From IMG/VR virus record IMGVR_UViG_3300037756_000059, positions 1-52,795 of that record: DNA of 52,795 nt. One strand, given 5' to 3'. Every line of letters begins with the position of its first letter. The first letter of the stretch is position 1. The notes beneath the pieces are model-generated. The model ran no database searches. It was given only the letters and a program-made list of their open reading frames with translations, and was not told the origin of the DNA. The DNA is from a virus (taxonomy: Duplodnaviria > Caudoviricetes). The translations under genes were made by a program, and so were the position numbers. Positions 1 through 52,795 of the stretch are shown here, one piece after another.

Positions 1-1806
1 AGGCATGTCCACGAGCAGGTTGGTGAAGGCGCCCGTGGTGCCCAGGATGCGCAGCGACTCCTCGGAGACGTTACGGATCGGGTAGCCGAACCGGAACAGG
101 ACGCCGACCTTCCAGAACGTGTTGAAGACGTCCAGCATGTCGGTCGTGATGGCCTTGGTCTTGGCCCACTTCGCCTTGAACGAGTTCTTCATGGCGTCGC
201 CGTAGATGGTGAGGAAGCGGTCCATGTCCTTCGCGCCCACCGGCACGACCCAGTTCTCCAGTTGCGTCAGAGAGACTGGCATGTCGACGTGGTAGACCCC
301 GTTGCCCTCGGCGTACGTGTAGCGCCGGAAGTCGTCGACGTCGACGCCCGCCTCCTTGGCGTTCAGTGCGCGCTTGCGCATGTCGGCGAAGAACTCGCCC
401 TGGCGCCCCTTGACCTGCTGCAGGATGGCCAGCGCCTGGTCGGACGTGAAGCCGTGCTTGATGGCCACGGCCTCCACGCTCAGGTCCGCGATCTGGTGCG
501 CGGTGATGCGGCGCTCGGCGTCGTTCCGCGTCGAGGCCGCCTTGTTCAGCAGCTCGCGGCGCATCGTCTCGAAGTCGTCGAACCCCTTGTTGCCGGCGAA
601 CGCGTTCAGCGTGTCGGCGTCGCCGACGGCTCGGGCCATCTCGTCGAGGACGCGTGGCGCCTGAGTCTGCAGCGACTGGTGACCGGACAGGTCGATGGCC
701 GAAGCGCGCTTGGCCCAAGGCGTCCTGGGGACGTGGACAACCGTCGCAGCCACGCCGGCCGCGTTGGACGGCCGCATGGTGCGAGAGGTTATCTTGTTGT
801 AGGTCGACCTCTTCGGCTTGAACTGGCCGAGGCGCAGCAGGTCCACGTCGGCCCCGTCGAGCGTGGCGTTCATGAACCGGTTGTAGGAGTCGTAGGTGCG
901 AAGCTGCATGTCGAGCATCTCGCCCTTGTCCGCCATCTCCGTGGCGGTCTCCCGGTGCGCGCGCACGCGCGCCCAACGGTCGGCCGCAGCGATGACGCTC
1001 CCCTGCCGCATCTCTGCGGTGGCCAGCTGCGACTCGATGTCCTCCTTGAGGCGCAGCGCGTGCAGGTCGGCGGACAGCAGTTGCGACTGCTGGGACGTGG
1101 AGTAGTACAGGGCGTCCTGCAGCTCCTTGCGCTCCATCAGCTTGGCCCGTGCGGCGCCGTTGCCCATCATCGTGGCGACGCCGTCCTCGAACAGCGCGTC
1201 GTCGTAGGCGAACGTGCCGTCCGGCTTGCGCTTGAACGTAGACGTGGAGGTGGCCTTGTCCCAGTCGATGGGGCGGGCGATCGAGACCTCGCGGAACAGG
1301 TCGGCCGCGAGCAGGTCGTCCTTGAGCGCCGGCACTTCGTCGGCCAGGCGCACGGCGTCCCAGTGCTCCGGGTCCTGCCGCACCTTGTCGCGCAGCTCGT
1401 ACATGTTGTTGCGCAGCGCCACGGCCCGCTGACCGATGGGGTCAAGCGGGGAGATCCGGGAACGGGCCTGGTCCCACTGGGCAGACGGCGTGGACACGAT
1501 GTGCTGGATCCGGCGGCGAGCGCCGGCCGGCATCTTGTTCCAGTCCGCTCGGAGCACGGCGGTGGACGCGCCCACGGCGCGGCCGGCGATCACGAGGGGG
1601 TCGAGGTACCAGCGGATCACGAAGTCCGTGGCGCCAGACACCGAGTTGTACATCCATGACGAGTCTCGCAGTTCGCGGTAGCCCTGGTTCACGGGGTTCC
1701 CGAACTCGTCGAAGCCGTCGGCGTACCACTCGTCGGCCTCGCCGGGCTCGGCCAGTGCGAGGTCCGCGACGGCCTGGCCGGGCGTGACGTTCTCGGCGCG
1801 GTCCCA
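1..1806. repeat. Terminal redundancy, copy 1 (matches 50990-52795)
   Basis: Constant offset of 50989; the ORF track repeats in both copies; 3 substitutions noticed (1735, 1744, 1756). Confidence 0.97.
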
Positions 1807-2577
1807 GGCTTCGCGCCAGTTGCTGCCGTCCATCAGCTCGTCGACTTCGGGCAGGCGGCCCTGCGTCAGGTCGCCCTTGGTGGTGGCCAGCATCTGGCCC
1901 GTGGCGGACATCGGGCGGGCGATGTACGGCTGGTACACCTCGCGCTCGACCCACTCGAAGGGCTCCATGGCGCGGTTCGCCCAGTCGCGGCCCTGGTAGC
2001 GCTGGTACGCCTGGATCAGGTCAGGCTCCCACTCGCCGGTCTGCAGCGCGCGACGGGCCGCACCCACGAGCCCAGGCTCCAGGTCGGCGTCGTGCTGCAG
2101 GCCGCCGATGTCGCTGTCCTGGCTGTCCTGCGCTTCGAGCCAGGCGCGTTCGGTACGGTTGAGGCCGGTCTCCTCGTCCACGCCGGAGAGGGCGTCCCAG
2201 ACGCCGCCGAGGGCGTCGCCGATCTTCGAGCCCAGGAACGAGTACTTGTCCCCTATCTTGGAGGGGTCGGGGGCCCAAAAGTCCCCCCAGTCCTGGATCG
2301 GGTTCGGACGTGCGGGCGTGGGAAGCGGGGTGGTCTGACCGGCCTCAACCGGCATCTGGAGGCCCTGCTGGGCCACCGAGTCTAGCCAGCGTCGCTGGTT
2401 CTCCTCGTCGGTCATGGTCTGGACGGAGTTGAGCATGTCCTCGTACGTGGTCGGCGCCACGGGCGCGGAGCCGAGGTCGATGGCCGCCCCGTACGCGGGT
2501 TCCGGCTGTGCCGGGCTCACGCTGGCACCCGCGAGGGTGCCGACACGGTTCATCCACCAGGGGGCGTACTCAGCCAC
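1..2577 (-). CDS. N-terminal part of a ~1718 aa putative internal virion/ejection protein (continues across the circular junction to 48410)
   Basis: GTG at 2577 after a GAGGAG SD; in frame with ORF 48410..52681 via the terminal overlap; begins MAEYAPWWMNRVG. Confidence 0.8.
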   Translation of the reverse strand, partial: MAEYAPWWMNRVGTLAGASVSPAQPEPAYGAAIDLGSAPVAPTTYEDMLNSVQTMTDEENQRRWLDSVAQQGLQMPVEAGQTTPLPTPARPNPIQDWGDFWAPDPSKIGDKYSFLGSKIGDALGGVWDALSGVDEETGLNRTERAWLEAQDSQDSDIGGLQHDADLEPGLVGAARRALQTGEWEPDLIQAYQRYQGRDWANRAMEPFEWVEREVYQPYIARPMSATGQMLATTKGDLTQGRLPEVDELMDGSNWREAWDRAENVTPGQAVADLALAEPGEADEWYADGFDEFGNPVNQGYRELRDSSWMYNSVSGATDFVIRWYLDPLVIAGRAVGASTAVLRADWNKMPAGARRRIQHIVSTPSAQWDQARSRISPLDPIGQRAVALRNNMYELRDKVRQDPEHWDAVRLADEVPALKDDLLAADLFREVSIARPIDWDKATSTSTFKRKPDGTFAYDDALFEDGVATMMGNGAARAKLMERKELQDALYYSTSQQSQLLSADLHALRLKEDIESQLATAEMRQGSVIAAADRWARVRAHRETATEMADKGEMLDMQLRTYDSYNRFMNATLDGADVDLLRLGQFKPKRSTYNKITSRTMRPSNAAGVAATVVHVPRTPWAKRASAIDLSGHQSLQTQAPRVLDEMARAVGDADTLNAFAGNKGFDDFETMRRELLNKAASTRNDAERRITAHQIADLSVEAVAIKHGFTSDQALAILQQVKGRQGEFFADMRKRALNAKEAGVDVDDFRRYTYAEGNGVYHVDMPVSLTQLENWVVPVGAKDMDRFLTIYGDAMKNSFKAKWAKTKAITTDMLDVFNTFWKVGVLFRFGYPIRNVSEESLRILGTTGAFTNLLVDMP

Positions 2578-2587
2578 TGTGCTCTCC

Positions 2588-3004
2588 TCAGGATTGCGCC
2601 ATCCTCGCTTCGAGCTGGCGCACCATCTGCTTGGTTGCCTTAGAGGCCTCCGGCCGCGACGCCAGAGCCTTCATGAGTCCGAAGTAGGATCGGATGTTGA
2701 GGATGTCCTCCTCGGGCGGGACGCGTGGGCCGCGCGGTGTGACCGCGCCGGCCGTCACGGGCTGCTCGGGGAACTGGGTCGGCGCCCCGATGGGCGTGAT
2801 GCCGGTCGCGTCGACGGGCTGCGCCTGGGCCATGTCCGCGCCCTGCTGCATCTCGCGGAACTCCTTGGCCTCGCCGTACGAGGCGTCAGGCAGCTCGCGG
2901 ATGGGCTGCCCTGGGCCGCCGTCGGTGCGCTGGCTCAGGGCGCCGGGGCCACTCACTGGTGCCGGGCTTGCGGGTCGGCGGTAGCCGCCGTGTCCGTTTG
3001 CCAT
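2588..3004 (-). CDS. Hypothetical protein (morphogenesis region)
   Basis: 138 aa ORF with ATG, packed between neighbours downstream of the portal. Confidence 0.75.
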   Translation of the reverse strand: MANGHGGYRRPASPAPVSGPGALSQRTDGGPGQPIRELPDASYGEAKEFREMQQGADMAQAQPVDATGITPIGAPTQFPEQPVTAGAVTPRGPRVPPEEDILNIRSYFGLMKALASRPEASKATKQMVRQLEARMAQS

Positions 3005-3216
3005 TCGTCAGGCACCCCCTTCAAGGTTTCGAGCTGTGCAGAGGCCTTCGCCTGCACCTTTACAAGGCCAGCCTTGTATTTCTCGGCCGCCTTGAGGTGC
3101 CGAGAGACGATGGTCGGAAACCACTTGAACTCCTCGACCACGTCGGCGGTCTGCTGGAGCAGGTCCGAGGCGAGGGAACGCCAGGAGAACGCCTGGTTGC
3201 GGGGTCCGACGTACAT
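2953..3216 (-). CDS. Hypothetical protein
   Basis: 87 aa ORF, AGGAGG SD upstream, directly after the portal stop. Confidence 0.7.
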   Translation of the reverse strand: MYVGPRNQAFSWRSLASDLLQQTADVVEEFKWFPTIVSRHLKAAEKYKAGLVKVQAKASAQLETLKGVPDEWQTDTAATADPQARHQ

Positions 3217-3229
3217 GTTACCTCCTGGG

Positions 3230-5095
3230 TTACAGTTCGTTCATCCGCCGCGTCTGGACCGAGGCGTTGGCGTCGCCGGCCTGGTTGAGGCTGGACATCA
3301 GCATCTGCAGGCCGCCCGGCGGAGCGGCGCCACCGCCAGGTGCGCCGCCGGGGGCGGCCCCCTGCGGTGTGGCGCCCAGCTCCTGCATGGCGGCCTCGAT
3401 GGGGTTATTGGCCGCGACCTGCTGCTGTTGCGCCTTCTGGGCCTCCAGCTCTTCCTTGGTCGGCTCCAGCGCCTTGATCAGGGCCTCGACGTTGCTCAGG
3501 CCCCTGGCGCGGTTCTTGTGCCAGCGAGCCAGCTGCCGCAGCATCTGCGTCGGGTCCTGGCCCATCTGGGCCATGGCCGGGAACGAGGCGGCCCACTGCT
3601 GGATGCCCGCCTTGAGCGCGTCGTCGGCGTCCTCGTCGTCGACGGCCTTGGCCAGATCGTCGGCCGAGGCGTTGAACGCCTTCGCGTACTGTTCGCGCAC
3701 CACGCGCCGAGGGATCTCCTTGTCGCCGCGCAGCTGCAGGGCGAAGATGAGGCCCCGCTGGGCGTCCATGCCGTAGGCCAGGCCGTACGACACCTTCACC
3801 GAGTAGTTGCCGGCGATGTCCTTGTCCGGCGTGTAGGACTCCACGAAGGGGGCGCCGTCGGCGTCACCCTCGATGTCCTGGTCCTTCTCCGGCCACAGCG
3901 CTTCGTCGAGGCGCAGCGCGTACGAGGAGGCGTCCTTGAGGACGATGGCGATCAGGTCCTGGTAGGTCTGGACCTGCGAGTCGATGGTGCCGAGCAGCTC
4001 CTTGACGCCCTGGCCGGTGATGACCGAGGCGTCGATGTTGCCCGAGCGTCCCTCGGGGAAGCGCGCAGCCGTGCGCGCCTCCTGCGCCAGGGCCTCGTTC
4101 TCGGCGAACACGCCCGGAGGCATGTCGAGCCGGACGCGTTCCACGGCGTTGGCGGCGGTGGAGTCCGTCTGGATCTTGGCGTTCGGGCCGTAGCGGAACT
4201 CGGTGACGTCCTTCGGCATGCGGATCGGGGCGTTGATGGACTTGTGCGCGGCCTCGATCGTGAACGTGGCCATGCGCGCGCGAGCCACCTGCACCCAGAG
4301 CGCCTGGTCGTAGTTGCCGGCGGCCGGGCCCTCGCCCCACCAGGGCAGCTCGGCCAGGAACACCGGCACGACGCCGGGCGTCGGGTTCGGCGCCGAGACG
4401 GTGGCTAGGCCGTCCTTGCCGGGCAGGAACATGCACATCTTGTGCTCGTCGTAGTACCGGACGACCTCGACCATCTCGTTGTCGGTGTTGGGGTCCCACG
4501 CCAGGTCGTAGATGCCCAGGCGGTCCACGCTCTTGCCGTACTTGATGCGGTACTTCAACTCGGGGAACTTGGCCACCAGGTCGGCCACGGACTCGTACCA
4601 GGACTCGAAGAAGGTGACGACCCGCCCGAAGGCGTCGGTCGTCCAGTAGGCGCCCTTGGGGCTCGCCGGCCGGAACTTGATGCGCTGCTCGTTGAAGTCT
4701 GCGGAGACCACGATGGCCAGGGCGCCGAACGAGACGAAGCGGTCGCAGGCCGTGTACATGCCCTTCTGCAGCCGGGAGCGGTCCATCATGTCGATGAGGA
4801 TGCGGGTCCGCTTGGCGGCCTGCTCGCGTGAGCCCGCGATGCCGGGCTTGCCGGCGCGGGCGTGCACCTCGGGGAGCTGCCCCAGCAGCTCGCCCAGGTC
4901 CCTGGCGGCCAGGTCGACGACGTTGGCCACGATCTGCTTGGGGAAGCGCTTGGGGAACAGGCCCGGCATGAGCTTGTCCACCTCGCCCGCGCGGGCCAGC
5001 GCGACGGTGTGGCAGCGCTCGTCGCGCGTGGCGAACCGGTGCTTGGCGTTGCCATACGCGGCAAGCAAGTCACCGTAGAACTCAACGTTTGCCAT
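3230..5095 (-). CDS. Portal protein
   Basis: ~620 aa, follows terminase with TGATG coupling; Q/P/G-rich low-complexity tail as in podovirus-type portals. Confidence 0.85.
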   Translation of the reverse strand: MANVEFYGDLLAAYGNAKHRFATRDERCHTVALARAGEVDKLMPGLFPKRFPKQIVANVVDLAARDLGELLGQLPEVHARAGKPGIAGSREQAAKRTRILIDMMDRSRLQKGMYTACDRFVSFGALAIVVSADFNEQRIKFRPASPKGAYWTTDAFGRVVTFFESWYESVADLVAKFPELKYRIKYGKSVDRLGIYDLAWDPNTDNEMVEVVRYYDEHKMCMFLPGKDGLATVSAPNPTPGVVPVFLAELPWWGEGPAAGNYDQALWVQVARARMATFTIEAAHKSINAPIRMPKDVTEFRYGPNAKIQTDSTAANAVERVRLDMPPGVFAENEALAQEARTAARFPEGRSGNIDASVITGQGVKELLGTIDSQVQTYQDLIAIVLKDASSYALRLDEALWPEKDQDIEGDADGAPFVESYTPDKDIAGNYSVKVSYGLAYGMDAQRGLIFALQLRGDKEIPRRVVREQYAKAFNASADDLAKAVDDEDADDALKAGIQQWAASFPAMAQMGQDPTQMLRQLARWHKNRARGLSNVEALIKALEPTKEELEAQKAQQQQVAANNPIEAAMQELGATPQGAAPGGAPGGGAAPPGGLQMLMSSLNQAGDANASVQTRRMNEL

Positions 5096-7041
5096 CAGTC
5101 CCACCACGAATCGTAGATGCCAGGGTCGTAGCCGTTCGGAATCCCGATCAGCTCTGTGTGCTGCAGCCGCTCATCCAGCTCGGTGTCGAAGTAGTCCCGG
5201 ACGAAGCCGGTGTCCTCGTCGCCCTTGTACGACACGATCAGCTCTCGAGCGCGGATCTCGGCGAACCACCAGGCCATCAGGATGTCGGTCTTGCCCTTGG
5301 TCTCGGGGAAGAACGTGGCCGCCTGCTCGACGAACTGGCGGACCTGCTCCTTGTACTTGGGATTCGGCAGCTCGATCTGGGCGTTGTCCTTGGCGATGAG
5401 GCCGGACATGCCCATGACCCCGGCGATCGGGTCCCACTTGTTCTTGCCGGAGGTCTGGTGCGGGGACAGGATGCAGCCCATGTTGGCCAGGTCGGTGACG
5501 ATCTCCCGGTCCTGCATGATCCAGTTGGACAGCAGGACGGATTCGACGCGCCACTCCTTGACGCTGTACAGCTTCGTCCACGGGATGATGGTGGCACGGA
5601 ACTGCACTGGGGTCATGTGCGCCCGGTTCTCGACGTCGAGCAGGTACCGGAAGGCCTCGGGACGGTGCACGCCGTACACCACGAACGCGGTGTGGCCAGA
5701 CGACGCCGGGTCGATGCCGCCGATCACGTACAGGTCGTCCATGGTGGGCCGCCCCCTGGCGGCCTCCGCCATCGAGGTGGTGAGCGGGCCGGGCTTGCGG
5801 TCCTTGTTGACCACGGCCATCAGCTGCTCGCGCGGGAAGATGGCCGCGTCCTCAAGGTCGCCCTGCTGGTAACCTTGGATCCAGGCGTGCTCGCCAACGA
5901 CGTCGCGTCGCTTGGCGAGGCGGGGCCCGGACCACATCTCGTAGGTGCCGTCCTCGGCGGGCTCGGCGTCGTCGCCGAGCTGCGGCTGGTTCGAGCGGGG
6001 CCACAGCGTGACCCAGTCCCTGGGGTCCTCGGCGTACTCAAGCACCGCAGGCTGGGCGAAATACGTCCAGGCCGGCTTTACACCAGGGGCGTACCTGTCG
6101 GGGTTTCGCAACTCCTTGTACAGGTCGATCTGCGCCACGCGGGAGCCGATGACCAGGACCTTGCCCATGGCGCCCACGCGGGTGGCCACCATGCGAGTTA
6201 TCCAGTTGAACTGCTTGTCAACCTCAAGATAGTTTTCAGTATCAACGCAGTCGTCGAGGATGAACACGGTGCCGCGCTTGCCGTAAATCTGGCCCTTGAT
6301 CCCGACCGCCTGGACGGTCGGGTCCTTGGCCATCTGCTTGCGCAGCTTGGGTCCGAAGCGGATCCGGTACTGCGACCACTCGGTGCAGGCCTTCTCGTAG
6401 CCCTCCTCGGGACCGAAGTCGTCCTGCAGGTCCGAGAACGTGGGGTTCGTCAAGAACTCCTTGATGCCGGACAGGAAGTCCGCCGCCATCTCCCGGTTCT
6501 TGGAGACGATGGTGATCAGCTGTTCGGGGTCCTTGAGGATCTTCCAGGTGACCCAGGCCATGGTGACCGTGGAGGTCTTGGCGTGCTCGGGCGGCGTGTT
6601 GACGATGATGTGCGTCCACTCGGCCGGCTCCCAGATCTGGCTGGGGTGCAGGTCGCGGGGCTCGCGGTTCTCCAGGACGTCGAACCACTGCAGCTGGTGC
6701 CAGTGCAGGCGCCAGCCCAGGTACCTCTCGCAGAACTCGGGGAAGTCGGGGACCTCCGGGCGGCCCTCCGTGCGAGCCCGAGACAGGCGACCGCTCACGC
6801 GGTCGGCCTGCTCCTTGAACTCGGGGTAGCGTTGCCGCCACTTCTCGTACGTGGACTCCGAATAGCCGACGAGGCGCATGGCCTCGGCCACCGTGTGGCC
6901 CTCGGAGCGGCGCTCAAGGAACTTGGCCTGGGCCAGCTCGCGGTTCAGCCTCGTGTGCTTGGTGCCGCCCGGAGCCCCACCGTTCTCGGTGGGCTCCTTG
7001 CGGCGCGGGCCACGCTCGGCTTCGACGCGAATCCTAGCCAT
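5095..7041 (-). CDS. terL: Terminase large subunit with N-terminal HTH-like extension
   Basis: Walker A-like PPEHAKT, Walker B FILDD, YQQ motif, nuclease GIDPA and C-terminal TDILMAWWF. Confidence 0.92.
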   Translation of the reverse strand: MARIRVEAERGPRRKEPTENGGAPGGTKHTRLNRELAQAKFLERRSEGHTVAEAMRLVGYSESTYEKWRQRYPEFKEQADRVSGRLSRARTEGRPEVPDFPEFCERYLGWRLHWHQLQWFDVLENREPRDLHPSQIWEPAEWTHIIVNTPPEHAKTSTVTMAWVTWKILKDPEQLITIVSKNREMAADFLSGIKEFLTNPTFSDLQDDFGPEEGYEKACTEWSQYRIRFGPKLRKQMAKDPTVQAVGIKGQIYGKRGTVFILDDCVDTENYLEVDKQFNWITRMVATRVGAMGKVLVIGSRVAQIDLYKELRNPDRYAPGVKPAWTYFAQPAVLEYAEDPRDWVTLWPRSNQPQLGDDAEPAEDGTYEMWSGPRLAKRRDVVGEHAWIQGYQQGDLEDAAIFPREQLMAVVNKDRKPGPLTTSMAEAARGRPTMDDLYVIGGIDPASSGHTAFVVYGVHRPEAFRYLLDVENRAHMTPVQFRATIIPWTKLYSVKEWRVESVLLSNWIMQDREIVTDLANMGCILSPHQTSGKNKWDPIAGVMGMSGLIAKDNAQIELPNPKYKEQVRQFVEQAATFFPETKGKTDILMAWWFAEIRARELIVSYKGDEDTGFVRDYFDTELDERLQHTELIGIPNGYDPGIYDSWWD

Positions 7042-8809
7042 GGTCAAAGATCTCCTTGAGCTTGCGCTCCTTGACGTGATCCGGGTCTGGATTGTGCACG
7101 GTGTTCAGCGGCGGACGCTCCAGCCCGATCAGGTTCGCCTCGTACTCCAGCGCCTGCGAGCGCGTGGGGAACGACTCGGCGATCGACATCGTCACGCCCT
7201 TGCGCGCCAGGTGCTTGCGCTTCTTGGAGTCCAGGTGCTCCGTCGCGCGGCGCAGCCCGTCGTTCGAGATGCCCGCGTAGATGAGGGCGTTCCCGGCCAG
7301 CGCGTAGCGCCACTCGTACAGGATGTGCTCCTGCTCCTCCAGGCGGGCGGACCACTTGTCGGCCATGAACTCGTCGCGAGTCTCGACCTCCGGCGGGAGG
7401 ACGCCCTGCGCGATCGTGATCGTGTCGGCGTCCGGCACCCAGACCGAGCGGAAGCGCTCGTAGCCGGCGCCGAACTCCAGGTGCGCGTAGCCCATGCCCG
7501 GCGTCTCGTCCGAGATGTTCGAGCAGCGGGCCCCGAGCCCTTCGGCGTCCTGGCCGAGCACCACGCCGGTCATGGCCGGCGACTCGGTGCGCAGTACCAG
7601 CTTCTGCACGAACATGCGTCGCAGCGTGCCGACCGTGTCCTGCTGCGGGACCTGAGTCGACGCCCACACGGACACGCCAGCGGCGCGGCCCTCGTTGAGG
7701 ATCCGGCGCAGCGGGTTCATGCGGTTGTTGGCCAGTACGTTGTCCAGAGCCAGCAGCTCGTCGAGGATCAGTATCTCGTAAGGGGCCTCGGGTGTGGGCA
7801 CGTGGACACGCGCAGTACCGTCGATCGCCGCGAGGCGACCAAGCATGAGGGTACTGAGCCGGGCGATCATCTGCTCGGCGGGCTTGCCGGGATCGTCGCA
7901 GTACTCGTGAACGAGGGGCGAGCCCTTGAGTACCGAGAACTCGGCCCCACCCTTGGGGTCGAGTACCCAGAGCCGGAACGGTACCTGGCCGGCGATGAGG
8001 GACGCGATCAGCGCCCACACGGTACTGGACTTGCCCGCGCCCGACATCCCGACCACCAGCAGGCTCTTGCCGAGCGATACTGTGGCGGGAGTGCCGGACT
8101 CGGTGAGCCCGAAGGCCACCTTGCCCGTGGGCGCTAGCGGAAGGCGCGCCAGTGGCACTGTCTGAGCGAGGGGGTCCGCCCAGCGGAAGTGCAGCGACCC
8201 CACGGACGGGATCTCGGACGGCACCACCTGCACGAAGCGGCAGTCCTCTATGGAAGTGGCGATCTTGACGCTGTTCCGCGCCACAGTCTCGATGGGCACG
8301 CCCACGTTCATGGTGTTGATGCGCGCGGTGAGACCGAACTCGGTGAACTCCAGCTCGTTGAGGATCGGGATCTCGGCGTCGGCGCCCTGACCCATCATGA
8401 GCCCGGCGTTCTCGGCGGCGTTGGGCCAGTCCCGGTTCAAGATCCGGTAGCGACGGATCCGCTCGCGGAGAGCGTGGCGCCAAACTAGCCCCCCCTTCGG
8501 GGGGGCTAAAGCCCTTTTAATTATCTTCCGCCATCGCCAAACGCGCAATACCCCCAGGGGTAGCGCCCATACCCCCCCGAGGTACACCAGGTACCCAAGG
8601 GGGGTAGGGCCTACCGCTACGACCCAGCCGCGAGTGATCACGAGCGCCAGTAGCAACAGGCCAGCGATCGACGCCGGACGGCTGATCAGCTTCCAGCCGT
8701 AGTACGCGATGCCCCAATAGATCAAGTTGCCCTGTATCCAACCCACCAGGTTGGCCCACAGGTGATCTTGCGGCCGCGTAGAGGCCTTGACAGTGTGAAC
8801 AACGCCCAT
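7034..8809 (-). CDS. TraB/FtsK-SpoIIIE-like DNA translocase with N-terminal TM helices and a C-terminal GIY-YIG-like domain
   Basis: Hydrophobic N-terminus; GMSGAGKS, LDPKGGAEF, ILILDE, STQ; C-terminal LYEW..IYAGISND..RR.TEH..FPTR.QALEYE..LI..ERPPLN. Confidence 0.88.
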   Translation of the reverse strand: MGVVHTVKASTRPQDHLWANLVGWIQGNLIYWGIAYYGWKLISRPASIAGLLLLALVITRGWVVAVGPTPLGYLVYLGGVWALPLGVLRVWRWRKIIKRALAPPKGGLVWRHALRERIRRYRILNRDWPNAAENAGLMMGQGADAEIPILNELEFTEFGLTARINTMNVGVPIETVARNSVKIATSIEDCRFVQVVPSEIPSVGSLHFRWADPLAQTVPLARLPLAPTGKVAFGLTESGTPATVSLGKSLLVVGMSGAGKSSTVWALIASLIAGQVPFRLWVLDPKGGAEFSVLKGSPLVHEYCDDPGKPAEQMIARLSTLMLGRLAAIDGTARVHVPTPEAPYEILILDELLALDNVLANNRMNPLRRILNEGRAAGVSVWASTQVPQQDTVGTLRRMFVQKLVLRTESPAMTGVVLGQDAEGLGARCSNISDETPGMGYAHLEFGAGYERFRSVWVPDADTITIAQGVLPPEVETRDEFMADKWSARLEEQEHILYEWRYALAGNALIYAGISNDGLRRATEHLDSKKRKHLARKGVTMSIAESFPTRSQALEYEANLIGLERPPLNTVHNPDPDHVKERKLKEIFDHG

Positions 8810-8841
8810 GATGATCAATGCCCCCGGATGCTGGGAGTGCG

Positions 8842-9639
8842 TCAGACGAGGGCCGGTATCCGGCCCTCGTGGCCATTACTCGTCGCCGCTGGTGATTGCG
8901 ACTCGGTCTCGCGCAGGTACTGCAGCGCCTTCGACACCGTCGTCTTGGACACGTTGAACCGTGACGCGAGTACCGCTTGACTCTCGCTCAACGATTCGCC
9001 GGACAGTCTCGAGGCCAGCGCGATGTGCGCGGGCTGCTGCGAGGCCTTCCGCGTACCCGAGTTCGTCCGACCGGCGCCGGTACTGCGAGTCGAGCCCGTA
9101 CGCGGCTTGGTATCGGACGCTGCGGGCGTGGCGGTCAACGTGCCTGCAGCGGCGGCACTGTCGCCACGCGTCTTCGATGTAGCCGTGGTACTCGTGGCCG
9201 CCGGATAGGGCACAGACGAGTCGAGCGATTCTGCGAGCCATGACGCTTTCCCTTTCGGTACTGTGAGGTGAACGCAGATCCCGAGCGCGTAGGCCGGTAC
9301 GGCGCCGACTACCATGGTCGCCACGCCCAGGGGTTCCAGCAGCGGCGCCAGGTCCCAGCCGTTCTGCAGGTAGCCCGAGCCGAACGCGTGACCCATGATG
9401 TTGCCGAATGCGGAGAGTTGAATGGCGCCTAGCGCGATCCATCCGGCGCGCTTGCGGCCCAGCCGATGGTAGCGCAGTGACATGATGGCCAGCGCGTCGA
9501 CGCACAGGGGCAGCAGCGGCGCCACGGCCGGAGGCCAGCCGGTGACGAGCGCGAGCTGCGTCAAGAAGATGAAAGACGCCACGAGTGCCGCGAGGAGCGG
9601 CACTGCCAGGATGGCGCGGTCCAGGTTGCCGAGGCGCAT
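8842..9639 (-). CDS. DUF2637/Spd-like multi-pass membrane protein with C-terminal HTH
   Basis: About 4 TM segments with SF..L..LA...GW...A.LLPL.VD, S..GN..H and VP motifs; S/T/A linker; HTH-like SQAVLASRFNVSKTTVSKAL. Confidence 0.75.
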   Translation of the reverse strand: MRLGNLDRAILAVPLLAALVASFIFLTQLALVTGWPPAVAPLLPLCVDALAIMSLRYHRLGRKRAGWIALGAIQLSAFGNIMGHAFGSGYLQNGWDLAPLLEPLGVATMVVGAVPAYALGICVHLTVPKGKASWLAESLDSSVPYPAATSTTATSKTRGDSAAAAGTLTATPAASDTKPRTGSTRSTGAGRTNSGTRKASQQPAHIALASRLSGESLSESQAVLASRFNVSKTTVSKALQYLRETESQSPAATSNGHEGRIPALV

Positions 9640-9651
9640 AGCCTGCCCTTT

Positions 9652-9678
9652 CGGATGCTGCGGATGCTGCGGATGCTG
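9652..9678 (-). repeat. 3 x 9-bp tandem repeat (CAGCATCCG on minus strand); a further copy at 8825-8833
   Basis: cggatgctg x3 read directly. Confidence 0.85.
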
Positions 9679-9958
9679 GTTCCCTGCCGCCGGGCATCCG
9701 TTCCGGCGGCAGGGAGGTGTGGTGTCCGGGGACGTTGTCGCCGAACAGGGAGGAGCGGCGGCGCGGGCAGGGGCCCGCGCGCGCTCCGCGCGAAAAAATG
9801 GTGCCGGCGCCTGCAAAGCACTCTCGGTCCGCGTCTTCTAGGAGCGCGGCGACCCCCAGGGAGCCGCTGTCGAGTCTCGCGGCTTGCCGAGTGCTCTTTG
9901 AGACGCACCGCTTCTAAGTAAGAGGGTGCAACGAGCAATTCTGTTTCGCTTCCAGGCA

Positions 9959-9974
9959 TGTGATGTGCATCACA
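9959..9974. promoter_or_regulatory. CRP/GlxR-type binding site
   Basis: TGTGA-TGTGCA-TCACA, perfect TGTGA-N6-TCACA, in the divergent intergenic region. Confidence 0.6.
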
Positions 9975-10431
9975 CAAGGCCTGACCTGCAATGATGTCCA
10001 AGATTCCCGGTGTCCAGCGCATTCCCGGAGAGGGAGTATTGTCTCTCCGCCGCCGGGATTAAGCATGCCGGGGTCAAGATCACCGAGCAATGCACCTCCG
10101 GGCAGGCCATACCTCACAGGGGTAGGGCATGGTACCCCACGGGGGCATGGTGCTGGGCACTCGAGGCCGGCATACCCTGGGAGGGTATGCCTATTCGGCA
10201 GGCTATGCGCTCAATGCGCCACGCCGGGCCCTGTTCTTGGCTCAATGCGGCAGGGTTGCGGGAATCTGGGCACGCAGGGCCCTTGACTGTGTGCCCCGCT
10301 GCCCCGCCTGCCATGCACGCACGGCACTCGCCGAGCGCACGGACGCTGCTGCAGCGCACGGCTTGCGCCGCTCCCGCTGCCTGCCGAACAGGCGGCGCCG
10401 TTGATCCTTTGTCTCACATGCCGGACAGGCC

Positions 10432-10459
10432 TTGACTCTGGCCCGGATCGGAGTAGTGT
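10432..10459 (+). promoter_or_regulatory. Candidate housekeeping-sigma early promoter
   Basis: TTGACT-N16-TAGTGT upstream of the first rightward gene. Confidence 0.5.
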
Positions 10460-10665
10460 GGTCAGTAGCTAGACAACTCCACAGAGGCCAGGACACACCG
10501 ACCTCGGTAAGTTTTCGATCATCGGCACAGAGTCGAAGCGCACGCCTCCGCCCACGCGGAGAGGCAGCAGTTGAAAGGTCGGGTACTGGCGCCAGGATCT
10601 CAGGGCACGCGATGGACGCCTGCAAGGGCAGGCGCCTTTCGTGGCAGTGAGAGAGGACACAGACC

Positions 10666-10854
10666 ATGGACATGTGGACAATCACGCAGGACGGCAGGCG
10701 CCTGACTATCAAGTGCAACGACTTGGCGGTCGATGTCGTGGAAACGACCGTGCAGGACGCCGTGACCGTGGCATGGGCACACGCTCACCACCGCGCAGGA
10801 TGGACGGGGCGAGCCGCCGTCCTCCATGTGGACCCCAACCTTCGTAACATCTGA
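10666..10854 (+). CDS. Hypothetical early protein
   Basis: 62 aa, GAGAGGA SD. Confidence 0.7.
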   Translation: MDMWTITQDGRRLTIKCNDLAVDVVETTVQDAVTVAWAHAHHRAGWTGRAAVLHVDPNLRNI

Positions 10855-10869
10855 GAGAGGAACGGAACC

Positions 10870-11211
10870 ATGGACGATTACACGAGCAAGCTGGCCAGCA
10901 TTGAGCGCGACGCGCAAGGCACGGCCGACGCCGTGCGCCGCGAGCACGAGCGCAAGGCCAGAGTCAAGGCCCTGGCGGTCGGGACGACCGTGTACGTCAA
11001 GCCATTCGACATGTTCGGCGAGGTGCTCGCCACAGACGGCTACGCCGTTCAGGTCGCCACGCCGGACGGCTCGCGCCGTTTCTGGCGCATTGTGGACCTC
11101 GAGTCGGTCGGGCCCGTGGTGCCGAGTCATGACGCGGCCCACCATGAGCGTTTGGAGCGCGAGACGGGCAGAGAGTGCCCGGACTGCGTACCGTGGTCTA
11201 ACCCCAATTGA
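10870..11211 (+). CDS. Hypothetical early protein
   Basis: 113 aa, GAGAGGA SD. Confidence 0.75.
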   Translation: MDDYTSKLASIERDAQGTADAVRREHERKARVKALAVGTTVYVKPFDMFGEVLATDGYAVQVATPDGSRRFWRIVDLESVGPVVPSHDAAHHERLERETGRECPDCVPWSNPN

Positions 11212-11265
11212 GCACTCATGGTGCGAGCCGGGCCCGTGGGCCCGGCTCGTGCCACGCTTGCTTAA
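11208..11265 (+). other. Intergenic two-stem hairpin (family member, divergent sequence)
   Basis: TTGAGCA/TGCTTAA lower stem, internal loop, 16-bp upper stem with G-U pairs; 58 nt. Confidence 0.7.
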
Positions 11266-11294
11266 GATGAGCACGCGAGAGAGGACAAGAGACC

Positions 11295-11906
11295 ATGAGC
11301 GAGTACGAGCACAACCGCGTGCCCTTCCCCGAGTACGCGTGGGCACTGTCGCGGGCGTGGGACACGCGTCCCGAGGTATCGGCAAGCGTCACGGACTATC
11401 GCGACGCGGCCATGATCTACGACGGCGCGGCATACCTCGCCGCAGACCGTCAATCAGGATTCTTAATCAGTGGCACTGGTGAGCTTGCCGGCGTGTTCTC
11501 CACGATGCGCGGTCGCGGTGATTCCATCATGCGGGACGCGCTGCACTACGGTGCGACGCACCTAGATTGTTTCGACGGTTACCTGCCGACGTTCTACGCG
11601 CGGCACGGCTTCCGCGAGACGCGACGCGTACCGAACTGGGCACCCAGCGGTCCCGACGTTGTCTACATGGCACTGTCGACGGACCGCGTAGACCCTGCCG
11701 TGCACCCTGACTCCCCGGAGGCGTGGGCGAAAGCACTTGCCGACCTCGCGGAGGCGGCGGACACGGGCCCGTCGGACTTCGAGGACTCCGCTACGATCAA
11801 GGCTACGGCGATCCGCGCGGCCCTGGAAGCCGAACTAGACGCGGCCCTAGAAGAGGGTGACGGTCTGATCGACGCGATCATGTCAGTGATCGAGAGAGTT
11901 ATCTGA
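11295..11906 (+). CDS. GNAT-like acetyltransferase-fold protein with acidic C-terminal extension
   Basis: ELAGVFS..RGRG, LDCFDGYLPTFYARHGF.E..R..NW...GPDVVYM. Confidence 0.6.
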   Translation: MSEYEHNRVPFPEYAWALSRAWDTRPEVSASVTDYRDAAMIYDGAAYLAADRQSGFLISGTGELAGVFSTMRGRGDSIMRDALHYGATHLDCFDGYLPTFYARHGFRETRRVPNWAPSGPDVVYMALSTDRVDPAVHPDSPEAWAKALADLAEAADTGPSDFEDSATIKATAIRAALEAELDAALEEGDGLIDAIMSVIERVI

Positions 11907-11964
11907 GTGTCGCAGTGTGGCGGTCGGCAGGATTGCCGACCGCTGCGCTGGTCAACTCAGGCCA
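11903..11964 (+). repeat. 62-bp dispersed hairpin repeat, copy 1
   Basis: CTGAGTGTCGCAGTGTGGCGGTCGGCAGGATTGCCGACCGCTGCGCTGGTCAACTCAGGCCA, identical at 12411 and 14256. Confidence 0.95.
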
Positions 11965-11985
11965 GCCGAGAGAGGAGAAACGATC

Positions 11986-12177
11986 ATGTACGTTCACACC
12001 ATACGCCCGCGAGACGTGGGCCAGACCGTCGTGCGCAGTATCGTCACGCGTGGCACGTTGTACGTGGGCGACGCCATAGGCACCGTCCAGCAGCGTGACG
12101 TTGGGAAACGCTGCTACCTGGTCGACGGCGTGCTGCAGGTCGAGAATGACGAGCAACTCGCCGCGCGTCAACACTGA
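11986..12177 (+). CDS. Hypothetical early protein
   Basis: ATG within GAGGAGAAACGATCATG; MYVHTIRPRD. Confidence 0.75.
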   Translation: MYVHTIRPRDVGQTVVRSIVTRGTLYVGDAIGTVQQRDVGKRCYLVDGVLQVENDEQLAARQH

Positions 12178-12188
12178 GGAGCAAGATC

Positions 12189-12401
12189 ATGCGAAAGAGC
12201 ACCGTCGATCGGTTTACGGTCGTACACGCCATCGAAAGGCGTCACGGGACACGCTATCATGTGCGCTGCGTGGTTTGCCGGCAATTCCTCTATAAGCGCG
12301 CGATCAGCCAAGAGTCGCTAGCACGCCTAGACGCGGAACTGCACGTGAGACTGTTTCATGCTGCGGAGTCTGCGGCGATTGAGTCCCTAGACGAGGATTG
12401 A
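12189..12401 (+). CDS. Hypothetical protein, possible Zn-binding (CxxC, HxxxxH)
   Basis: 70 aa, GAGGAG SD. Confidence 0.7.
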   Translation: MRKSTVDRFTVVHAIERRHGTRYHVRCVVCRQFLYKRAISQESLARLDAELHVRLFHAAESAAIESLDED

Positions 12402-12410
12402 GCCCGGTCA

Positions 12411-12472
12411 CTGAGTGTCGCAGTGTGGCGGTCGGCAGGATTGCCGACCGCTGCGCTGGTCAACTCAGGCCA
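12411..12472 (+). repeat. 62-bp dispersed hairpin repeat, copy 2
   Basis: Identical to 11903-11964. Confidence 0.95.
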
Positions 12473-12492
12473 GCCGAGAGAGAGGAACGATC

Positions 12493-12762
12493 ATGTACGT
12501 CAACACCGGAGCGAAGATCAATGGGCAGCGCGTGCGCACAAAGAAAGAGCTGCGCGAGGCACTCGCCGTCGATCCCGAGAGCGTCACGTTCGACGTGACC
12601 TCACTGCACACCGAGCTGGCAGGTCGCACCCTGGCAGCCGTCGACGTGCTCGCCGAGCCGCGCTGGGTCTTGCTGGTCGTGGGCCCGGACCCCTACACTC
12701 GGCGCGGCTGGTACGCGAGCGTAGCGGCCGCGCGTGCACGTGACCGCTTGACGGTCAGGTGA
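12493..12762 (+). CDS. Hypothetical early protein
   Basis: ATG after GAGGAACGATC; MYVNTGAKING...VVGPDPYTRRGWYA. Confidence 0.75.
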   Translation: MYVNTGAKINGQRVRTKKELREALAVDPESVTFDVTSLHTELAGRTLAAVDVLAEPRWVLLVVGPDPYTRRGWYASVAAARARDRLTVR

Positions 12763-13067
12763 CGGAGAGGAGCAAGGCCGTGACATACGAAGAGGACGGC
12801 GCCGCCCCACGGTGCCCGCGATGCGACGATCTACTGCCAGATCCGCGAGAGGTGTGCTGCGTGACTGCTCCGCACCCATCCACACAGAGCAGCGCGATCA
12901 AGGATCTGACGCTGCCCGGACCGAGGGACTGGGCACGGGTCGAACGCGTGGAGCGCGAGCAAGACCCCCGCCTTATCCGAGTCGTCAAGATCGCCACGTC
13001 CACCGTGGCCGGGGAGGACGACGTGACCTACACCTACCGCACGGTGCGGCGCATTCCGCCGTGTTGA
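12759..13067 (+). CDS. Hypothetical protein
   Basis: GTGA overlap with previous gene, 102 aa. Confidence 0.6.
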   Translation: MTERSKAVTYEEDGAAPRCPRCDDLLPDPREVCCVTAPHPSTQSSAIKDLTLPGPRDWARVERVEREQDPRLIRVVKIATSTVAGEDDVTYTYRTVRRIPPC

Positions 13068-13079
13068 CCGAAGGGAAAC

Positions 13080-13138
13080 CTGAGTGATTATGGTGGCGTC
13101 CAGCCTTGACGGGCTGGGCACCGCCATGTTCTACTCAG
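13080..13138 (+). other. Intergenic two-stem hairpin (family member, divergent upper stem)
   Basis: Same CTGAGT/ACTCAG closing stem as the repeat but a different upper stem; 59 nt. Confidence 0.75.
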
Positions 13139-13175
13139 TAGAACACGAAGTGACGCGACGAGAGGAGAAATGATC

Positions 13176-13757
13176 ATGCGTCCACTAACCCGGAATATCG
13201 TACGCACGTACTTGCGTGCTACGCCCGAACAGCACGCCCAGGGCGTGGCATGGTACCAGAATGCGCACGAGCTTGCGTGCGAGCTGGAAGACGTTTGGGC
13301 CAGCACGCCGGGCCCCGTTGAGCGCGGCGCAGGTGTCATTGCCGCACTCTCGCCCACGATTCAATGGGAACGGAATGCCGCACTCGCTCGCAAGGCGTAC
13401 CTTGCCGGCGTGGCGAGCGGAACCTACTCCGCAAACACGCGCAAGGCCACGGCCATTCTGCAGGGTGCCGACCCCGTCGACGTTCTGCGCGGCCCCAAGG
13501 TCACCGCATTCTACGCGGGCATCATCGCCCCCGAGGGCACCGACGTTGTGTGCGTGGACCGCCACGCGCATGATGTCGCCGTGGGCCGACGCTGCACCGA
13601 CGAGGAGCGCGGCGCGCTCACTTCCAAGCGCGGCTACGCCACCTTCGTGCGCGCCTACCGGCGCGCCGCCGATCAGCTCGGAATGCCCGCAAACCACTTG
13701 CAGGCCATCACTTGGCTCGTGTGGCGCGACGAGTACCGTTGGACGCGTGCATCATGA
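13176..13757 (+). CDS. Conserved phage protein, probable HhH/DNA-glycosylase-like fold
   Basis: G.AWY..AH, GVIAALSP...W..N, GPKV..FY, VCVDRHA, LQAITW..WR. Confidence 0.6.
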   Translation: MRPLTRNIVRTYLRATPEQHAQGVAWYQNAHELACELEDVWASTPGPVERGAGVIAALSPTIQWERNAALARKAYLAGVASGTYSANTRKATAILQGADPVDVLRGPKVTAFYAGIIAPEGTDVVCVDRHAHDVAVGRRCTDEERGALTSKRGYATFVRAYRRAADQLGMPANHLQAITWLVWRDEYRWTRAS

Positions 13758-13966
13758 TCCGCGTCTATCGCGTACGGTACGCAGGCGAAACGCGCGTTGA
13801 TCATCTGCTGGAACTAGACGACGCACGCGCACGTGCGCGTGCCGAGCGACGCGCGCAAGGACGGCGCCTCGTGCACCTGTCAGAGATGATCATGGTGCAC
13901 GATGCACTCCACTACCGACAGATTCTAGACCATCCCGGAGAGGGGGAACGATCATGCTTTACATGA
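13754..13966 (+). CDS. Hypothetical protein
   Basis: ATGA overlap with previous gene. Confidence 0.55.
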   Translation: MIRVYRVRYAGETRVDHLLELDDARARARAERRAQGRRLVHLSEMIMVHDALHYRQILDHPGEGERSCFT

Positions 13967-14259
13967 ACGACTACGACCTGGCGTACGCTGCGCGCCGCTT
14001 CGGACGCGGCTGGTCCAGCAACACGCCCAATCGCGCGGCGCTGGTCGCGCACGTCGACGCGCTGCGTCGTTGGGCCGACGACAATAGCGACGGCTGGGCC
14101 TACTGGCCCAAGCCGGCGCGCGCGGCACGCCGTGCAATGGAGTTGATCCAGAGCACGACCAATGCAGCGAACTACGCGCAAGAGCGCGAGGACATCACAG
14201 ATCGCGAGTTCCGCGAGGCCTTGCGTCCAATCAAGGCGTTCTACAAGCGCCACGGCTGA
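13954..14259 (+). CDS. Hypothetical early protein
   Basis: 101 aa, start-associated motif upstream; stop codon lies in repeat copy 3. Confidence 0.8.
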   Translation: MLYMNDYDLAYAARRFGRGWSSNTPNRAALVAHVDALRRWADDNSDGWAYWPKPARAARRAMELIQSTTNAANYAQEREDITDREFREALRPIKAFYKRHG

Positions 14260-14317
14260 GTGTCGCAGTGTGGCGGTCGGCAGGATTGCCGACCGCTGCG
14301 CTGGTCAACTCAGGCCA
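14256..14317 (+). repeat. 62-bp dispersed hairpin repeat, copy 3
   Basis: Identical to 11903-11964. Confidence 0.95.
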
Positions 14318-14343
14318 AGCCCGAGAGGAGAGGGAAAGTGACC

Positions 14344-14523
14344 ATGACCGTGTATCGCTCGCCGAGCGGACGCCTGCACCTAACTACATTCTGTGGCGCT
14401 TCGGGCCCACGCTCGAAAATGCGGCGAGTCAAGATCACCGAACAGCAATTTGCTGAGGCTAACCGCTGTCGATGTCTGTCGAATTACCACGACGACTCGT
14501 GGCGGAAGCACATTCCACGATGA
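14344..14523 (+). CDS. Hypothetical protein
   Basis: 59 aa after GAGGAGAGG SD. Confidence 0.65.
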   Translation: MTVYRSPSGRLHLTTFCGASGPRSKMRRVKITEQQFAEANRCRCLSNYHDDSWRKHIPR

Positions 14524-14545
14524 CACCTAGAAGGAGGAAACGATC

Positions 14546-14716
14546 ATGAAGTGTGCCATGATCACGGACGAGAGACTTGATCTTGAGTTTGCGTACGTGA
14601 CCTACGACGACTCGTGCAGGGACCTTTACGGGCCCTGGCATTTGTGCCGCAGACCACGAGGCCACGACGGCGAACACGCCGCAGGCTACGGCACCAACCG
14701 CGTTCGCTGGAGTTGA
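14546..14716 (+). CDS. Hypothetical Cys/His protein (not in ORF track)
   Basis: GGAGGAAACGATCATG start; MKCAMITDERL..C..HLC...GHDGEH, 56 aa. Confidence 0.7.
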   Translation: MKCAMITDERLDLEFAYVTYDDSCRDLYGPWHLCRRPRGHDGEHAAGYGTNRVRWS

Positions 14717-14718
14717 TC

Positions 14719-14964
14719 ATGAGCCCCTTCGACGCTACGCACGTGCAGGCGCTGCAACTGCACAATGACGTGTTGCGCCAACTCAGCGGGGACCTGGAGG
14801 AGCAGGTTGCGATACTCCGCGAGGTGGCGATGCACCTCACCGAGACGGCAAACCGCTGGGCACCAGTCGCCGAGCAACGAGCACAAGCGCGCGGTCACGT
14901 GCCAGGCGCGTCCGTGGTCGCCCACGCGGCCCGTCGCCGCTTCGAGGAGGAGCGGCTAGTCTGA
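14719..14964 (+). CDS. Hypothetical protein
   Basis: ATG 2 nt after previous stop. Confidence 0.6.
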   Translation: MSPFDATHVQALQLHNDVLRQLSGDLEEQVAILREVAMHLTETANRWAPVAEQRAQARGHVPGASVVAHAARRRFEEERLV

Positions 14965-14971
14965 CCAAGAT

Positions 14972-15033
14972 CCTTACGTAACGCATGGCGCACGGGGACC
15001 TCCTCTCCCCCGTGCGCCGTGTGAGTCGTAGGG
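14972..15033 (+). other. Intergenic two-stem hairpin (family member)
   Basis: CCTTACG/CGTAGGG lower stem, 3x3 internal loop, 16-bp upper stem with G-U pairs. Confidence 0.7.
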
Positions 15034-15037
15034 CTCA

Positions 15038-15046
15038 TGCTACAAT
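15038..15046 (+). promoter_or_regulatory. Candidate extended -10 promoter
   Basis: TG-C-TACAAT. Confidence 0.45.
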
Positions 15047-15082
15047 GGGTAGCGAACGACTCGACCGAGAGGAGCACCCACC

Positions 15083-15349
15083 ATGTACAGCACGATTTCC
15101 CAGATCCAGCGCCGGCACGAGGGCCACTGGTTCAGCGCCGACACGATGCGCTTCTTCGGAAGCAAGATCGAGAGCGGCGTGATCAATGGCCGCTACTTCG
15201 TCTCGTCCGAGGACAACTTCGACCGCACCGCGCGATTCTACTCGGTGCGCGTCGCAGACGACGAGGGCGAGATTGGCACGTGGGGCGAGTTTCAGGCCTA
15301 CGAGACGCTGGCCGAAGCCCGCGCCGCCGCAGAGGCGGCGCCGGCATGA
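15083..15349 (+). CDS. Conserved small phage protein
   Basis: 88 aa; HWFS.DTMRFFGS...YFVSSE..R.YSVR; GAGAGGAG SD. Confidence 0.8.
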   Translation: MYSTISQIQRRHEGHWFSADTMRFFGSKIESGVINGRYFVSSEDNFDRTARFYSVRVADDEGEIGTWGEFQAYETLAEARAAAEAAPA

Positions 15350-15612
15350 CACCGGAGCAGGCCAGTGCTGCCGCCACGGTGGCACTGGCCTCCGACCTAG
15401 AGATGATCTTGCGCCACCGGGCCGACGCGGCCGGGCGCGTGGGGGTCAACGAGATTCTGCGCGTCCTCGACGAGTACCGCGAGGCCGCCGCACCCGAACT
15501 GGAGGCACTTGTGAGGGACGACAACGCGAGCCCGGACCTGATCCTCGGGATTCCGGCCGACGAACTGGGAGGCTGGCTCTGGGAAGAGTGGCCCGAGCTG
15601 GAGGCACCATGA
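15346..15612 (+). CDS. Hypothetical protein
   Basis: ATGA coupling. Confidence 0.7.
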   Translation: MTPEQASAAATVALASDLEMILRHRADAAGRVGVNEILRVLDEYREAAAPELEALVRDDNASPDLILGIPADELGGWLWEEWPELEAP

Positions 15613-15812
15613 ACACTTCGACAGCCCTGCACCTGCAGCCCGGCGACACGATCACCGCAAAACAGGGCGCGCCCTCCGCGCGCCACTACGCGGTGATCAA
15701 GATCCAGGGCGGACCCAACACGCCGAGCGTGGACATCTTCGTTCAGGATCCTGACCAGCTCGCCGCCATCGCGACCGCGTGCGACCGGGCCCTTGTGGAA
15801 TGGCCCAAGTAG
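15609..15812 (+). CDS. Hypothetical protein
   Basis: ATGA coupling, GGAGG SD. Confidence 0.7.
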   Translation: MNTSTALHLQPGDTITAKQGAPSARHYAVIKIQGGPNTPSVDIFVQDPDQLAAIATACDRALVEWPK

Positions 15813-15882
15813 GAGTAGTATTCAGACATGGCACCGCGCGAGTTGGGCAAGGCAACCGAGCCCCCGCCGCGCGGTGCCCCAA

Positions 15883-15953
15883 GGGGGCGAACGGCAAGCG
15901 GTGCAGCGCCACGACGGGCTCGCCGAACCTGGGTTCGATTCCCAGCGCCTCCA
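15883..15953 (+). ncRNA. tRNA/tmRNA-like small RNA (acceptor stem with G3-U70, canonical T arm, no canonical anticodon arm)
   Basis: GGGGGCG...CTGGG-TTCGATT-CCCAG-CGCCTCC-A in an intergenic gap. Confidence 0.6.
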
Positions 15954-15987
15954 CGCCAAGCAAGATCACTACAACGAATGGAGCACC

Positions 15988-16227
15988 ATGGCGAAGGCCA
16001 CCATCCCCGAGCCGCAGCCGGTTACGCTGCTGCTCTCGCGCGAAGAGGCCGAGGATCTGCGCGGCCTGCTGTTCGGCCACGTGGGCATGAACAGCGCCTC
16101 CGCAAGGCTGACGGCCATATCCGACGCCCTGGGGTTCATCGGCGTTCAGCCGACGAAGTTCATCGTCAGCGACGACCGAGGGCTCGGAGGCAACGTAATC
16201 ATCCTGCAACGAATGGAGACCGCATGA
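15988..16227 (+). CDS. Hypothetical protein
   Basis: GGAG SD, MAKATIPEP. Confidence 0.7.
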   Translation: MAKATIPEPQPVTLLLSREEAEDLRGLLFGHVGMNSASARLTAISDALGFIGVQPTKFIVSDDRGLGGNVIILQRMETA

Positions 16228-16460
16228 GCAGCAAGCACCACAGCAAGCACGAACGCGGCAAGTCCAACTACCCCAAGCGCCTGTCCGCGCGCGGCCTGAG
16301 CCGCGCGCCCAAGATGCCCGACCTGGACACGCTGCGCGCTCGGCGCAACGCCGAGTCGTTCCCGGCAGCCCTGGACGAGCACCTGCGACACGTCGCAGCC
16401 GTCCAGACGCGGCAGCCGCTGTACTACGGACGCCGGCCCTACGACATCTCGGCCCCCTGA
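16224..16460 (+). CDS. Hypothetical basic protein
   Basis: ATGA coupling; MSSKHHSKHERG. Confidence 0.7.
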   Translation: MSSKHHSKHERGKSNYPKRLSARGLSRAPKMPDLDTLRARRNAESFPAALDEHLRHVAAVQTRQPLYYGRRPYDISAP

Positions 16461-16474
16461 GAGGAGAAACGATC

Positions 16475-16645
16475 ATGCCAGGACCACTAAGCGGTCTCAA
16501 CTACCCCGGCGCGCACGCCAAGGCCAAGTGCCAGCAGCGCCACGAATGCAAGGGCCCCGGATGCCGAGTACGCAGCGGCAAGACCGAGGCCAAGCGCCGC
16601 CAGCGGCGCATCCGCGACACAAAGGTGAGGTTCGACAATGTCTAG
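16475..16645 (+). CDS. Hypothetical basic Cys-containing protein (not in ORF track)
   Basis: GAGGAGAAACGATCATG start; MPGPLSGLNYPG, 56 aa. Confidence 0.65.
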   Translation: MPGPLSGLNYPGAHAKAKCQQRHECKGPGCRVRSGKTEAKRRQRRIRDTKVRFDNV

Positions 16646-16763
16646 CCCCACCCGCGAAGTCATCGCCGCGCAGAACGGCGACTACGACGACCCCGAAGAG
16701 TACGAAGCCGGCATGGCGCAGCTCGAGGCCGAGCGGCGCCGCTACTGGGAGGAGCACGCCTGA
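16638..16763 (+). CDS. Hypothetical acidic peptide (not in ORF track)
   Basis: MSSPTREVIAAQNGDYDDPEEY..., 41 aa, GAGG SD. Confidence 0.55.
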   Translation: MSSPTREVIAAQNGDYDDPEEYEAGMAQLEAERRRYWEEHA

Positions 16764-16921
16764 TGCTACAACTCGCCTACGTCTGTTTCGCGAGCCTGGT
16801 GGTCGGCCTCATGGCAGGCGAGGCCGGCCCCGCTGGGGCCGTCCTCGGCCTGCTGCTCGCACTCGCGCTCGGCGCAATCCTGCGCTGGGCCACCGCCGAC
16901 ATCGAGGAGAACCGAAAGTGA
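16763..16921 (+). CDS. Small membrane protein (not in ORF track)
   Basis: TGATG coupling, GGAGG SD, two hydrophobic segments, 52 aa. Confidence 0.6.
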   Translation: MLQLAYVCFASLVVGLMAGEAGPAGAVLGLLLALALGAILRWATADIEENRK

Positions 16922-17211
16922 AGAGCCTGGAGATCGAACTGAGCGACCTCGCCGAGCGCGTGGCTCGCGAGAACTACGAGACGAACCGCCAGCGCGTCCC
17001 CGGCGAAACGTCCTGGGACGACCTCAACGTCTCGACGCGGCGACTCTTCGCCCGCGCAGTCAAGAACAAGATCGTCTTGGCGGCGCCGGACATCGTCAAC
17101 GCGACGCTGCTGTGGGCGGCCAACGAAGCCGATGGGCGCGACCCGTTCTTCGCCATGAGGCTTCGCCGGGCAGCGTTTCGGGTGAGCACGAGGGGGGAGG
17201 TCCTGCCCTGA
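16918..17211 (+). CDS. Hypothetical protein
   Basis: GTGA coupling, GAGGAG SD. Confidence 0.7.
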   Translation: MKSLEIELSDLAERVARENYETNRQRVPGETSWDDLNVSTRRLFARAVKNKIVLAAPDIVNATLLWAANEADGRDPFFAMRLRRAAFRVSTRGEVLP

Positions 17212-17471
17212 TGGACCTCGAAATCGACATCACCGAGGCCGTAGACGCGGCCGCCAAGCAGGTCTACGAGTCCTACGGCACGATGAAGTTCGACGATCTT
17301 GACGCGGTCACGCAGCTCCACGCTCGGGAGCTGGTGCTCCCGAGCATCGCTGCGGCCACGCCCAAGATCATCGCCAGCACGCTGGCATCGCTGCGACTGC
17401 TGCCCCCCTTCCAGCATGGCGGCGCCCAGCAGTTCTTGTCCGACGCCCTCGCGCAACTGGAGGGCTCATGA
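17211..17471 (+). CDS. Hypothetical protein
   Basis: TGATG coupling, GGAGG SD. Confidence 0.7.
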   Translation: MDLEIDITEAVDAAAKQVYESYGTMKFDDLDAVTQLHARELVLPSIAAATPKIIASTLASLRLLPPFQHGGAQQFLSDALAQLEGS

Positions 17472-18037
17472 CGCACTGGGAGCTGGCCGCGCGGCCGGGC
17501 AAGCGTCGCCATCCGCGCGGCACCGCCCGGCCGATTGGCGGCTACGACGTGCACCCGATCTACCGCAGCATCGCCGCCAACATGATGCGGACCGGCACCC
17601 ATCCGCCGGTCAGCGAGGAGCGCACGCCGTGCTACGACTCCGGCGACTTCCGCACGCTGGAGCGCGAAGTCGAATGGCTGCGCGAGCACAGCGTCACGCG
17701 TGGTCGAGACCTGGAGTACGTGAAGGCGGCTGCGCGCGAGTTCTGCGCCGGCTGCCCGCTGATTCAGGAGTGCCGGGAGTGGGCGCGCAGCGACGGTGGA
17801 TACGTGGGCGTGGCCGGCGGCGAGGTGTTCCTCCTGGCCGAGAGGCTACATTCTCGTGCGCGGGAGGCCGAGCGCGTGCGACCGCCTCGCACGCCCAAGG
17901 AGCGGCGGCGCAGCCGGGAACGGGAGGCTCGCCGCATGCAGGACCCCGCGCTCGCCGAGCGGCGGCGCATCCTCAAGCTGGAGTCCGCCAAGCGGCGACG
18001 TCGCGAGAAGCGGGAGGCGCAGGAGCGTGAGCAGTGA
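17468..18037 (+). CDS. whiB: WhiB-family transcription factor
   Basis: PC...AAREFCAGCPLIQECREWA...GVAGG matches the C-xn-C-x2-C-x5-C pattern plus a GV(W)GG-like turn. Confidence 0.8.
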   Translation: MTHWELAARPGKRRHPRGTARPIGGYDVHPIYRSIAANMMRTGTHPPVSEERTPCYDSGDFRTLEREVEWLREHSVTRGRDLEYVKAAAREFCAGCPLIQECREWARSDGGYVGVAGGEVFLLAERLHSRAREAERVRPPRTPKERRRSREREARRMQDPALAERRRILKLESAKRRRREKREAQEREQ

Positions 18038-18272
18038 CGTGTTCTACGACCCCCTGTTCGAGGAGCGCTGGCACCGGCAGCACCCTGCACTCGACTGCCC
18101 GCACCTCACGCTGGAGTGCACCCACGGTCACGAGCGCGTGACGTGGGCGCCACCGCACGACTGCACCGAGCAAGATCACCAGTGCTGGATGTGCGGGGCA
18201 GAGGGCGTCACAGTGGCTCTCGCGGCGGACGAGCGCCACTGCTGGGGCGGATCTACGTGCCCCAACCAATGA
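18027..18272 (+). CDS. Hypothetical Cys-rich protein
   Basis: GTG after AGGAG; C..GH and CWMCG motifs. Confidence 0.6.
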   Translation: MSSDVFYDPLFEERWHRQHPALDCPHLTLECTHGHERVTWAPPHDCTEQDHQCWMCGAEGVTVALAADERHCWGGSTCPNQ

Positions 18273-18675
18273 ACAGCACGAGCACCACGAGGACGACGAT
18301 GGCCAGCGCCACGCGATTCGCCGAGCGGTTGAACGCCACGCGCTGCGCCGTCGCCGCCTTGACTTCCCGAACGAGACGCTCCCGCATCGCAGCGCCGGCC
18401 AGCTCACACCAGTGGCAGGCGCGCTCGGTCGCAGCGTCGTCGGGCCCGGTCTCCCCGAGGTTGTAGCGCCAGCCGCACACCTTGCACTTGTAGTCGCCAG
18501 TGCCGACGCCCTGCAGGATGCTCTGCTGCATGGCCGACACGTACCCTGGTGGCCATCGCCGGACGGTACGCTCGGGGTAGGCCCGAGCGTACTTGTCCCA
18601 GTCGAAGTCCGCTGGCCGGGCGGAGCCCGGCAGGCGCGTCGCCTGCATGTAGGCTAGGATCTCGTCCGGCGTCAC
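18253..18675 (-). CDS. Hypothetical protein with Zn-ribbon-like motif and C-terminal TM helix
   Basis: CKVC...CHWC; hydrophobic C-terminus; GTGA coupling to upstream gene. Confidence 0.65.
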   Translation of the reverse strand: MTPDEILAYMQATRLPGSARPADFDWDKYARAYPERTVRRWPPGYVSAMQQSILQGVGTGDYKCKVCGWRYNLGETGPDDAATERACHWCELAGAAMRERLVREVKAATAQRVAFNRSANRVALAIVVLVVLVLFIGWGT

Positions 18676-19286
18676 GCTGTCGCGCCACCCTCGTTCTCCC
18701 AGCGCGAGAGGAAGCTCTCCGCCTGGTAGAAGCCCTCGTCAACCTGGTTCTCGTTGCCCACGAGGCCGAGCACGCGGTAGTCGTCGTCGGGGTAGCTGGG
18801 CACCTCGATGACCTCGGCGGGCTCGCCGTCGATGTCGGCGACCTTGTCGCCGACCTTGAACTGGGGTTGCCAGGCGGGTGTGACGGTATCGGCATAGTCC
18901 GGCGGGTCGACCACCATTGATACCAGCATGTCGGCGATGCCCTGCGGGTCCATGCCGAAGTACCGGCCGGACTCGATGCCGTCGACCAGGTCGGCGATGC
19001 GGGCGAGGAGGCGTTCGTGGACGTCGGAGAGACCCTCGTTGGGTACTGCGACACTGCCGGCGGCGGCCAGCGCGTCCTCGAAACCGCGCCGCGCAATCGT
19101 GGCGTCCTGCGTCAGGACCCGAGAGATCAGCGGGGGCAGGTGTGCGGCGGCGTTGGCGAACGCCTGGGCGTACTCGGGCGACTCGACGTCCCGCTCCAGG
19201 GATGCGACGATCGCCAACTCCCAGGCCTGCTGCGCCGTTACGGCGTCGTAGAGTGCCGGGCGGACGGCGATGGTGGATTCTGGCAT
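18672..19286 (-). CDS. Hypothetical acidic protein (possible SH3-like C-terminus)
   Basis: AAGGAGGGAAACGATCATCATG start; FKVGDKV motif. Confidence 0.75.
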   Translation of the reverse strand: MPESTIAVRPALYDAVTAQQAWELAIVASLERDVESPEYAQAFANAAAHLPPLISRVLTQDATIARRGFEDALAAAGSVAVPNEGLSDVHERLLARIADLVDGIESGRYFGMDPQGIADMLVSMVVDPPDYADTVTPAWQPQFKVGDKVADIDGEPAEVIEVPSYPDDDYRVLGLVGNENQVDEGFYQAESFLSRWENEGGATA

Positions 19287-19524
19287 GATGATCGTTTCCC
19301 TCCTTGAGTGCATTGCTGCCCTGAGTCTACGACCCGCCCCGGAAGGGGGGCGGGGGCGACACGCCGAAGCCGGTGAAACGATCTTGCCTCGCGCGTGCAA
19401 TGCTCTTAGCACTTAGCTGGCCCCCCTTTAGGGGGGGCCAGCGCTTTGAGTTCTTAGAGGCTTAGACGCTAAGAGGCCGCGACACGCCGTTCAACGCTGC
19501 ACCGTGTCGCCGTTCGGCGATCCG

Positions 19525-19533
19525 TGTTACATT
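19525..19533 (+). promoter_or_regulatory. Candidate extended -10 promoter for the replication arm
   Basis: TG-T-TACATT about 25 nt upstream of the next start codon. Confidence 0.45.
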
Positions 19534-19558
19534 GAGCCCACGACCGCAAGGAGGAGCA

Positions 19559-19822
19559 ATGATCAACGTACGCATCCGCCACGAGCTGGAGGCCGACGCG
19601 CTGCCGCTCGGCCAGATGCCGTTCGACCCGCTGATGACGCGAGCCGGCGAAGTGATCCTGGAGGCCGTGCTGCGCTGGGGCATCTACCTCGGCCCAGAAT
19701 ACGAGACCGTCGATGGCGGCATCAACGACGCGCACCGGCTTTCCGGCCAGTTCGTCGTCGACACCGAGGCCGGCGAGGCCTACTTCGAGATCATCGTTCA
19801 CGACTCGGAGGGCGACGCATGA
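19559..19822 (+). CDS. Hypothetical protein
   Basis: AAGGAGGAG SD. Confidence 0.75.
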   Translation: MINVRIRHELEADALPLGQMPFDPLMTRAGEVILEAVLRWGIYLGPEYETVDGGINDAHRLSGQFVVDTEAGEAYFEIIVHDSEGDA

Positions 19823-20100
19823 TGTTCGACGGACTCATCGAGCGCGCATCGCGCTACGACGCGGCGCACGAGGAGGGCTCCGACCTGTGGGCCACGACGC
19901 GCTACGAGACGAACGAGGCCGGCGAGCGAGTGCGCTACCGCAACTGGCGCATCTTCCACGGCCTGTCGTTCACGCACTGGGGCATCGGCGGCGACCTGGA
20001 GTTTCAGCGGGAGACCCCCCTCTGGCCCGGCTGGGTCATCGTGGGCCTGCACCTGGGGCCGTGGGGCGTCGCCGTCCAGTACGAGAAGGGCAAGCTGTGA
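19819..20100 (+). CDS. Hypothetical protein
   Basis: ATGA coupling, GGAGG SD. Confidence 0.7.
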   Translation: MMFDGLIERASRYDAAHEEGSDLWATTRYETNEAGERVRYRNWRIFHGLSFTHWGIGGDLEFQRETPLWPGWVIVGLHLGPWGVAVQYEKGKL

Positions 20101-20258
20101 TGCTGACCGAAGAGGAACTGCAAGCCAGCCGCAACATCATCCACCACGAGGACGCCGGCTGTGACATCGTGGACCTGCCCTACGACCCCGACCTGGGCGA
20201 CAACCAGTGGCAGTGCAAGACGCACGACCGATTCGTGGAGGTGCCGGGGTGGCTGTGA
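20100..20258 (+). CDS. Hypothetical protein
   Basis: TGATG coupling; ends FVEVPGWL. Confidence 0.65.
   Translation: MLTEEELQASRNIIHHEDAGCDIVDLPYDPDLGDNQWQCKTHDRFVEVPGWL
20232..20258 (+). repeat. 27-bp direct repeat flanking the methyltransferase (left)
   Basis: TTCGTGGAGGTGCCGGGGTGGCTGTGA, 25/27 identical to 20903-20929. Confidence 0.85.
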
Positions 20259-20929
20259 CTCGCAGGCCGCGCATGCTGGTTCTCTTCTGCGGCGTTGGGG
20301 GCGGAAGCGAGGGGTACCATCGCGCCGGATGGGACGTCACCGGAGTGGACGTTGCGCCGCAACCGGACTATCCGTTCAGGTTCATCCAGGCCGATGCCAT
20401 GGAGGTGCTGGCCGATCGGGATTTCTTAGCTGGCTTCGACGCCAAGCACGCCAGCCCGCCGTGCCAGGCATACACGGCGCTAACGAAGGGCACCAACAGG
20501 GGGCGAACGTATCCAGAGCTGATCCCCCGAACACGGGAACTCCTTGATGCCACTGGCTCGCCCTACGTGATTGAGAACGTGGCGGGTGCGCCGCTCCGGC
20601 GCGATCTGATGCTGTGCGGCGAGATGTTCGGCCTGGGCGTCATCCGGCACCGGTACTTCGAGCTGGGAGGGTGGCGCGTGCTCCAGCCCGCACATCGGCC
20701 GCATCGTGGTCGGGTCGCGGGGTACCGACACGGCCAATGGTACGACGGGCCCTACTTCGCCGTTTACGGTGAAGGGGGGGGCAAGGGAACGGTGGCTCAG
20801 TGGCAACAGGCCATGGGAATCCACTGGACCGACAACCGCAAGAGCTTGGCGGAGGCGGTCCCGCCAGCATACATGGAGTATGTTGGCAAGCAACTACGAG
20901 AGTTCGCGGAGGTGCCGGGATGGCTGTGA
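20255..20929 (+). CDS. DNA (cytosine-5) methyltransferase, short phage type
   Basis: LFCGVGG (motif I), ASPPCQ (IV), IENV (VI), RHRYFE (VIII), EAVPP.Y (X). Confidence 0.9.
   Translation: MTRRPRMLVLFCGVGGGSEGYHRAGWDVTGVDVAPQPDYPFRFIQADAMEVLADRDFLAGFDAKHASPPCQAYTALTKGTNRGRTYPELIPRTRELLDATGSPYVIENVAGAPLRRDLMLCGEMFGLGVIRHRYFELGGWRVLQPAHRPHRGRVAGYRHGQWYDGPYFAVYGEGGGKGTVAQWQQAMGIHWTDNRKSLAEAVPPAYMEYVGKQLREFAEVPGWL
20903..20929 (+). repeat. 27-bp direct repeat flanking the methyltransferase (right)
   Basis: TTCGCGGAGGTGCCGGGATGGCTGTGA. Confidence 0.85.
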
Positions 20930-21162
20930 GTGACGCCGAGCAGGCGATGATCGCTCGCCTGCTCAACGAGCGCGACGAGGCGCGAGCCGAGGTCCAGCGA
21001 CTTCGTGACGAGCTGGCCGGGGCGCTGTTCTCGCTCCGCGCCGTCGAGCACTTGCTCGACCCGGCGACGGAGATGGCCGCGCTGCCTTACGGGCCCAGCC
21101 CGCACGCCCGCTACTTCCGCGAGAAGGACATTCGGGACGCCCTGGAGGGCACATGGCACTGA
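20926..21162 (+). CDS. Hypothetical coiled-coil protein
   Basis: GTGA coupling; ERDEARAEVQRLR. Confidence 0.65.
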   Translation: MSDAEQAMIARLLNERDEARAEVQRLRDELAGALFSLRAVEHLLDPATEMAALPYGPSPHARYFREKDIRDALEGTWH

Positions 21163-21923
21163 TCCGCGCGAACGCTGACAACATCGTCACGTCGACGCCG
21201 CGCCGACAGGCCATCAAGTCTCCGGCGCACGACGAGACCAAGCACATTTGGCAGGCGTTGGTCGACACGACCAACGACTACCTGGACAACGACCCGCGCT
21301 CGCTGCAGGTCGAGGTGGGGCCCTCCGAGATCGGGGAGCCCTGCGAGTACTGCCTGGGCGCCAAGCTGGCCGGACTGCGCCAGCGCAAGGACGGCGAGGG
21401 CTGGCTCACCTACTGGGGCTCGGTCGTGCACGACCACTACGACAAGCACGTGCTGCCGACCCGGCCACACCAGTGGAACACGTCGAGCCGCCTGTACGTC
21501 GGCGACATCGACGGCCGGCGCATCGAGGGCACCACGGACGCGGAGTACATCGAGGACCCGTTCACGGTCGTGGACCTCAAGTTCGTGGGCAAGAAAACGA
21601 TCGACATCGTGAAGTTCGACGCGATGAAGTGGATCTACGAGTGCCAGGTCAACATCTACGGGCTGGGGCACGAGCTGCTGGGTACCCCCCCGGAGTATGT
21701 GGCCGTGGCATTCCTGCCTCGCGAGGACCGACACGTCCGGCGCGGCTACTGGTGGTCCGAGCCCTACAACCCCGAGAAGGGGCGCGCCGCCCTGGCGCGC
21801 GCCGCCAACTTGGCCGAGCAGATCCGACTGTTCGGCTGGGCCCACGTGCGCGAGCACCTGGAGCAGCTCGACGGCTGCTACGATTGCAAGCGCTGGATTC
21901 AACCCGAGGAGGAGCAGCAGTGA
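21153..21923 (+). CDS. Cas4-like PD-(D/E)XK exonuclease
   Basis: GPSEIGEPC..C, G..VH, GTTD, VVDLK, Q..IYG, C-terminal CYDC. Confidence 0.85.
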   Translation: MALIRANADNIVTSTPRRQAIKSPAHDETKHIWQALVDTTNDYLDNDPRSLQVEVGPSEIGEPCEYCLGAKLAGLRQRKDGEGWLTYWGSVVHDHYDKHVLPTRPHQWNTSSRLYVGDIDGRRIEGTTDAEYIEDPFTVVDLKFVGKKTIDIVKFDAMKWIYECQVNIYGLGHELLGTPPEYVAVAFLPREDRHVRRGYWWSEPYNPEKGRAALARAANLAEQIRLFGWAHVREHLEQLDGCYDCKRWIQPEEEQQ

Positions 21924-22429
21924 CCGCAGACACCTTCGTCCACGCCGACGGCCGCCGACACAAGCCGGTGCGCAAGTTCCGCAAGATCGCCGAGCCCAAC
22001 GCCAACCTGAGCAGTGACGACCCCGCGCAGGTCATTGGCGAAGAGGCCCTCGCCGCCAAGGACGTCGTCACTGGCGACGACGTCGTGATCACGAGCGAGA
22101 TCAATGACCCCTGGGACATCTGGGGCGGCGTCCACGCCCCCGTCGTGGACATCGACGTCCCGATCTACGTCATCCCAAGCAACGGCGGGCACAAGTACGC
22201 GCTGTACATCGACCACCCCGTGGACGCCGACGCCTGGTTCGACGTGCTCGACGCCATGGCCAAGGCCGGCATCGTGGAGGCGGGCTACGCCGAGGTCAGC
22301 CGCAAGCGCGGCTACTCCGCCGTGCGGCCGCCGTGGGTCAACAAGCCGCACAAGAACGGCGTCGAGGCGCCGGAGCCCGAGCCTGTCGCCGCGCCATGGC
22401 TTGCCGACGCGCCTGGGCAGCCATTCTGA
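21920..22429 (+). CDS. Conserved hypothetical phage protein
   Basis: GTGA coupling; HAPVVDID...LYID...AGIVEAGY. Confidence 0.75.
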   Translation: MTADTFVHADGRRHKPVRKFRKIAEPNANLSSDDPAQVIGEEALAAKDVVTGDDVVITSEINDPWDIWGGVHAPVVDIDVPIYVIPSNGGHKYALYIDHPVDADAWFDVLDAMAKAGIVEAGYAEVSRKRGYSAVRPPWVNKPHKNGVEAPEPEPVAAPWLADAPGQPF

Positions 22430-22719
22430 TGTCGCGACACACCGGGAAACCCAAGGACTGGGCGTGGCTCCAGACCCTGGTGTACTCTAGGCGCATGACC
22501 AACAGAGTGCGCCGGGGCCTGACCGGCAACGTGGCGGGCCAGGTCCGCGAGATCCTGGGCCTGCCGCAGCGCACGGGGCAACCGATGCCCATGCTGCCCA
22601 TGCGCCGGGCGGCGCTGTACCAGCGCCAGACCGGCAGCACTGCGCTCACGCCGCGACAGCGGCGTCGGGCCGACCACAAGGAGAACCACCTCATCAGGAA
22701 GGCCGCACAGAATGGGTGA
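22429..22719 (+). CDS. Hypothetical basic protein
   Basis: TGATG coupling; LTPRQRRRADHK. Confidence 0.7.
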   Translation: MSRHTGKPKDWAWLQTLVYSRRMTNRVRRGLTGNVAGQVREILGLPQRTGQPMPMLPMRRAALYQRQTGSTALTPRQRRRADHKENHLIRKAAQNG

Positions 22720-23173
22720 CTACCCAGCAGTCGAAACGATCATCCCCTACGGCTCGGGCTATGACAAGCCGCGCGCCGTGTTCCGGGGACCCAACGCCGA
22801 CGTCAAGGCGAACGTCGCCGAGTACTTCGGCATCGAGGCCGACGCCACGCTCGTGAGCACGGTCATCAAGGCGGCGCTCACCGCGCACGACCTGGTCGCT
22901 CAGCACCTGCAGGGTCCGACGAAGGCCACGCCAGTGCAGGAGCCGCCGGCCGAGCCCGCAGCGCCCGCCGAGGACAAGCCGAAGCGTTCCGGCGCCGGCC
23001 GCAAGTCGGCCGCCTTCAAGACCATCGAAGGCAACATCGCCGAGGCCAAGGACCTCGAAGCGCTGCGCAACGTCTGGCGCAACGAGTCGCCGACCCAGAC
23101 CTGGCAGGACAACAAGGCCCACTTCGAGGGCCTCGTCAACGACGTACGCACCAAGATCGAGGGAGGCAAGTAA
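22712..23173 (+). CDS. Hypothetical protein
   Basis: 153 aa, operon packing. Confidence 0.75.
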   Translation: MGDYPAVETIIPYGSGYDKPRAVFRGPNADVKANVAEYFGIEADATLVSTVIKAALTAHDLVAQHLQGPTKATPVQEPPAEPAAPAEDKPKRSGAGRKSAAFKTIEGNIAEAKDLEALRNVWRNESPTQTWQDNKAHFEGLVNDVRTKIEGGK

Positions 23174-23176
23174 CAC

Positions 23177-23620
23177 ATGGCGTTCAAGCGAGCCAGCAAG
23201 GAGGACCGGCCCCAGCCGGTCGCCGGGAGCGAGGGCGACTACTTCGACCTGGCCCGGTTCAAGGACCAGATCATGGGCTTCGAGGTCCTGCTGTTCGACG
23301 CGGAGTACGAGAACCGCTTCGACGAGACCAAGCCGGCGGTCAAGGCCAACGTCACCATCGTGACCGGCCCCAACCGGGGCTCGGTGTACGAGGGCGAGTG
23401 GATCGAGCACCAGGTCATCGTGGCCACGCTCAAGAACTTCGTCGGCGACACCTACGTGGGCCGCGTCGTCAAGGGCAAGAAGGCCTACTTCATCAACGAG
23501 CTGGAGGACGCGGAGTACGACGACGCGGAGGCCGTGATCCTCGGCGTCGAGGCGCAGCCCACGGAGACCGACGTCGCTGCGGCCATCGCGTCGGCACCGG
23601 ACAGCGAGCCGCCGTTCTGA
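23177..23620 (+). CDS. Probable single-stranded DNA-binding protein
   Basis: Beta-rich core, acidic tail ending DSEPPF, replication context. Confidence 0.6.
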   Translation: MAFKRASKEDRPQPVAGSEGDYFDLARFKDQIMGFEVLLFDAEYENRFDETKPAVKANVTIVTGPNRGSVYEGEWIEHQVIVATLKNFVGDTYVGRVVKGKKAYFINELEDAEYDDAEAVILGVEAQPTETDVAAAIASAPDSEPPF

Positions 23621-23751
23621 TGCTCACCCTCGATACCTGGATCGCCCAGATCAGGCAACACCGCACCTGGGCCGAGTCAGAGATCGTGGCCGAGTGGCGG
23701 TGGGCCTTCGGGCCCACCGCCCAAGCACCAGAGTGGAGCGCCGACGAATGA
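23620..23751 (+). CDS. Hypothetical peptide
   Basis: TGATG and ATGA coupling on both sides. Confidence 0.5.
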   Translation: MLTLDTWIAQIRQHRTWAESEIVAEWRWAFGPTAQAPEWSADE

Positions 23752-24464
23752 CTGCGGTCCCGCGCGCGAAGAGCGCCGGCAAGCTGATTGCGCTGGCCGA
23801 AGCCAACGGCTGGGCCATCCGCGAGGTTGACGACCCGGCGAACCAGCGCTACGGCCTGGAGTGCATCCGTGGAGGCACCACGCTCCAGGCCACGTGGTGC
23901 GAGGGCCGCACCGAGGGTGGGCGCGTCGTTCTCGACGCGCCCATCTACGGCATCAACTTGCAGCAGTTCCGGGAGTACCTGGAGCACGAGCCCAAGTGGG
24001 AGGGGCGGACCTTGCAGGACGTCACAGAGGACGAGCTGCGCCGGCTCTCGGCAGAGATGCCCGACGAGCTGCGCACCAAGATGCAGGACGAGTACGAGTA
24101 CCTGAAAACCTACGTGTCCGGCCACCCGCTCGACCAGGTGAACATGCGGGCCTGGCCCGACGTGGTCGAGGTGGCGATGATCTTCGAGCAGGACCCGGTG
24201 ACTGGGTACTGGACGTTCGAGGAGGGCGAGACTCTCAAGCTGATGGGCCTGGTGGAGGAGTTGAAGCTCAAGACCACCAAGAAAAAGAACCAGATGGCCA
24301 CTTTTGCGCTCAGCGACATGAGCGGCAGCGTGAACTGCGTGGCGTTCGGGGGCGGTTACGAGCAGATGACCGCCGGCATGCTGGTGGCCGTGGACGGCGA
24401 GATCAGCGAGCGCAACGAGTTGCGCGAGTTCAAGGTCAAGCGAGCGATCGAGGTGGCGTGGTGA
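23748..24464 (+). CDS. Protein with a C-terminal DnaE (Pol III alpha)-type OB-fold
   Basis: GLVEELKLKTTKKKNQMATFALSDMSGSVNCVAF...G.LVAVDGEI..R. Confidence 0.75.
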   Translation: MTAVPRAKSAGKLIALAEANGWAIREVDDPANQRYGLECIRGGTTLQATWCEGRTEGGRVVLDAPIYGINLQQFREYLEHEPKWEGRTLQDVTEDELRRLSAEMPDELRTKMQDEYEYLKTYVSGHPLDQVNMRAWPDVVEVAMIFEQDPVTGYWTFEEGETLKLMGLVEELKLKTTKKKNQMATFALSDMSGSVNCVAFGGGYEQMTAGMLVAVDGEISERNELREFKVKRAIEVAW

Positions 24465-24466
24465 GC

Positions 24467-24676
24467 ATGACGACCGAGCAGGTCAAGGCCGATGCGTACG
24501 GCAGCCTGGCCTGGATGGAGGGCTACACCCTCCCCGATGACGAGGGGTACCAGCACCGCATCAAGTTCCTGGACGACCCGCACGACGACGCCGTGCGCGT
24601 CCTCGTCGAGCCCATGCAGGGGCCGGGCGTCGACCAGTACTTCGACATCGAGATCACCGTGCGAGAGGTGACTTAG
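24467..24676 (+). CDS. Hypothetical protein
   Basis: Operon packing. Confidence 0.65.
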   Translation: MTTEQVKADAYGSLAWMEGYTLPDDEGYQHRIKFLDDPHDDAVRVLVEPMQGPGVDQYFDIEITVREVT

Positions 24677-25494
24677 TGCAGACGCTGCTCCGCCAGATCC
24701 GCCGACCACTGATCGGCGGCGAAGAGATGCCCGTCGTGTTCGAGCAGCTCGCCAACATCGGCGCCAACGCTCGACGCGGCGAGATCATGATGATCGTGGG
24801 CCAGCCGGCGGCGGGCAAGTCCGCCGTCGCCCTGTGGCTTGCGCTGCAGTGGGTGGCCAAGCACGGTGAGCGGGGCATCTACTGGTCCGCTGACGCCGCG
24901 CCCTTCGTGGCGGCCGCCCGAACGGCGGCCGCGCTTGGCGCCGGCAAGTACCGGGACGTCGAGCAGATGCTGCGGGACAAGAACCCTCGCGCCCTGGCGC
25001 CGCTCGAGCAAGTCTCTCGCGCCGGACTGGAATGGTGCTTCGACGCGTACATCGACTCCAGCAGCCTGCAGCTCAACATGGACGCGTTCCTCGAGAAGTG
25101 GGGAAAGCACCCCGACTTCGTGATCATCGACAACTTGACTGACGTCGACACCGGGCGAGAGGGCGACGAGTTCTCCTCGCTGCGCGGCATGATGCGCGAC
25201 CTCAACTTCATGGCGCGGCGCTCCCGCGCCGCCATGGTGGCGCTGCACCACACGTCAGAGGCCGAGAGGGAGGACCCGCTGCCCCCGCGCAAGGCGGTGC
25301 ACGGCAAGGTCTCCGTGAAGCCCACGGTCATGATCGGCACGGCTCGGGGCGAGGGCGACACCAAGCCCATGGGCCCGCTCAAGAACCGCTACGGGTTTGA
25401 GGACAAGTCCGGCGGCACGGCCTGGGACTTCTACTTCGACGCCGACACGTTCCAATTCAACGGTCACAGAGGAAGGATCCTGAACCATGGTTAG
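24676..25494 (+). CDS. DnaB/RecA-fold replicative helicase (ATPase domain only)
   Basis: RRGEIMMIVGQPAAGKS, VIIDNL, LHHTSE, KNRYG. Confidence 0.88.
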   Translation: MQTLLRQIRRPLIGGEEMPVVFEQLANIGANARRGEIMMIVGQPAAGKSAVALWLALQWVAKHGERGIYWSADAAPFVAAARTAAALGAGKYRDVEQMLRDKNPRALAPLEQVSRAGLEWCFDAYIDSSSLQLNMDAFLEKWGKHPDFVIIDNLTDVDTGREGDEFSSLRGMMRDLNFMARRSRAAMVALHHTSEAEREDPLPPRKAVHGKVSVKPTVMIGTARGEGDTKPMGPLKNRYGFEDKSGGTAWDFYFDADTFQFNGHRGRILNHG

Positions 25495-25807
25495 CAAAGG
25501 CACTGACCCCAAGTTCGTCGAGCCGGAGACTGAGCGGACGTTCACCACGAGGAGCTACGAAGAGATCCTCGACGACATCGAGCAGAGCGGCGGGCCCACG
25601 GTGCGCATCGAGCCGCCCCGGCCTGGTCACTACGGAAGCCAGACGTTCGATGGCCGAGTGCCAGCGGACATCCATCAGTTCTTGGGCGACCTGAACGAGC
25701 TGAACAAGGGGGCGATCACCATCCGCCTGGCCGCCGTCATCCCGCACCCGTCGGGCAAGGTGACGATCATTACGGAGTCGTGGAACGATGACAAAGCGAC
25801 GACCTAA
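25487..25807 (+). CDS. Hypothetical protein
   Basis: 106 aa, overlapping operon packing. Confidence 0.65.
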   Translation: MVSKGTDPKFVEPETERTFTTRSYEEILDDIEQSGGPTVRIEPPRPGHYGSQTFDGRVPADIHQFLGDLNELNKGAITIRLAAVIPHPSGKVTIITESWNDDKATT

Positions 25808-26222
25808 GGACATCGGCACCGAGTGCGAGACCGCTGCAGAAAGGTACCTCAACACGCGCTTCAACCTCGTGAAGCGCGAGCAGCTGCGCGGCGGCGGCGA
25901 TCAGGGCGACCTGCACCTGATCTTCGACGAGCGTACGACGGTCGTGTTCCAGGTCAAGGGCGGTCACGCCGCCGAGACTGCGAGCGACGCGCAGATCGAG
26001 GCGTGGATGTCGGAGGCGGACGAGCAAGCGCTGCGCGCGGATGCCGACGTCGCCATCCTGGTCACCAAGCGCAAGGGCAAGGGCATGGCGAACGCCCACC
26101 TGTGGTGGGCGATCTTCTGGACGGAGCTGCGTGCGCCCGACGGGCACAATCCTGTCGACGCCCAAGTGCGCATGACTCTCGAAGAGGCGTGCGACGTGTT
26201 GAAGGGGTGGGGGTACCGATGA
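25788..26222 (+). CDS. Holliday junction resolvase (PD-(D/E)XK type)
   Basis: K.IGT..E, D.GDL, VFQVKGG, W..EA..Q, LVTKRKGKG. Confidence 0.8.
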   Translation: MTKRRPKDIGTECETAAERYLNTRFNLVKREQLRGGGDQGDLHLIFDERTTVVFQVKGGHAAETASDAQIEAWMSEADEQALRADADVAILVTKRKGKGMANAHLWWAIFWTELRAPDGHNPVDAQVRMTLEEACDVLKGWGYR

Positions 26223-26365
26223 AAACCTGGGAACAGGTGCTGGCCCTGGCCCTGGCCCTCACGAGGGGAGGCAGGCGCAAGCCCTACGTGTACAAGGCCC
26301 ACAACGGCTGGATCTACTGTTACACGGACTGCTGGATCTGCGCCCAGAGGAGGCGAGAGCGGTGA
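26219..26365 (+). CDS. Hypothetical peptide
   Basis: ATGA coupling. Confidence 0.55.
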   Translation: MKTWEQVLALALALTRGGRRKPYVYKAHNGWIYCYTDCWICAQRRRER

Positions 26366-26589
26366 TCCAGGACTGGTACGAGATCCAAGCCCTCGCCGGC
26401 TCTGGCAAGCGCGTGCGCCTGATCTTGGATTGGGACGCCACCGCGCCCGACGCTCGGCCTGAGGGTTGGCTGATCCACTTCGACGAGGTGGAGGGCGAGG
26501 CGCAACTCGGCGTGGGCGACGACCCCGAGGACGTGACGGTCTACAACTGCTGGCCAGTACTGGCCGCCGAGATCCTGGAGGAAGCGTGA
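26362..26589 (+). CDS. Hypothetical protein
   Basis: GTGA coupling. Confidence 0.65.
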   Translation: MIQDWYEIQALAGSGKRVRLILDWDATAPDARPEGWLIHFDEVEGEAQLGVGDDPEDVTVYNCWPVLAAEILEEA

Positions 26590-26804
26590 CCTACTTCGCA
26601 GACGGCGACTACTTCCCGTCCGAGTGGGAGAGGGAGCCGCAGCCCGGTCGCGAGGTGCGCAACGCGCGCCGAGTCCTCGCCGGCCTGGCCGGGGCCTTCG
26701 TCCTCGTCGCAGTCGTGCTGTGCGGTACGGTGCGTCCGTTCGCGGCGGCCGCGTTCTTCGCGCTCGCCGCCGTGACGCTGATTGTGCGGGAGGGGATCCG
26801 ATGA
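26586..26804 (+). CDS. Small membrane protein
   Basis: GTGA coupling; two hydrophobic segments. Confidence 0.6.
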   Translation: MTYFADGDYFPSEWEREPQPGREVRNARRVLAGLAGAFVLVAVVLCGTVRPFAAAAFFALAAVTLIVREGIR

Positions 26805-26956
26805 ATGCGGCCGAGATCTTGGCGATGGCGCTCGTTCCCGTGGTCTGGGCCACGCTGGGTGTTGGGTTATGGCGCGAGGATGCCCGCTGGGTCGGGATGT
26901 CGATGGCGACGCTCATCATATGGATGCTCGTTGTCGTTGTATGGGCCGTCGGATGA
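26801..26956 (+). CDS. Small membrane protein
   Basis: ATGA coupling; two hydrophobic segments. Confidence 0.6.
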   Translation: MNAAEILAMALVPVVWATLGVGLWREDARWVGMSMATLIIWMLVVVVWAVG

Positions 26957-27321
26957 CGCCCCTGGAGACGGTGCTTGAGATGCTGGGCGTGCGCCTCCGG
27001 GGCACGCGCAACCGGCAGAACGTGCGCTGCCCCAACGTCGACGCCCACAAGCACCGGGACCGCACGCCGTCGATGCACATCGACCTGGAGAAGCAGTACG
27101 CGCGCTGCTACGCGTGCGGGCTGCACGGCAACCCCGTATGGCTACTACACGAGCTGAAAGGAATGAGCCTGCGTGAGGCACAACAGCACTGCAATGCGCT
27201 GGATGACGGAAGCGGTCGAGCAGTACAGCAGGCACGTGACGTCGGCGGAATCCTACCTCCGAAGGCGCGACCTGTGGGACGACGCCGTTCTTCGTGGCTT
27301 CCGCCTGGGCGTGGTGCCTAG
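26953..27321 (+). CDS. DNA primase, zinc-binding (CHC2) part
   Basis: RCP....H.DRTPS....CYACG..GN. Confidence 0.85.
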   Translation: MTPLETVLEMLGVRLRGTRNRQNVRCPNVDAHKHRDRTPSMHIDLEKQYARCYACGLHGNPVWLLHELKGMSLREAQQHCNALDDGSGRAVQQARDVGGILPPKARPVGRRRSSWLPPGRGA

Positions 27322-27841
27322 AGAGGGGCACCGTCCCGAGCACCGCCGCATGGTCGGCCGGCTCGTGATTCCCTACGTCACCCCGTCCGGCGTCTGCAAC
27401 ATCAAGTTCCGCTGCATCAAGGACCACGACTGCTCCGCACAGGGCGACACGCACAAGAAGTACCTGGCGGCCACGGCATCCGAGGACCGCATGTTCAACG
27501 TCCAGGCGTTGCACGACGCGCTCGACACCATCTACGTGTCCGAGGGCGAGATCGACGCCATCACCGCGACCATCGCCGGATTCCCCACGGTGGGAATCTC
27601 CGGCGCCACCAAGTACGAGGACCACTACACCAAGCTGTTCGAGGACTTCGCCGAAGTCGTTGTCTTGGCGGACGGCGACACGGCCGGCGAAGAGTTCGCT
27701 GAGCGAGTCATGCGGGAGGTGGAGCACGCCCGTGTGATATACATGGAGCTGGACGGCGCCACCGACGTCAACGAGATCGTGGCGGAATACGGCGACGCGG
27801 CCCTGCGCCAGGTAATCACCGAGGGCGAGGAGAGAGAGTGA
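27173..27841 (+). CDS. DNA primase, TOPRIM part
   Basis: YL.RR....FRLG, RLVIPY, EGEIDAI, DGD.AG, DVN. Confidence 0.88.
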   Translation: MRHNSTAMRWMTEAVEQYSRHVTSAESYLRRRDLWDDAVLRGFRLGVVPREGHRPEHRRMVGRLVIPYVTPSGVCNIKFRCIKDHDCSAQGDTHKKYLAATASEDRMFNVQALHDALDTIYVSEGEIDAITATIAGFPTVGISGATKYEDHYTKLFEDFAEVVVLADGDTAGEEFAERVMREVEHARVIYMELDGATDVNEIVAEYGDAALRQVITEGEERE

Positions 27842-28260
27842 TGGAGAACCCAGCGACGACAGCCCGCGCCCGGTATCTCGACGCCCAGGGCCTGGACGAG
27901 CTGGCCGAGGCGAAGCAGCGGCTCAAATGGGCCATGCGGGACATGCGCATGTTGGAGGCCGACCTGGCCGCCGCCAACGAGCGGGCGAACTTCGCGGAGG
28001 CGTACTTCGAGGGCGCGCAAGGCAAGGTCGAGTACCTGGCCGAGCAGCTTGACCTGGCTAGGCAGCGCGCCGAACGCGCCGAGGCCGACCTGGCCGCCGC
28101 GCGGCAGCAACTCGACGCCGCCGTCGAACGGGCCGAGTACTGGAAAGGCCGTGCAGAGAAAGCATGGGAACGGGGCGATGAAGACGGGCTGACCATGCTC
28201 CGGCTAGAGGCCGCCCTGGTCGCCGCGCGGCGGCAACTCGCCCAGGACGTAGGCGCATGA
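27841..28260 (+). CDS. Coiled-coil protein with internal repeats
   Basis: Repeated EADLAAA..RA.. segments. Confidence 0.7.
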   Translation: MENPATTARARYLDAQGLDELAEAKQRLKWAMRDMRMLEADLAAANERANFAEAYFEGAQGKVEYLAEQLDLARQRAERAEADLAAARQQLDAAVERAEYWKGRAEKAWERGDEDGLTMLRLEAALVAARRQLAQDVGA

Positions 28261-28565
28261 CTGCCGGTAAACATCGCTACGTCTCTGCGGCCGAGAAGCG
28301 CGCCGAATTGGTGGCCGAAGGCAAAGAGCGGCGCAATTGTGAATGCCACGGAATGCCAATGCGTTGGCGACCAAGCTCACGCTACTCGGCGGGCGGAGCG
28401 TGGGATTGCCAGGTGAGGCGTCTTGAGCGGCAACGTCGACGACGACAGCGAAGGACGCCCCTGGAGAGACTGAAAGACAACGAATACTTGCGCCAATACA
28501 TGGCACGAAGGGCCGACGAGCGGGACTCCCAACGTCTCGCCACGCTACTCAAGGAGACTCAGTAA
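28257..28565 (+). CDS. Hypothetical basic Cys-containing protein
   Basis: ATGA coupling; CECHG.PM.W..WDC. Confidence 0.65.
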   Translation: MTAGKHRYVSAAEKRAELVAEGKERRNCECHGMPMRWRPSSRYSAGGAWDCQVRRLERQRRRRQRRTPLERLKDNEYLRQYMARRADERDSQRLATLLKETQ

Positions 28566-28837
28566 TGGCATACGGACACCGCAAGCGGGAGGACGAAGAG
28601 CTGGCGTGGGCCGACACCCGCGAGGCTGTGCAGCTGGCCCTCCGGTCCATCTTGCGCCGCGCCAGCAACATCGTCCTCGATCGCTACTTCAACGAGCAGT
28701 TCCTGCCCGCCTTGGAGCGCGGCGAGATCTTGGAGCTGGACGCCACGCAGCGGGAGCTGCGCGGTCTCCTCGCCGAGGAGATCACGAAGCAGCGGCTAGA
28801 ACTGGAGGCCGGGGATGCTACCGACCAGAGTGTCTAG
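28565..28837 (+). CDS. Hypothetical protein
   Basis: TAATG coupling, AAGGAG SD. Confidence 0.7.
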   Translation: MAYGHRKREDEELAWADTREAVQLALRSILRRASNIVLDRYFNEQFLPALERGEILELDATQRELRGLLAEEITKQRLELEAGDATDQSV

Positions 28838-29429
28838 TCGCGTCGAGCGCAAACCGACCAGCACGCCTCGCGTGCTGGTCTGGGACATAGAACGCGCCCC
28901 GCACCTGGCCTACACCTACGCCATCTGGCAGCAGAACATCAGCCGCGCCGGCCTGATCAAGCACGGCGAAATGTTCTGTTTCGCGGCCAAGTGGCTGGGT
29001 GAACCTGGCGTAGAGTTCCACGCCACGTGGCACGGCGAGATCCCGTACCTGCGCCGCGCTCGGGACCTGCTCAACGAGGCCACGCACGTGGTGTCGTTCA
29101 TGGGCACGCGCTTCGACACGAAGCACGCGAACAACGTGTTCCTGCGGTACTCGATCCCGCCGCCCAGCGACTACAAGCAGATCGACCTGTTCCGCATCGG
29201 CAAGCAGTACTTCGACTTGCCGTTCAAGGGGCTCGACGACTTGGCCCAGTTGCTGGGGCTCGGCGGCAAGCTGGACCACGAGAACCTCATGCTGTCGACG
29301 CCCAAGGCCCTGGCCGGCGACGTCTACGCGCAGCGGGAGATCGGCGCCTACAACCGGCAGGACGTCGTCGTCACCGAAGACGTGGCCCTAGAGTTGGAGC
29401 GCCGGGGCTGGCTGGAGTTGCCACGATGA
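28815..29429 (+). CDS. DnaQ/RNase H-like 3'-5' exonuclease
   Basis: VLVWDIE, G.RFD, IDL, LD.LA..LG, YN.QDV. Confidence 0.85.
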   Translation: MLPTRVSSRVERKPTSTPRVLVWDIERAPHLAYTYAIWQQNISRAGLIKHGEMFCFAAKWLGEPGVEFHATWHGEIPYLRRARDLLNEATHVVSFMGTRFDTKHANNVFLRYSIPPPSDYKQIDLFRIGKQYFDLPFKGLDDLAQLLGLGGKLDHENLMLSTPKALAGDVYAQREIGAYNRQDVVVTEDVALELERRGWLELPR

Positions 29430-29677
29430 GTCGTTACTGGGACCTGACTAGAGAGGTCGTCCGCCAAGACGAGGTTCACCCGGCCGGCTATCCGGCTACT
29501 CGTGACGGCGTGTTCCTCGGCATCACCACTGCGGTTCATGAGCTGGAATACGAAGCCATCAACGCCTGGCGCGAAGAACGCAATCGTGACGGTTGGCCCG
29601 AGACCCGCGCCGAAGTGATTCAGGCGATTGCTGTGCTACTGCGCCTTGTACGCTCGATTGATGAGGCGGCACCATGA
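29426..29677 (+). CDS. Hypothetical protein (possible MazG-like helical fold)
   Basis: E..RQD..H...E..E...RAEVIQAIAV. Confidence 0.5.
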   Translation: MSRYWDLTREVVRQDEVHPAGYPATRDGVFLGITTAVHELEYEAINAWREERNRDGWPETRAEVIQAIAVLLRLVRSIDEAAP

Positions 29678-30369
29678 CCATCGACATCTCGCCGCTGGAG
29701 CACCAGCTCTTCGCCCAGGTGGCCGAGGACACGACGCGCCGCTTCTGGGGCTACGTCGAGCAGGACGACGTGACCCAGGAGTGCGCCCTGTGGTTCTGCA
29801 TCCACTACGCCAAGATCCAGGAGTGGCGCGAGACGGCGCGCACGCCGCTCGCGCCTCTGGCCGTGGCCCTGTTCCGCGCAGCCAAGCGCTACGCCCGAGC
29901 TGAGAAGGAAGCGTGGAGGCGCAGCGTGCCCCAGGAGTTCAAGGACGACTACACCACGGCCCAGGTCCGGGCGGCGCTGCACATGGCGCTGCGCGACCCC
30001 GAGCACGACCACGGCTCCGAGATGATCCGTGCCGTTGTGGCGGATCTGCGGATCGCCATGGCCTCGCTGCGCGAGAACGATCGGGGCGTGCTCCAGGCGG
30101 CCGTGGACTTCGACTACGACTACGCGGCCATCGCCAAGGCGTACACGGACGACGAGGTGCAGCTCACCGAGGCGGCGGCCAAGTCCCGCGTGCACCGCGC
30201 TGTGGTACGCTTGACTCGGGCGATGAACGAGGAGGCCGAGCAGGCGCGCCTGAACGCGCCCATCACGTTCAAGGACATCGCCCGCTACAGCAACTCGGGC
30301 ATCCTGGCCTTCCAGATGGGCATGGGCCAAGAGAACAACAATCCAGGAGCAGGAGACCGCAATGGTTGA
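29674..30369 (+). CDS. Sigma-factor-like DNA-binding protein
   Basis: VEQDDVTQE..LW (region 2-like); DLRIAMASL...DR.VL...YAAIA...AAKSRVHRAV.RL (region 4-like HTH). Confidence 0.75.
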   Translation: MTIDISPLEHQLFAQVAEDTTRRFWGYVEQDDVTQECALWFCIHYAKIQEWRETARTPLAPLAVALFRAAKRYARAEKEAWRRSVPQEFKDDYTTAQVRAALHMALRDPEHDHGSEMIRAVVADLRIAMASLRENDRGVLQAAVDFDYDYAAIAKAYTDDEVQLTEAAAKSRVHRAVVRLTRAMNEEAEQARLNAPITFKDIARYSNSGILAFQMGMGQENNNPGAGDRNG

Positions 30370-30982
30370 CGTGCCACGCATCGTCGGAATCTCGGGCAAG
30401 AAGCGCCACGGCAAGGGCGCCATCGCCGAACGCCTCATCCACGCCTGGGGCTTCACTCGGGTCGGCTTCAAGGACGCGCTGGTCGACGCCGTCCGGGCGC
30501 TGAACCCCATCGTGGGCGACGACCCGATACACGGGCAGCGGCGATGGGCCGACCTCGTTGACGAGTGGGGTTACGAGGAGGCGAAGGACCATTCCCGCTA
30601 CGGTCACGAGGTCGTGCGCGTGCTCCAGAACTACGGCACGCACATCCGCACGATCCAGCCGGACTTCTGGGTGGACGCCTGGCGCCAGGGTGTTATGCGC
30701 CAGTTCCGCGAGGGCAACGTGCGCGTTGTCGTCGACGATGTGCGCTTCCCCAACGAGGCTGAGGCGGTGGAGCGCGGCGGCCACGTGCTCCGCGTAGTGC
30801 GCCACCCCGAACCCCTGATGCCCGAGGCCCTGGCCGCCCACGTCTCGGAGACGGCGCTGGACAGCTACCCCTTCAAGCACTGGTTGTACAACGACGGGCC
30901 CCTGGCGAAACTGCACCTCAAGGTCGACGAGTGGGTCCTGCAGACCTGGCCGAGGATCCTCTCGGGCACGGACTGGCTGTGA
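30362..30982 (+). CDS. Deoxynucleoside monophosphate kinase
   Basis: IVGISGKKRHGK, F.D.L, R.LQ.YGT, DFWV, DDVRFPNE, HVSETAL. Confidence 0.9.
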   Translation: MVDVPRIVGISGKKRHGKGAIAERLIHAWGFTRVGFKDALVDAVRALNPIVGDDPIHGQRRWADLVDEWGYEEAKDHSRYGHEVVRVLQNYGTHIRTIQPDFWVDAWRQGVMRQFREGNVRVVVDDVRFPNEAEAVERGGHVLRVVRHPEPLMPEALAAHVSETALDSYPFKHWLYNDGPLAKLHLKVDEWVLQTWPRILSGTDWL

Positions 30983-31191
30983 ACTACCGCAAGGGTGACC
31001 GCGTCCTGATCCTGGAGGGTCGGGACGACGGTGTACCCTTGGAGCACTGCCTGGCCAGGCCCCAAGTCGGCATCGTCACCCGCACCGGGCTCACCGAGTG
31101 CGTGTGGGTGCGCGGCGAGGGCTGGGGCATGCTCAAGGGCCAGGAGATCGAGCAACTGCTGGAGCCCGAAGAACTCAGGAGGCTGGACTGA
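30979..31191 (+). CDS. Hypothetical protein (SH3/KOW-like start)
   Basis: GTGA coupling; YRKGDRVLI. Confidence 0.6.
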   Translation: MNYRKGDRVLILEGRDDGVPLEHCLARPQVGIVTRTGLTECVWVRGEGWGMLKGQEIEQLLEPEELRRLD

Positions 31192-31451
31192 TGGCGAGCG
31201 AGACGCACAGCATGCGCACGCCGAGCAGACGCGCGCGAAGCTGGAGTGGGGATGGAACCCCCGGCAGCATTGACGAGATGGTCAAGTTCATCAACGACGC
31301 AATCGAGGAGGGCAGGAGGCACGAGTTCAAGCCCATCTTCGAGCGCGCCCGGATCACTGACGTGTACCGCCGGATCGGAATCTTCTGGTTCAGCGACAAC
31401 TGGCCGGACTACTACGACCCCAAGCACGCGAGGTCCCAAGATGGCGACTAG
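31191..31451 (+). CDS. Hypothetical protein
   Basis: TGATG coupling, AGGAGG SD. Confidence 0.65.
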   Translation: MASETHSMRTPSRRARSWSGDGTPGSIDEMVKFINDAIEEGRRHEFKPIFERARITDVYRRIGIFWFSDNWPDYYDPKHARSQDGD

Positions 31452-31629
31452 CGTCAAGGGCCACACCCGAACCCGCAACGGCAAGACCGTCAAGGTCCGA
31501 AGCTACACGCGCAACAACTACCTGGGGCTCCCCAAGCCGATGCGCATCAAGCGCGCCCGCGCCACGTGGCGCAAGGTGAAGCGCCGGCCGGGCGCGGCGC
31601 TGCTCGACTTCCTCGAGCGCTGGATCTAG
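31441..31629 (+). CDS. Small basic protein
   Basis: VKGHTRTRNGKTVKVRSYTR. Confidence 0.7.
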   Translation: MATSVKGHTRTRNGKTVKVRSYTRNNYLGLPKPMRIKRARATWRKVKRRPGAALLDFLERWI

Positions 31630-31633
31630 GCAC

Positions 31634-31676
31634 GAAAAAGGCCCCATTCCGCAACCAGCGGAATGGGGCCTTTTTC
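31634..31676. terminator. Bidirectional intrinsic terminator
   Basis: GAAAAAGGCCCCATTCCGC-AACCA-GCGGAATGGGGCCTTTTTC between the convergent arms. Confidence 0.92.
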
Positions 31677-31678
31677 AG

Positions 31679-31933
31679 TTACTTCTTGATGCGCCGAACG
31701 AAGTGGTAGATGAGCCAGCCTCCGCCGCCGAAGAGCAGCGAGCCCAGCGCGAACACCGTCAGCTCGGGGCCGATCAACGACCACACCTCTTCGACGCTCA
31801 CCTCCGTGAGCGTGTCTCCGGGCGTGCCGTTGAAGATGGCGATGCCCTCCGGCACCAGGAAGCCCATGAGGGCGACCAGAAACCAGACGAGCCAGTACCA
31901 CTTCCAGCCCGAGCGGTCGTCGTCACTCGCCAT
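31679..31933 (-). CDS. Membrane protein of the lysis cassette
   Basis: Two TM segments, basic C-terminus, after holin. Confidence 0.7.
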   Translation of the reverse strand: MASDDDRSGWKWYWLVWFLVALMGFLVPEGIAIFNGTPGDTLTEVSVEEVWSLIGPELTVFALGSLLFGGGGWLIYHFVRRIKK

Positions 31934-32198
31934 CGGGCTCGGCCTTCTCGGCCTCGGTGGCCAGCTTCTCCGCCGCCCAGTCGGCGAACACGTCGGCCTT
32001 CCAGGGCGTGACCCGCTGGCGAGCGACCCAGCCCAGCAGGGCTGCGACGAACGTGTTCAGCTCGGCCACCTGGAGCGCGGACAGGTCCAGGCCGAAGGCG
32101 ACGGCGACGCTGATGGCGCTGCCGGCGACGGCTGGCAGGAACGGCCAGCCGATCTTGTCCACGAAGGACCTGTCGGTTGCAGGTGCTCCGGTTGCCAT
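31923..32198 (-). CDS. Holin-like protein
   Basis: Two TM segments; AFGLDLS..Q...ARQRVTP; downstream of lysins. Confidence 0.7.
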   Translation of the reverse strand: MATGAPATDRSFVDKIGWPFLPAVAGSAISVAVAFGLDLSALQVAELNTFVAALLGWVARQRVTPWKADVFADWAAEKLATEAEKAEPDGE

Positions 32199-32617
32199 CA
32201 CTTGCTCCAATCCGCTGCTCGAGGATGCCCCGTGCGCAGCTCATAGTCGAGATCGAGGAACTGGACGTAGGTGCCGTGCTTGTACACGGACCACGGCGTG
32301 AAGTCCGTACCGCCCTTCGAGATCACCCAGGCCGCTGACGCGCAGTAGTCCGGGTGTCGGAGGGCGAACGCGATGCGCCACAGGTCGGCAGCATTGCCGG
32401 AGCGGTGATCGCGCAGCGATCGCACCTGGAACCAGCCGACGCTGGGGCCCCAGGCTTCGTTGATCAGACCGACGTCGCCCACAGCATCGGTGTACACGAA
32501 GGGTGGGCCTTCTTGCGCCCACCCTCGCGACTCGCCGTAGCCGATGGCCTTCATGACTCGGCGCTTCTCCGGGTCAGTGAACCCGGCCCGGATCAGCGTC
32601 TCGTCGGCGGGGCTCAC
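32198..32617 (-). CDS. Lytic transglycosylase (SLT/lysozyme-like)
   Basis: AIGYGES, SVGWFQV, L..P...A.AA..IS..GTDFTPWSVY. Confidence 0.8.
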   Translation of the reverse strand: MSPADETLIRAGFTDPEKRRVMKAIGYGESRGWAQEGPPFVYTDAVGDVGLINEAWGPSVGWFQVRSLRDHRSGNAADLWRIAFALRHPDYCASAAWVISKGGTDFTPWSVYKHGTYVQFLDLDYELRTGHPRAADWSK

Positions 32618-33690
32618 TGAGGGTCCGGGAACCCGATCTGGATGTCGGCAAGCGCCCCGCGCACGACGGCGTCGACCTCGTCAACGGTGGCACCGCTGAT
32701 CGCTGGCAGCCGGTCGACGATGGCCTGCGACAGCGCCTCGATGTCCACCGTCTGGAGCGCGTCGAGCTGCGCCTTGAGCGCGGTGAGCGCTGGCAGCACC
32801 GACGCGACCTGCGCGTCGCGGCTGTCGATCGCGTGGGCCATGATGAGGTCCAGCATCCTGCGGGGGGCCACCGAGTTCGGGTCCCAGCCGCGCGCCGTCG
32901 CCCAGGAGCGGACTCCCGGATCCAGGATCGGCGAGCCCCAGCCCAGCGAGTCGGCACCGACGATGTCGACGAGCGCGTTGCTCAGCTCACGGCCACGGTC
33001 GGTGTTCCGAGCGGCCGCTTCCTTCATCAGTGCAATGAACTCAGCTTCGGTCATGTCCTCTTCCTCTGCGGTAGTGCCGCCAGCGATCGCTGTGCGGGTG
33101 TCCTGCCTCATGGTGTACAGCTTGTGCGCGCCCGGATCCCACTTCCGGCCGCTCCACTCGCGGTGCCCGATGTTGCGCTGCGCCGTCCAGCTCAGCTCGC
33201 GGTCCATTTCGGCGGCCAGGGCGATGGAGGCCTTGTACTGCGCGGTGGACATCGCGTGCCCGCCCGAGTACATGATCTCGACGCCGTAGGTGATGGCGTT
33301 GCCGTCCGTGTCGTCCGAGCCGGGGTTGATCTCGCTCGTGTACGGCGCGGCGCTGTTCTTGAGCTTGCTCAGCGTTGAGCTGGAGCCCCTGCCGGCCTGG
33401 TTGGCTCGGCCAGCCGCGCCCAACCAGATCTCGCCGTTGGAGCGGATGGCCCACTGGCACAGCGGTCCGGGGATCCCCTCGGACGCCCGGCCGTCCACGA
33501 ACAGGAACTTGAGGTAGGCGTCGGACTGGGCGTCGCTGCCCGTGTGGTGCCACAGGAAGCCCTGAACGGGCCCCCAGGTGTAGGGCCGGCCGCGAGTCTC
33601 CCAGCCGGGGTAGAACTTCACGGTGAAGCCCCGTGCGGCTAGACGCGACGCGACTCTGCGTAGCTCCGTCGGTGTCAGTGGTGCGGCCAC
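32614..33690 (-). CDS. Endolysin, N-acetylmuramoyl-L-alanine amidase
   Basis: GWETRG, WHHTG, PGPLC, AAGRAN.AG.G, GVE, IGHREW..RKWDPG. Confidence 0.9.
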   Translation of the reverse strand: MAAPLTPTELRRVASRLAARGFTVKFYPGWETRGRPYTWGPVQGFLWHHTGSDAQSDAYLKFLFVDGRASEGIPGPLCQWAIRSNGEIWLGAAGRANQAGRGSSSTLSKLKNSAAPYTSEINPGSDDTDGNAITYGVEIMYSGGHAMSTAQYKASIALAAEMDRELSWTAQRNIGHREWSGRKWDPGAHKLYTMRQDTRTAIAGGTTAEEEDMTEAEFIALMKEAAARNTDRGRELSNALVDIVGADSLGWGSPILDPGVRSWATARGWDPNSVAPRRMLDLIMAHAIDSRDAQVASVLPALTALKAQLDALQTVDIEALSQAIVDRLPAISGATVDEVDAVVRGALADIQIGFPDPQ

Positions 33691-33706
33691 TGCATATCTC
33701 TCCTCA

Positions 33707-34069
33707 CTACGTTTGGATGAAGAAGCTGATGAGGGTCACGAGCGTGGTCACGACAAACGCCAGCATGACCGAAGCGCCAACCACCTTGGAGTTGCTGGAG
33801 TGCGCTCGCGAGATCTGGTCGCGCAGCCCATCGACGTCGGCGCGGTGCGACTTGCGGATGTCCTCGATGTCGGTGCGGTGCGTCCGCCGAGAATCCTCCA
33901 GTGCACTGTCGTGCTGATCGAGTCGTCGGATGACGGCGTTGGTGCGATCGGAGATCAGGGCGATCGAGCCCTTGATCTCGGCTAGCGCGACCAGGACTTG
34001 GGTCTGGAACCCTCCCGGATCACCGCCAGTGGCGGGCAACGTGCTGTGGTCGTCAGGCATTCCAAGCAT
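33707..34069 (-). CDS. Coiled-coil protein with C-terminal TM helix
   Basis: 120 aa, directly upstream of endolysin. Confidence 0.7.
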   Translation of the reverse strand: MLGMPDDHSTLPATGGDPGGFQTQVLVALAEIKGSIALISDRTNAVIRRLDQHDSALEDSRRTHRTDIEDIRKSHRADVDGLRDQISRAHSSNSKVVGASVMLAFVVTTLVTLISFFIQT

Positions 34070-34087
34070 CCCCTATATCCCTATCCG

Positions 34088-35953
34088 CTAGAGCGTCCCC
34101 AGTGTGCGCACAGTTACCCACGTTCGTCCGCCAAAGTTGGGACGACTACGGTCCGGCGACTGTTCTCCTTCGTGGGCCACCTGCTCGATCATTACTCGGC
34201 GGGCCTCTCCCGTGCGCAGGTCACGCATCAGCACGACCTCAGACAGCGCCTCCAGTTGCTCAAGCGATGCCTGCCGTGCGTACGCGAAGCCCTCTCCGCC
34301 AATACTGACCCCCTGGCGGTTGCGTTCCCAGTCGTTGAGCTTGAGCGGGAAGCGCAGAAGGCGTTGCCTCCTGGTGGGCGCCGGTAGCGCCCTCAACTGA
34401 TAGTTGTTCAGGGTCGGCCCGACGGTGTCGTCGGTGTCCGACCTGTTCAGTTGGAACCGGAGCGTGAAGTGCTCCAGAGTCTGTGAGTGCTGGGCGTACA
34501 GGTCGACGTACCCGTCGATCTCGCCCAGCGTGCTTATCGTTGTCGGGTCGTGGCCGTCATGCTCGTGAAGAACCGCGACAGTGGACCCACCTGTTGCGTC
34601 CAGGCCGACCCTGACCGTCTCGATGTGCTTGTTCTCGACGGTACCAAAACGGATCCGGCCCGTGGCGATGGAGCCCGACGCGACCAGGCGCGTCGCATGC
34701 TCGCGGTAGGTGCCCGCAGACGCGACGGCGAGGTGCTCCCGTCCCTGGAACCAGAGGATGCCCTTGACGTCCCCAGCACCTGCTGCAAGGTGCTCTGTGT
34801 AGGCGAAGCCCAGTTCTCCTGCGATCTCATTGGACAGGTCCACCTTCCTCGTCGTGCCGGACGCGTGGCCCGTGTAGGCGTAGTCGCCTCGCGCCCCGAC
34901 GCTGAGCACCGCCTTGTCGCGCCAGATCAGCGGCCCCAGGGCCGTGTTGGCCTGGTCCGTCAGGGCCACGCGGAAGCCGTCAGAGGTGCCGAGCAGCAGG
35001 AAGCCGATGTAGCCCTTGAGCGCGTGGACGATCTCGGTCTCGGGGAGCTGGATGGCCACGGTGCCGGCGCTCAGAGTCGGCGTGGCGCCAGTGTTGGCGA
35101 TCTCGAAGGCGTGGACGGCCGAGCGCTCGCCCGAGTAGCCGGCGGCCCAGATGGCGCCGCCGGTCTCCGTCACTTCGACCCACTCCCAGCCGGAGTCCGG
35201 GTGCGTGTACAGCGGCGTGCCGGGCAGCGCGCCCGAGCCCGCCAGGGTCAGCTCGTAGAGTACCGGGCCGTCGGCGGCGATGATCCGGTCCTTGACCCAC
35301 CACACCTTGAGTGGGCCGGTGCCGCCCGTGTACTTGGCGGCCGGCAGGGCGGTGCCTGCGGCCTCGCCGAGCACGTAGATGTTGCCGTTGTCGGCGACCA
35401 GGAAGTTGGCCCCGGTGTACGCGAGGGAGGAGGCCGAGGCCGTGCCCGTCACGGCGGTCTCCGTCGCCCCGTCCCACACGGACAGGGTGCCGCCGTCGCG
35501 CTGGAGCAGGCGGTTGGGACCTGCCACGATCTCGATGTCGGCGTTGACCGCGTCGGGACCCAGCTCGGTGTCCTTGAGCAGGTTCACCGTGCCGTCGTCG
35601 TTGAACACCTCGACGCCCGAGGACTCGTGGAACCGGGTCTCCGAACCCTCGCCCTGGATGGGCTCGTAGTATCGGATCCCGGCGCCGCCGTAGAACGCGG
35701 ACTGTGACCGCAGCCACCAGCCCTGCAGCGACTGCTCGCCGGCCTGGTTCTGCGCGTCGAACTGCTCCTTGCGCAACTGCACGCTGGACCGCTCGTACTT
35801 GTGCTCGGGCCCGATGTCGAGCAGGAAGGGCAGGTTGCCGAAGGCGATGTCGAACTCCTCGACGTCGACACTGAACGTGCCGGACGGCACGCCGCCGGAG
35901 CCCGGCAGGGCTACGGGGATGCCCTCGGTGATGTCCCAGCTGAACAGGGCCAT
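34088..35953 (-). CDS. Tail protein, probable nozzle (tail tubular B-like)
   Basis: 621 aa beta-rich; RKEQFD....GEQSL.GWWLRSQS.F..GAG; position in tail module. Confidence 0.65.
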   Translation of the reverse strand: MALFSWDITEGIPVALPGSGGVPSGTFSVDVEEFDIAFGNLPFLLDIGPEHKYERSSVQLRKEQFDAQNQAGEQSLQGWWLRSQSAFYGGAGIRYYEPIQGEGSETRFHESSGVEVFNDDGTVNLLKDTELGPDAVNADIEIVAGPNRLLQRDGGTLSVWDGATETAVTGTASASSLAYTGANFLVADNGNIYVLGEAAGTALPAAKYTGGTGPLKVWWVKDRIIAADGPVLYELTLAGSGALPGTPLYTHPDSGWEWVEVTETGGAIWAAGYSGERSAVHAFEIANTGATPTLSAGTVAIQLPETEIVHALKGYIGFLLLGTSDGFRVALTDQANTALGPLIWRDKAVLSVGARGDYAYTGHASGTTRKVDLSNEIAGELGFAYTEHLAAGAGDVKGILWFQGREHLAVASAGTYREHATRLVASGSIATGRIRFGTVENKHIETVRVGLDATGGSTVAVLHEHDGHDPTTISTLGEIDGYVDLYAQHSQTLEHFTLRFQLNRSDTDDTVGPTLNNYQLRALPAPTRRQRLLRFPLKLNDWERNRQGVSIGGEGFAYARQASLEQLEALSEVVLMRDLRTGEARRVMIEQVAHEGEQSPDRSRPNFGGRTWVTVRTLGTL

Positions 35954-35965
35954 GAGTCAGTCCTC

Positions 35966-36313
35966 TCAGGAACCGCGCTTGTTCTTCATGTACTGCTTGG
36001 CGAACGGCCTGGCCTGCGCGGTCATCTTGCGCGCAGCCGCCTTGCGGTTGGTCTTGGCGACCGCCGAGACGGCCTTGCCGCCGGCACCGGTCTTGGCCAC
36101 GGCGGACACGGTCGAGCCGTGCGTGGCCTTGCGCGTGCTGGCCCGCTTGGCCGCCGCCTGCCGCGCGCTGGTCTTGCCGCCGGGCTCGTTGGCGTACAGC
36201 GCCTGCAACTGGCGCCGAGCCAGCTCGGAGGTGGCGTGCGTCCCGACGACGCCACCGCCACCCTTTTTGACAACCTGATACTTGGCGCCTGCGCGCCGGA
36301 TCTCCCAAGGCAT
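35966..36313 (-). CDS. Small basic protein with A/K/R-rich tail
   Basis: MPWEIRR...VGTHAT...A..QL.ALYANE followed by a basic low-complexity tail. Confidence 0.75.
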   Translation of the reverse strand: MPWEIRRAGAKYQVVKKGGGGVVGTHATSELARRQLQALYANEPGGKTSARQAAAKRASTRKATHGSTVSAVAKTGAGGKAVSAVAKTNRKAAARKMTAQARPFAKQYMKNKRGS

Positions 36314-36324
36314 GTTGTCCTCCC

Positions 36325-37437
36325 CTATGCGACCTTAGTTATGCGCATCCACGAGCCCTTGCGCACGCGGGTGGCGCTGGCGCTGGACGCGTTCTGCGCC
36401 CAGCGGAACCGGAAGAAGTTGTCGGGCGCGTCGAGTTCGACGAACCCGGTGATCGTGGTCGCCATGACCGATCCGACGCCGTTGCCGGGAACGCCCAGTT
36501 CAGTCGCCTCGTCGATGACGGTGATCAGGAACGGCGGACTCAGCGCGCTGTCCTGCCGGGTCACGACCTGGTAGCGGGAGTCGGTGATGCTGCCCGTCGT
36601 GACGGTCACCCGGAACTTGAGGTCTCCGGCCGTGGCCGCGTCCCAGAACACGCATAGCTCCACCATGTACAGGCCCACGCCGAACTTGGGGAAGGCGGTG
36701 TCGCTGACGACCAGATGGTCGTCATTCTGCAGGGTGGTCGAAGAGACCACCGACTCGTCGGCCGTCTTGTAGACGATGAACTGGTGCCCCTGTAGGGCGG
36801 CCAGCGGAACGTCCTGGATCGTGTTGTCGTCACCGTCGATGGTCTTGTTGGTCAGCGTCTGCGCCTCCGTCGTGCCGACCACTACGCCCACGCCGTGAGT
36901 GCTGGTGTCGGCCGCGTGGGTCGTCAGCGCGGCGTCCTGCACGCCCTGCTCGGTGTCAATGACGACAAGCTCGGCGTCGATGGCGGCCAGGTCGGCGACC
37001 AGGTCGGTGATCGCGGACTGCGGAACGTCCGCGAGCGTGTTGCTGCCGCCGTTGATGGTCTTGTTGGTCAGCGCCTGGGCGTTCGTGGTGCCGACGACGG
37101 CACCGGTCGCCCCGTGGGCGACGGTGGCGTCCTCGTGGTCCCGAGAGTCCTGCAGGTCCTTGCCGGTGACCATGTGCTGGAACACGGCGCCAGTGTCGTG
37201 CGACTGGCCGGCGGTGCCCTCACGCCCACGGGTCATGGTGACCGTGGTCCCAGTGATGTTGGTGACGTAGACGATCTCCTCCGACCCGGTGCCCGGATCC
37301 AGGACGGCCTTGAACGGGTAACTCGACGGGTAGCCCACTGGCGTGCTGCCCAGCGTGGCGGTGGTGGTCGCGCCGTCAACGGGCGAGGCCAGGTCGTTGG
37401 GCACGGCCACCGACGAGTAGAAGTACGATGCAGCCAC
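36325..37437 (-). CDS. Tail fibre/appendage protein
   Basis: EEIV.VT...T.TRG..GT....H..GA N-terminus; repeated HG....VVGTT.AQ.LTNKTI. Confidence 0.7.
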   Translation of the reverse strand: MAASYFYSSVAVPNDLASPVDGATTTATLGSTPVGYPSSYPFKAVLDPGTGSEEIVYVTNITGTTVTMTRGREGTAGQSHDTGAVFQHMVTGKDLQDSRDHEDATVAHGATGAVVGTTNAQALTNKTINGGSNTLADVPQSAITDLVADLAAIDAELVVIDTEQGVQDAALTTHAADTSTHGVGVVVGTTEAQTLTNKTIDGDDNTIQDVPLAALQGHQFIVYKTADESVVSSTTLQNDDHLVVSDTAFPKFGVGLYMVELCVFWDAATAGDLKFRVTVTTGSITDSRYQVVTRQDSALSPPFLITVIDEATELGVPGNGVGSVMATTITGFVELDAPDNFFRFRWAQNASSASATRVRKGSWMRITKVA

Positions 37438-37440
37438 GGT

Positions 37441-38316
37441 TCACCACTCCACGTTCATGCTCGGAGGATACTTCTGCAAGAGGCGGTCGCGCTCTTCCAG
37501 GAGGTACTGCCGGTGCAGCGTGAAGTACTCCCGCTGTACGGCCGCCGGGTCGCGTCGGGCGGCCCGGTTCTGTTGCCCGGCGGACACGGACTCGCTGCCC
37601 GCCTCGCCGGCCACCACGCCGGTCAGCATGAGGTGCGCGGCGCCGAACTTGATGGCGAGCCACGCCGACTCTTCGAGCCCCGTATCGGCGAAGGCGCTGG
37701 TGACCTGAGCGGGGACCTTGGCGTACGTCACCTGGATCGTGGTGCCCGCCATCGGCGGCTCGTAGATGTCGAGCGACTTGCCGGAGGCGAAGCTCCCGGT
37801 GTCCGCCGAGCGGTTGAAGTGCCAGCGGTCGATCTCTTCCCAGTCGCGGCTCGTGCCGCCCAGGGTCGACACCTCGACGCGGAGCACCATCTCGGCGGCC
37901 GCGTTCAGCGGGTAGCTGACGCGGCCGGTCTCCGTCGCGAAGGTCTCCTGGTCGACGGCGTAGATCGTCGGGTACACCGAGCGCACGATCCGGTTGATGG
38001 CCCCCAGAATCTTGGCCCTCGGGAAGCGTGGTGTCAGGGTGACGCGGTCGTTCTCTGCGTGCGCGGCCGCCGTGGTGGCTTGGAAGCCCCGTCCGAAGGG
38101 GGCCACCGTGCACACGCCCGTGTCGCGGTTGACGCCGGAGACGAACACCAGCTCGTCGTCGATCTCGACGATGCCGCGTGACAGCTGCGTGAACGAGGTG
38201 TCTACGGTGAAGGACAGGTCCGAGTCAGTCATGCTCGCGGTGAGCCAGGTCATCTGTCCGATGTCGATCGTGTGTCCCTGCAGTTCGCCCAGGACCTCTT
38301 CGACGATGTCCGTCAC
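37441..38316 (-). CDS. Probable head-tail adaptor (tail tubular A-like)
   Basis: 291 aa; GIVEIDDEL, GRGF..T.AAAH, P.FPR..I..AIN; context. Confidence 0.6.
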   Translation of the reverse strand: MTDIVEEVLGELQGHTIDIGQMTWLTASMTDSDLSFTVDTSFTQLSRGIVEIDDELVFVSGVNRDTGVCTVAPFGRGFQATTAAAHAENDRVTLTPRFPRAKILGAINRIVRSVYPTIYAVDQETFATETGRVSYPLNAAAEMVLRVEVSTLGGTSRDWEEIDRWHFNRSADTGSFASGKSLDIYEPPMAGTTIQVTYAKVPAQVTSAFADTGLEESAWLAIKFGAAHLMLTGVVAGEAGSESVSAGQQNRAARRDPAAVQREYFTLHRQYLLEERDRLLQKYPPSMNVEW

Positions 38317-38326
38317 GATTCCTCCT

Positions 38327-39829
38327 CTACGGCTCGGCCCGCACGAGGCGGTTCAGCGCTTCGTCCAGCGACAGGCTCGACGTCCCGGCCAGCGCGTTGG
38401 CGGCCTTGGTCGCCGACCACTGCTGGTTGGGGTGCGGGTTTCCGGCGGCCACGTTCAGTGCCCCGTCGAGCGAAAGGCCCGTGGTGCCTGCATAAACGTT
38501 CGCAGCTGCGGCATCGCTCAGGTTTGTGGTGCCGGCCAGGTAGTTCAGCGCCCGAGTCGCTGCGCCTTCGCGCGAGCGCAGGATGCGCTCGACGAGCCAC
38601 TCGCGTTTCTTCTGGTAGCCGAGCGCAGTCATGTGGATGCGCAGGCCGTCGGTGTTGTCCCACCAAGAGGCGTCGCCCTCAGCGGCGGCGTAGGCCGCCC
38701 AGTCCAGGACCTCCATGTCGGAGCGCCCGGCCGCCGTGGTCGTCAGCTTGGTGTTGTAGGCGGCGAAGGTGCCGCCCGTCCCACCGGGCGGCGTCCCGGT
38801 GCCGGTGACGTTGTCGCCCGTGGTGTTGACCCACAGGATGCGCTTGGGGCCCGGCGCCTCGTCGATGAGACCGAGCAGCCGGTTGATGTTGCCCTGGTGC
38901 ACCGTGTCCGACGTCGAGCGCACGTCGTTGGTGCCCAGCTGAACCACCCACGTGTGGGGCTCGAACTGGCTGCCGCTGGCGCCGACGAAGCGGTAGAACG
39001 ACAGCACCGCGTAGGTGCGGAACGCCGCACCTACGCCGGGGCTCCAGACCATGCGGCCGCCCAGCGCGTCGCAGATGACGCCACTGAACGCGCCGAGCAG
39101 CTCGTTCTGCAGGTCGGTGTTGAACCCGGCCTGGAGCGAGTCACCGATGGCCAGGACTTTGCCGAAGGTGGCGGTGCCCTGATCCATGAACACGAGGTTC
39201 TGTGAGAACTCGATCCACGGGTTCAGGTCCGTGGTAAGGCCCGCGTCCAGCGCGAAGTCCGCCACGCCCTCGTCGCGCCCGAAGCGGTGGGCGAAGGTCC
39301 AGCCGGTGCCAGACGCCACGCCCCTGGCGCCGACCTCGATCACGAGGCGGTCGGTGTCCAGCGCGGCCACCGACGACAGCGTCACCGTGGCGATGCGCGT
39401 GGTTTGCGTGGTGGCGAACTCCTGGTTGTTCGCGTCGTCCGTGGACACGACGGAGGTCTGGGTCTGGCCGGCGAACAGGGTGCCGCGCACGGTGCCGCCG
39501 CGCTCGTCGACGACGCGGATCACGAGCTGCAGGAAGGCGTCGGCGGTGGCGACCGACTCGTTGGTGCGCAGCACGATCGAGACGGTGCCGCTGATGGTCT
39601 GGTCACCGTCGAGCGGGTCGCTGGTGAACTGGCCGGCGATGACGTCGGTGTTGGCGCCCGTGTCCTTGGTGACCGTGAGCGCGTCGCCCGGCTTGGCGGG
39701 GTAGAAATTCGCAGTCGGCCGCAGCGCGCGCGACGCGATCCACTGCACCTGGTCGTCCCAGTTGGTGTCGAGCGCTCGGGAGATCGGCGCCGAGTTGTTC
39801 TGCGACGAGAAGTAGAGTCGTGTAGCCAT
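38327..39829 (-). CDS. Virion-module protein with SGNH/GDSL hydrolase domain
   Basis: IGDSL, LGTND, DW...DG..IH; C-terminal ALN.LAGT repeats. Confidence 0.75.
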   Translation of the reverse strand: MATRLYFSSQNNSAPISRALDTNWDDQVQWIASRALRPTANFYPAKPGDALTVTKDTGANTDVIAGQFTSDPLDGDQTISGTVSIVLRTNESVATADAFLQLVIRVVDERGGTVRGTLFAGQTQTSVVSTDDANNQEFATTQTTRIATVTLSSVAALDTDRLVIEVGARGVASGTGWTFAHRFGRDEGVADFALDAGLTTDLNPWIEFSQNLVFMDQGTATFGKVLAIGDSLQAGFNTDLQNELLGAFSGVICDALGGRMVWSPGVGAAFRTYAVLSFYRFVGASGSQFEPHTWVVQLGTNDVRSTSDTVHQGNINRLLGLIDEAPGPKRILWVNTTGDNVTGTGTPPGGTGGTFAAYNTKLTTTAAGRSDMEVLDWAAYAAAEGDASWWDNTDGLRIHMTALGYQKKREWLVERILRSREGAATRALNYLAGTTNLSDAAAANVYAGTTGLSLDGALNVAAGNPHPNQQWSATKAANALAGTSSLSLDEALNRLVRAEP

Positions 39830-40170
39830 CAGGCCGTCGCCTCCAGGGGTGCGGTGACCTCAGCGACGCGGTCCTTGTCCGGCGGCTTGTAGTCCCACTC
39901 CTTGGTGGCGTGGTACGCCTCGCCGCGCTCGTTGCTCGCGACTTCGGCCATGTCGATGTCGCGCTGCAGCGTGGTCCGTGGCTGGATGCCCTGCGCGCGC
40001 AGCGCGCGGTACTTGTCTAGGCGCCTCTGGAAGCCGCGCGAGCGCGAGTAGTCATGGCCCACAACGGAGTTGCCGGCCATGATCGTGGCGCCCTTGTCCT
40101 GCAGGCACTCGCCGTAGGTGGCGTGGTCCTTGGTCCGGCAGCCGGAGCTGCACTTGTCACCGAGGCTCAT
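39829..40170 (-). CDS. Conserved hypothetical protein
   Basis: CSSGCRTKDH.TYGECL, Y...RAQGIQP..T. Confidence 0.75.
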   Translation of the reverse strand: MSLGDKCSSGCRTKDHATYGECLQDKGATIMAGNSVVGHDYSRSRGFQRRLDKYRALRAQGIQPRTTLQRDIDMAEVASNERGEAYHATKEWDYKPPDKDRVAEVTAPLEATA

Positions 40171-40400
40171 TGGGCGACCCTCCACAGGTTGTAGGCGTCG
40201 AGAATGCGGTTGACGTGTTGCAGCGTGCGGGCCATGCCGCTCAGGAAGAGCTCTTCGGCCTGCTGCCGCTCGCGGTCGGTGCGCGCAGCCTTGTGCTGCT
40301 CCTCGAAGGTGCGTCGGATGTTGCGCCGCTCGGCGCAGGCACCGTCGAACGCGGTGCGGTAGTCCTTGTCGGTGCTCGATGCGAGCTTGAGCCTGGCCAT
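40167..40400 (-). CDS. Hypothetical protein
   Basis: GGAG SD, ATG 1 nt after previous stop, ATGA coupling to next gene. Confidence 0.65.
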   Translation of the reverse strand: MARLKLASSTDKDYRTAFDGACAERRNIRRTFEEQHKAARTDRERQQAEELFLSGMARTLQHVNRILDAYNLWRVAQ

Positions 40401-40401
40401 G

Positions 40402-41994
40402 TCACTCCACGGTGGGTGAGTATCCGTCAGCGATGAGTTCGGCAGCCACCCCATCGGGGATGCCCGTGTAGATGTGGCCGCCGAGGAAGTAGTCGATGCC
40501 CTCAACCCCGTCGGTGCCATCCCGGATCGTGGACTCCTCGGTGACGTAGGTGCCACCGCGCTTGACCACCGTGAGGCCCTGCCGGTAGGTGGTGAACTTC
40601 GAGAGCACCGGATCCGATGCGTACTTCGGGTGGTGTCGCGTCACGTCCGGTGGCACGAAGCGGTACGTCGCCACTGGTACCTCCTCGCTCGTAATCGTAG
40701 CGGCAAGGGCCGTTTCAACCTCGGTGACGAGGCCAAGTGAGATGGTGACGAGGCCGCCGAGCCCCATTGGTAGTGCGGTCTCAGTTTCGGCGAGGATCCC
40801 CCACGGGATGACCCTGGCGGTCGAGGTGGCGAACACGCCTTCGGTCTCGACCGGCTGCCCCAAGACCAGGCTTGTGGTCGACTTGGCCGGCAGTGCGGTT
40901 TCAGTTTCGCTGACCAGGCCCACGGCGACGGTCTCTCGGACGGCCATGGTGAAGGCCGACTCACTCTCGGCCGGCAGCCCCAAGGCGACATTGCGCAGGA
41001 CGGTTGCAGGCTGGGGCGTCTCGGTCTCCGAGATCAGGCCCAGCGCGATCACCTGGGTGCCGCCCAGCGAGACGGGCAGGGCAGCCTCGGTCTCGACAGG
41101 CAGACCCAGGGCGATGACCTTCTGGACGACGACCGGCTGCGAGGCCTCTGTCTCTGACACGAGCCCAGCCGCGACGTCCCTGCGAACCGAGGCGGCCAGT
41201 GCCGCCTCGGTCTCGGTGCCCAGCCCGAGCGCGGCGCCCTTGCGCAGCGTGGAGGCCAGCGCCGCCTCTGTCTCGGTGTTCAGGCCAAGGTTGACCGTCG
41301 TGCCGCCAGCCCCGGCCTGCAGCGTGGCGATGACCGCCCCGCCGTCGGAGGCGTCGCGGGTCGGGTTGAAGGTCTGCGAGCCGGTCCCGGTGACGATCTT
41401 GTGCTGCATGGTGACGGTGATGTTGGCGGCCGAGCCGCCGCCCGAGGTGTTCGCCCCGTTGCCGGCCGACCATGAGCCGTTCGTGGTGTCCGCGTCGTCA
41501 GTCCACGCCGCGTTGCTCTCGGTGCTCGCGCCGCCGATGACCAGGTCACCGGTCTCGGGATCGGTGCTCGTGGTCACTGATGGGTCGGCCGAGCCTGTGG
41601 CCACGACCACCGGAGTGCCGCGCAGGGTCATCGACCCACCGGAGAACTCGGAGACGACGATGGCCTTGGCGGTAACCGAGGCGCTGAGGGTCGCCGTGAA
41701 CGCGGCCGCCGACCACTCCACCGTGGTGGTGATGCCCCACAGCTCACCGCAGGTTGCCCCGGCGGCGGGGGTCCGGGACGAGTCGTGCCGCGCCAGCTGG
41801 ACCCAGTCATTCGTCTCGCCAGCCTGCTTGGCGATGCTGTTCACGCCCGGAGCGGTGAGCGACGTGTTGTCGAACCCGACCCAGACTAGGATCTGGTTGC
41901 CCACCGGCACGGCCGTCGAGAGGGTGAAGGCGATGGTGGCGTCGACGGCCTTCTCGCTGTTGCCAGTGTGGTTCTTGACGAACGACCAAGCCAT
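40402..41994 (-). CDS. Fibre/appendage protein with ten ~20-aa repeats
   Basis: Beta-rich N-domain, (LGLxxETExAxx)-type repeats, ~90-aa C-domain. Confidence 0.8.
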   Translation of the reverse strand: MAWSFVKNHTGNSEKAVDATIAFTLSTAVPVGNQILVWVGFDNTSLTAPGVNSIAKQAGETNDWVQLARHDSSRTPAAGATCGELWGITTTVEWSAAAFTATLSASVTAKAIVVSEFSGGSMTLRGTPVVVATGSADPSVTTSTDPETGDLVIGGASTESNAAWTDDADTTNGSWSAGNGANTSGGGSAANITVTMQHKIVTGTGSQTFNPTRDASDGGAVIATLQAGAGGTTVNLGLNTETEAALASTLRKGAALGLGTETEAALAASVRRDVAAGLVSETEASQPVVVQKVIALGLPVETEAALPVSLGGTQVIALGLISETETPQPATVLRNVALGLPAESESAFTMAVRETVAVGLVSETETALPAKSTTSLVLGQPVETEGVFATSTARVIPWGILAETETALPMGLGGLVTISLGLVTEVETALAATITSEEVPVATYRFVPPDVTRHHPKYASDPVLSKFTTYRQGLTVVKRGGTYVTEESTIRDGTDGVEGIDYFLGGHIYTGIPDGVAAELIADGYSPTVE

Positions 41995-42012
41995 CGCCCA
42001 CTCAACTCCTCG

Positions 42013-42513
42013 TTATGACGATCTCCAGAATCCGGCGGCGTTGGGCTGCAAGAGCACGTCGTTGCCGTCCGGCGTGAGCGTCACGGCGTACGCGCACACC
42101 GGGATGATCGCGGAGTCGGCGGACCCCGTGTCGGGGCGGAAGCAGAGCAAGAACTTGCCGACCGCGTTGCCCGCATACGCCGTGTACGTAACGTCGGGCA
42201 AGTCCAGATCAAGCCGGTTGTTGGTGTCGTCGGGCGCTGGCACTGCGGCCAGATCGGCCTCCGTAAGCACCTTGCGCGTCTGGTTGGTCTGCTCATTGCT
42301 GGCCGCCGTGAGCAGGGCAGCGAGGTCGTCGTAGTTGTTGAGCGTGTCGTCGGCTTCGATGCCCGTGGTCTCGATGGGCACGAGGACGAACGCCGCGTTG
42401 GCGGTCGAAGTGAACTGCCCGGCCGTGGCGAGGACGAGGCTGTTCTCGACGGCGTAGTAGTAGTACTTCAACGCGCCCCTGGCGATGTTGAATACGAAGT
42501 CGGAGCCAGCCAT
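42013..42513 (-). CDS. Hypothetical structural-region protein
   Basis: 166 aa; VFNIARG...DDTNNR...TPDGND. Confidence 0.75.
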   Translation of the reverse strand: MAGSDFVFNIARGALKYYYYAVENSLVLATAGQFTSTANAAFVLVPIETTGIEADDTLNNYDDLAALLTAASNEQTNQTRKVLTEADLAAVPAPDDTNNRLDLDLPDVTYTAYAGNAVGKFLLCFRPDTGSADSAIIPVCAYAVTLTPDGNDVLLQPNAAGFWRSS

Positions 42514-42539
42514 GGCCTCTCACCTTCCGTTGGGGTCAG

Positions 42540-42567
42540 GCGGGTGGCGCCCGAGAGCGCCACCCGC
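42540..42567 (-). terminator. GC-rich hairpin (terminator or mRNA stabiliser)
   Basis: GCGGGTGGCGC/GCGCCACCCGC 11-bp stem; no U tract. Confidence 0.5.
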
Positions 42568-42572
42568 ATTGA

Positions 42573-42725
42573 TCAGTCGGACTGCGTGACGATGCCGAGT
42601 TCGAGCAGGGCGTCGATGACGTCCTGCACAGACGGCGTGGTCAACGGAACCACGGGCGGGACCAGCTTGTCAGCGGTCGAGCCGATGTTGCCAGTCTGAC
42701 CGGCGATACTTGTGACAGCAGGCAT
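42573..42725 (-). CDS. Small head fibre/decoration-like peptide (not in ORF track)
   Basis: AAGGAGG SD; MPAVTSIAGQ...VQDVIDALLELGIVTQSD, 50 aa. Confidence 0.75.
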   Translation of the reverse strand: MPAVTSIAGQTGNIGSTADKLVPPVVPLTTPSVQDVIDALLELGIVTQSD

Positions 42726-42744
42726 TGCCTACCTCCTTCCTGGT

Positions 42745-42768
42745 GGCTCCCGGCCGAAGCCGGGAGCC
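42745..42768 (-). terminator. Hairpin after major capsid gene (C-UUCG-G loop)
   Basis: GGCTCCCGGC-TTCG-GCCGGGAGCC on minus strand; no U tract. Confidence 0.55.
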
Positions 42769-42779
42769 GTCAGCGACTG

Positions 42780-43802
42780 CTAGACGGACTGGCCGCCCGA
42801 GAAGCCGTGGTGGATCCGGTGCATGGACTCCTGGCGGAACGTGGTGAAGCCCAGCGTTCCGTACCAGAAGATCTCGTAGTGCCGGCGGTAGGGGTCGAGC
42901 ATCGGCCCGATGCCGGGGCCCGGCTCGCGCTTGACCCACTGAGCCAGCGCTTCACGACCGAAGATCATCGTCTGATGAACGTCGATGCCAGCGGCGCCAG
43001 CGTTGTCCAGGACCCGCGCTCGCGGGGTCTCCGCGAAGATGGCTCCTGCGTGCACGCCCGTCTCACCCGAGTACAGGTTCGAGGTGTCCACGTTGACGTG
43101 GGGCTCCTTCCAGCCCACCGCGCCCGCGTCCTCCTGGTAGTCCACGCTCACGTCCGGGTGGACGATCGCCTGGTACAGGGAGCCACGGATCGGTGGCACC
43201 GAAGCGCCACGCAGCTTGGCCACGACACGCCGAACGATCCGCGCCGACAGGATGTCGGTCACGAGCAGCGTGTTGTCCGCGACGGCTGGGGTTTCCAGCG
43301 CGCCAGCGGCTGAGGTCCACTTCTGCGTAGCCGGGAGGGTGACCGTGGAGTCGCCCGCCTCGGTACCGTCGTTGACAACCTGGGTGCCGAGGTACAGCTC
43401 GTCGGCAACCATGGCGTCCAGAGTGTCGGCCAGGTGGTTGACGAGCTGCGTGTTCAGCACGGGGTCCAGACCGATGTACGCGGTGTCACCCGCGAACGTG
43501 GTCCGGCCGATGCGGTGGCCGTGCTCCTTGAGCAAGACCTTGACGTAGGTCGATGCACCCGGCTGCGCCAGGTCCGACGCGATGACCTCGTCCAGGACGT
43601 GCCTGTTCGTTGCCACCGAGAGGTACCGGTGCTTGGGGATGTAGGCAACCTTGCCTTGGTTAGTGAGGTCCTGAGGCTCCACCGTCACCCACTGGCGGAA
43701 TAGCGGTCGCGACCGAAGGTCGAAGTGCGCCATCCGGGCCCAGGCCGGGTGCAACAGTGGTGCACCAAAGGTGCTCACACTGGTTACGGGACTGTCGGCC
43801 AT
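42780..43802 (-). CDS. Major capsid protein
   Basis: 340 aa after scaffold; LRS.PLFR, EHG, IVHPDVS.D, GETG...G..F.ETPR, FGREALA, WYG.LGF..FR.E; AAGGAG SD. Confidence 0.88.
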   Translation of the reverse strand: MADSPVTSVSTFGAPLLHPAWARMAHFDLRSRPLFRQWVTVEPQDLTNQGKVAYIPKHRYLSVATNRHVLDEVIASDLAQPGASTYVKVLLKEHGHRIGRTTFAGDTAYIGLDPVLNTQLVNHLADTLDAMVADELYLGTQVVNDGTEAGDSTVTLPATQKWTSAAGALETPAVADNTLLVTDILSARIVRRVVAKLRGASVPPIRGSLYQAIVHPDVSVDYQEDAGAVGWKEPHVNVDTSNLYSGETGVHAGAIFAETPRARVLDNAGAAGIDVHQTMIFGREALAQWVKREPGPGIGPMLDPYRRHYEIFWYGTLGFTTFRQESMHRIHHGFSGGQSV

Positions 43803-43837
43803 TTCTCTCCTTTGAGATGTCCAGTCCCCTCAGCCGC

Positions 43838-44419
43838 TCAGTAGCCCTGAACGGCGCCGGGGATCTGCTTGAGTTTGGCCACGTACTCTTCCAAGGACTG
43901 CGCGCCCTTAGTGGTTTCGGTGATCTGGTCGTGGACCCCTTGGTGCGAGTCGAGGGCGGGTCCTGCGTGCGCGCCCGGCGTGGCCCCCTGGATGGCCTGG
44001 TAGGCCGCCAGTTGGTCAGCGTTCATGCCGGCTGGTGCTCCCGGCGTGGTGGGCGGTGCAGGCGGAGCAGCGGCAGGCGGTGCTCCGGCATTGCCAGTGG
44101 CCTCGTCTCCGGCGGGCGGCTCGTTTGCCGCCTGGCCGGCCGGCGTGCCAGCAATGAACTTGCCGTACTTCTCGTACCACTCCGAAGGCTCGGCGCCCTC
44201 GGGGATCATGCCAGCCACATCAGCGGGCAGGCCCTTTTCGCGGAGGAAGCTGTTGACCGTGCTCTCGCGCAACTCTGCGCGCAGCTTCTCGTTCTCTTCC
44301 TTCGTTGCCTTCGCGGCAGCTTCCTGCCGGGCAGCGAACTCGCGCAACTCCTTGGGCAAGTTCTTGCTTGCCTCGGGGTCGGCGAGTAGGGCCGCGTAGT
44401 CGATGTTGGAATCAGTCAT
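43838..44419 (-). CDS. Scaffolding protein
   Basis: 193 aa, coiled N-terminus, Pro/Ala linker, directly upstream of the capsid gene. Confidence 0.75.
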   Translation of the reverse strand: MTDSNIDYAALLADPEASKNLPKELREFAARQEAAAKATKEENEKLRAELRESTVNSFLREKGLPADVAGMIPEGAEPSEWYEKYGKFIAGTPAGQAANEPPAGDEATGNAGAPPAAAPPAPPTTPGAPAGMNADQLAAYQAIQGATPGAHAGPALDSHQGVHDQITETTKGAQSLEEYVAKLKQIPGAVQGY

Positions 44420-44429
44420 GGCTGTTTAC

Positions 44430-44611
44430 TCTCTCCCTTGCTTTTGCTGGCAGACGCTTGAGGCCCGGACGGGAGGGGTAGGGCATCCTTGCCCTGGTTT
44501 GGACTCAAGGACCAGCGGGGGTGACGGCGCGTTTTGTTTGTCACGCTCTGCGGCTACGCACCCAAGGGGCCGCGAGCGAATCTGAGAGGTGGGCGGGTTA
44601 CCCCGCCCACC
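44430..44611 (-). ncRNA. Structured RNA leader upstream of scaffold/capsid
   Basis: Several stems with a GNRA loop and complementary loops in a ~200-nt gap. Confidence 0.5.
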
Positions 44612-44617
44612 AGGGCC

Positions 44618-45466
44618 TTACGTACCGAACTTGCGCTGTCGGCGCAGTGACTCCACGCGGACGCCTGAGCGTCCGCCGAAGCGGGCCTGCTCGCCCTGGA
44701 CGAGGCGCTGCGTCCGCAGCTTGGCCTCGCCGGACTGACCGAACTCGGCCTCCTCCAGGTCGGAGACGGTGACCTCCTGGCCCTCGATCTCCCCCAGCTT
44801 CTGCAGCGTCGGGGCCTGTTCGGCGATCCGGCCGTAGCCCTCGCGGGCCTGGGCCACGGTGACGCCCTGCCCGTACAGCAGCTCGGCGGCGGTCTGCGAG
44901 TAGTCGAAGCCCGCGCGCTCGCGCTCGGCGCCCAGCATCACGGTCTCGATCTGGCGCTCCAGGATCGGGGAGGCCACGTCGGTGTCCAGGTAGTAGGCGG
45001 CCATGTCGTCGACCGTCAGGCCGGTGGTTCGCAGCAGGACGTCGCGCTGAACCGGGTCGATGGTGTTGATGAGCTTGCGCGCCTGGTCCGCCCGGTGCTG
45101 GATCTCGGCCGGCGCCACGTCCATGGAGATCCACTTCTGGAAGTCCTCGTACGAGTCGTAGAACCCGGCCGGCATGCCCGTCGACTGCAGCGCCTGGCGG
45201 TAGCCCTCCTCGGTGCGGAGGTAGTCGGCCGGCGACAGGACCGGCAGGCCCGCCTGCTGGCGGACCTCGTTGCCCTTGAAGCGCGTCTCGTACTCGGTCG
45301 TGTCCTGCAGGAGCAGGATCAGCGTGTCGCCCGAGAAGCCCTGCTGGATGAAGTCCACGATCTTGGGCGCGAGTGAGCCCAGTCCGTAGGACTCGAACAG
45401 CTGGATCACGGCGGCCGCCGCGTCGCGGTCGGATCCTGACAGCTTGTTGATCCAGTCGTCAGCCAT
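44618..45466 (-). CDS. Putative internal virion protein
   Basis: ~282 aa helical; F.SYGLG.L, Y..RF.GN..R..AGL.VLSPA.YL..E. Confidence 0.65.
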   Translation of the reverse strand: MADDWINKLSGSDRDAAAAVIQLFESYGLGSLAPKIVDFIQQGFSGDTLILLLQDTTEYETRFKGNEVRQQAGLPVLSPADYLRTEEGYRQALQSTGMPAGFYDSYEDFQKWISMDVAPAEIQHRADQARKLINTIDPVQRDVLLRTTGLTVDDMAAYYLDTDVASPILERQIETVMLGAERERAGFDYSQTAAELLYGQGVTVAQAREGYGRIAEQAPTLQKLGEIEGQEVTVSDLEEAEFGQSGEAKLRTQRLVQGEQARFGGRSGVRVESLRRQRKFGT

Positions 45467-45476
45467 CAAACACTCC

Positions 45477-46352
45477 TCACCATGTCACGCCGAAGCCCTG
45501 GAGGATCGCGTGCGCGCCCTCCATGTAGCTGTCGCGCGCGTTAGCCGTCTTTTGCCACTTGGCCGAGCGCCGGATGCGCGTCTCAAAGTCCTCCAACGAG
45601 AGCGGCGAGAACTTGCCGTCCTTGTCCTTGGTGTTGATGGCCTTGCGGATGTCGGTGTTGAACAGGTCGACGTCGCCGGGGTTCAGCTCCATCAGCTCGG
45701 CGTACCGGTCCAGGTAGCCTGAGGCGGCCTCGCGCACCGAGACTCCGGCCATGATGTCGTCCTTGAAGCCGGGGAACAGCGCCGCCGCGCGGCGCTGTAC
45801 GTTGGACAGGATGGCCTGGTCGTCCCACGAGCCGTTGGCGATCCGGGCGATCCACTGGGCCTTGGTGTTGTTGTCGAGCTTCACGCCGTTGTTGTACGCG
45901 GCAGCGTTCATGCGGTCCATCGCCTGGCCGAGGGTGCCACCGATGGCGTGGCCCGCCTTGATCCGTCGCTGCAGCGCCGAGGTGCCCATCTTCGCGCGCA
46001 GCTCGTGCTCGGACCACTGGTTGACGAACGCCAGCCGAGCCCACACGTTCAGGTTGCCGGTGATGGGCATGCCCAGCTCGTTGGCCATTTTGCGGATGTT
46101 GGCCTTGGCGATAGCAACCTGGCGCTTGTACTCGGCCGGGTCCTGCACCTTGAGTGCCTGCGCCTTGCGCACGGACTCGGCGTGGCGCTTGTACCACTTG
46201 GTGTTCTTGGACTCGGCGAGAAGGCGGTCCGGGCTGTAGCCGTCGTCGAGGGCCTTGTTGAACAGCTTCCACAGCTCGGGTGTCTGCTTCCAGAAGGCCA
46301 CGTTGGTGCCGGCCATGGAAGCCATGAGCTGCTTCTCTTCGCTGGTAGCCAC
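45477..46352 (-). CDS. Putative internal virion protein
   Basis: 291 aa helical, GGAGG SD. Confidence 0.65.
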   Translation of the reverse strand: MATSEEKQLMASMAGTNVAFWKQTPELWKLFNKALDDGYSPDRLLAESKNTKWYKRHAESVRKAQALKVQDPAEYKRQVAIAKANIRKMANELGMPITGNLNVWARLAFVNQWSEHELRAKMGTSALQRRIKAGHAIGGTLGQAMDRMNAAAYNNGVKLDNNTKAQWIARIANGSWDDQAILSNVQRRAAALFPGFKDDIMAGVSVREAASGYLDRYAELMELNPGDVDLFNTDIRKAINTKDKDGKFSPLSLEDFETRIRRSAKWQKTANARDSYMEGAHAILQGFGVTW

Positions 46353-46362
46353 TTCGCCTCCC

Positions 46363-47517
46363 TCAGAACTTCTGGGCGCCAGCGCGACCGCTGGGGCTCG
46401 TCGTGTTGGCCTGCTGCACCGGATCCTCGAACGTGAGGTCCGGGCCCCACTCGAAGTCCATCATCTCGGGCGGGTTCATGCCCATCATGTCGCCCACGTT
46501 GGCCTGGTCGTCCAGAGAGCCAGCAGGTCCGCCCTGGATGGACTCGGCGGGTCCGCCCTGGATGGACGCCGCTGGCCCTTCGGTCGCCGGCAGAGACTGC
46601 ATCATGTCGACGGGGCCCAGGCTAGCCATGACCTCCCACGGGTTGTTCCAGGAGGTTATGCTGCTCTGGTGGAACGTGTCGTAGCCGGTGACGGCGTACG
46701 ACCCCGCGCCCGGTGCGCCCAGGATGCCTCGGCCCAGCTCCTCCCAGCGCGCGTACGCGTTCGGGAACGCCGAACGCTGCACGGCCTGCGCGGCCTCGGT
46801 GAGCCGCATGCTGTTGCGCCCCTTGATGCTGAGCAGCTCCTCGAAGAACTTGCGCGCGGCGTACGTGGGGTTCATGCGCTGCGACGGGGTGCCCCAGCCG
46901 GCGCGCTGCTGGAACAGGCCCAGCGAGTCGCGGTCCCCGTAGTTCAGGTTCTCCAGGGTGGACTCCTGCATCGCCGTCATCAGGCCGATGAGCAGGTCAC
47001 GTTCGGACGCACCCATACTGCGTCCGACCGCGATGATCGTCTGCGCGTTGCGCAGCTGCGAGCTGTCCAGCTTGACGCCGCCATAGAAGCCCGGCGTGGC
47101 GCGCTGGTTGCCCGACGTGTCGCTGGGCCGCCAGGTCGACTGGAGCCACGGGTTCGGGTCAACCGGCTTGCCGTTGACGCGCACCTCGAAGTGCGAGTGC
47201 GCCCCGGTGGAGTTGCCGGTCGAGCCCACCAGCCCGAGCGGCGAGCCTCGCCCGACGCGCATGCCCACCTTCACCGTGTTCCGCGAGTGGTGCGCGTAGT
47301 AGCCGATCGACCCGTCAGCGTGCCGGACCCTGACCAGGTTGCCGTACGCCCCACTCCAGCCGGCGGAGATGACGCGGCCCGGCACCACGGCTCGCACCAC
47401 GGTGCCGTACGGGGCCGCGAAGTCCATCCCGGAGTGGCCGCCCGTCTTGCGGAAGCCACCCTGGAACTGGCTGGTGACGCGGTACGAGCCCGCGACGGGA
47501 GCGTAGTAGCTGCTCAT
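46363..47517 (-). CDS. M23 peptidase plus lysozyme-like domain (virion-associated peptidoglycan hydrolase)
   Basis: HSGMDFA, YAH, GSTGNSTGAHSHFEV; TAMQES, DRDSLGLFQQR..WG, AQAVQRSAFP.AY. Confidence 0.9.
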   Translation of the reverse strand: MSSYYAPVAGSYRVTSQFQGGFRKTGGHSGMDFAAPYGTVVRAVVPGRVISAGWSGAYGNLVRVRHADGSIGYYAHHSRNTVKVGMRVGRGSPLGLVGSTGNSTGAHSHFEVRVNGKPVDPNPWLQSTWRPSDTSGNQRATPGFYGGVKLDSSQLRNAQTIIAVGRSMGASERDLLIGLMTAMQESTLENLNYGDRDSLGLFQQRAGWGTPSQRMNPTYAARKFFEELLSIKGRNSMRLTEAAQAVQRSAFPNAYARWEELGRGILGAPGAGSYAVTGYDTFHQSSITSWNNPWEVMASLGPVDMMQSLPATEGPAASIQGGPAESIQGGPAGSLDDQANVGDMMGMNPPEMMDFEWGPDLTFEDPVQQANTTSPSGRAGAQKF

Positions 47518-47520
47518 GCC

Positions 47521-48408
47521 TTAGCCTCCAACAAGCGCAGCAATGACGGAGTCGTACTCGACCCCAGCCGTGAACGCGCGCTCCTCGCCTTCCAGGTCGT
47601 CCTCGCCGAAGCTCATCGCCTCGGCTCCGGGCGAAACGTTGCCGCCCTCAGTCGAAGAGTTGGTCCCCAGCACCGAACCGTCAGCCGCGTAGCGCGTAAT
47701 GGTCGTCGTTCGCCGTGGGTTCGCCCGCTCTCGCGCGTTCAACGCTGCGACGAAGGCGCGCTCCTCGTCCTCCGAGGGGTCGCGGCCGACGCGACGCTTC
47801 CACGCCTCGATGATCAGCTCGCGCGCCGTCTCGGGGTCCGTGAGCGAGATCGCCGTGTCGACGCGCGTCTGCTCGTAGGGCTCACCCTCCTCGGCGAAGT
47901 AGGCGTCCCGGCGGGCCTTCATGGTGGCCTCTTCCTTGAAGGTGCCGGGGGCACCCTCGTCGGCCCACCGCTGCAGGACCAGCCACACCAGTTCGGAGGG
48001 GTCGTCCCGAGGGTCGATCGTGTAGGCGGCCTGGGCCTCCTTGACGGCCTGCGTCCAGAAGTCCGCGAGCTGCACCGGGTCGTTGGGGTCCAGCCCCGCC
48101 TGTCGAGCGAGCGTCATCAGGCGCGCGCGGTCCTGCTGCATCCTGCGCTGCTCGGCCCTGGCCTTGTCGACGGCCTCGACCTGCTGCCGGCCCGGCGACA
48201 CCGGAGTGGCGCCGGGTATGGAGGGCGTGGCCGCGCTGACGATGTCGCCCGTGGGGTACCGGTACGAGAAGTACATGAGCAACTTGTCCCAGTCGGTCAG
48301 GGGGGCACCAGCTGGCTGGTACCCCTGACCCTGGGGCTGGATGGTGCTCGCATAGCCAGCCATGCCGGGGGTAACGAACCCCCCGTTGTCTTGCGACATG
48401 TACACCAT
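47521..48408 (-). CDS. Putative internal virion protein
   Basis: 295 aa; GRDPS.DE...F..ALN..E..NP. Confidence 0.65.
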   Translation of the reverse strand: MVYMSQDNGGFVTPGMAGYASTIQPQGQGYQPAGAPLTDWDKLLMYFSYRYPTGDIVSAATPSIPGATPVSPGRQQVEAVDKARAEQRRMQQDRARLMTLARQAGLDPNDPVQLADFWTQAVKEAQAAYTIDPRDDPSELVWLVLQRWADEGAPGTFKEEATMKARRDAYFAEEGEPYEQTRVDTAISLTDPETARELIIEAWKRRVGRDPSEDEERAFVAALNARERANPRRTTTITRYAADGSVLGTNSSTEGGNVSPGAEAMSFGEDDLEGEERAFTAGVEYDSVIAALVGG

Positions 48409-48409
48409 C

Positions 48410-51400
48410 TTACGCTCCCAGTCTTTGTCCGTTGGAGCCGTTCGTCAGCGCGTGACGCTCCAGGAACCGGTGGTAGACGTCAGCGAAGGCCAGGTTGTCC
48501 TGGACGATTGCTGCGACGTTGGCGTTGAAGATGTGCAGCAGGTCCTCGTTGCCGGCCACCTCGATGTTCGACGAGCCGCCCGCAGCAGACCTGGCATCCA
48601 ACTCGGCGGCCACCGCATCGTGCAGCTCCATGTACGCCGCGACGCCTTCCCACTCGATCCGGCCGAGCATCTCGCCGGAGCGCAGCACGCCTCGGAACTC
48701 GTCGATGACCTCGTAGGACTTGCCACGGTCGATCTGGTCGTACGCCGCGCCCCAGGCCTTGTACTTCTGGCGCAACTGCATCTTGAACTGCTGCTTGATG
48801 TACTGCAGGTCCTGGTTCTCCTGGCGCCCCAGGCCGGTCGGCACCTCTTCGCCGTTGACCATCTCGGTGCTGCCGCGCGCCACAAGCTCGGCGTCGATCG
48901 CGACGTTGAGCTGCCGCCACTCCTTCCAGCCCTCCTGCTCCTGGGCGTAGGCGGCCGCCTCCTCGGGAGACTGCCGTTCGCGCATGAGCACGCCCGAGCC
49001 CGGATAGGTCTCGGTGTGGGCCTGCTTGTCGTAGACGTTGTAGTTGAACGGCGAGTCCTGGGTGTTCATGCCCACGATGGCCAGACCGATGTTCGGGTAC
49101 TGTCCGATGAGGTCCTTGTGCTTCTTGGTCATCTGCCAGCCCTCGGACGTCGGCGGGACGCCGACGTTGTTCTTCGAGTTGGTGTACCAGAAGTAGTACA
49201 CGTCCTCGCCGAAGTCCTCGATAAACCGGGTGTAGCCCTCGTCGAACCCGAACTCGTCCTGGTACTGGTGGGCCTTGTCCACGAAGAACTGCATGTCCGA
49301 GTTCAGCTCGAAGCTGAACGGCGAACCCACCGCGCCCACGATATAGGACGCCTGGATGGCCTTGGCCTTCTCGACGGCCTCAGCCTTGTCCGGCGGCGGC
49401 CCGACGCGGCCGTCGCGGTCCCACTGGACCCACTCGGCCTTGTACAGCAGGGACGCCGTGTTCGAGAACACCGGGTCCTTGTTGCCCTGGCCGAAGCGGA
49501 TGATGCGTCGAACCAGCGTCGGGGCCACGGCCTCCCAGTTGGAGGATGGGGCGCCGATCGGGAACAGGTACTTGTACAGAAACTCGGTGGCCTTGTTCTC
49601 GTCCGCCAGCTCGGGCATGTCGCCGATGAGCTGCTTGGCGCTCAGCTGCACGAGCGCCCCGCCGGCCGGAAGCCAGAACGGGTCGCCCTGGAGCGTGGTA
49701 TTGAGCGTCTGCTTGTTGACGTCCATGCGCACCGCGCCGTCCTGGTCGGTGTCCAGGTCGTCGATGACGTTGCGGAACTCCTTGCCGGTGTCGCCGGGGA
49801 TGGTGTAGCTCAGGGCGTTCAGCATGCCCTTGGGCACGGCCACCTGCAGCCGGTCCAGCTCGCCGTGCAGCGGGTCCTCCTCGGTGCGGCCGTCCATGTC
49901 CGTCTCGGTGAGGAAGAACAGGTCGCCCATCGACTCCCAGCCGTTGATGTACAGCCGGACGAACGCCTCCGGGTTCTCCACCATGACCCGGCTCCAGGCC
50001 TTCATGGTTTCCTTCCAGGCCCCCATGAACGGCGACATGAAGCGCATGTAGCGAATCAGGTCAGTGTCGTTGTCGACGGTGTTGAACAGGTAGCGCTTGA
50101 CCTGCTTGAGCGCGAACGAGCGGGCGCCGGCCTCGAAGGAGCGCAGCTGCCGTTGCGACAGCACCGTGCCCTCGGGGAGGTCGTCGACCATGTTCTGCAG
50201 CATGTGCCGGTACTGGCGGTCGAAGAATGGGTTACGCGCGAGCACGTCCGTGGGCACGGTCGCCAGGGCGTTGTAGCCCTTGTCGATGATCCCGTAGACC
50301 CAGTCCGCGAAGGCGCCCTTGCCGGTGACCAGTTGCAGCGCCGACTCGTCGATCGACACGGGCGAGTAGCGCCCCGTGTCGTCGATGACGCTCTGCAGCT
50401 CGTCGATCCCGATCTCCTCGTTGTTGGCAACGCGGATGCGCAGGTCGCCGACGTCGTCCGGCAGCAGCTCGTCGAGCTGCGCCCGGTACTCCTCGATCCA
50501 CTTGTCGGGGTCGTCGCCCCGCACCGGGTTCCGGCGGCGAGCCTCAACGCCGGCCGCGTCCGTCTTGAGCCAGTGCACGATCTGGTCGTCAGTCTCGCCG
50601 TGGAGCATCTTCTGGAAGATGTCGTCGTAGCGCACCTGGTTGTTGATGACGTGGGCCCACGCGTCGGCGTGGCCCGCTTCGCCCTCCAGAGTCTTGCGCG
50701 TGCGCATCTGCGTGCGGCGCAGCCCGTTCACGGTGTCGTTGAGCAGGCCGGCGAACCGGTCCACCGAGTCGCGCGACGAGTTGATGTTGAGCCAGATGTC
50801 TCCAGCGCCGGGGGCGAAGGAGTTCCTGAACTCGTGGCCGCCGACCCACACGGAGCCGGCCGACTGGCCCTGCTGCGTGGTGTACTCCCAGCGCTGGCCC
50901 GCCCAGCGGGCCCCCTTGGGCGAGTGGCGCATGGCGAAGTTCACCGGGCGCTTCACGCCGTGGTTGACAAGGCTAGTGCCCAGCGCGCGAGGCATGTCCA
51001 CGAGCAGGTTGGTGAAGGCGCCCGTGGTGCCCAGGATGCGCAGCGACTCCTCGGAGACGTTACGGATCGGGTAGCCGAACCGGAACAGGACGCCGACCTT
51101 CCAGAACGTGTTGAAGACGTCCAGCATGTCGGTCGTGATGGCCTTGGTCTTGGCCCACTTCGCCTTGAACGAGTTCTTCATGGCGTCGCCGTAGATGGTG
51201 AGGAAGCGGTCCATGTCCTTCGCGCCCACCGGCACGACCCAGTTCTCCAGTTGCGTCAGAGAGACTGGCATGTCGACGTGGTAGACCCCGTTGCCCTCGG
51301 CGTACGTGTAGCGCCGGAAGTCGTCGACGTCGACGCCCGCCTCCTTGGCGTTCAGTGCGCGCTTGCGCATGTCGGCGAAGAACTCGCCCTGGCGCCCCTT

Positions 51401-52795
51401 GACCTGCTGCAGGATGGCCAGCGCCTGGTCGGACGTGAAGCCGTGCTTGATGGCCACGGCCTCCACGCTCAGGTCCGCGATCTGGTGCGCGGTGATGCGG
51501 CGCTCGGCGTCGTTCCGCGTCGAGGCCGCCTTGTTCAGCAGCTCGCGGCGCATCGTCTCGAAGTCGTCGAACCCCTTGTTGCCGGCGAACGCGTTCAGCG
51601 TGTCGGCGTCGCCGACGGCTCGGGCCATCTCGTCGAGGACGCGTGGCGCCTGAGTCTGCAGCGACTGGTGACCGGACAGGTCGATGGCCGAAGCGCGCTT
51701 GGCCCAAGGCGTCCTGGGGACGTGGACAACCGTCGCAGCCACGCCGGCCGCGTTGGACGGCCGCATGGTGCGAGAGGTTATCTTGTTGTAGGTCGACCTC
51801 TTCGGCTTGAACTGGCCGAGGCGCAGCAGGTCCACGTCGGCCCCGTCGAGCGTGGCGTTCATGAACCGGTTGTAGGAGTCGTAGGTGCGAAGCTGCATGT
51901 CGAGCATCTCGCCCTTGTCCGCCATCTCCGTGGCGGTCTCCCGGTGCGCGCGCACGCGCGCCCAACGGTCGGCCGCAGCGATGACGCTCCCCTGCCGCAT
52001 CTCTGCGGTGGCCAGCTGCGACTCGATGTCCTCCTTGAGGCGCAGCGCGTGCAGGTCGGCGGACAGCAGTTGCGACTGCTGGGACGTGGAGTAGTACAGG
52101 GCGTCCTGCAGCTCCTTGCGCTCCATCAGCTTGGCCCGTGCGGCGCCGTTGCCCATCATCGTGGCGACGCCGTCCTCGAACAGCGCGTCGTCGTAGGCGA
52201 ACGTGCCGTCCGGCTTGCGCTTGAACGTAGACGTGGAGGTGGCCTTGTCCCAGTCGATGGGGCGGGCGATCGAGACCTCGCGGAACAGGTCGGCCGCGAG
52301 CAGGTCGTCCTTGAGCGCCGGCACTTCGTCGGCCAGGCGCACGGCGTCCCAGTGCTCCGGGTCCTGCCGCACCTTGTCGCGCAGCTCGTACATGTTGTTG
52401 CGCAGCGCCACGGCCCGCTGACCGATGGGGTCAAGCGGGGAGATCCGGGAACGGGCCTGGTCCCACTGGGCAGACGGCGTGGACACGATGTGCTGGATCC
52501 GGCGGCGAGCGCCGGCCGGCATCTTGTTCCAGTCCGCTCGGAGCACGGCGGTGGACGCGCCCACGGCGCGGCCGGCGATCACGAGGGGGTCGAGGTACCA
52601 GCGGATCACGAAGTCCGTGGCGCCAGACACCGAGTTGTACATCCATGACGAGTCTCGCAGTTCGCGGTAGCCCTGGTTCACGGGGTTCCCGAACTCGTCG
52701 AAGCCGTCGGCGTACCACTCGTCAGCCTCGCCAGGCTCGGCCAGCGCGAGGTCCGCGACGGCCTGGCCGGGCGTGACGTTCTCGGCGCGGTCCCA
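48410..52795 (-). CDS. C-terminal part of the ~1718 aa putative internal virion/ejection protein (start at 2577 via the circular junction)
   Basis: 1423 aa ORF whose frame stays open past 52681; large helical protein in the morphogenesis arm. Confidence 0.8.
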   Translation of the reverse strand, partial: WDRAENVTPGQAVADLALAEPGEADEWYADGFDEFGNPVNQGYRELRDSSWMYNSVSGATDFVIRWYLDPLVIAGRAVGASTAVLRADWNKMPAGARRRIQHIVSTPSAQWDQARSRISPLDPIGQRAVALRNNMYELRDKVRQDPEHWDAVRLADEVPALKDDLLAADLFREVSIARPIDWDKATSTSTFKRKPDGTFAYDDALFEDGVATMMGNGAARAKLMERKELQDALYYSTSQQSQLLSADLHALRLKEDIESQLATAEMRQGSVIAAADRWARVRAHRETATEMADKGEMLDMQLRTYDSYNRFMNATLDGADVDLLRLGQFKPKRSTYNKITSRTMRPSNAAGVAATVVHVPRTPWAKRASAIDLSGHQSLQTQAPRVLDEMARAVGDADTLNAFAGNKGFDDFETMRRELLNKAASTRNDAERRITAHQIADLSVEAVAIKHGFTSDQALAILQQVKGRQGEFFADMRKRALNAKEAGVDVDDFRRYTYAEGNGVYHVDMPVSLTQLENWVVPVGAKDMDRFLTIYGDAMKNSFKAKWAKTKAITTDMLDVFNTFWKVGVLFRFGYPIRNVSEESLRILGTTGAFTNLLVDMPRALGTSLVNHGVKRPVNFAMRHSPKGARWAGQRWEYTTQQGQSAGSVWVGGHEFRNSFAPGAGDIWLNINSSRDSVDRFAGLLNDTVNGLRRTQMRTRKTLEGEAGHADAWAHVINNQVRYDDIFQKMLHGETDDQIVHWLKTDAAGVEARRRNPVRGDDPDKWIEEYRAQLDELLPDDVGDLRIRVANNEEIGIDELQSVIDDTGRYSPVSIDESALQLVTGKGAFADWVYGIIDKGYNALATVPTDVLARNPFFDRQYRHMLQNMVDDLPEGTVLSQRQLRSFEAGARSFALKQVKRYLFNTVDNDTDLIRYMRFMSPFMGAWKETMKAWSRVMVENPEAFVRLYINGWESMGDLFFLTETDMDGRTEEDPLHGELDRLQVAVPKGMLNALSYTIPGDTGKEFRNVIDDLDTDQDGAVRMDVNKQTLNTTLQGDPFWLPAGGALVQLSAKQLIGDMPELADENKATEFLYKYLFPIGAPSSNWEAVAPTLVRRIIRFGQGNKDPVFSNTASLLYKAEWVQWDRDGRVGPPPDKAEAVEKAKAIQASYIVGAVGSPFSFELNSDMQFFVDKAHQYQDEFGFDEGYTRFIEDFGEDVYYFWYTNSKNNVGVPPTSEGWQMTKKHKDLIGQYPNIGLAIVGMNTQDSPFNYNVYDKQAHTETYPGSGVLMRERQSPEEAAAYAQEQEGWKEWRQLNVAIDAELVARGSTEMVNGEEVPTGLGRQENQDLQYIKQQFKMQLRQKYKAWGAAYDQIDRGKSYEVIDEFRGVLRSGEMLGRIEWEGVAAYMELHDAVAAELDARSAAGGSSNIEVAGNEDLLHIFNANVAAIVQDNLAFADVYHRFLERHALTNGSNGQRLGA
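50990..52795. repeat. Terminal redundancy, copy 2 (matches 1-1806)
   Basis: Direct sequence match to the window start. Confidence 0.97.

What the first reader, a model, noticed from the sequence alone, without database searches (positions are those of the whole stretch)
11208..15033. Family of structure-conserved, sequence-divergent ~58-62 nt hairpins punctuating the early genes
Seen: six elements (11208-11265, 11903-11960, 12411-12468, 13080-13138, 14256-14313, 14972-15033) share one design: a 6-7 bp lower stem, a 3-5 nt internal loop on each side, and a 16-17 bp upper stem. Each starts at or just after a stop codon and precedes the next RBS. Four different sequences give the same fold, and nearly all non-Watson-Crick pairs are G-U on the + strand, which points to function as plus-strand RNA or ssDNA. 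The 13080 copy keeps CTGAGT/ACTCAG but has a replaced upper stem. Established analogues are the T7 early RNase III sites. Inference: an mRNA processing/stabilising code, or attC-like cassette boundaries.
Basis: partly seen in the sequence, partly recalled or inferred. Interest (0 to 1): 0.8.

Follow-up and report, generated by a model that had tools for sequence, protein, structure and literature searches.

The report
Hairpins punctuating a phage early operon
Six strong RNA hairpins of one shared design sit in every long gap between the early genes of an uncultured phage, in the slots where related Streptomyces phages carry self-cutting ribozymes or tRNA-like elements, so they probably mark where the long early message is cut and its ends protected, though no cutting has been shown.

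Summary
Six 58-62 nt hairpins (three identical) lie at the stated coordinates. Each has a 6-7 bp lower stem, a 3-4 x 3-4 nt internal loop and a 16-17 bp upper stem. They fill 6 of 6 intergenic gaps over 40 nt in the plus-strand early operon and 0 of 7 short junctions. All fold better on the plus strand. The one close relative found keeps hairpins at syntenic places, with compensatory changes.

New context: five cultured Streptomyces phages sharing early genes carry type II hammerhead ribozymes in the same slots. A sixth carries tRNA-like minihelices. The window and its relative carry only the hairpins.

A review reports that Streptomyces RNase III cuts its rpsO-pnp intergenic hairpin at a [4/4] internal loop.

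My best reading is that these are host RNase III-type cut-and-protect sites in the early mRNA (confidence 0.5). Rivals are U-less attenuators, translation elements like the cluster K ESAS, and recombination linkers. The attC reading fails its defining features, although the hairpins do coincide with gene-swap junctions. No RNA data could be obtained.

Earlier unchecked notes of this scan report the same kind of element in other phages.

The parts
11208..11265 (+). Hairpin 1: lower stem 6-7 bp, internal loop about 4x4, upper stem 16 bp, loop CGUG. The TGA stop of gene 10870-11211 lies inside the lower stem.
   Evidence: CM R1 match 15.3 bits, full length.
11903..11960 (+). Hairpin 2: CUGAGU / GUCG / 17-bp upper stem / GGAU / GUCA / ACUCAG. 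The TGA stop of gene 11295-11906 lies inside the lower stem.
   Evidence: (87.9 bits).
12411..12468 (+). Hairpin 3, identical to hairpin 2. It starts 10 nt after the stop of gene 12189-12401. The homology block shared with the relative begins 6 nt before it.
13080..13138 (+). Hairpin 4: CUGAGU/ACUCAG lower stem. The upper stem is 8 bp, then a C.A mismatch, then 9 bp, with loop UGAC. It lies directly upstream of the DUF7178 gene.
   Evidence: (30.4 bits).
14256..14313 (+). Hairpin 5, identical to hairpin 2. The TGA stop of gene 13954-14259 lies inside the lower stem.
14972..15033 (+). Hairpin 6: 7-bp lower stem, 3x3 internal loop, 16-bp upper stem, 10-nt loop. It is the last of the array.
   Evidence: (18.9 bits).
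11961..11988 (+). Example of the conserved tail of the unit: GGCCAGCC, then a purine-rich ribosome-binding site, then ACGATC and ATG. The same tail follows hairpins 3 and 5. The ACGATCATG start context recurs at other genes.
   Evidence: the D3 family extends past the hairpin; start contexts.
10429..10456 (+). Candidate early promoter (TTGACT, 16 nt, TAGTGT) upstream of the operon that holds the hairpins. Read by eye; the scan did not list it.
   Evidence: Sequence. A similar motif sits upstream of the relative's operon. Inference only.

Best explanation
The six elements are cis-acting hairpins in the plus-strand polycistronic early mRNA. They divide it into segments of one to three genes. Most likely each is a site for a double-strand-specific host endonuclease of the RNase III type, which cuts at or next to the 3-4 x 3-4 internal loop. 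The 16-17 bp GC-rich upper hairpin would then stay on the upstream fragment as a cap against 3' exonucleases. The downstream fragment would begin about 10 nt before its ribosome-binding site.

Shown: the structures, their strand bias, their placement, their conservation by compensatory change, and the occupation of the same slots by known RNA-cleavage elements in related phages.

Inferred: transcription through them, cleavage, the enzyme, and the effect on stability and expression.
For: 1. Structure and placement. Folds are strong. 6 of 6 long gaps hold a hairpin and 0 of 7 short junctions do. The design detector gives 8 plus-strand and 0 minus-strand hits, against about 1 expected.

2. An RNA-level or single-strand signature. 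There are 13 G.U pairs against 2 A.C mismatches in the four distinct window copies. All 19 hairpins compared, in the window and in relatives, fold at least as well on the sense strand.

3. Conservation of pairing. In the base region, 95 of 97 cells are paired across 7 distinct sequences, and 0 of 500 shuffles reach this. A tandem U.G/G.U is kept in 7 of 7 and 6 of 7. In the syntenic pair W13080/L004:5912, the inner helix shows 4 two-sided changes, 3 one-sided, 2 unchanged and 0 broken (read). W11903 against L004:4855 has 6 differences: 4 in the apical loop and 2 wobble-compatible changes in stems.

4. A covariance model built from one sequence type alone finds all six window copies and all four copies in the relative, full length, at the right coordinates.

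5. Slot equivalence. A Hammerhead_II ribozyme sits directly upstream of the DUF7178 gene in 5 of 5 cultured Streptomyces phages examined, with 7-9 sense-strand hammerheads at or above Rfam's gathering score per early region in four of them and 5 in Caelum (10 counting weaker hits). Amela instead has 8 tRNA-like minihelix candidates; an alignment of these with one window element shows covariation. The window and its relative have hairpins and no hammerhead.

6. [quoted passage not shown]

7. None of the six is followed by a U-tract, while the genome has U-tailed terminator-like hairpins at 19416-19442 and 31634-31676.
Against: No RNA ends, cleavage or expression data exist for this phage. The host is unknown; an actinobacterium is inferred from a weak WhiB match and from relatives that infect Streptomyces.

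The upper stem is about 1.5 times longer than in the T7 sites folded here (9-12 bp), and the lower stem is short.

Only one close relative was found, so covariation rests on 7 distinct sequences. The count of pairs with two-sided change in the base region is not significant on its own (57 of 500 shuffles reach it).

R1 scores of the two weakest members (15.3 and 18.9 bits) overlap unrelated hits of 19-20 bits.

Slot equivalence is an argument by analogy. The three element types could share a role other than cleavage.
Confidence: 0.5

Rival explanations
1. The hairpins are factor-independent terminators without a U-tail, or partial attenuators, or pure barriers to 3' exonucleases, and are never cut. 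They would grade expression along the operon, as proposed for the early region of phage phiC31.
For: They are very stable GC-rich hairpins directly after stop codons. A 1995 paper describes rho-independent terminators without poly-U tails in the phiC31 early region; I saw only its title in a reference list. The paper PMC11373665 suggests a 17-base stem after a mycobacteriophage gene as a terminator candidate (passages).
Against: No convincing promoter follows any hairpin. One search lists only 9-of-12 matches, one of which overlaps hairpin 4. Efficient termination would therefore silence all downstream early and replication genes. The genome uses U-tailed terminator-like hairpins where operons end. 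PMC3993855 (abstract) reports that mycobacterial RNA polymerase needs a U-tract. A plain terminator does not explain the conserved internal loop, lower stem and tandem G.U, nor the ribozymes in the same slots of relatives.
Confidence: 0.2
2. The hairpins are translation-level elements of the SAS/ESAS kind. The hairpin insulates the conserved ribosome-binding site from upstream sequence. Alternatively it brings the stop codon at its 5' base next to the following start region, so that ribosomes are handed on.
For: The geometry is close to the cluster K ESAS: imperfect 17-bp inverted repeats with a spacer of 4-13 bp, just upstream of a conserved 13-bp start-associated sequence, confined to non-structural genes (PMC3203893, passages). 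Here a conserved tail and start context follow the hairpins. The stop codon lies in the lower stem in 6 of 10 copies of the window and its relative.
Against: Other gene pairs in the same operon are coupled simply by overlap or short spacers, so a hairpin is not needed for coupling. The cluster K ESAS were later read as SigA-type promoters with operator-like repeats (PMC11373665, passages). I saw no such hexamers inside these hairpins; this was a check by eye. Self-cleaving ribozymes in the same slots of relatives point to cleavage rather than ribosome handling.
Confidence: 0.12
3. The hairpins act at the DNA level. They would be conserved linker sequences at which phages exchange gene blocks by recombination, small mobile palindromic elements, or protein-binding sites. 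The RNA fold would be incidental.
For: Three identical copies lie within 2.4 kb. The hairpin-plus-RBS unit (about 90% identical) is the only homology between unrelated gene blocks of the window and the relative, and one homology block starts 6 nt before hairpin 3. In the relative, two copies share about 40 nt of upstream coding sequence, and there is a 42-nt tandem duplication nearby.
Against: The G.U over A.C bias and the sense-strand energy advantage are not expected for duplex DNA sites. Syntenic copies keep the fold while the sequence is replaced, which recombination linkers would not need. attC features are absent, and no integrase or transposase domain was seen in the 39 distinct ORFs scanned with Pfam. 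All copies have one orientation and lie only between sense-strand genes.
Confidence: 0.1
4. The hairpins are a new class of self-cleaving ribozyme that replaces the hammerheads.
For: They occupy the same slots as hammerhead ribozymes in relatives. The base region and the tandem G.U are conserved.
Against: The internal-loop letters are not conserved between types (GUCG/GUCA, CU/CU-like, GAU/UUCU, UAA/AGU). The apical loops vary freely. Nothing resembles a catalytic core. There is no Rfam match.
Confidence: 0.03

Closest known systems
RNase III processing signals of the phage T7 early transcript (R0.3, R0.5, R1, R1.1, R1.3; names and positions recalled)
   Same: Both are arrays of hairpins of about 50-60 nt in the gaps between early genes of one polycistronic mRNA. 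Both have an upper and a lower stem separated by an internal loop (T7 gaps folded). A review states that single-strand cleavage at such irregularities leaves a 3' hairpin that stabilises the RNA (PMC3867540, passage).
   Different: The T7 upper stems folded here are 9-12 bp and the folds are -17 to -23 kcal/mol. The T7 loops are asymmetric and the five sites share sequence. The window's upper stems are 16-17 bp, the folds are -40 to -43 kcal/mol, the loops are symmetric 3-4 x 3-4, and the tips differ in sequence. Cleavage is not shown here.
Streptomyces coelicolor rpsO-pnp intergenic hairpin cut by RNase III (AbsB)
   Same: It is an intergenic hairpin in an actinobacterial polycistronic mRNA with a [4/4] internal loop, and the enzyme cuts on both sides of that loop (PMC10126417, passage). 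Three of the sequence types here have a 4x4 loop.
   Different: It is a host autoregulatory site present as a single copy. I could not fetch its sequence, so stem lengths and loop letters were not compared.
Extended start-associated sequences (ESAS) with SAS of cluster K mycobacteriophages and cluster EF Microbacterium phages
   Same: These are imperfect 17-bp inverted repeats with a short spacer, immediately upstream of an unusually conserved ribosome-binding region. They occur in one orientation, only among non-structural genes, and their consensus differs between subclusters (PMC3203893 and PMC7302621, passages).
   Different: ESAS have no described lower stem or internal loop and are not tied to the upstream stop codon. 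They were later read as promoter plus operator DNA (PMC11373665). Their function is still called untested (PMC12699233).
Arrays of type II hammerhead ribozymes between phage and prophage genes
   Same: They occupy the same slots in phages sharing the acetyltransferase, DUF7178 and dNMP kinase early genes. Tandem hammerheads that cut polycistronic RNAs are described in PMC3088659 (passages).
   Different: They are self-cleaving with a conserved catalytic core. The window has none.
Integron attC sites
   Same: They are imperfect palindromes of similar length at gene-cassette boundaries, conserved in structure rather than sequence, and active as a single strand.
   Different: Here there are no R''/R' consensus letters, no extrahelical bases and no integron integrase. 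The better-folding strand is the sense strand.

Membership tests
T7-type RNase III processing signal | Lies between cistrons of a polycistronic early mRNA, on the sense strand | tested here: met
   6 of 6 long gaps in the + strand operon hold a hairpin. The sense strand is the better-folding strand. Transcription itself is inferred.
T7-type RNase III processing signal | Hairpin with upper and lower stems separated by an internal loop | tested here: met
   T7 gaps were folded for comparison; proportions differ, with the upper stem 16-17 bp against 9-12 bp.
T7-type RNase III processing signal | Cut by RNase III in vivo and in vitro | not testable with these tools
   No RNA run was listed. This needs bench work.
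T7-type RNase III processing signal | Sequence homology to the T7 sites | tested here: not met
   Comparing the T7 folds by eye shows no shared letters beyond generic pairing. There is no Rfam match.
Actinobacterial RNase III substrate (rpsO-pnp type) | [4/4] internal loop in a GC-rich intergenic hairpin, as reported for the mapped cleavage site | tested here: met
   The loop is 4x4 in the 11903 type and in L004:4518, and near 4x4 in 11208. It is 3x3 or 3x4 in 14972, 13080 and L004:5912. The reference feature comes from the review passage. The host hairpin's sequence was not compared.
Intrinsic (rho-independent) terminator | GC-rich hairpin followed at once by a U-tract | tested here: not met
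   The 8 nt after the six hairpins are GAUGAGCA, GGCCAGCC (twice), UAGAACAC, GGCCAAGC and CUCAUGCU. None is listed by the terminator scan.
Cluster K ESAS/SAS | 17-bp imperfect inverted repeats with a short spacer, directly upstream of a conserved start-associated sequence | tested here: inconclusive
   The geometry fits. The SAS consensus quoted is not present, the elements here have extra parts, and the function of ESAS is itself unsettled.
Integron attC | R''/R' core sites (RYYYAAC ... GTTRRRY; consensus recalled) | tested here: not met
   The lower stems are CTGAGT/ACTCAG, TTGAGCA/TGCTTAA and CCTTACG/CGTAGGG.
Integron attC | Integron integrase next to the array | tested here: not met
   No integrase domain was found in the 39 distinct ORFs scanned with Pfam. 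Not all of the roughly 76 ORFs were scanned.
Hammerhead or other catalogued ribozyme | Match to a catalogued catalytic core | tested here: not met
   Rfam gives 0 hits at gathering scores over the whole window. Over the hairpins there are only chance-level matches (PtaRNA1 22.6-22.9 bits against a cut-off of 47).

The most novel reading that the evidence does not exclude
Early operons of a broad group of actinophages must be diced into short mRNAs, and the cutting mark is an exchangeable module. The same intergenic slots carry a self-cleaving hammerhead, a tRNA-like minihelix (for RNase P or Z), or this two-tier hairpin. The hairpin's 4x4 loop and invariant tandem U.G/G.U would be a dedicated recognition site for actinobacterial RNase III. 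The hairpin-plus-RBS unit would then also serve as the portable joint at which these phages swap early genes.
Probability: 0.35. Interest if true: 0.75.

Novelty: new variant of a known kind. Interest (0 to 1): 0.6.

Why it matters
If these hairpins are cut, the finding gives a defined and compact substrate class for actinobacterial RNase III. According to the review passages seen, only a few of that enzyme's mRNA cleavage sites have been mapped. It would also show that phages of high-GC hosts use at least three interchangeable ways to cut their early message at the same slots.

That would make two questions directly testable: why phage early operons need dicing, and what the still unexplained start-associated repeats of mycobacteriophages do.

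It also matters for annotation. Several hammerheads in deposited Streptomyces phage genomes lie under short ORFs annotated as 'hypothetical protein'.

There is a practical use as well. Such elements are natural insulators between cistrons and could be used in Streptomyces engineering.

Tried and rejected
- RNA evidence: the look-up of sequencing runs for window 10400-15400, kind rna, listed no RNA holder.
- Close relatives:
  - megablast against phages found nothing;
  - an exact 34-nt hairpin core found 0 viral contigs;
  - the core with a free loop found only the one relative;
  - a degenerate base-region pattern found that relative plus L030, which is a chance match inside a repetitive coding region;
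  - the DUF7447 protein found no viral relative;
  - metagenome loci for DUF7178 were all at or below 50% identity.
- MAFFT could not align all types structurally. The covariance model was therefore built from one sequence type only, no second model was made, and the tip of the upper stem was compared by eye and by script. The register-based pair table overcounts two-sided changes and is not used as evidence.
- Sliding-window folding energy alone does not single out the elements in this 67% GC genome.
- Fetching a Streptomyces rpsO-pnp hairpin failed. The control genomes give no handles.
- PMC306685 and PMC3165504 are not held.
- ssDNA-promoter and operator readings: I saw no -35/-10 hexamers in the stems (by eye). 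The only promoter-like match near an element is a 9-of-12 match overlapping hairpin 4.
- Literature searches for these hairpins, or for hammerhead arrays in Streptomyces phages, listed nothing specific. Supplements are closed, so the hammerhead lists of PMC3088659 could not be checked.

Full report
WHAT THE WINDOW IS. The window is an IMG/VR virus record of 52,795 nt. Its first 300 nt at least recur at 50990-51289 (D1), and other repeat families keep the same 50,989-nt offset to the end of the window. One genome unit is therefore about 50,989 nt. GC content is 66.9%. Plus-strand genes run from about 10.7 to 31.2 kb, and the rest is on the minus strand.

Pfam finds the following: a T7-type head-tail connector (weak), a DnaB-like ATPase, a Toprim primase domain, a dNMP kinase, an amidase, a WhiB domain (26.5 bits) and DUF7178.

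The nearest annotated relatives are Streptomyces phages of the subfamily Arquatrovirinae. DUF7178 is 41-46% identical, and 190 nt of the acetyltransferase gene are about 70% identical. An actinobacterial host is likely but not shown.

Free energies are -40.3 to -43.4 kcal/mol, z-scores are -7.3 to -8.4, and 0 of 200 shuffles match any of them. Three copies are identical and sit in a 92-nt repeat that also covers the following ribosome-binding site. Five of the six are the longest local inverted repeats in the window.

A detector I wrote for the design finds 8 sites on the plus strand and none on the minus strand. In 60 shuffles the mean is 1.0 and the maximum 5, both strands together. The two extra hits, at 9670-9728 and 30990-31041, differ in loop geometry and context, and I do not count them as members.

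In the operon from 10666 to 15349, every gap longer than 40 nt holds one hairpin (6 of 6). None of the 7 short or overlapping junctions does. The upstream stop codon is the TGA inside the lower stem in three copies. The next start codon follows after 24-49 nt, preceded by a purine-rich ribosome-binding site.

STRAND AND LEVEL OF ACTION. Minus-strand folds are weaker by 1.9 to 10.8 kcal/mol. The four distinct window sequences have 13 G.U pairs, against 2 A.C and 1 other single mismatch. All 19 hairpins compared, in the window and in relatives, fold at least as well on the gene-sense strand. This fits a sense-strand RNA, or formally single-stranded DNA. It does not fit a duplex DNA site.

RELATIVES AND COVARIATION. 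Only one close relative turned up (L004/L009, DUF7178 65% identical). It carries four hairpins of the same design at syntenic places.

Its two copies of the 11903 type differ from the window copy at 6 and 5 positions. Four of these are the whole apical loop. The rest are U.G to C-G and G-C to G.U changes.

The hairpin upstream of DUF7178 keeps the first 8 bp of the upper stem and a C.A mismatch. Its 9-bp inner helix differs at 7 pairs: 4 on both sides, 3 on one side, and none broken (read from the folds).

The hairpin after the gene-2 homologue keeps the base but has an entirely different, fully paired tip.

On an alignment of the 7 distinct sequences that is in register for the base region, 95 of 97 cells pair (0 of 500 shuffles reach this). 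Four of 14 pairs change on both sides, but 57 of 500 shuffles reach that count, so it is not significant alone. A tandem U.G/G.U is kept in 7 of 7 and 6 of 7 sequences.

A covariance model built from the 11903 type alone recovers all six window copies and all four relative copies, full length. The two weakest members, at 15.3 and 18.9 bits, score no better than a few unrelated hits.

In 21 more distant loci (126,936 nt) the detector finds 13 sense-strand and 3 antisense hits. Several lie directly beside DUF7178 genes. The general design is therefore widespread, though heterogeneous.

THE SAME SLOTS IN RELATED PHAGES. This is the main new evidence. In Streptomyces phage Caelum, the gaps between early genes hold type II hammerhead ribozymes. 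Five are at or above Rfam's gathering score and 10 have E below 0.1. All are on the sense strand. Spernnie, phiScoe1, TinaBelcher and Amethyst carry 8, 7, 9 and 7 such hits at or above gathering.

In 5 of 5 of these phages, a hammerhead lies directly upstream of the DUF7178 gene. That is the slot filled by hairpin 4 in the window and by L004:5912-5972 in the relative.

Phage Amela has no hammerhead. It has 8 candidate copies of a tRNA-like minihelix: a 5-bp acceptor-like stem, an 11-nt linker and a T-arm. The alignment used these 8 plus one window element. Of 99 cells, 94.9% are paired, 6 of 11 pairs change on both sides, and 0 of 500 shuffles reach the covariation score. One copy follows the acetyltransferase gene, which is the slot of hairpin 2.

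The window and its relative have no hammerhead. The window does have one tmRNA-like tRNA-domain element in a later gap of the same operon.

So three kinds of compact RNA element occupy equivalent intercistronic positions, and each genome mostly uses one kind. Two of the three kinds are established RNA-cleavage signals.

MECHANISM. I take the hairpins to be the third kind of cleavage signal: a substrate for a double-strand-specific endonuclease. A review of Streptomyces RNases states that S. coelicolor RNase III cuts the rpsO-pnp intergenic hairpin on both sides of a [4/4] internal loop (PMC10126417, passage seen). A review of RNase III states that irregularities at the target site can restrict cutting to one strand and leave a stabilising 3' hairpin (PMC3867540, passage).

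The conserved part of the family is the lower stem, the loop position and the first 8 bp above it. The tip varies freely. This is what one expects if recognition and cutting occur near the loop and the tip only supplies stability.

After a cut, the upstream segment would end in a hairpin of about -35 kcal/mol. The downstream segment would start just ahead of its ribosome-binding site.

None of this is shown experimentally. No RNA run could be listed for the region.

RIVALS.
- Terminators without U-tails are known by title from the phiC31 early region (reference list; the paper is not held). Here, however, nothing would restart transcription downstream. The genome also has U-tailed terminator-like hairpins where operons end.
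- The cluster K ESAS/SAS repeats have strikingly similar geometry. Their function is still open, and they were recently read as promoter plus operator. They are a resemblance, not an explanation.
- A DNA-level role as recombination joints has real support as a by-product. The hairpin-plus-RBS unit is the only homology between unrelated gene blocks of the two phages. It does not explain the strand bias or the compensatory changes.
- The attC reading fails each defining feature tested.
- A new ribozyme is unlikely because no loop letters are conserved.

COMPARISON WITH T7. I folded the five early intergenic gaps of T7. They show the same two-tier layout. Their upper stems are 9-12 bp, the folds are -17 to -23 kcal/mol, the loops are asymmetric, and the sites share sequence. 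The window's elements work like these sites in layout and placement but are not sequence relatives.

EARLIER NOTES OF THIS SCAN. After I had found the hammerhead and tRNA-like slots myself, a look-up showed that other agents had reported hairpin families in ribozyme or tRNA slots of other uncultured phages. One note pointed to the rpsO-pnp site. I followed that lead as far as the review passage. These notes are unchecked AI notes on other DNA, and I do not count them as evidence.

VERDICT. This is a real, non-random family of plus-strand RNA hairpins conserved in structure. It is most likely a set of RNase III-type cut-and-protect marks. It is a new variant of a known kind, and its function is untested.

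Noticed in passing
window 15883-15956 (+): A 74-nt look-alike of the tRNA-like domain of tmRNA. It has an acceptor stem with G3.U70 and a T-arm, and both ends of the tmRNA model are matched with the middle missing. Rfam RF00023 gives 40.6 and 32 bits against a cut-off of 47. ARAGORN calls nothing. The element lies in the 175-nt gap between genes 15609-15812 and 15988-16227 of the same operon. Its last 25 nt are identical to the 3' ends of tmRNA genes in 7 of 8 bacterial loci checked, none of them actinobacterial.
   Followed up: partly
L026 (Caelum), L032 (Spernnie), L033 (phiScoe1), L034 (TinaBelcher), L035 (Amethyst): The early regions of these cultured Streptomyces phages carry arrays of 5-9 type II hammerhead ribozymes at or above Rfam's gathering score, all on the sense strand. 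Some lie under short annotated ORFs. In Caelum, gp79 (L026 3277-3369) covers the hammerhead at 3291-3355. Such ORFs may be annotation artefacts.
   Followed up: partly
L031 (Amela) around 1209-1250, 2282-2323, 2890-2931, 3686-3727, 4251-4292, 4949-4990, 5624-5665; also 1550-1591 inside an annotated CDS: A repeated tRNA-like minihelix of about 42 nt sits in the early intergenic gaps. It has an acceptor-like 5-bp stem, a linker with GG, and a T-arm with a GGTTCGAGTCC-type loop. Covariation is good. There is no Rfam family for it; the best match is mascRNA at 21.9 bits.
   Followed up: partly
window starts at 11986, 12493, 13176, 13954, 14546, 16475: The translation start context is unusually conserved: a purine-rich site, then ACGATC (or ATGATC), then ATG. 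This recalls the start-associated sequences of cluster K mycobacteriophages.
   Followed up: no
L004 4770-4860 and 5520-5567: In the relative, two hairpin copies share about 40 nt of upstream coding sequence, so two unrelated genes end in the same 13 codons. One of them also has a 42-nt tandem duplication of that stretch. This suggests recombination or slippage next to the hairpins.
   Followed up: no
L005 and L006 (for example L006 2082-2120, 3183-3213, 4407-4441, 10719-10751): These contigs of 90-108 kb hold a different repeated sense-strand hairpin, with a conserved loop (TCTTTCACACCGGGAGA-like) and variable stems. It occurs alongside hammerheads.
   Followed up: no
window 9670-9728 (+), 19416-19442, 31634-31676: There are other strong hairpins. 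One is a 15-bp stem with a 9-bp lower stem, upstream of the early promoter region, with a different design. The other two are terminator-like hairpins with U/T runs. The one at 31634-31676 is a perfect 19-bp stem flanked by A and T runs, between the plus-strand and minus-strand gene blocks.
   Followed up: no
window 7034-8818 (-): A 594-aa protein combines an FtsK/HerA-type ATPase domain with a C-terminal GIY-YIG nuclease domain.
   Followed up: no

What the first reader, a model, noticed from the sequence alone, without database searches (positions are those of the whole stretch)
15830..15958. 71-nt tRNA/tmRNA-like RNA with the alanine identity pair but no anticodon arm or tag ORF
Seen: acceptor stem GGGGGCG/CGCCTCC with G3-U70 and discriminator A (15953), and a canonical T arm CTGGG-TTCGATT-CCCAG. 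The 5' GGGGGCGAACGG resembles tmRNA 5' ends. The middle 39 nt give no 5-bp/7-nt anticodon arm; CGGC.AGC/GCT.GCCG can pair instead. An 11-bp hairpin (15830-15878) lies just upstream. Established: G3-U70 specifies AlaRS charging, and tmRNA has such a tRNA-like domain. Inference: a minimal tRNA mimic, for example an SmpB/EF-Tu/AlaRS decoy, a decoy for tRNA-targeting defences, or an RNase P/Z processing signal.
Basis: partly seen in the sequence, partly recalled or inferred. Interest (0 to 1): 0.75.

Follow-up and report, generated by a model that had tools for sequence, protein, structure and literature searches.

The report
Phage mini-tmRNA without a tag
This phage carries a 71-base RNA gene that copies only the tRNA-like end of the bacterial ribosome-rescue RNA (tmRNA), a kind of element reported once before in a mycobacteriophage and thought to interfere with the host's ribosome rescue.

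Summary
Window 15883-15953 (+) has a 7-bp acceptor stem with G3:U70, discriminator A, a canonical T arm and no anticodon arm. An 11-bp perfect hairpin lies upstream.

It is not an unknown tRNA mimic. [quoted passage not shown] Rfam's tmRNA model aligns end to end with 306 central positions deleted, at 32-40.6 bits, below the gathering score of 47. The published 'TLD only' tmRNA of mycobacteriophage DS6A gives the same kind of hit at 43.2 bits.

A covariance model built from 16 other phage elements scores the window at 55.7 bits, DS6A at 54.4 and the best phage tRNA-Ala-like match at 37.6. I found about 60 distinct such elements in viral contigs. Unannotated ones occur in cultured Streptomyces and Stenotrophomonas phages. 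Their central helix covaries.

Strain variants from other sediment metagenomes conserve the element while the flanks diverge. The single change seen, U20>C, strengthens the predicted helix.

The most likely function is engagement of host AlaRS and SmpB to block or rewire trans-translation. That is inferred, not shown. I rate it a new member of a known, little-studied kind.

The parts
15883..15953 (+). Predicted mature TLD-only mini-tmRNA, 71 nt; CCA is not encoded
   Evidence: Rfam tmRNA spans model 1-374 with 306 positions deleted. Model R1 gives 55.7 bits.
15883..15889 (+). Acceptor stem, 5' strand GGGGGCG; G3 is 15885
   Evidence: Read directly. Pairs 7 of 7 with 15946-15952 in the MFE fold.
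15890..15898 (+). Unpaired 9-nt D-loop analogue AACGGCAAG. It keeps a GG but lacks the family's UUCGAC-type motif.
   Evidence: MFE fold. Most of the 60 family sequences folded have an unpaired D analogue of 9-14 nt.
15899..15925 (+). P2-like helix that replaces the anticodon arm: CGGUG/CGCCG, AGC/GCU and CC/GG with loop ACGAC
   Evidence: Pair probability about 0.9. The natural variant 15902 T>C turns U:G into C:G. The helix covaries across the family.
15926..15928 (+). 3-nt linker AAC before the T arm; the family has xAC here
15929..15945 (+). T arm CTGGG-TTCGATT-CCCAG
   Evidence: The 23 bases from its third base to the discriminator (15931-15953) are identical to the 3' ends of bacterial tmRNA genes.
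15946..15953 (+). Acceptor stem, 3' strand CGCCTCC (U70 is 15950), plus discriminator A15953
15830..15878 (+). Upstream GC-rich hairpin with an 11-bp perfect stem, ending 4 nt before the RNA's 5' end. Probably a terminator or 3'-end protector of the upstream mRNA, or a 5' leader removed by RNase P. This is inference.
   Evidence: No substitutions in the two variant contigs that cover it. Of 60 family members, 13 have strong upstream hairpins, several with U tracts.
15609..15812 (+). Upstream small ORF, 67 aa, no family hit (context only)
15988..16227 (+). Downstream small ORF, 79 aa, with a GGAG ribosome-binding site at 15980-15983; no family hit (context only)

Best explanation
The element is a phage-encoded 'TLD-only' mini-tmRNA. 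It is a homologue of tmRNA that keeps only the tRNA-like domain: the acceptor stem with G3:U70 and A73, a stemless D-loop analogue, the T arm, and a short P2-like helix where the anticodon arm would be. It has lost the tag reading frame and the pseudoknots.

The proposed mechanism is inferred from established tmRNA biology.
1. The RNA is transcribed with the early genes.
2. It is cut at G15883 by RNase P, trimmed at its 3' end and given CCA.
3. It is charged with alanine by the host AlaRS and bound by the host SmpB and EF-Tu. The phage encodes no SmpB.
4. With nothing to resume translation on, it competes with the host tmRNA for SmpB and for stalled ribosomes. The result is that ssrA tagging and trans-translation are damped or blocked during infection.
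For: Identity as a tmRNA tRNA-like domain:
- The Rfam tmRNA model aligns end to end with only the central 306 positions deleted (32 bits, E 2.3e-11; 40.6 bits).
- The published DS6A 'TLD only' tmRNA behaves the same way: 43.2 bits, model 1-374.
- The 23-mer from the T arm to the discriminator occurs exactly in 53 bacterial species genomes. All 16 loci checked place it at the 3' end of a tmRNA gene (15 of about 340-375 nt, one of 136 nt), and none at a tRNA. The 15 whose 5' end was read begin GGGGGCGA.

Family membership:
- Model R1 was built from 16 other phage elements, without the window or DS6A.
- It scores the window at 55.7 bits and DS6A at 54.4. The best tRNA-Ala-like phage match in the same search scores 37.6.
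- The window fits the common family geometry of a 9-14 nt D analogue, a helix and a 3-nt xAC linker.

Structure of the family:
- Of 62 sequences, 41 have a perfect 5-bp helix at the fixed geometry. Shuffles give a mean of 6.8 and a maximum of 17.
- On 62 distinct rows, all 7 pairs of the central helix show changes on both sides and 83% of cells are paired. Over the whole structure, 93.9% of cells are paired, against 45-56% when partners are slid.

Selection on this copy:
- One variant contig (X3 record 11, 15733-15965) has 10 differences in the last 80 nt of the upstream ORF but 2 in the following 153 nt. Fisher p = 5e-4.
- The only change inside the element, 15902 T>C, appears in contigs from two runs. 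It converts U:G to C:G in the predicted helix, shifting the energy from -33.1 to -35.0 kcal/mol.
- The spacer just downstream carries 1-3 nt indels.

Need for host factors: no SmpB domain was found in the window or in any of 20 other TLD-carrying phage records.

Mechanism, from the literature:
- PMC4131195 states that a molecule like the DS6A TLD strongly inhibits tmRNA, chargeable or not, perhaps by titrating SmpB, citing Mao et al. 2009 (passage read).
- PMC11915505 repeats that it inhibits endogenous tmRNA in E. coli (passage read).
- PMC3895274 notes peptidyl transfer to a TLD-only tmRNA in vitro (passage read).
Against: - No expression data exist. No RNA run holds the stretch, and no promoter or terminator on the + strand was found by the consensus scan.
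- The Rfam score is below the gathering threshold. That model also gives sub-threshold matches in all 4 archaeal control genomes, which have no tmRNA, so a sub-threshold hit alone could be a tRNA.
- The fold energy of the element alone is not exceptional.
- This copy lacks the UUCGAC-type D-loop motif and has GAAC rather than GGAC before the T arm. These motifs are in the Rfam consensus and in most family members. From recalled structural work they lie where SmpB binds, so SmpB binding is less certain here than for DS6A.
- The CM alignment placed the window's central helix out of register. Support for the helix in this copy therefore rests on the MFE fold and one natural variant.
- Conservation in related phages could not be tested. 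The only close relative's contig ends before this region.
- I could not read Mao et al. 2009 itself.
Confidence: 0.55

Rival explanations
1. Same molecule, opposite effect: tag-less ribosome rescue. Ala-TLD with host SmpB enters stalled ribosomes and accepts the nascent chain. The complex is then resolved by other factors. Ribosomes are freed for phage translation, and phage proteins are not marked for proteolysis.
For: - Jakobid mitochondria keep tmRNAs that lack the mRNA-like domain, read as restricting function to liberating stalled ribosomes (PMC3590771, passage read).
- CDS-less plastid forms of about 65 bp have been reported (PMC11915505, passage read).
- Peptidyl transfer to a TLD-only RNA occurs in vitro (PMC3895274, passage read).
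- Alanine identity is kept in the four elements that were not recruited by a pattern fixing it: DS6A, LuckySocke, Jojan60 and the window.
Against: - As cited by PMC4131195, a similar molecule inhibited tmRNA in E. coli whether or not it was chargeable. That points to titration rather than productive rescue.
- No release mechanism is known for peptidyl-Ala-TLD in bacteria.
Confidence: 0.2
2. A tRNA-like processing signal. The fold serves only as an RNase P/RNase Z cleavage site that separates the upstream and downstream early mRNAs. The upstream hairpin protects the new 3' end.
For: - The element lies between two co-oriented small ORFs, 35 nt before the next start codon, with a strong hairpin ending 4 nt before the predicted RNase P site.
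- Of 60 family members, 13 have strong hairpins just upstream.
Against: - RNase P/Z recognition does not need G3:U70, A73 or a covarying central helix, yet these are kept.
- In Streptomyces phages the homologous element sits inside a tRNA gene array, like a gene.
Confidence: 0.1
3. A decaying phage tRNA-Ala gene or captured tmRNA fragment with no present function.
For: - ARAGORN and Rfam at gathering thresholds call nothing.
- The fold energy is not exceptional.
- The D-loop motif is degenerate compared with the family.
Against: - The element is far more conserved than the flanking coding sequence among strain variants, and its one change strengthens a pair.
- All 12 acceptor and T-stem pairs are intact.
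- It scores with the TLD-only family (55.7 bits), not with the tRNA-Ala-like matches (37.6 bits at best).
Confidence: 0.07
4. An attP core or integration remnant that matches the 3' end of a host tmRNA or tRNA gene.
For: - tmRNA genes are common integration sites (PMC11915505 abstract).
- The 3' 23-mer is identical to many bacterial tmRNA 3' ends.
Against: - An attP needs only the 3' part, but here the 5' acceptor strand is present and pairs 7 of 7.
- No tyrosine integrase or serine recombinase domain was found in the 52.8-kb record, which is about 81% complete.
- Only 5 of 20 other TLD-carrying phage records have a tyrosine integrase. In DS6A it lies about 10 kb away.
- None of the 53 exact genomic matches is titled as an actinobacterium, while the phage looks like an actinophage.
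Confidence: 0.04
5. The stretch is protein-coding: ORF 15828-16460 (+) or ORF 15697-16500 (-), both of which overlap it.
For: Long ORFs overlap the region on both strands.
Against: - At 67% GC, long spurious ORFs are expected.
- Variant contigs carry 1-nt indels at 15965-15987 that would break the + strand ORF.
- The downstream gene has its own ribosome-binding site and ATG at 15988.
Confidence: 0.02

Closest known systems
'TLD only' tmRNA of Mycobacterium phage DS6A (tmRNA Website tmID 11587; Hudson, Lau and Williams 2014, PMC4131195; Mao et al. 2009, not read)
   Same: - Phage-borne, about 70-80 nt, lying between protein genes.
- 7-bp acceptor stem with G3:U70 and discriminator A, a T arm with loop TTCGATT, and a central helix in place of the tmRNA body.
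- No tag ORF and no encoded CCA.
- Sub-threshold, full-span Rfam tmRNA hit: 43.2 bits against 40.6 for the window.
- Similar R1 scores: 54.4 against 55.7.
   Different: - DS6A keeps a GGTCGAC-type D-loop analogue and a longer internal loop. The window has a 9-nt analogue without that motif, and GAAC rather than GCAC/GGAC before the T arm.
- DS6A has an integrase; the window shows none.
- The flanking genes are unrelated.
Unannotated TLD-only elements in cultured phages: Streptomyces phages LuckySocke, GiJojo, pSt2308, Alone3 and BRock, and Stenotrophomonas virus Jojan60
   Same: - Same architecture.
- LuckySocke, pSt2308 and Jojan60 have the same T arm, CTGGG-TTCGATT(or TTCAATT)-CCCAG.
- The inner hairpin is similar: GCCGCACGCGG against GCGCCACGACGGG in the window.
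   Different: - They pass Rfam's gathering score, at 57.1 and 61.8 bits, because they keep the UUCGAC and GGAC motifs.
- In the Streptomyces phages they lie within or beside tRNA genes (an array in LuckySocke and Alone3), whereas the window has no tRNA genes.
Bacterial tmRNA (ssrA, Rfam RF00023)
   Same: The acceptor stem, alanine identity, T arm and the start of helix P2 are shared. The 23 nt at the 3' end are identical to tmRNAs of Myxococcota, Thermodesulfobacteriota, Dadabacteria and others.
   Different: The element lacks about 300 nt: the resume codon, tag ORF and pseudoknots. It cannot template tagging.
Reduced tmRNAs of jakobid mitochondria and of some plastids, which lack an mRNA-like domain
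   Same: A TLD with a G:U third pair and discriminator A is retained without a tag frame (PMC3590771; PMC11915505).
   Different: - They are organellar and mostly two-piece or permuted.
- They are the sole tmRNA of their compartment, so they are presumed to rescue ribosomes rather than to compete with a resident tmRNA.
Full-length phage tmRNAs, such as mycobacteriophage Bxz1-type, Gordonia phage GMA2 and Melnitz two-piece
   Same: All are phage-encoded ssrA homologues (PMC4131195; PMC9004378).
   Different: Those keep the coding part. GMA2 is 412 nt and scores 94.6 bits.

Membership tests
tmRNA (Rfam RF00023) in the strict sense | Score at or above the curated gathering threshold of 47 bits | tested here: not met
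   32 bits and 40.6 bits; no match at gathering level
tmRNA (Rfam RF00023) in the strict sense | mRNA-like domain with resume codon and tag reading frame, plus pseudoknots | tested here: not met
   Only 39 nt lie between the acceptor and the T arm. 306 model positions are deleted. ARAGORN finds no tag peptide.
tmRNA tRNA-like domain (TLD) | 7-bp acceptor stem with G3:U70 and discriminator A, the alanine identity elements | tested here: met
   The identity elements are named in PMC3985003 and PMC3590771 (passages read).
tmRNA tRNA-like domain (TLD) | T arm with a 5-bp stem and 7-nt loop matching the tmRNA consensus | tested here: met
   Aligned to the consensus GGGUUCGAuUCCC. Identical to bona fide tmRNA 3' ends.
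tmRNA tRNA-like domain (TLD) | No anticodon arm; a helix (P2) leaves the junction in its place | tested here: met
   MFE fold and pair probabilities; natural variant U20>C
tmRNA tRNA-like domain (TLD) | Stemless D-loop analogue with a GG and the UUCGAC motif, and GGAC before the T stem | tested here: inconclusive
   The GG is present, at 15893-15894. UUCGAC is absent, and the window has GAAC instead of GGAC. A subgroup of family members also has AAC.
tmRNA tRNA-like domain (TLD) | Charged by AlaRS; bound by SmpB and EF-Tu | not testable with these tools
   Needs biochemistry
Phage TLD-only mini-tmRNA (DS6A type) | Contiguous 5' and 3' TLD halves joined by a short hairpin, about 60-85 nt, in a phage genome | tested here: met
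   71 nt in a viral record with terminase, capsid and other phage genes
Phage TLD-only mini-tmRNA (DS6A type) | Scores with a covariance model of the class, above ordinary tRNA-Ala | tested here: met
   R1 gives 55.7 bits for the window, 54.4 for DS6A and at most 37.6 for tRNA-Ala-like matches. The window and DS6A were not in the seed.
Phage TLD-only mini-tmRNA (DS6A type) | Inhibits host trans-translation | not testable with these tools
   Reported for a DS6A-like molecule in E. coli, according to PMC4131195 and PMC11915505. The primary paper is not held.
Canonical tRNA-Ala | D arm and anticodon arm with an NGC anticodon; called by ARAGORN or by Rfam tRNA | tested here: not met
   No ARAGORN call. 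No Rfam tRNA match at gathering level. In the E-value scan, tmRNA outscored the clan's other member, which was left out as lower-scoring.
attP overlapping a t(m)RNA gene | Integrase in the phage, and only the 3' part of the t(m)RNA present | tested here: not met
   No PF00589 or PF00239. Both acceptor strands are present. The record is only about 81% complete.

The most novel reading that the evidence does not exclude
TLD-only mini-tmRNAs may be a widespread, almost entirely unannotated class of phage RNAs that take over the host's AlaRS/SmpB/EF-Tu ribosome-rescue entry point. They occur across hosts from 34% to 69% GC and in both early and head-morphogenesis modules.

This window's variant has lost the UUCGAC and GGAC motifs. 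It may therefore represent a subtype that works differently from the DS6A type. It could act as an SmpB-independent sink, or as a tag-less rescuer that counters defences which stall ribosomes by cutting mRNA or tRNA.
Probability: 0.2. Interest if true: 0.75.

Novelty: new member of a known kind. Interest (0 to 1): 0.45.

Why it matters
Trans-translation is the main ribosome-rescue route in bacteria. The only phage TLD-only tmRNA named in the papers I could search is DS6A.

This window adds a second, structurally trimmed example from an actinophage-like genome. The follow-up suggests the class is common.
- About 60 distinct elements turned up from one capped scan of viral contigs.
- Homologues exist in five cultured Streptomyces phages and one Stenotrophomonas phage. 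There they are unannotated or overlaid by 'hypothetical protein' calls.

ARAGORN calls none of them as tmRNA. Rfam at gathering score misses the two weakest tested, the window and DS6A.

If these RNAs do titrate SmpB or rewire rescue, they are a simple, portable phage tool against a conserved host pathway. They are also genetically tractable in the laboratory Streptomyces host of LuckySocke and Alone3.

Tried and rejected
Orthologues in related phages:
- The downstream 79-aa protein has no relatives in viral contigs.
- Terminase relatives gave 7 loci. The only tmRNA-model hit in 5 of those records, at 19.4 bits, is an ordinary tRNA region.
- The closest relative's contig ends at the equivalent of window position ~13540, before the element.
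- BLAST of 15000-17000 against cultured phages found nothing.
- BLAST of 15820-15965 gave only T-arm-length hits. Those hits did lead to the cultured-phage elements.

Metagenome scans:
- A pattern keeping the window's first 12 and last 25 bases found 0 contigs.
- The relaxed pattern found 1 contig, L211, a core-type element and not an orthologue.

Expression:
- No RNA holder is listed among the sequencing runs.
- The laid runs were DNA contigs only. In run X2, no contig covers 15842-15909.

Promoter and terminator scan: nothing on the + strand near the element. By eye I saw a possible TTGTGG-17 nt-TAGTAT upstream of the hairpin. It falls below the scan's criteria, and I make no claim from it.

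Alignment:
- MAFFT alignments A1-A3 misplace the 5' end or the central helix. RNAalifold on A1 recovered only the acceptor and T stems.
- I therefore built R1 from A4 with a hand-given structure.
- The CM-fitted alignment leans towards that structure and put the window's own helix out of register.

Other readings considered and rejected:
- Permuted two-piece tmRNA: 13.8 bits, E 0.95.
- mascRNA-like: 21.5 bits against a gathering score of 42.5.

Host assignment from the tmRNA 3' end: the exact matches are all outside Actinomycetota by title. This conflicts with the WhiB domain and the Streptomyces-phage terminase affinity. I leave the host as 'probably an actinobacterium'.

Tools and papers not available:
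- Mao et al. 2009 is not held.
- Supplements were not consulted. The phage tmRNA table of PMC9004378 (Table S1) might list further short forms.

Slips: my first translations of the flanking ORFs were out of frame. I redid them.

Full report
**What is there.** The window is a 52.8-kb viral record of 67% GC, linear and about 81% complete.

At 15883-15953 (+) the sequence reads GGGGGCG-AACGGCAAG-[27-nt hairpin]-AAC-CTGGGTTCGATTCCCAG-CGCCTCC-A.
- The upstream hairpin has an 11-bp perfect stem, 15830-15840 with 15868-15878.
- ARAGORN calls nothing in the window, and no Rfam family reaches its gathering score.

**What it is.** In a permissive Rfam scan, the tmRNA model RF00023 aligns over its whole length, positions 1-374, to 15883-15956, with just the central 306 positions deleted. 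The score is 32 bits, E 2.3e-11 for the 401 nt searched. The whole-record search gives 40.6 bits. Both are below the gathering score of 47.

The same search also matches in archaeal control genomes, below the cut-off, so a sub-threshold hit alone could be a tRNA. I therefore sought independent evidence. Three lines settle the identity.

1. *The 3' end is a tmRNA 3' end.* The 23 bases from the T arm to the discriminator occur exactly in 53 bacterial species genomes. I checked 16 of the 53. In all 16 they are the 3' end of a tmRNA gene (15 of about 340-375 nt, one of 136 nt) and never a tRNA. The 15 whose 5' end was read begin GGGGGCGA, like the window.

2. *The published precedent behaves the same way.* The literature describes one phage precedent. 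[quoted passage not shown] In the DS6A record the Rfam model gives the same kind of full-span, sub-threshold hit: 28478-28560, 43.2 bits.

3. *It scores with a family of phage elements.* A pattern keeping the window's acceptor and T-arm ends with a 25-50 nt gap found 24 viral contigs.
   - Of 131 distinct strings, which include offset duplicates, 64 had fully paired acceptor and T stems.
   - I then dropped two 56-nt strings and four strings with a tRNA-Ala-like anticodon loop. That left 58.
   - A covariance model (R1) was built from 16 of these, without the window or DS6A.
   - R1 scores the window at 55.7 bits and DS6A at 54.4. The best tRNA-Ala-like phage match in the same 1-Mb search scores 37.6 bits. 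The window has no other hit.

**Anatomy and the middle part.** The minimum-energy fold (-33.1 kcal/mol) leaves 9 nt unpaired after the acceptor stem, AACGGCAAG, which acts as a stemless D-loop analogue. It then forms a 10-pair interrupted helix, CGGUG/CGCCG, AGC/GCU and CC/GG, around loop ACGAC. Next come the linker AAC and the T arm.

Its pair probability is about 0.07, against about 0.9 for the MFE register.

The family favours the MFE register as well. Most of the 60 sequences folded show a 9-14 nt unpaired D analogue, a helix, and a 3-nt xAC linker.

The helix is real at family level.
- Of 62 sequences, 41 have a perfect 5-bp helix at that fixed geometry. Shuffles of the middle part give a mean of 6.8 and a maximum of 17 in 200.
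- On the CM alignment of 62 distinct rows, all 7 helix pairs show changes on both sides, with 83% of cells paired. The whole structure is 93.9% paired, against 45-56% when partners are slid by 1-3 columns.

There are four caveats.
- That alignment is fitted to the model.
- The recruiting patterns fixed G1-G4, the T loop and CTCCA. G3:U70 is therefore independent evidence only in the window, DS6A, LuckySocke and Jojan60.
- The CM put the window's own helix out of register.
- The fold energy of the element alone is not unusual for its composition, z = -0.92.

The window's copy is a trimmed variant. It keeps a GG in the D analogue but lacks the UUCGAC-type motif. It has GAAC instead of the consensus GGAC before the T stem. 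A subgroup of the family also has AAC.

**Selection on this copy.** Ten sediment-metagenome DNA runs hold part or all of the stretch. I laid four of them, all as contigs.
- One variant contig (X3 record 11, 15733-15965) has 10 differences in the last 80 nt of the upstream ORF. It has only 2 in the next 153 nt, which hold the hairpin and the element. Fisher p = 5e-4.
- The single change inside the element, 15902 T>C, appears in contigs from two runs. It turns the U:G pair of the predicted helix into C:G, shifting the energy from -33.1 to -35.0 kcal/mol.
- The 34-nt spacer after the element carries several 1-3 nt indels. The start of the downstream ORF carries many substitutions.
- Depths are low, about 4x, and only two contigs cover the element's 5' half.

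This is strain-level evidence only. No orthologue in a related phage could be examined.

**Context.** The record encodes the following:
- terminase, portal-like, capsid, tail and endolysin genes on the - strand;
- an early and replication block on the + strand, with exonuclease, DnaB-like helicase, primase, polymerase parts, a sigma-like factor and dNMP kinase.

A WhiB domain passes Pfam's cut-off, at 26.5 against 23.6 bits. The terminase is closest to Streptomyces phages, at about 40% identity. The host is therefore probably an actinobacterium.

The element lies in a 175-nt gap between two small co-oriented ORFs of unknown family, 15609-15812 and 15988-16227.

The window contains no tRNA gene, no tyrosine integrase or serine recombinase domain and no SmpB.

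**The wider class.**
- The elements occur in contigs from 34% to 69% GC.
- In ten loci with different element sequences, the element sits in a conserved head-module position, two genes upstream of a capsid gene. In others it sits next to a portal gene.
- Of 20 carrier records, none encodes SmpB. Only 5 have a tyrosine integrase.
- Among cultured phages, full-span tmRNA-model hits of 81-83 nt that pass the gathering score lie unannotated in Streptomyces phage LuckySocke (57.1 bits) and Stenotrophomonas virus Jojan60 (61.8 bits).
- BLAST finds LuckySocke homologues in GiJojo, pSt2308, Alone3 and BRock at 78-100% identity. Each has no feature or a 'hypothetical protein' annotated over it. By eye, the central helix shows compensatory changes and the inner hairpin is conserved.
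- ARAGORN run on 16 carrier loci called no tmRNA. It called one element tRNA-Ala and one an undetermined tRNA.

**How it most likely works.** Shown here: it is a conserved, structured TLD homologue, and neither it nor the other carrier phages bring their own SmpB.

From established tmRNA biology (PMC3985003, passages read):
- RNase P makes the 5' end.
- G3:U70 directs AlaRS charging.
- SmpB binds the TLD and supplies the missing lower half of the tRNA shape.
- EF-Tu delivers the complex to ribosomes with an empty A site.

From the literature on TLD-only RNAs:
- Peptidyl transfer to a TLD-only RNA occurs in vitro (PMC3895274, passage read).
- A DS6A-like molecule strongly inhibits tmRNA in E. 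coli whether or not it is chargeable, perhaps by titrating SmpB (PMC4131195, citing Mao et al. 2009, which I could not read).

My inference is that this RNA competes with host tmRNA for SmpB and for stalled ribosomes, and so damps tagging and rescue during infection. The main rival is the same molecule acting as a tag-less rescuer, as proposed for jakobid mitochondrial tmRNAs (PMC3590771, passage read).

The upstream hairpin is probably a terminator or 3'-end protector of the upstream message. Of 60 family members, 13 have strong hairpins just upstream, several with U tracts. This too is inference.

**Verdict.** The element is a new, trimmed member of a known but barely studied kind, the phage TLD-only tmRNA. 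Its interest lies less in this single copy than in how common and unannotated the class appears to be.

Noticed in passing
window 11903-11960, 12411-12468, 14256-14313: Three identical copies of a 58-nt imperfect palindrome (27-nt arms, 4-nt loop) lie between early genes. The 76%-terminase relative G001 has two matching copies at 85-86% identity. This looks like a repeated regulatory or terminator element of the early region.
   Followed up: partly
L155 (Gordonia phage GMA2, KR063281.1), locus 219-630 and 940-996: A full-length tmRNA (94.6 bits) is not annotated as RNA, and the annotated CDS Orf58 lies inside it. A Pistol ribozyme match (56.8 bits, gathering score 34.5) sits right after tRNA-Trp. 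A Y RNA-like match falls below threshold at 43.1 bits.
   Followed up: no
L157:553-630 (Streptomyces phage LuckySocke); L156:552-631 (Stenotrophomonas virus Jojan60); also GiJojo, pSt2308, Alone3, BRock: TLD-only mini-tmRNAs in cultured phages are unannotated or overlaid by 'hypothetical protein' CDS calls. In the Streptomyces phages they lie within or beside tRNA genes (an array in LuckySocke and Alone3).
   Followed up: partly
L008:5058-5133 and 5229-5303 (-); the same pair occurs in L011 and L017: Two different TLD-like elements lie about 95 nt apart in one phage contig. They score 41.7 and 37.2 bits with R1, lower than the core family.
   Followed up: no
L006, L015, L021, L054, L055, L058, L100, L102, L125, L144: These loci share conserved synteny around the element. 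A 290-480 aa gene ends 5-53 nt upstream. A ~150-200 aa gene starts about 115-130 nt downstream, followed by a Phage_capsid_3 major capsid gene. This places the RNA in the head-morphogenesis module.
   Followed up: partly
L158-L210 (53 bacterial genome contigs): The window's 3' 23-mer is identical to tmRNA 3' ends of Myxococcota, Thermodesulfobacteriota, Dadabacteria, Spirochaetia and others. No record is titled as an actinobacterium, although the phage carries a WhiB domain. The host-mimicry question is left open.
   Followed up: partly
L203:1986-2121 (Candidatus Berkelbacteria MAG): A tmRNA-model match of only 136 nt spans model 1-374 at 65.2 bits. It is a strongly shortened tmRNA in a CPR genome.
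   Followed up: no
window 15083-15349 and 13170-13757: Two early genes belong to DUF7447 (79.8 bits) and DUF7178 (185.1 bits). The function of both families is unknown.
   Followed up: no
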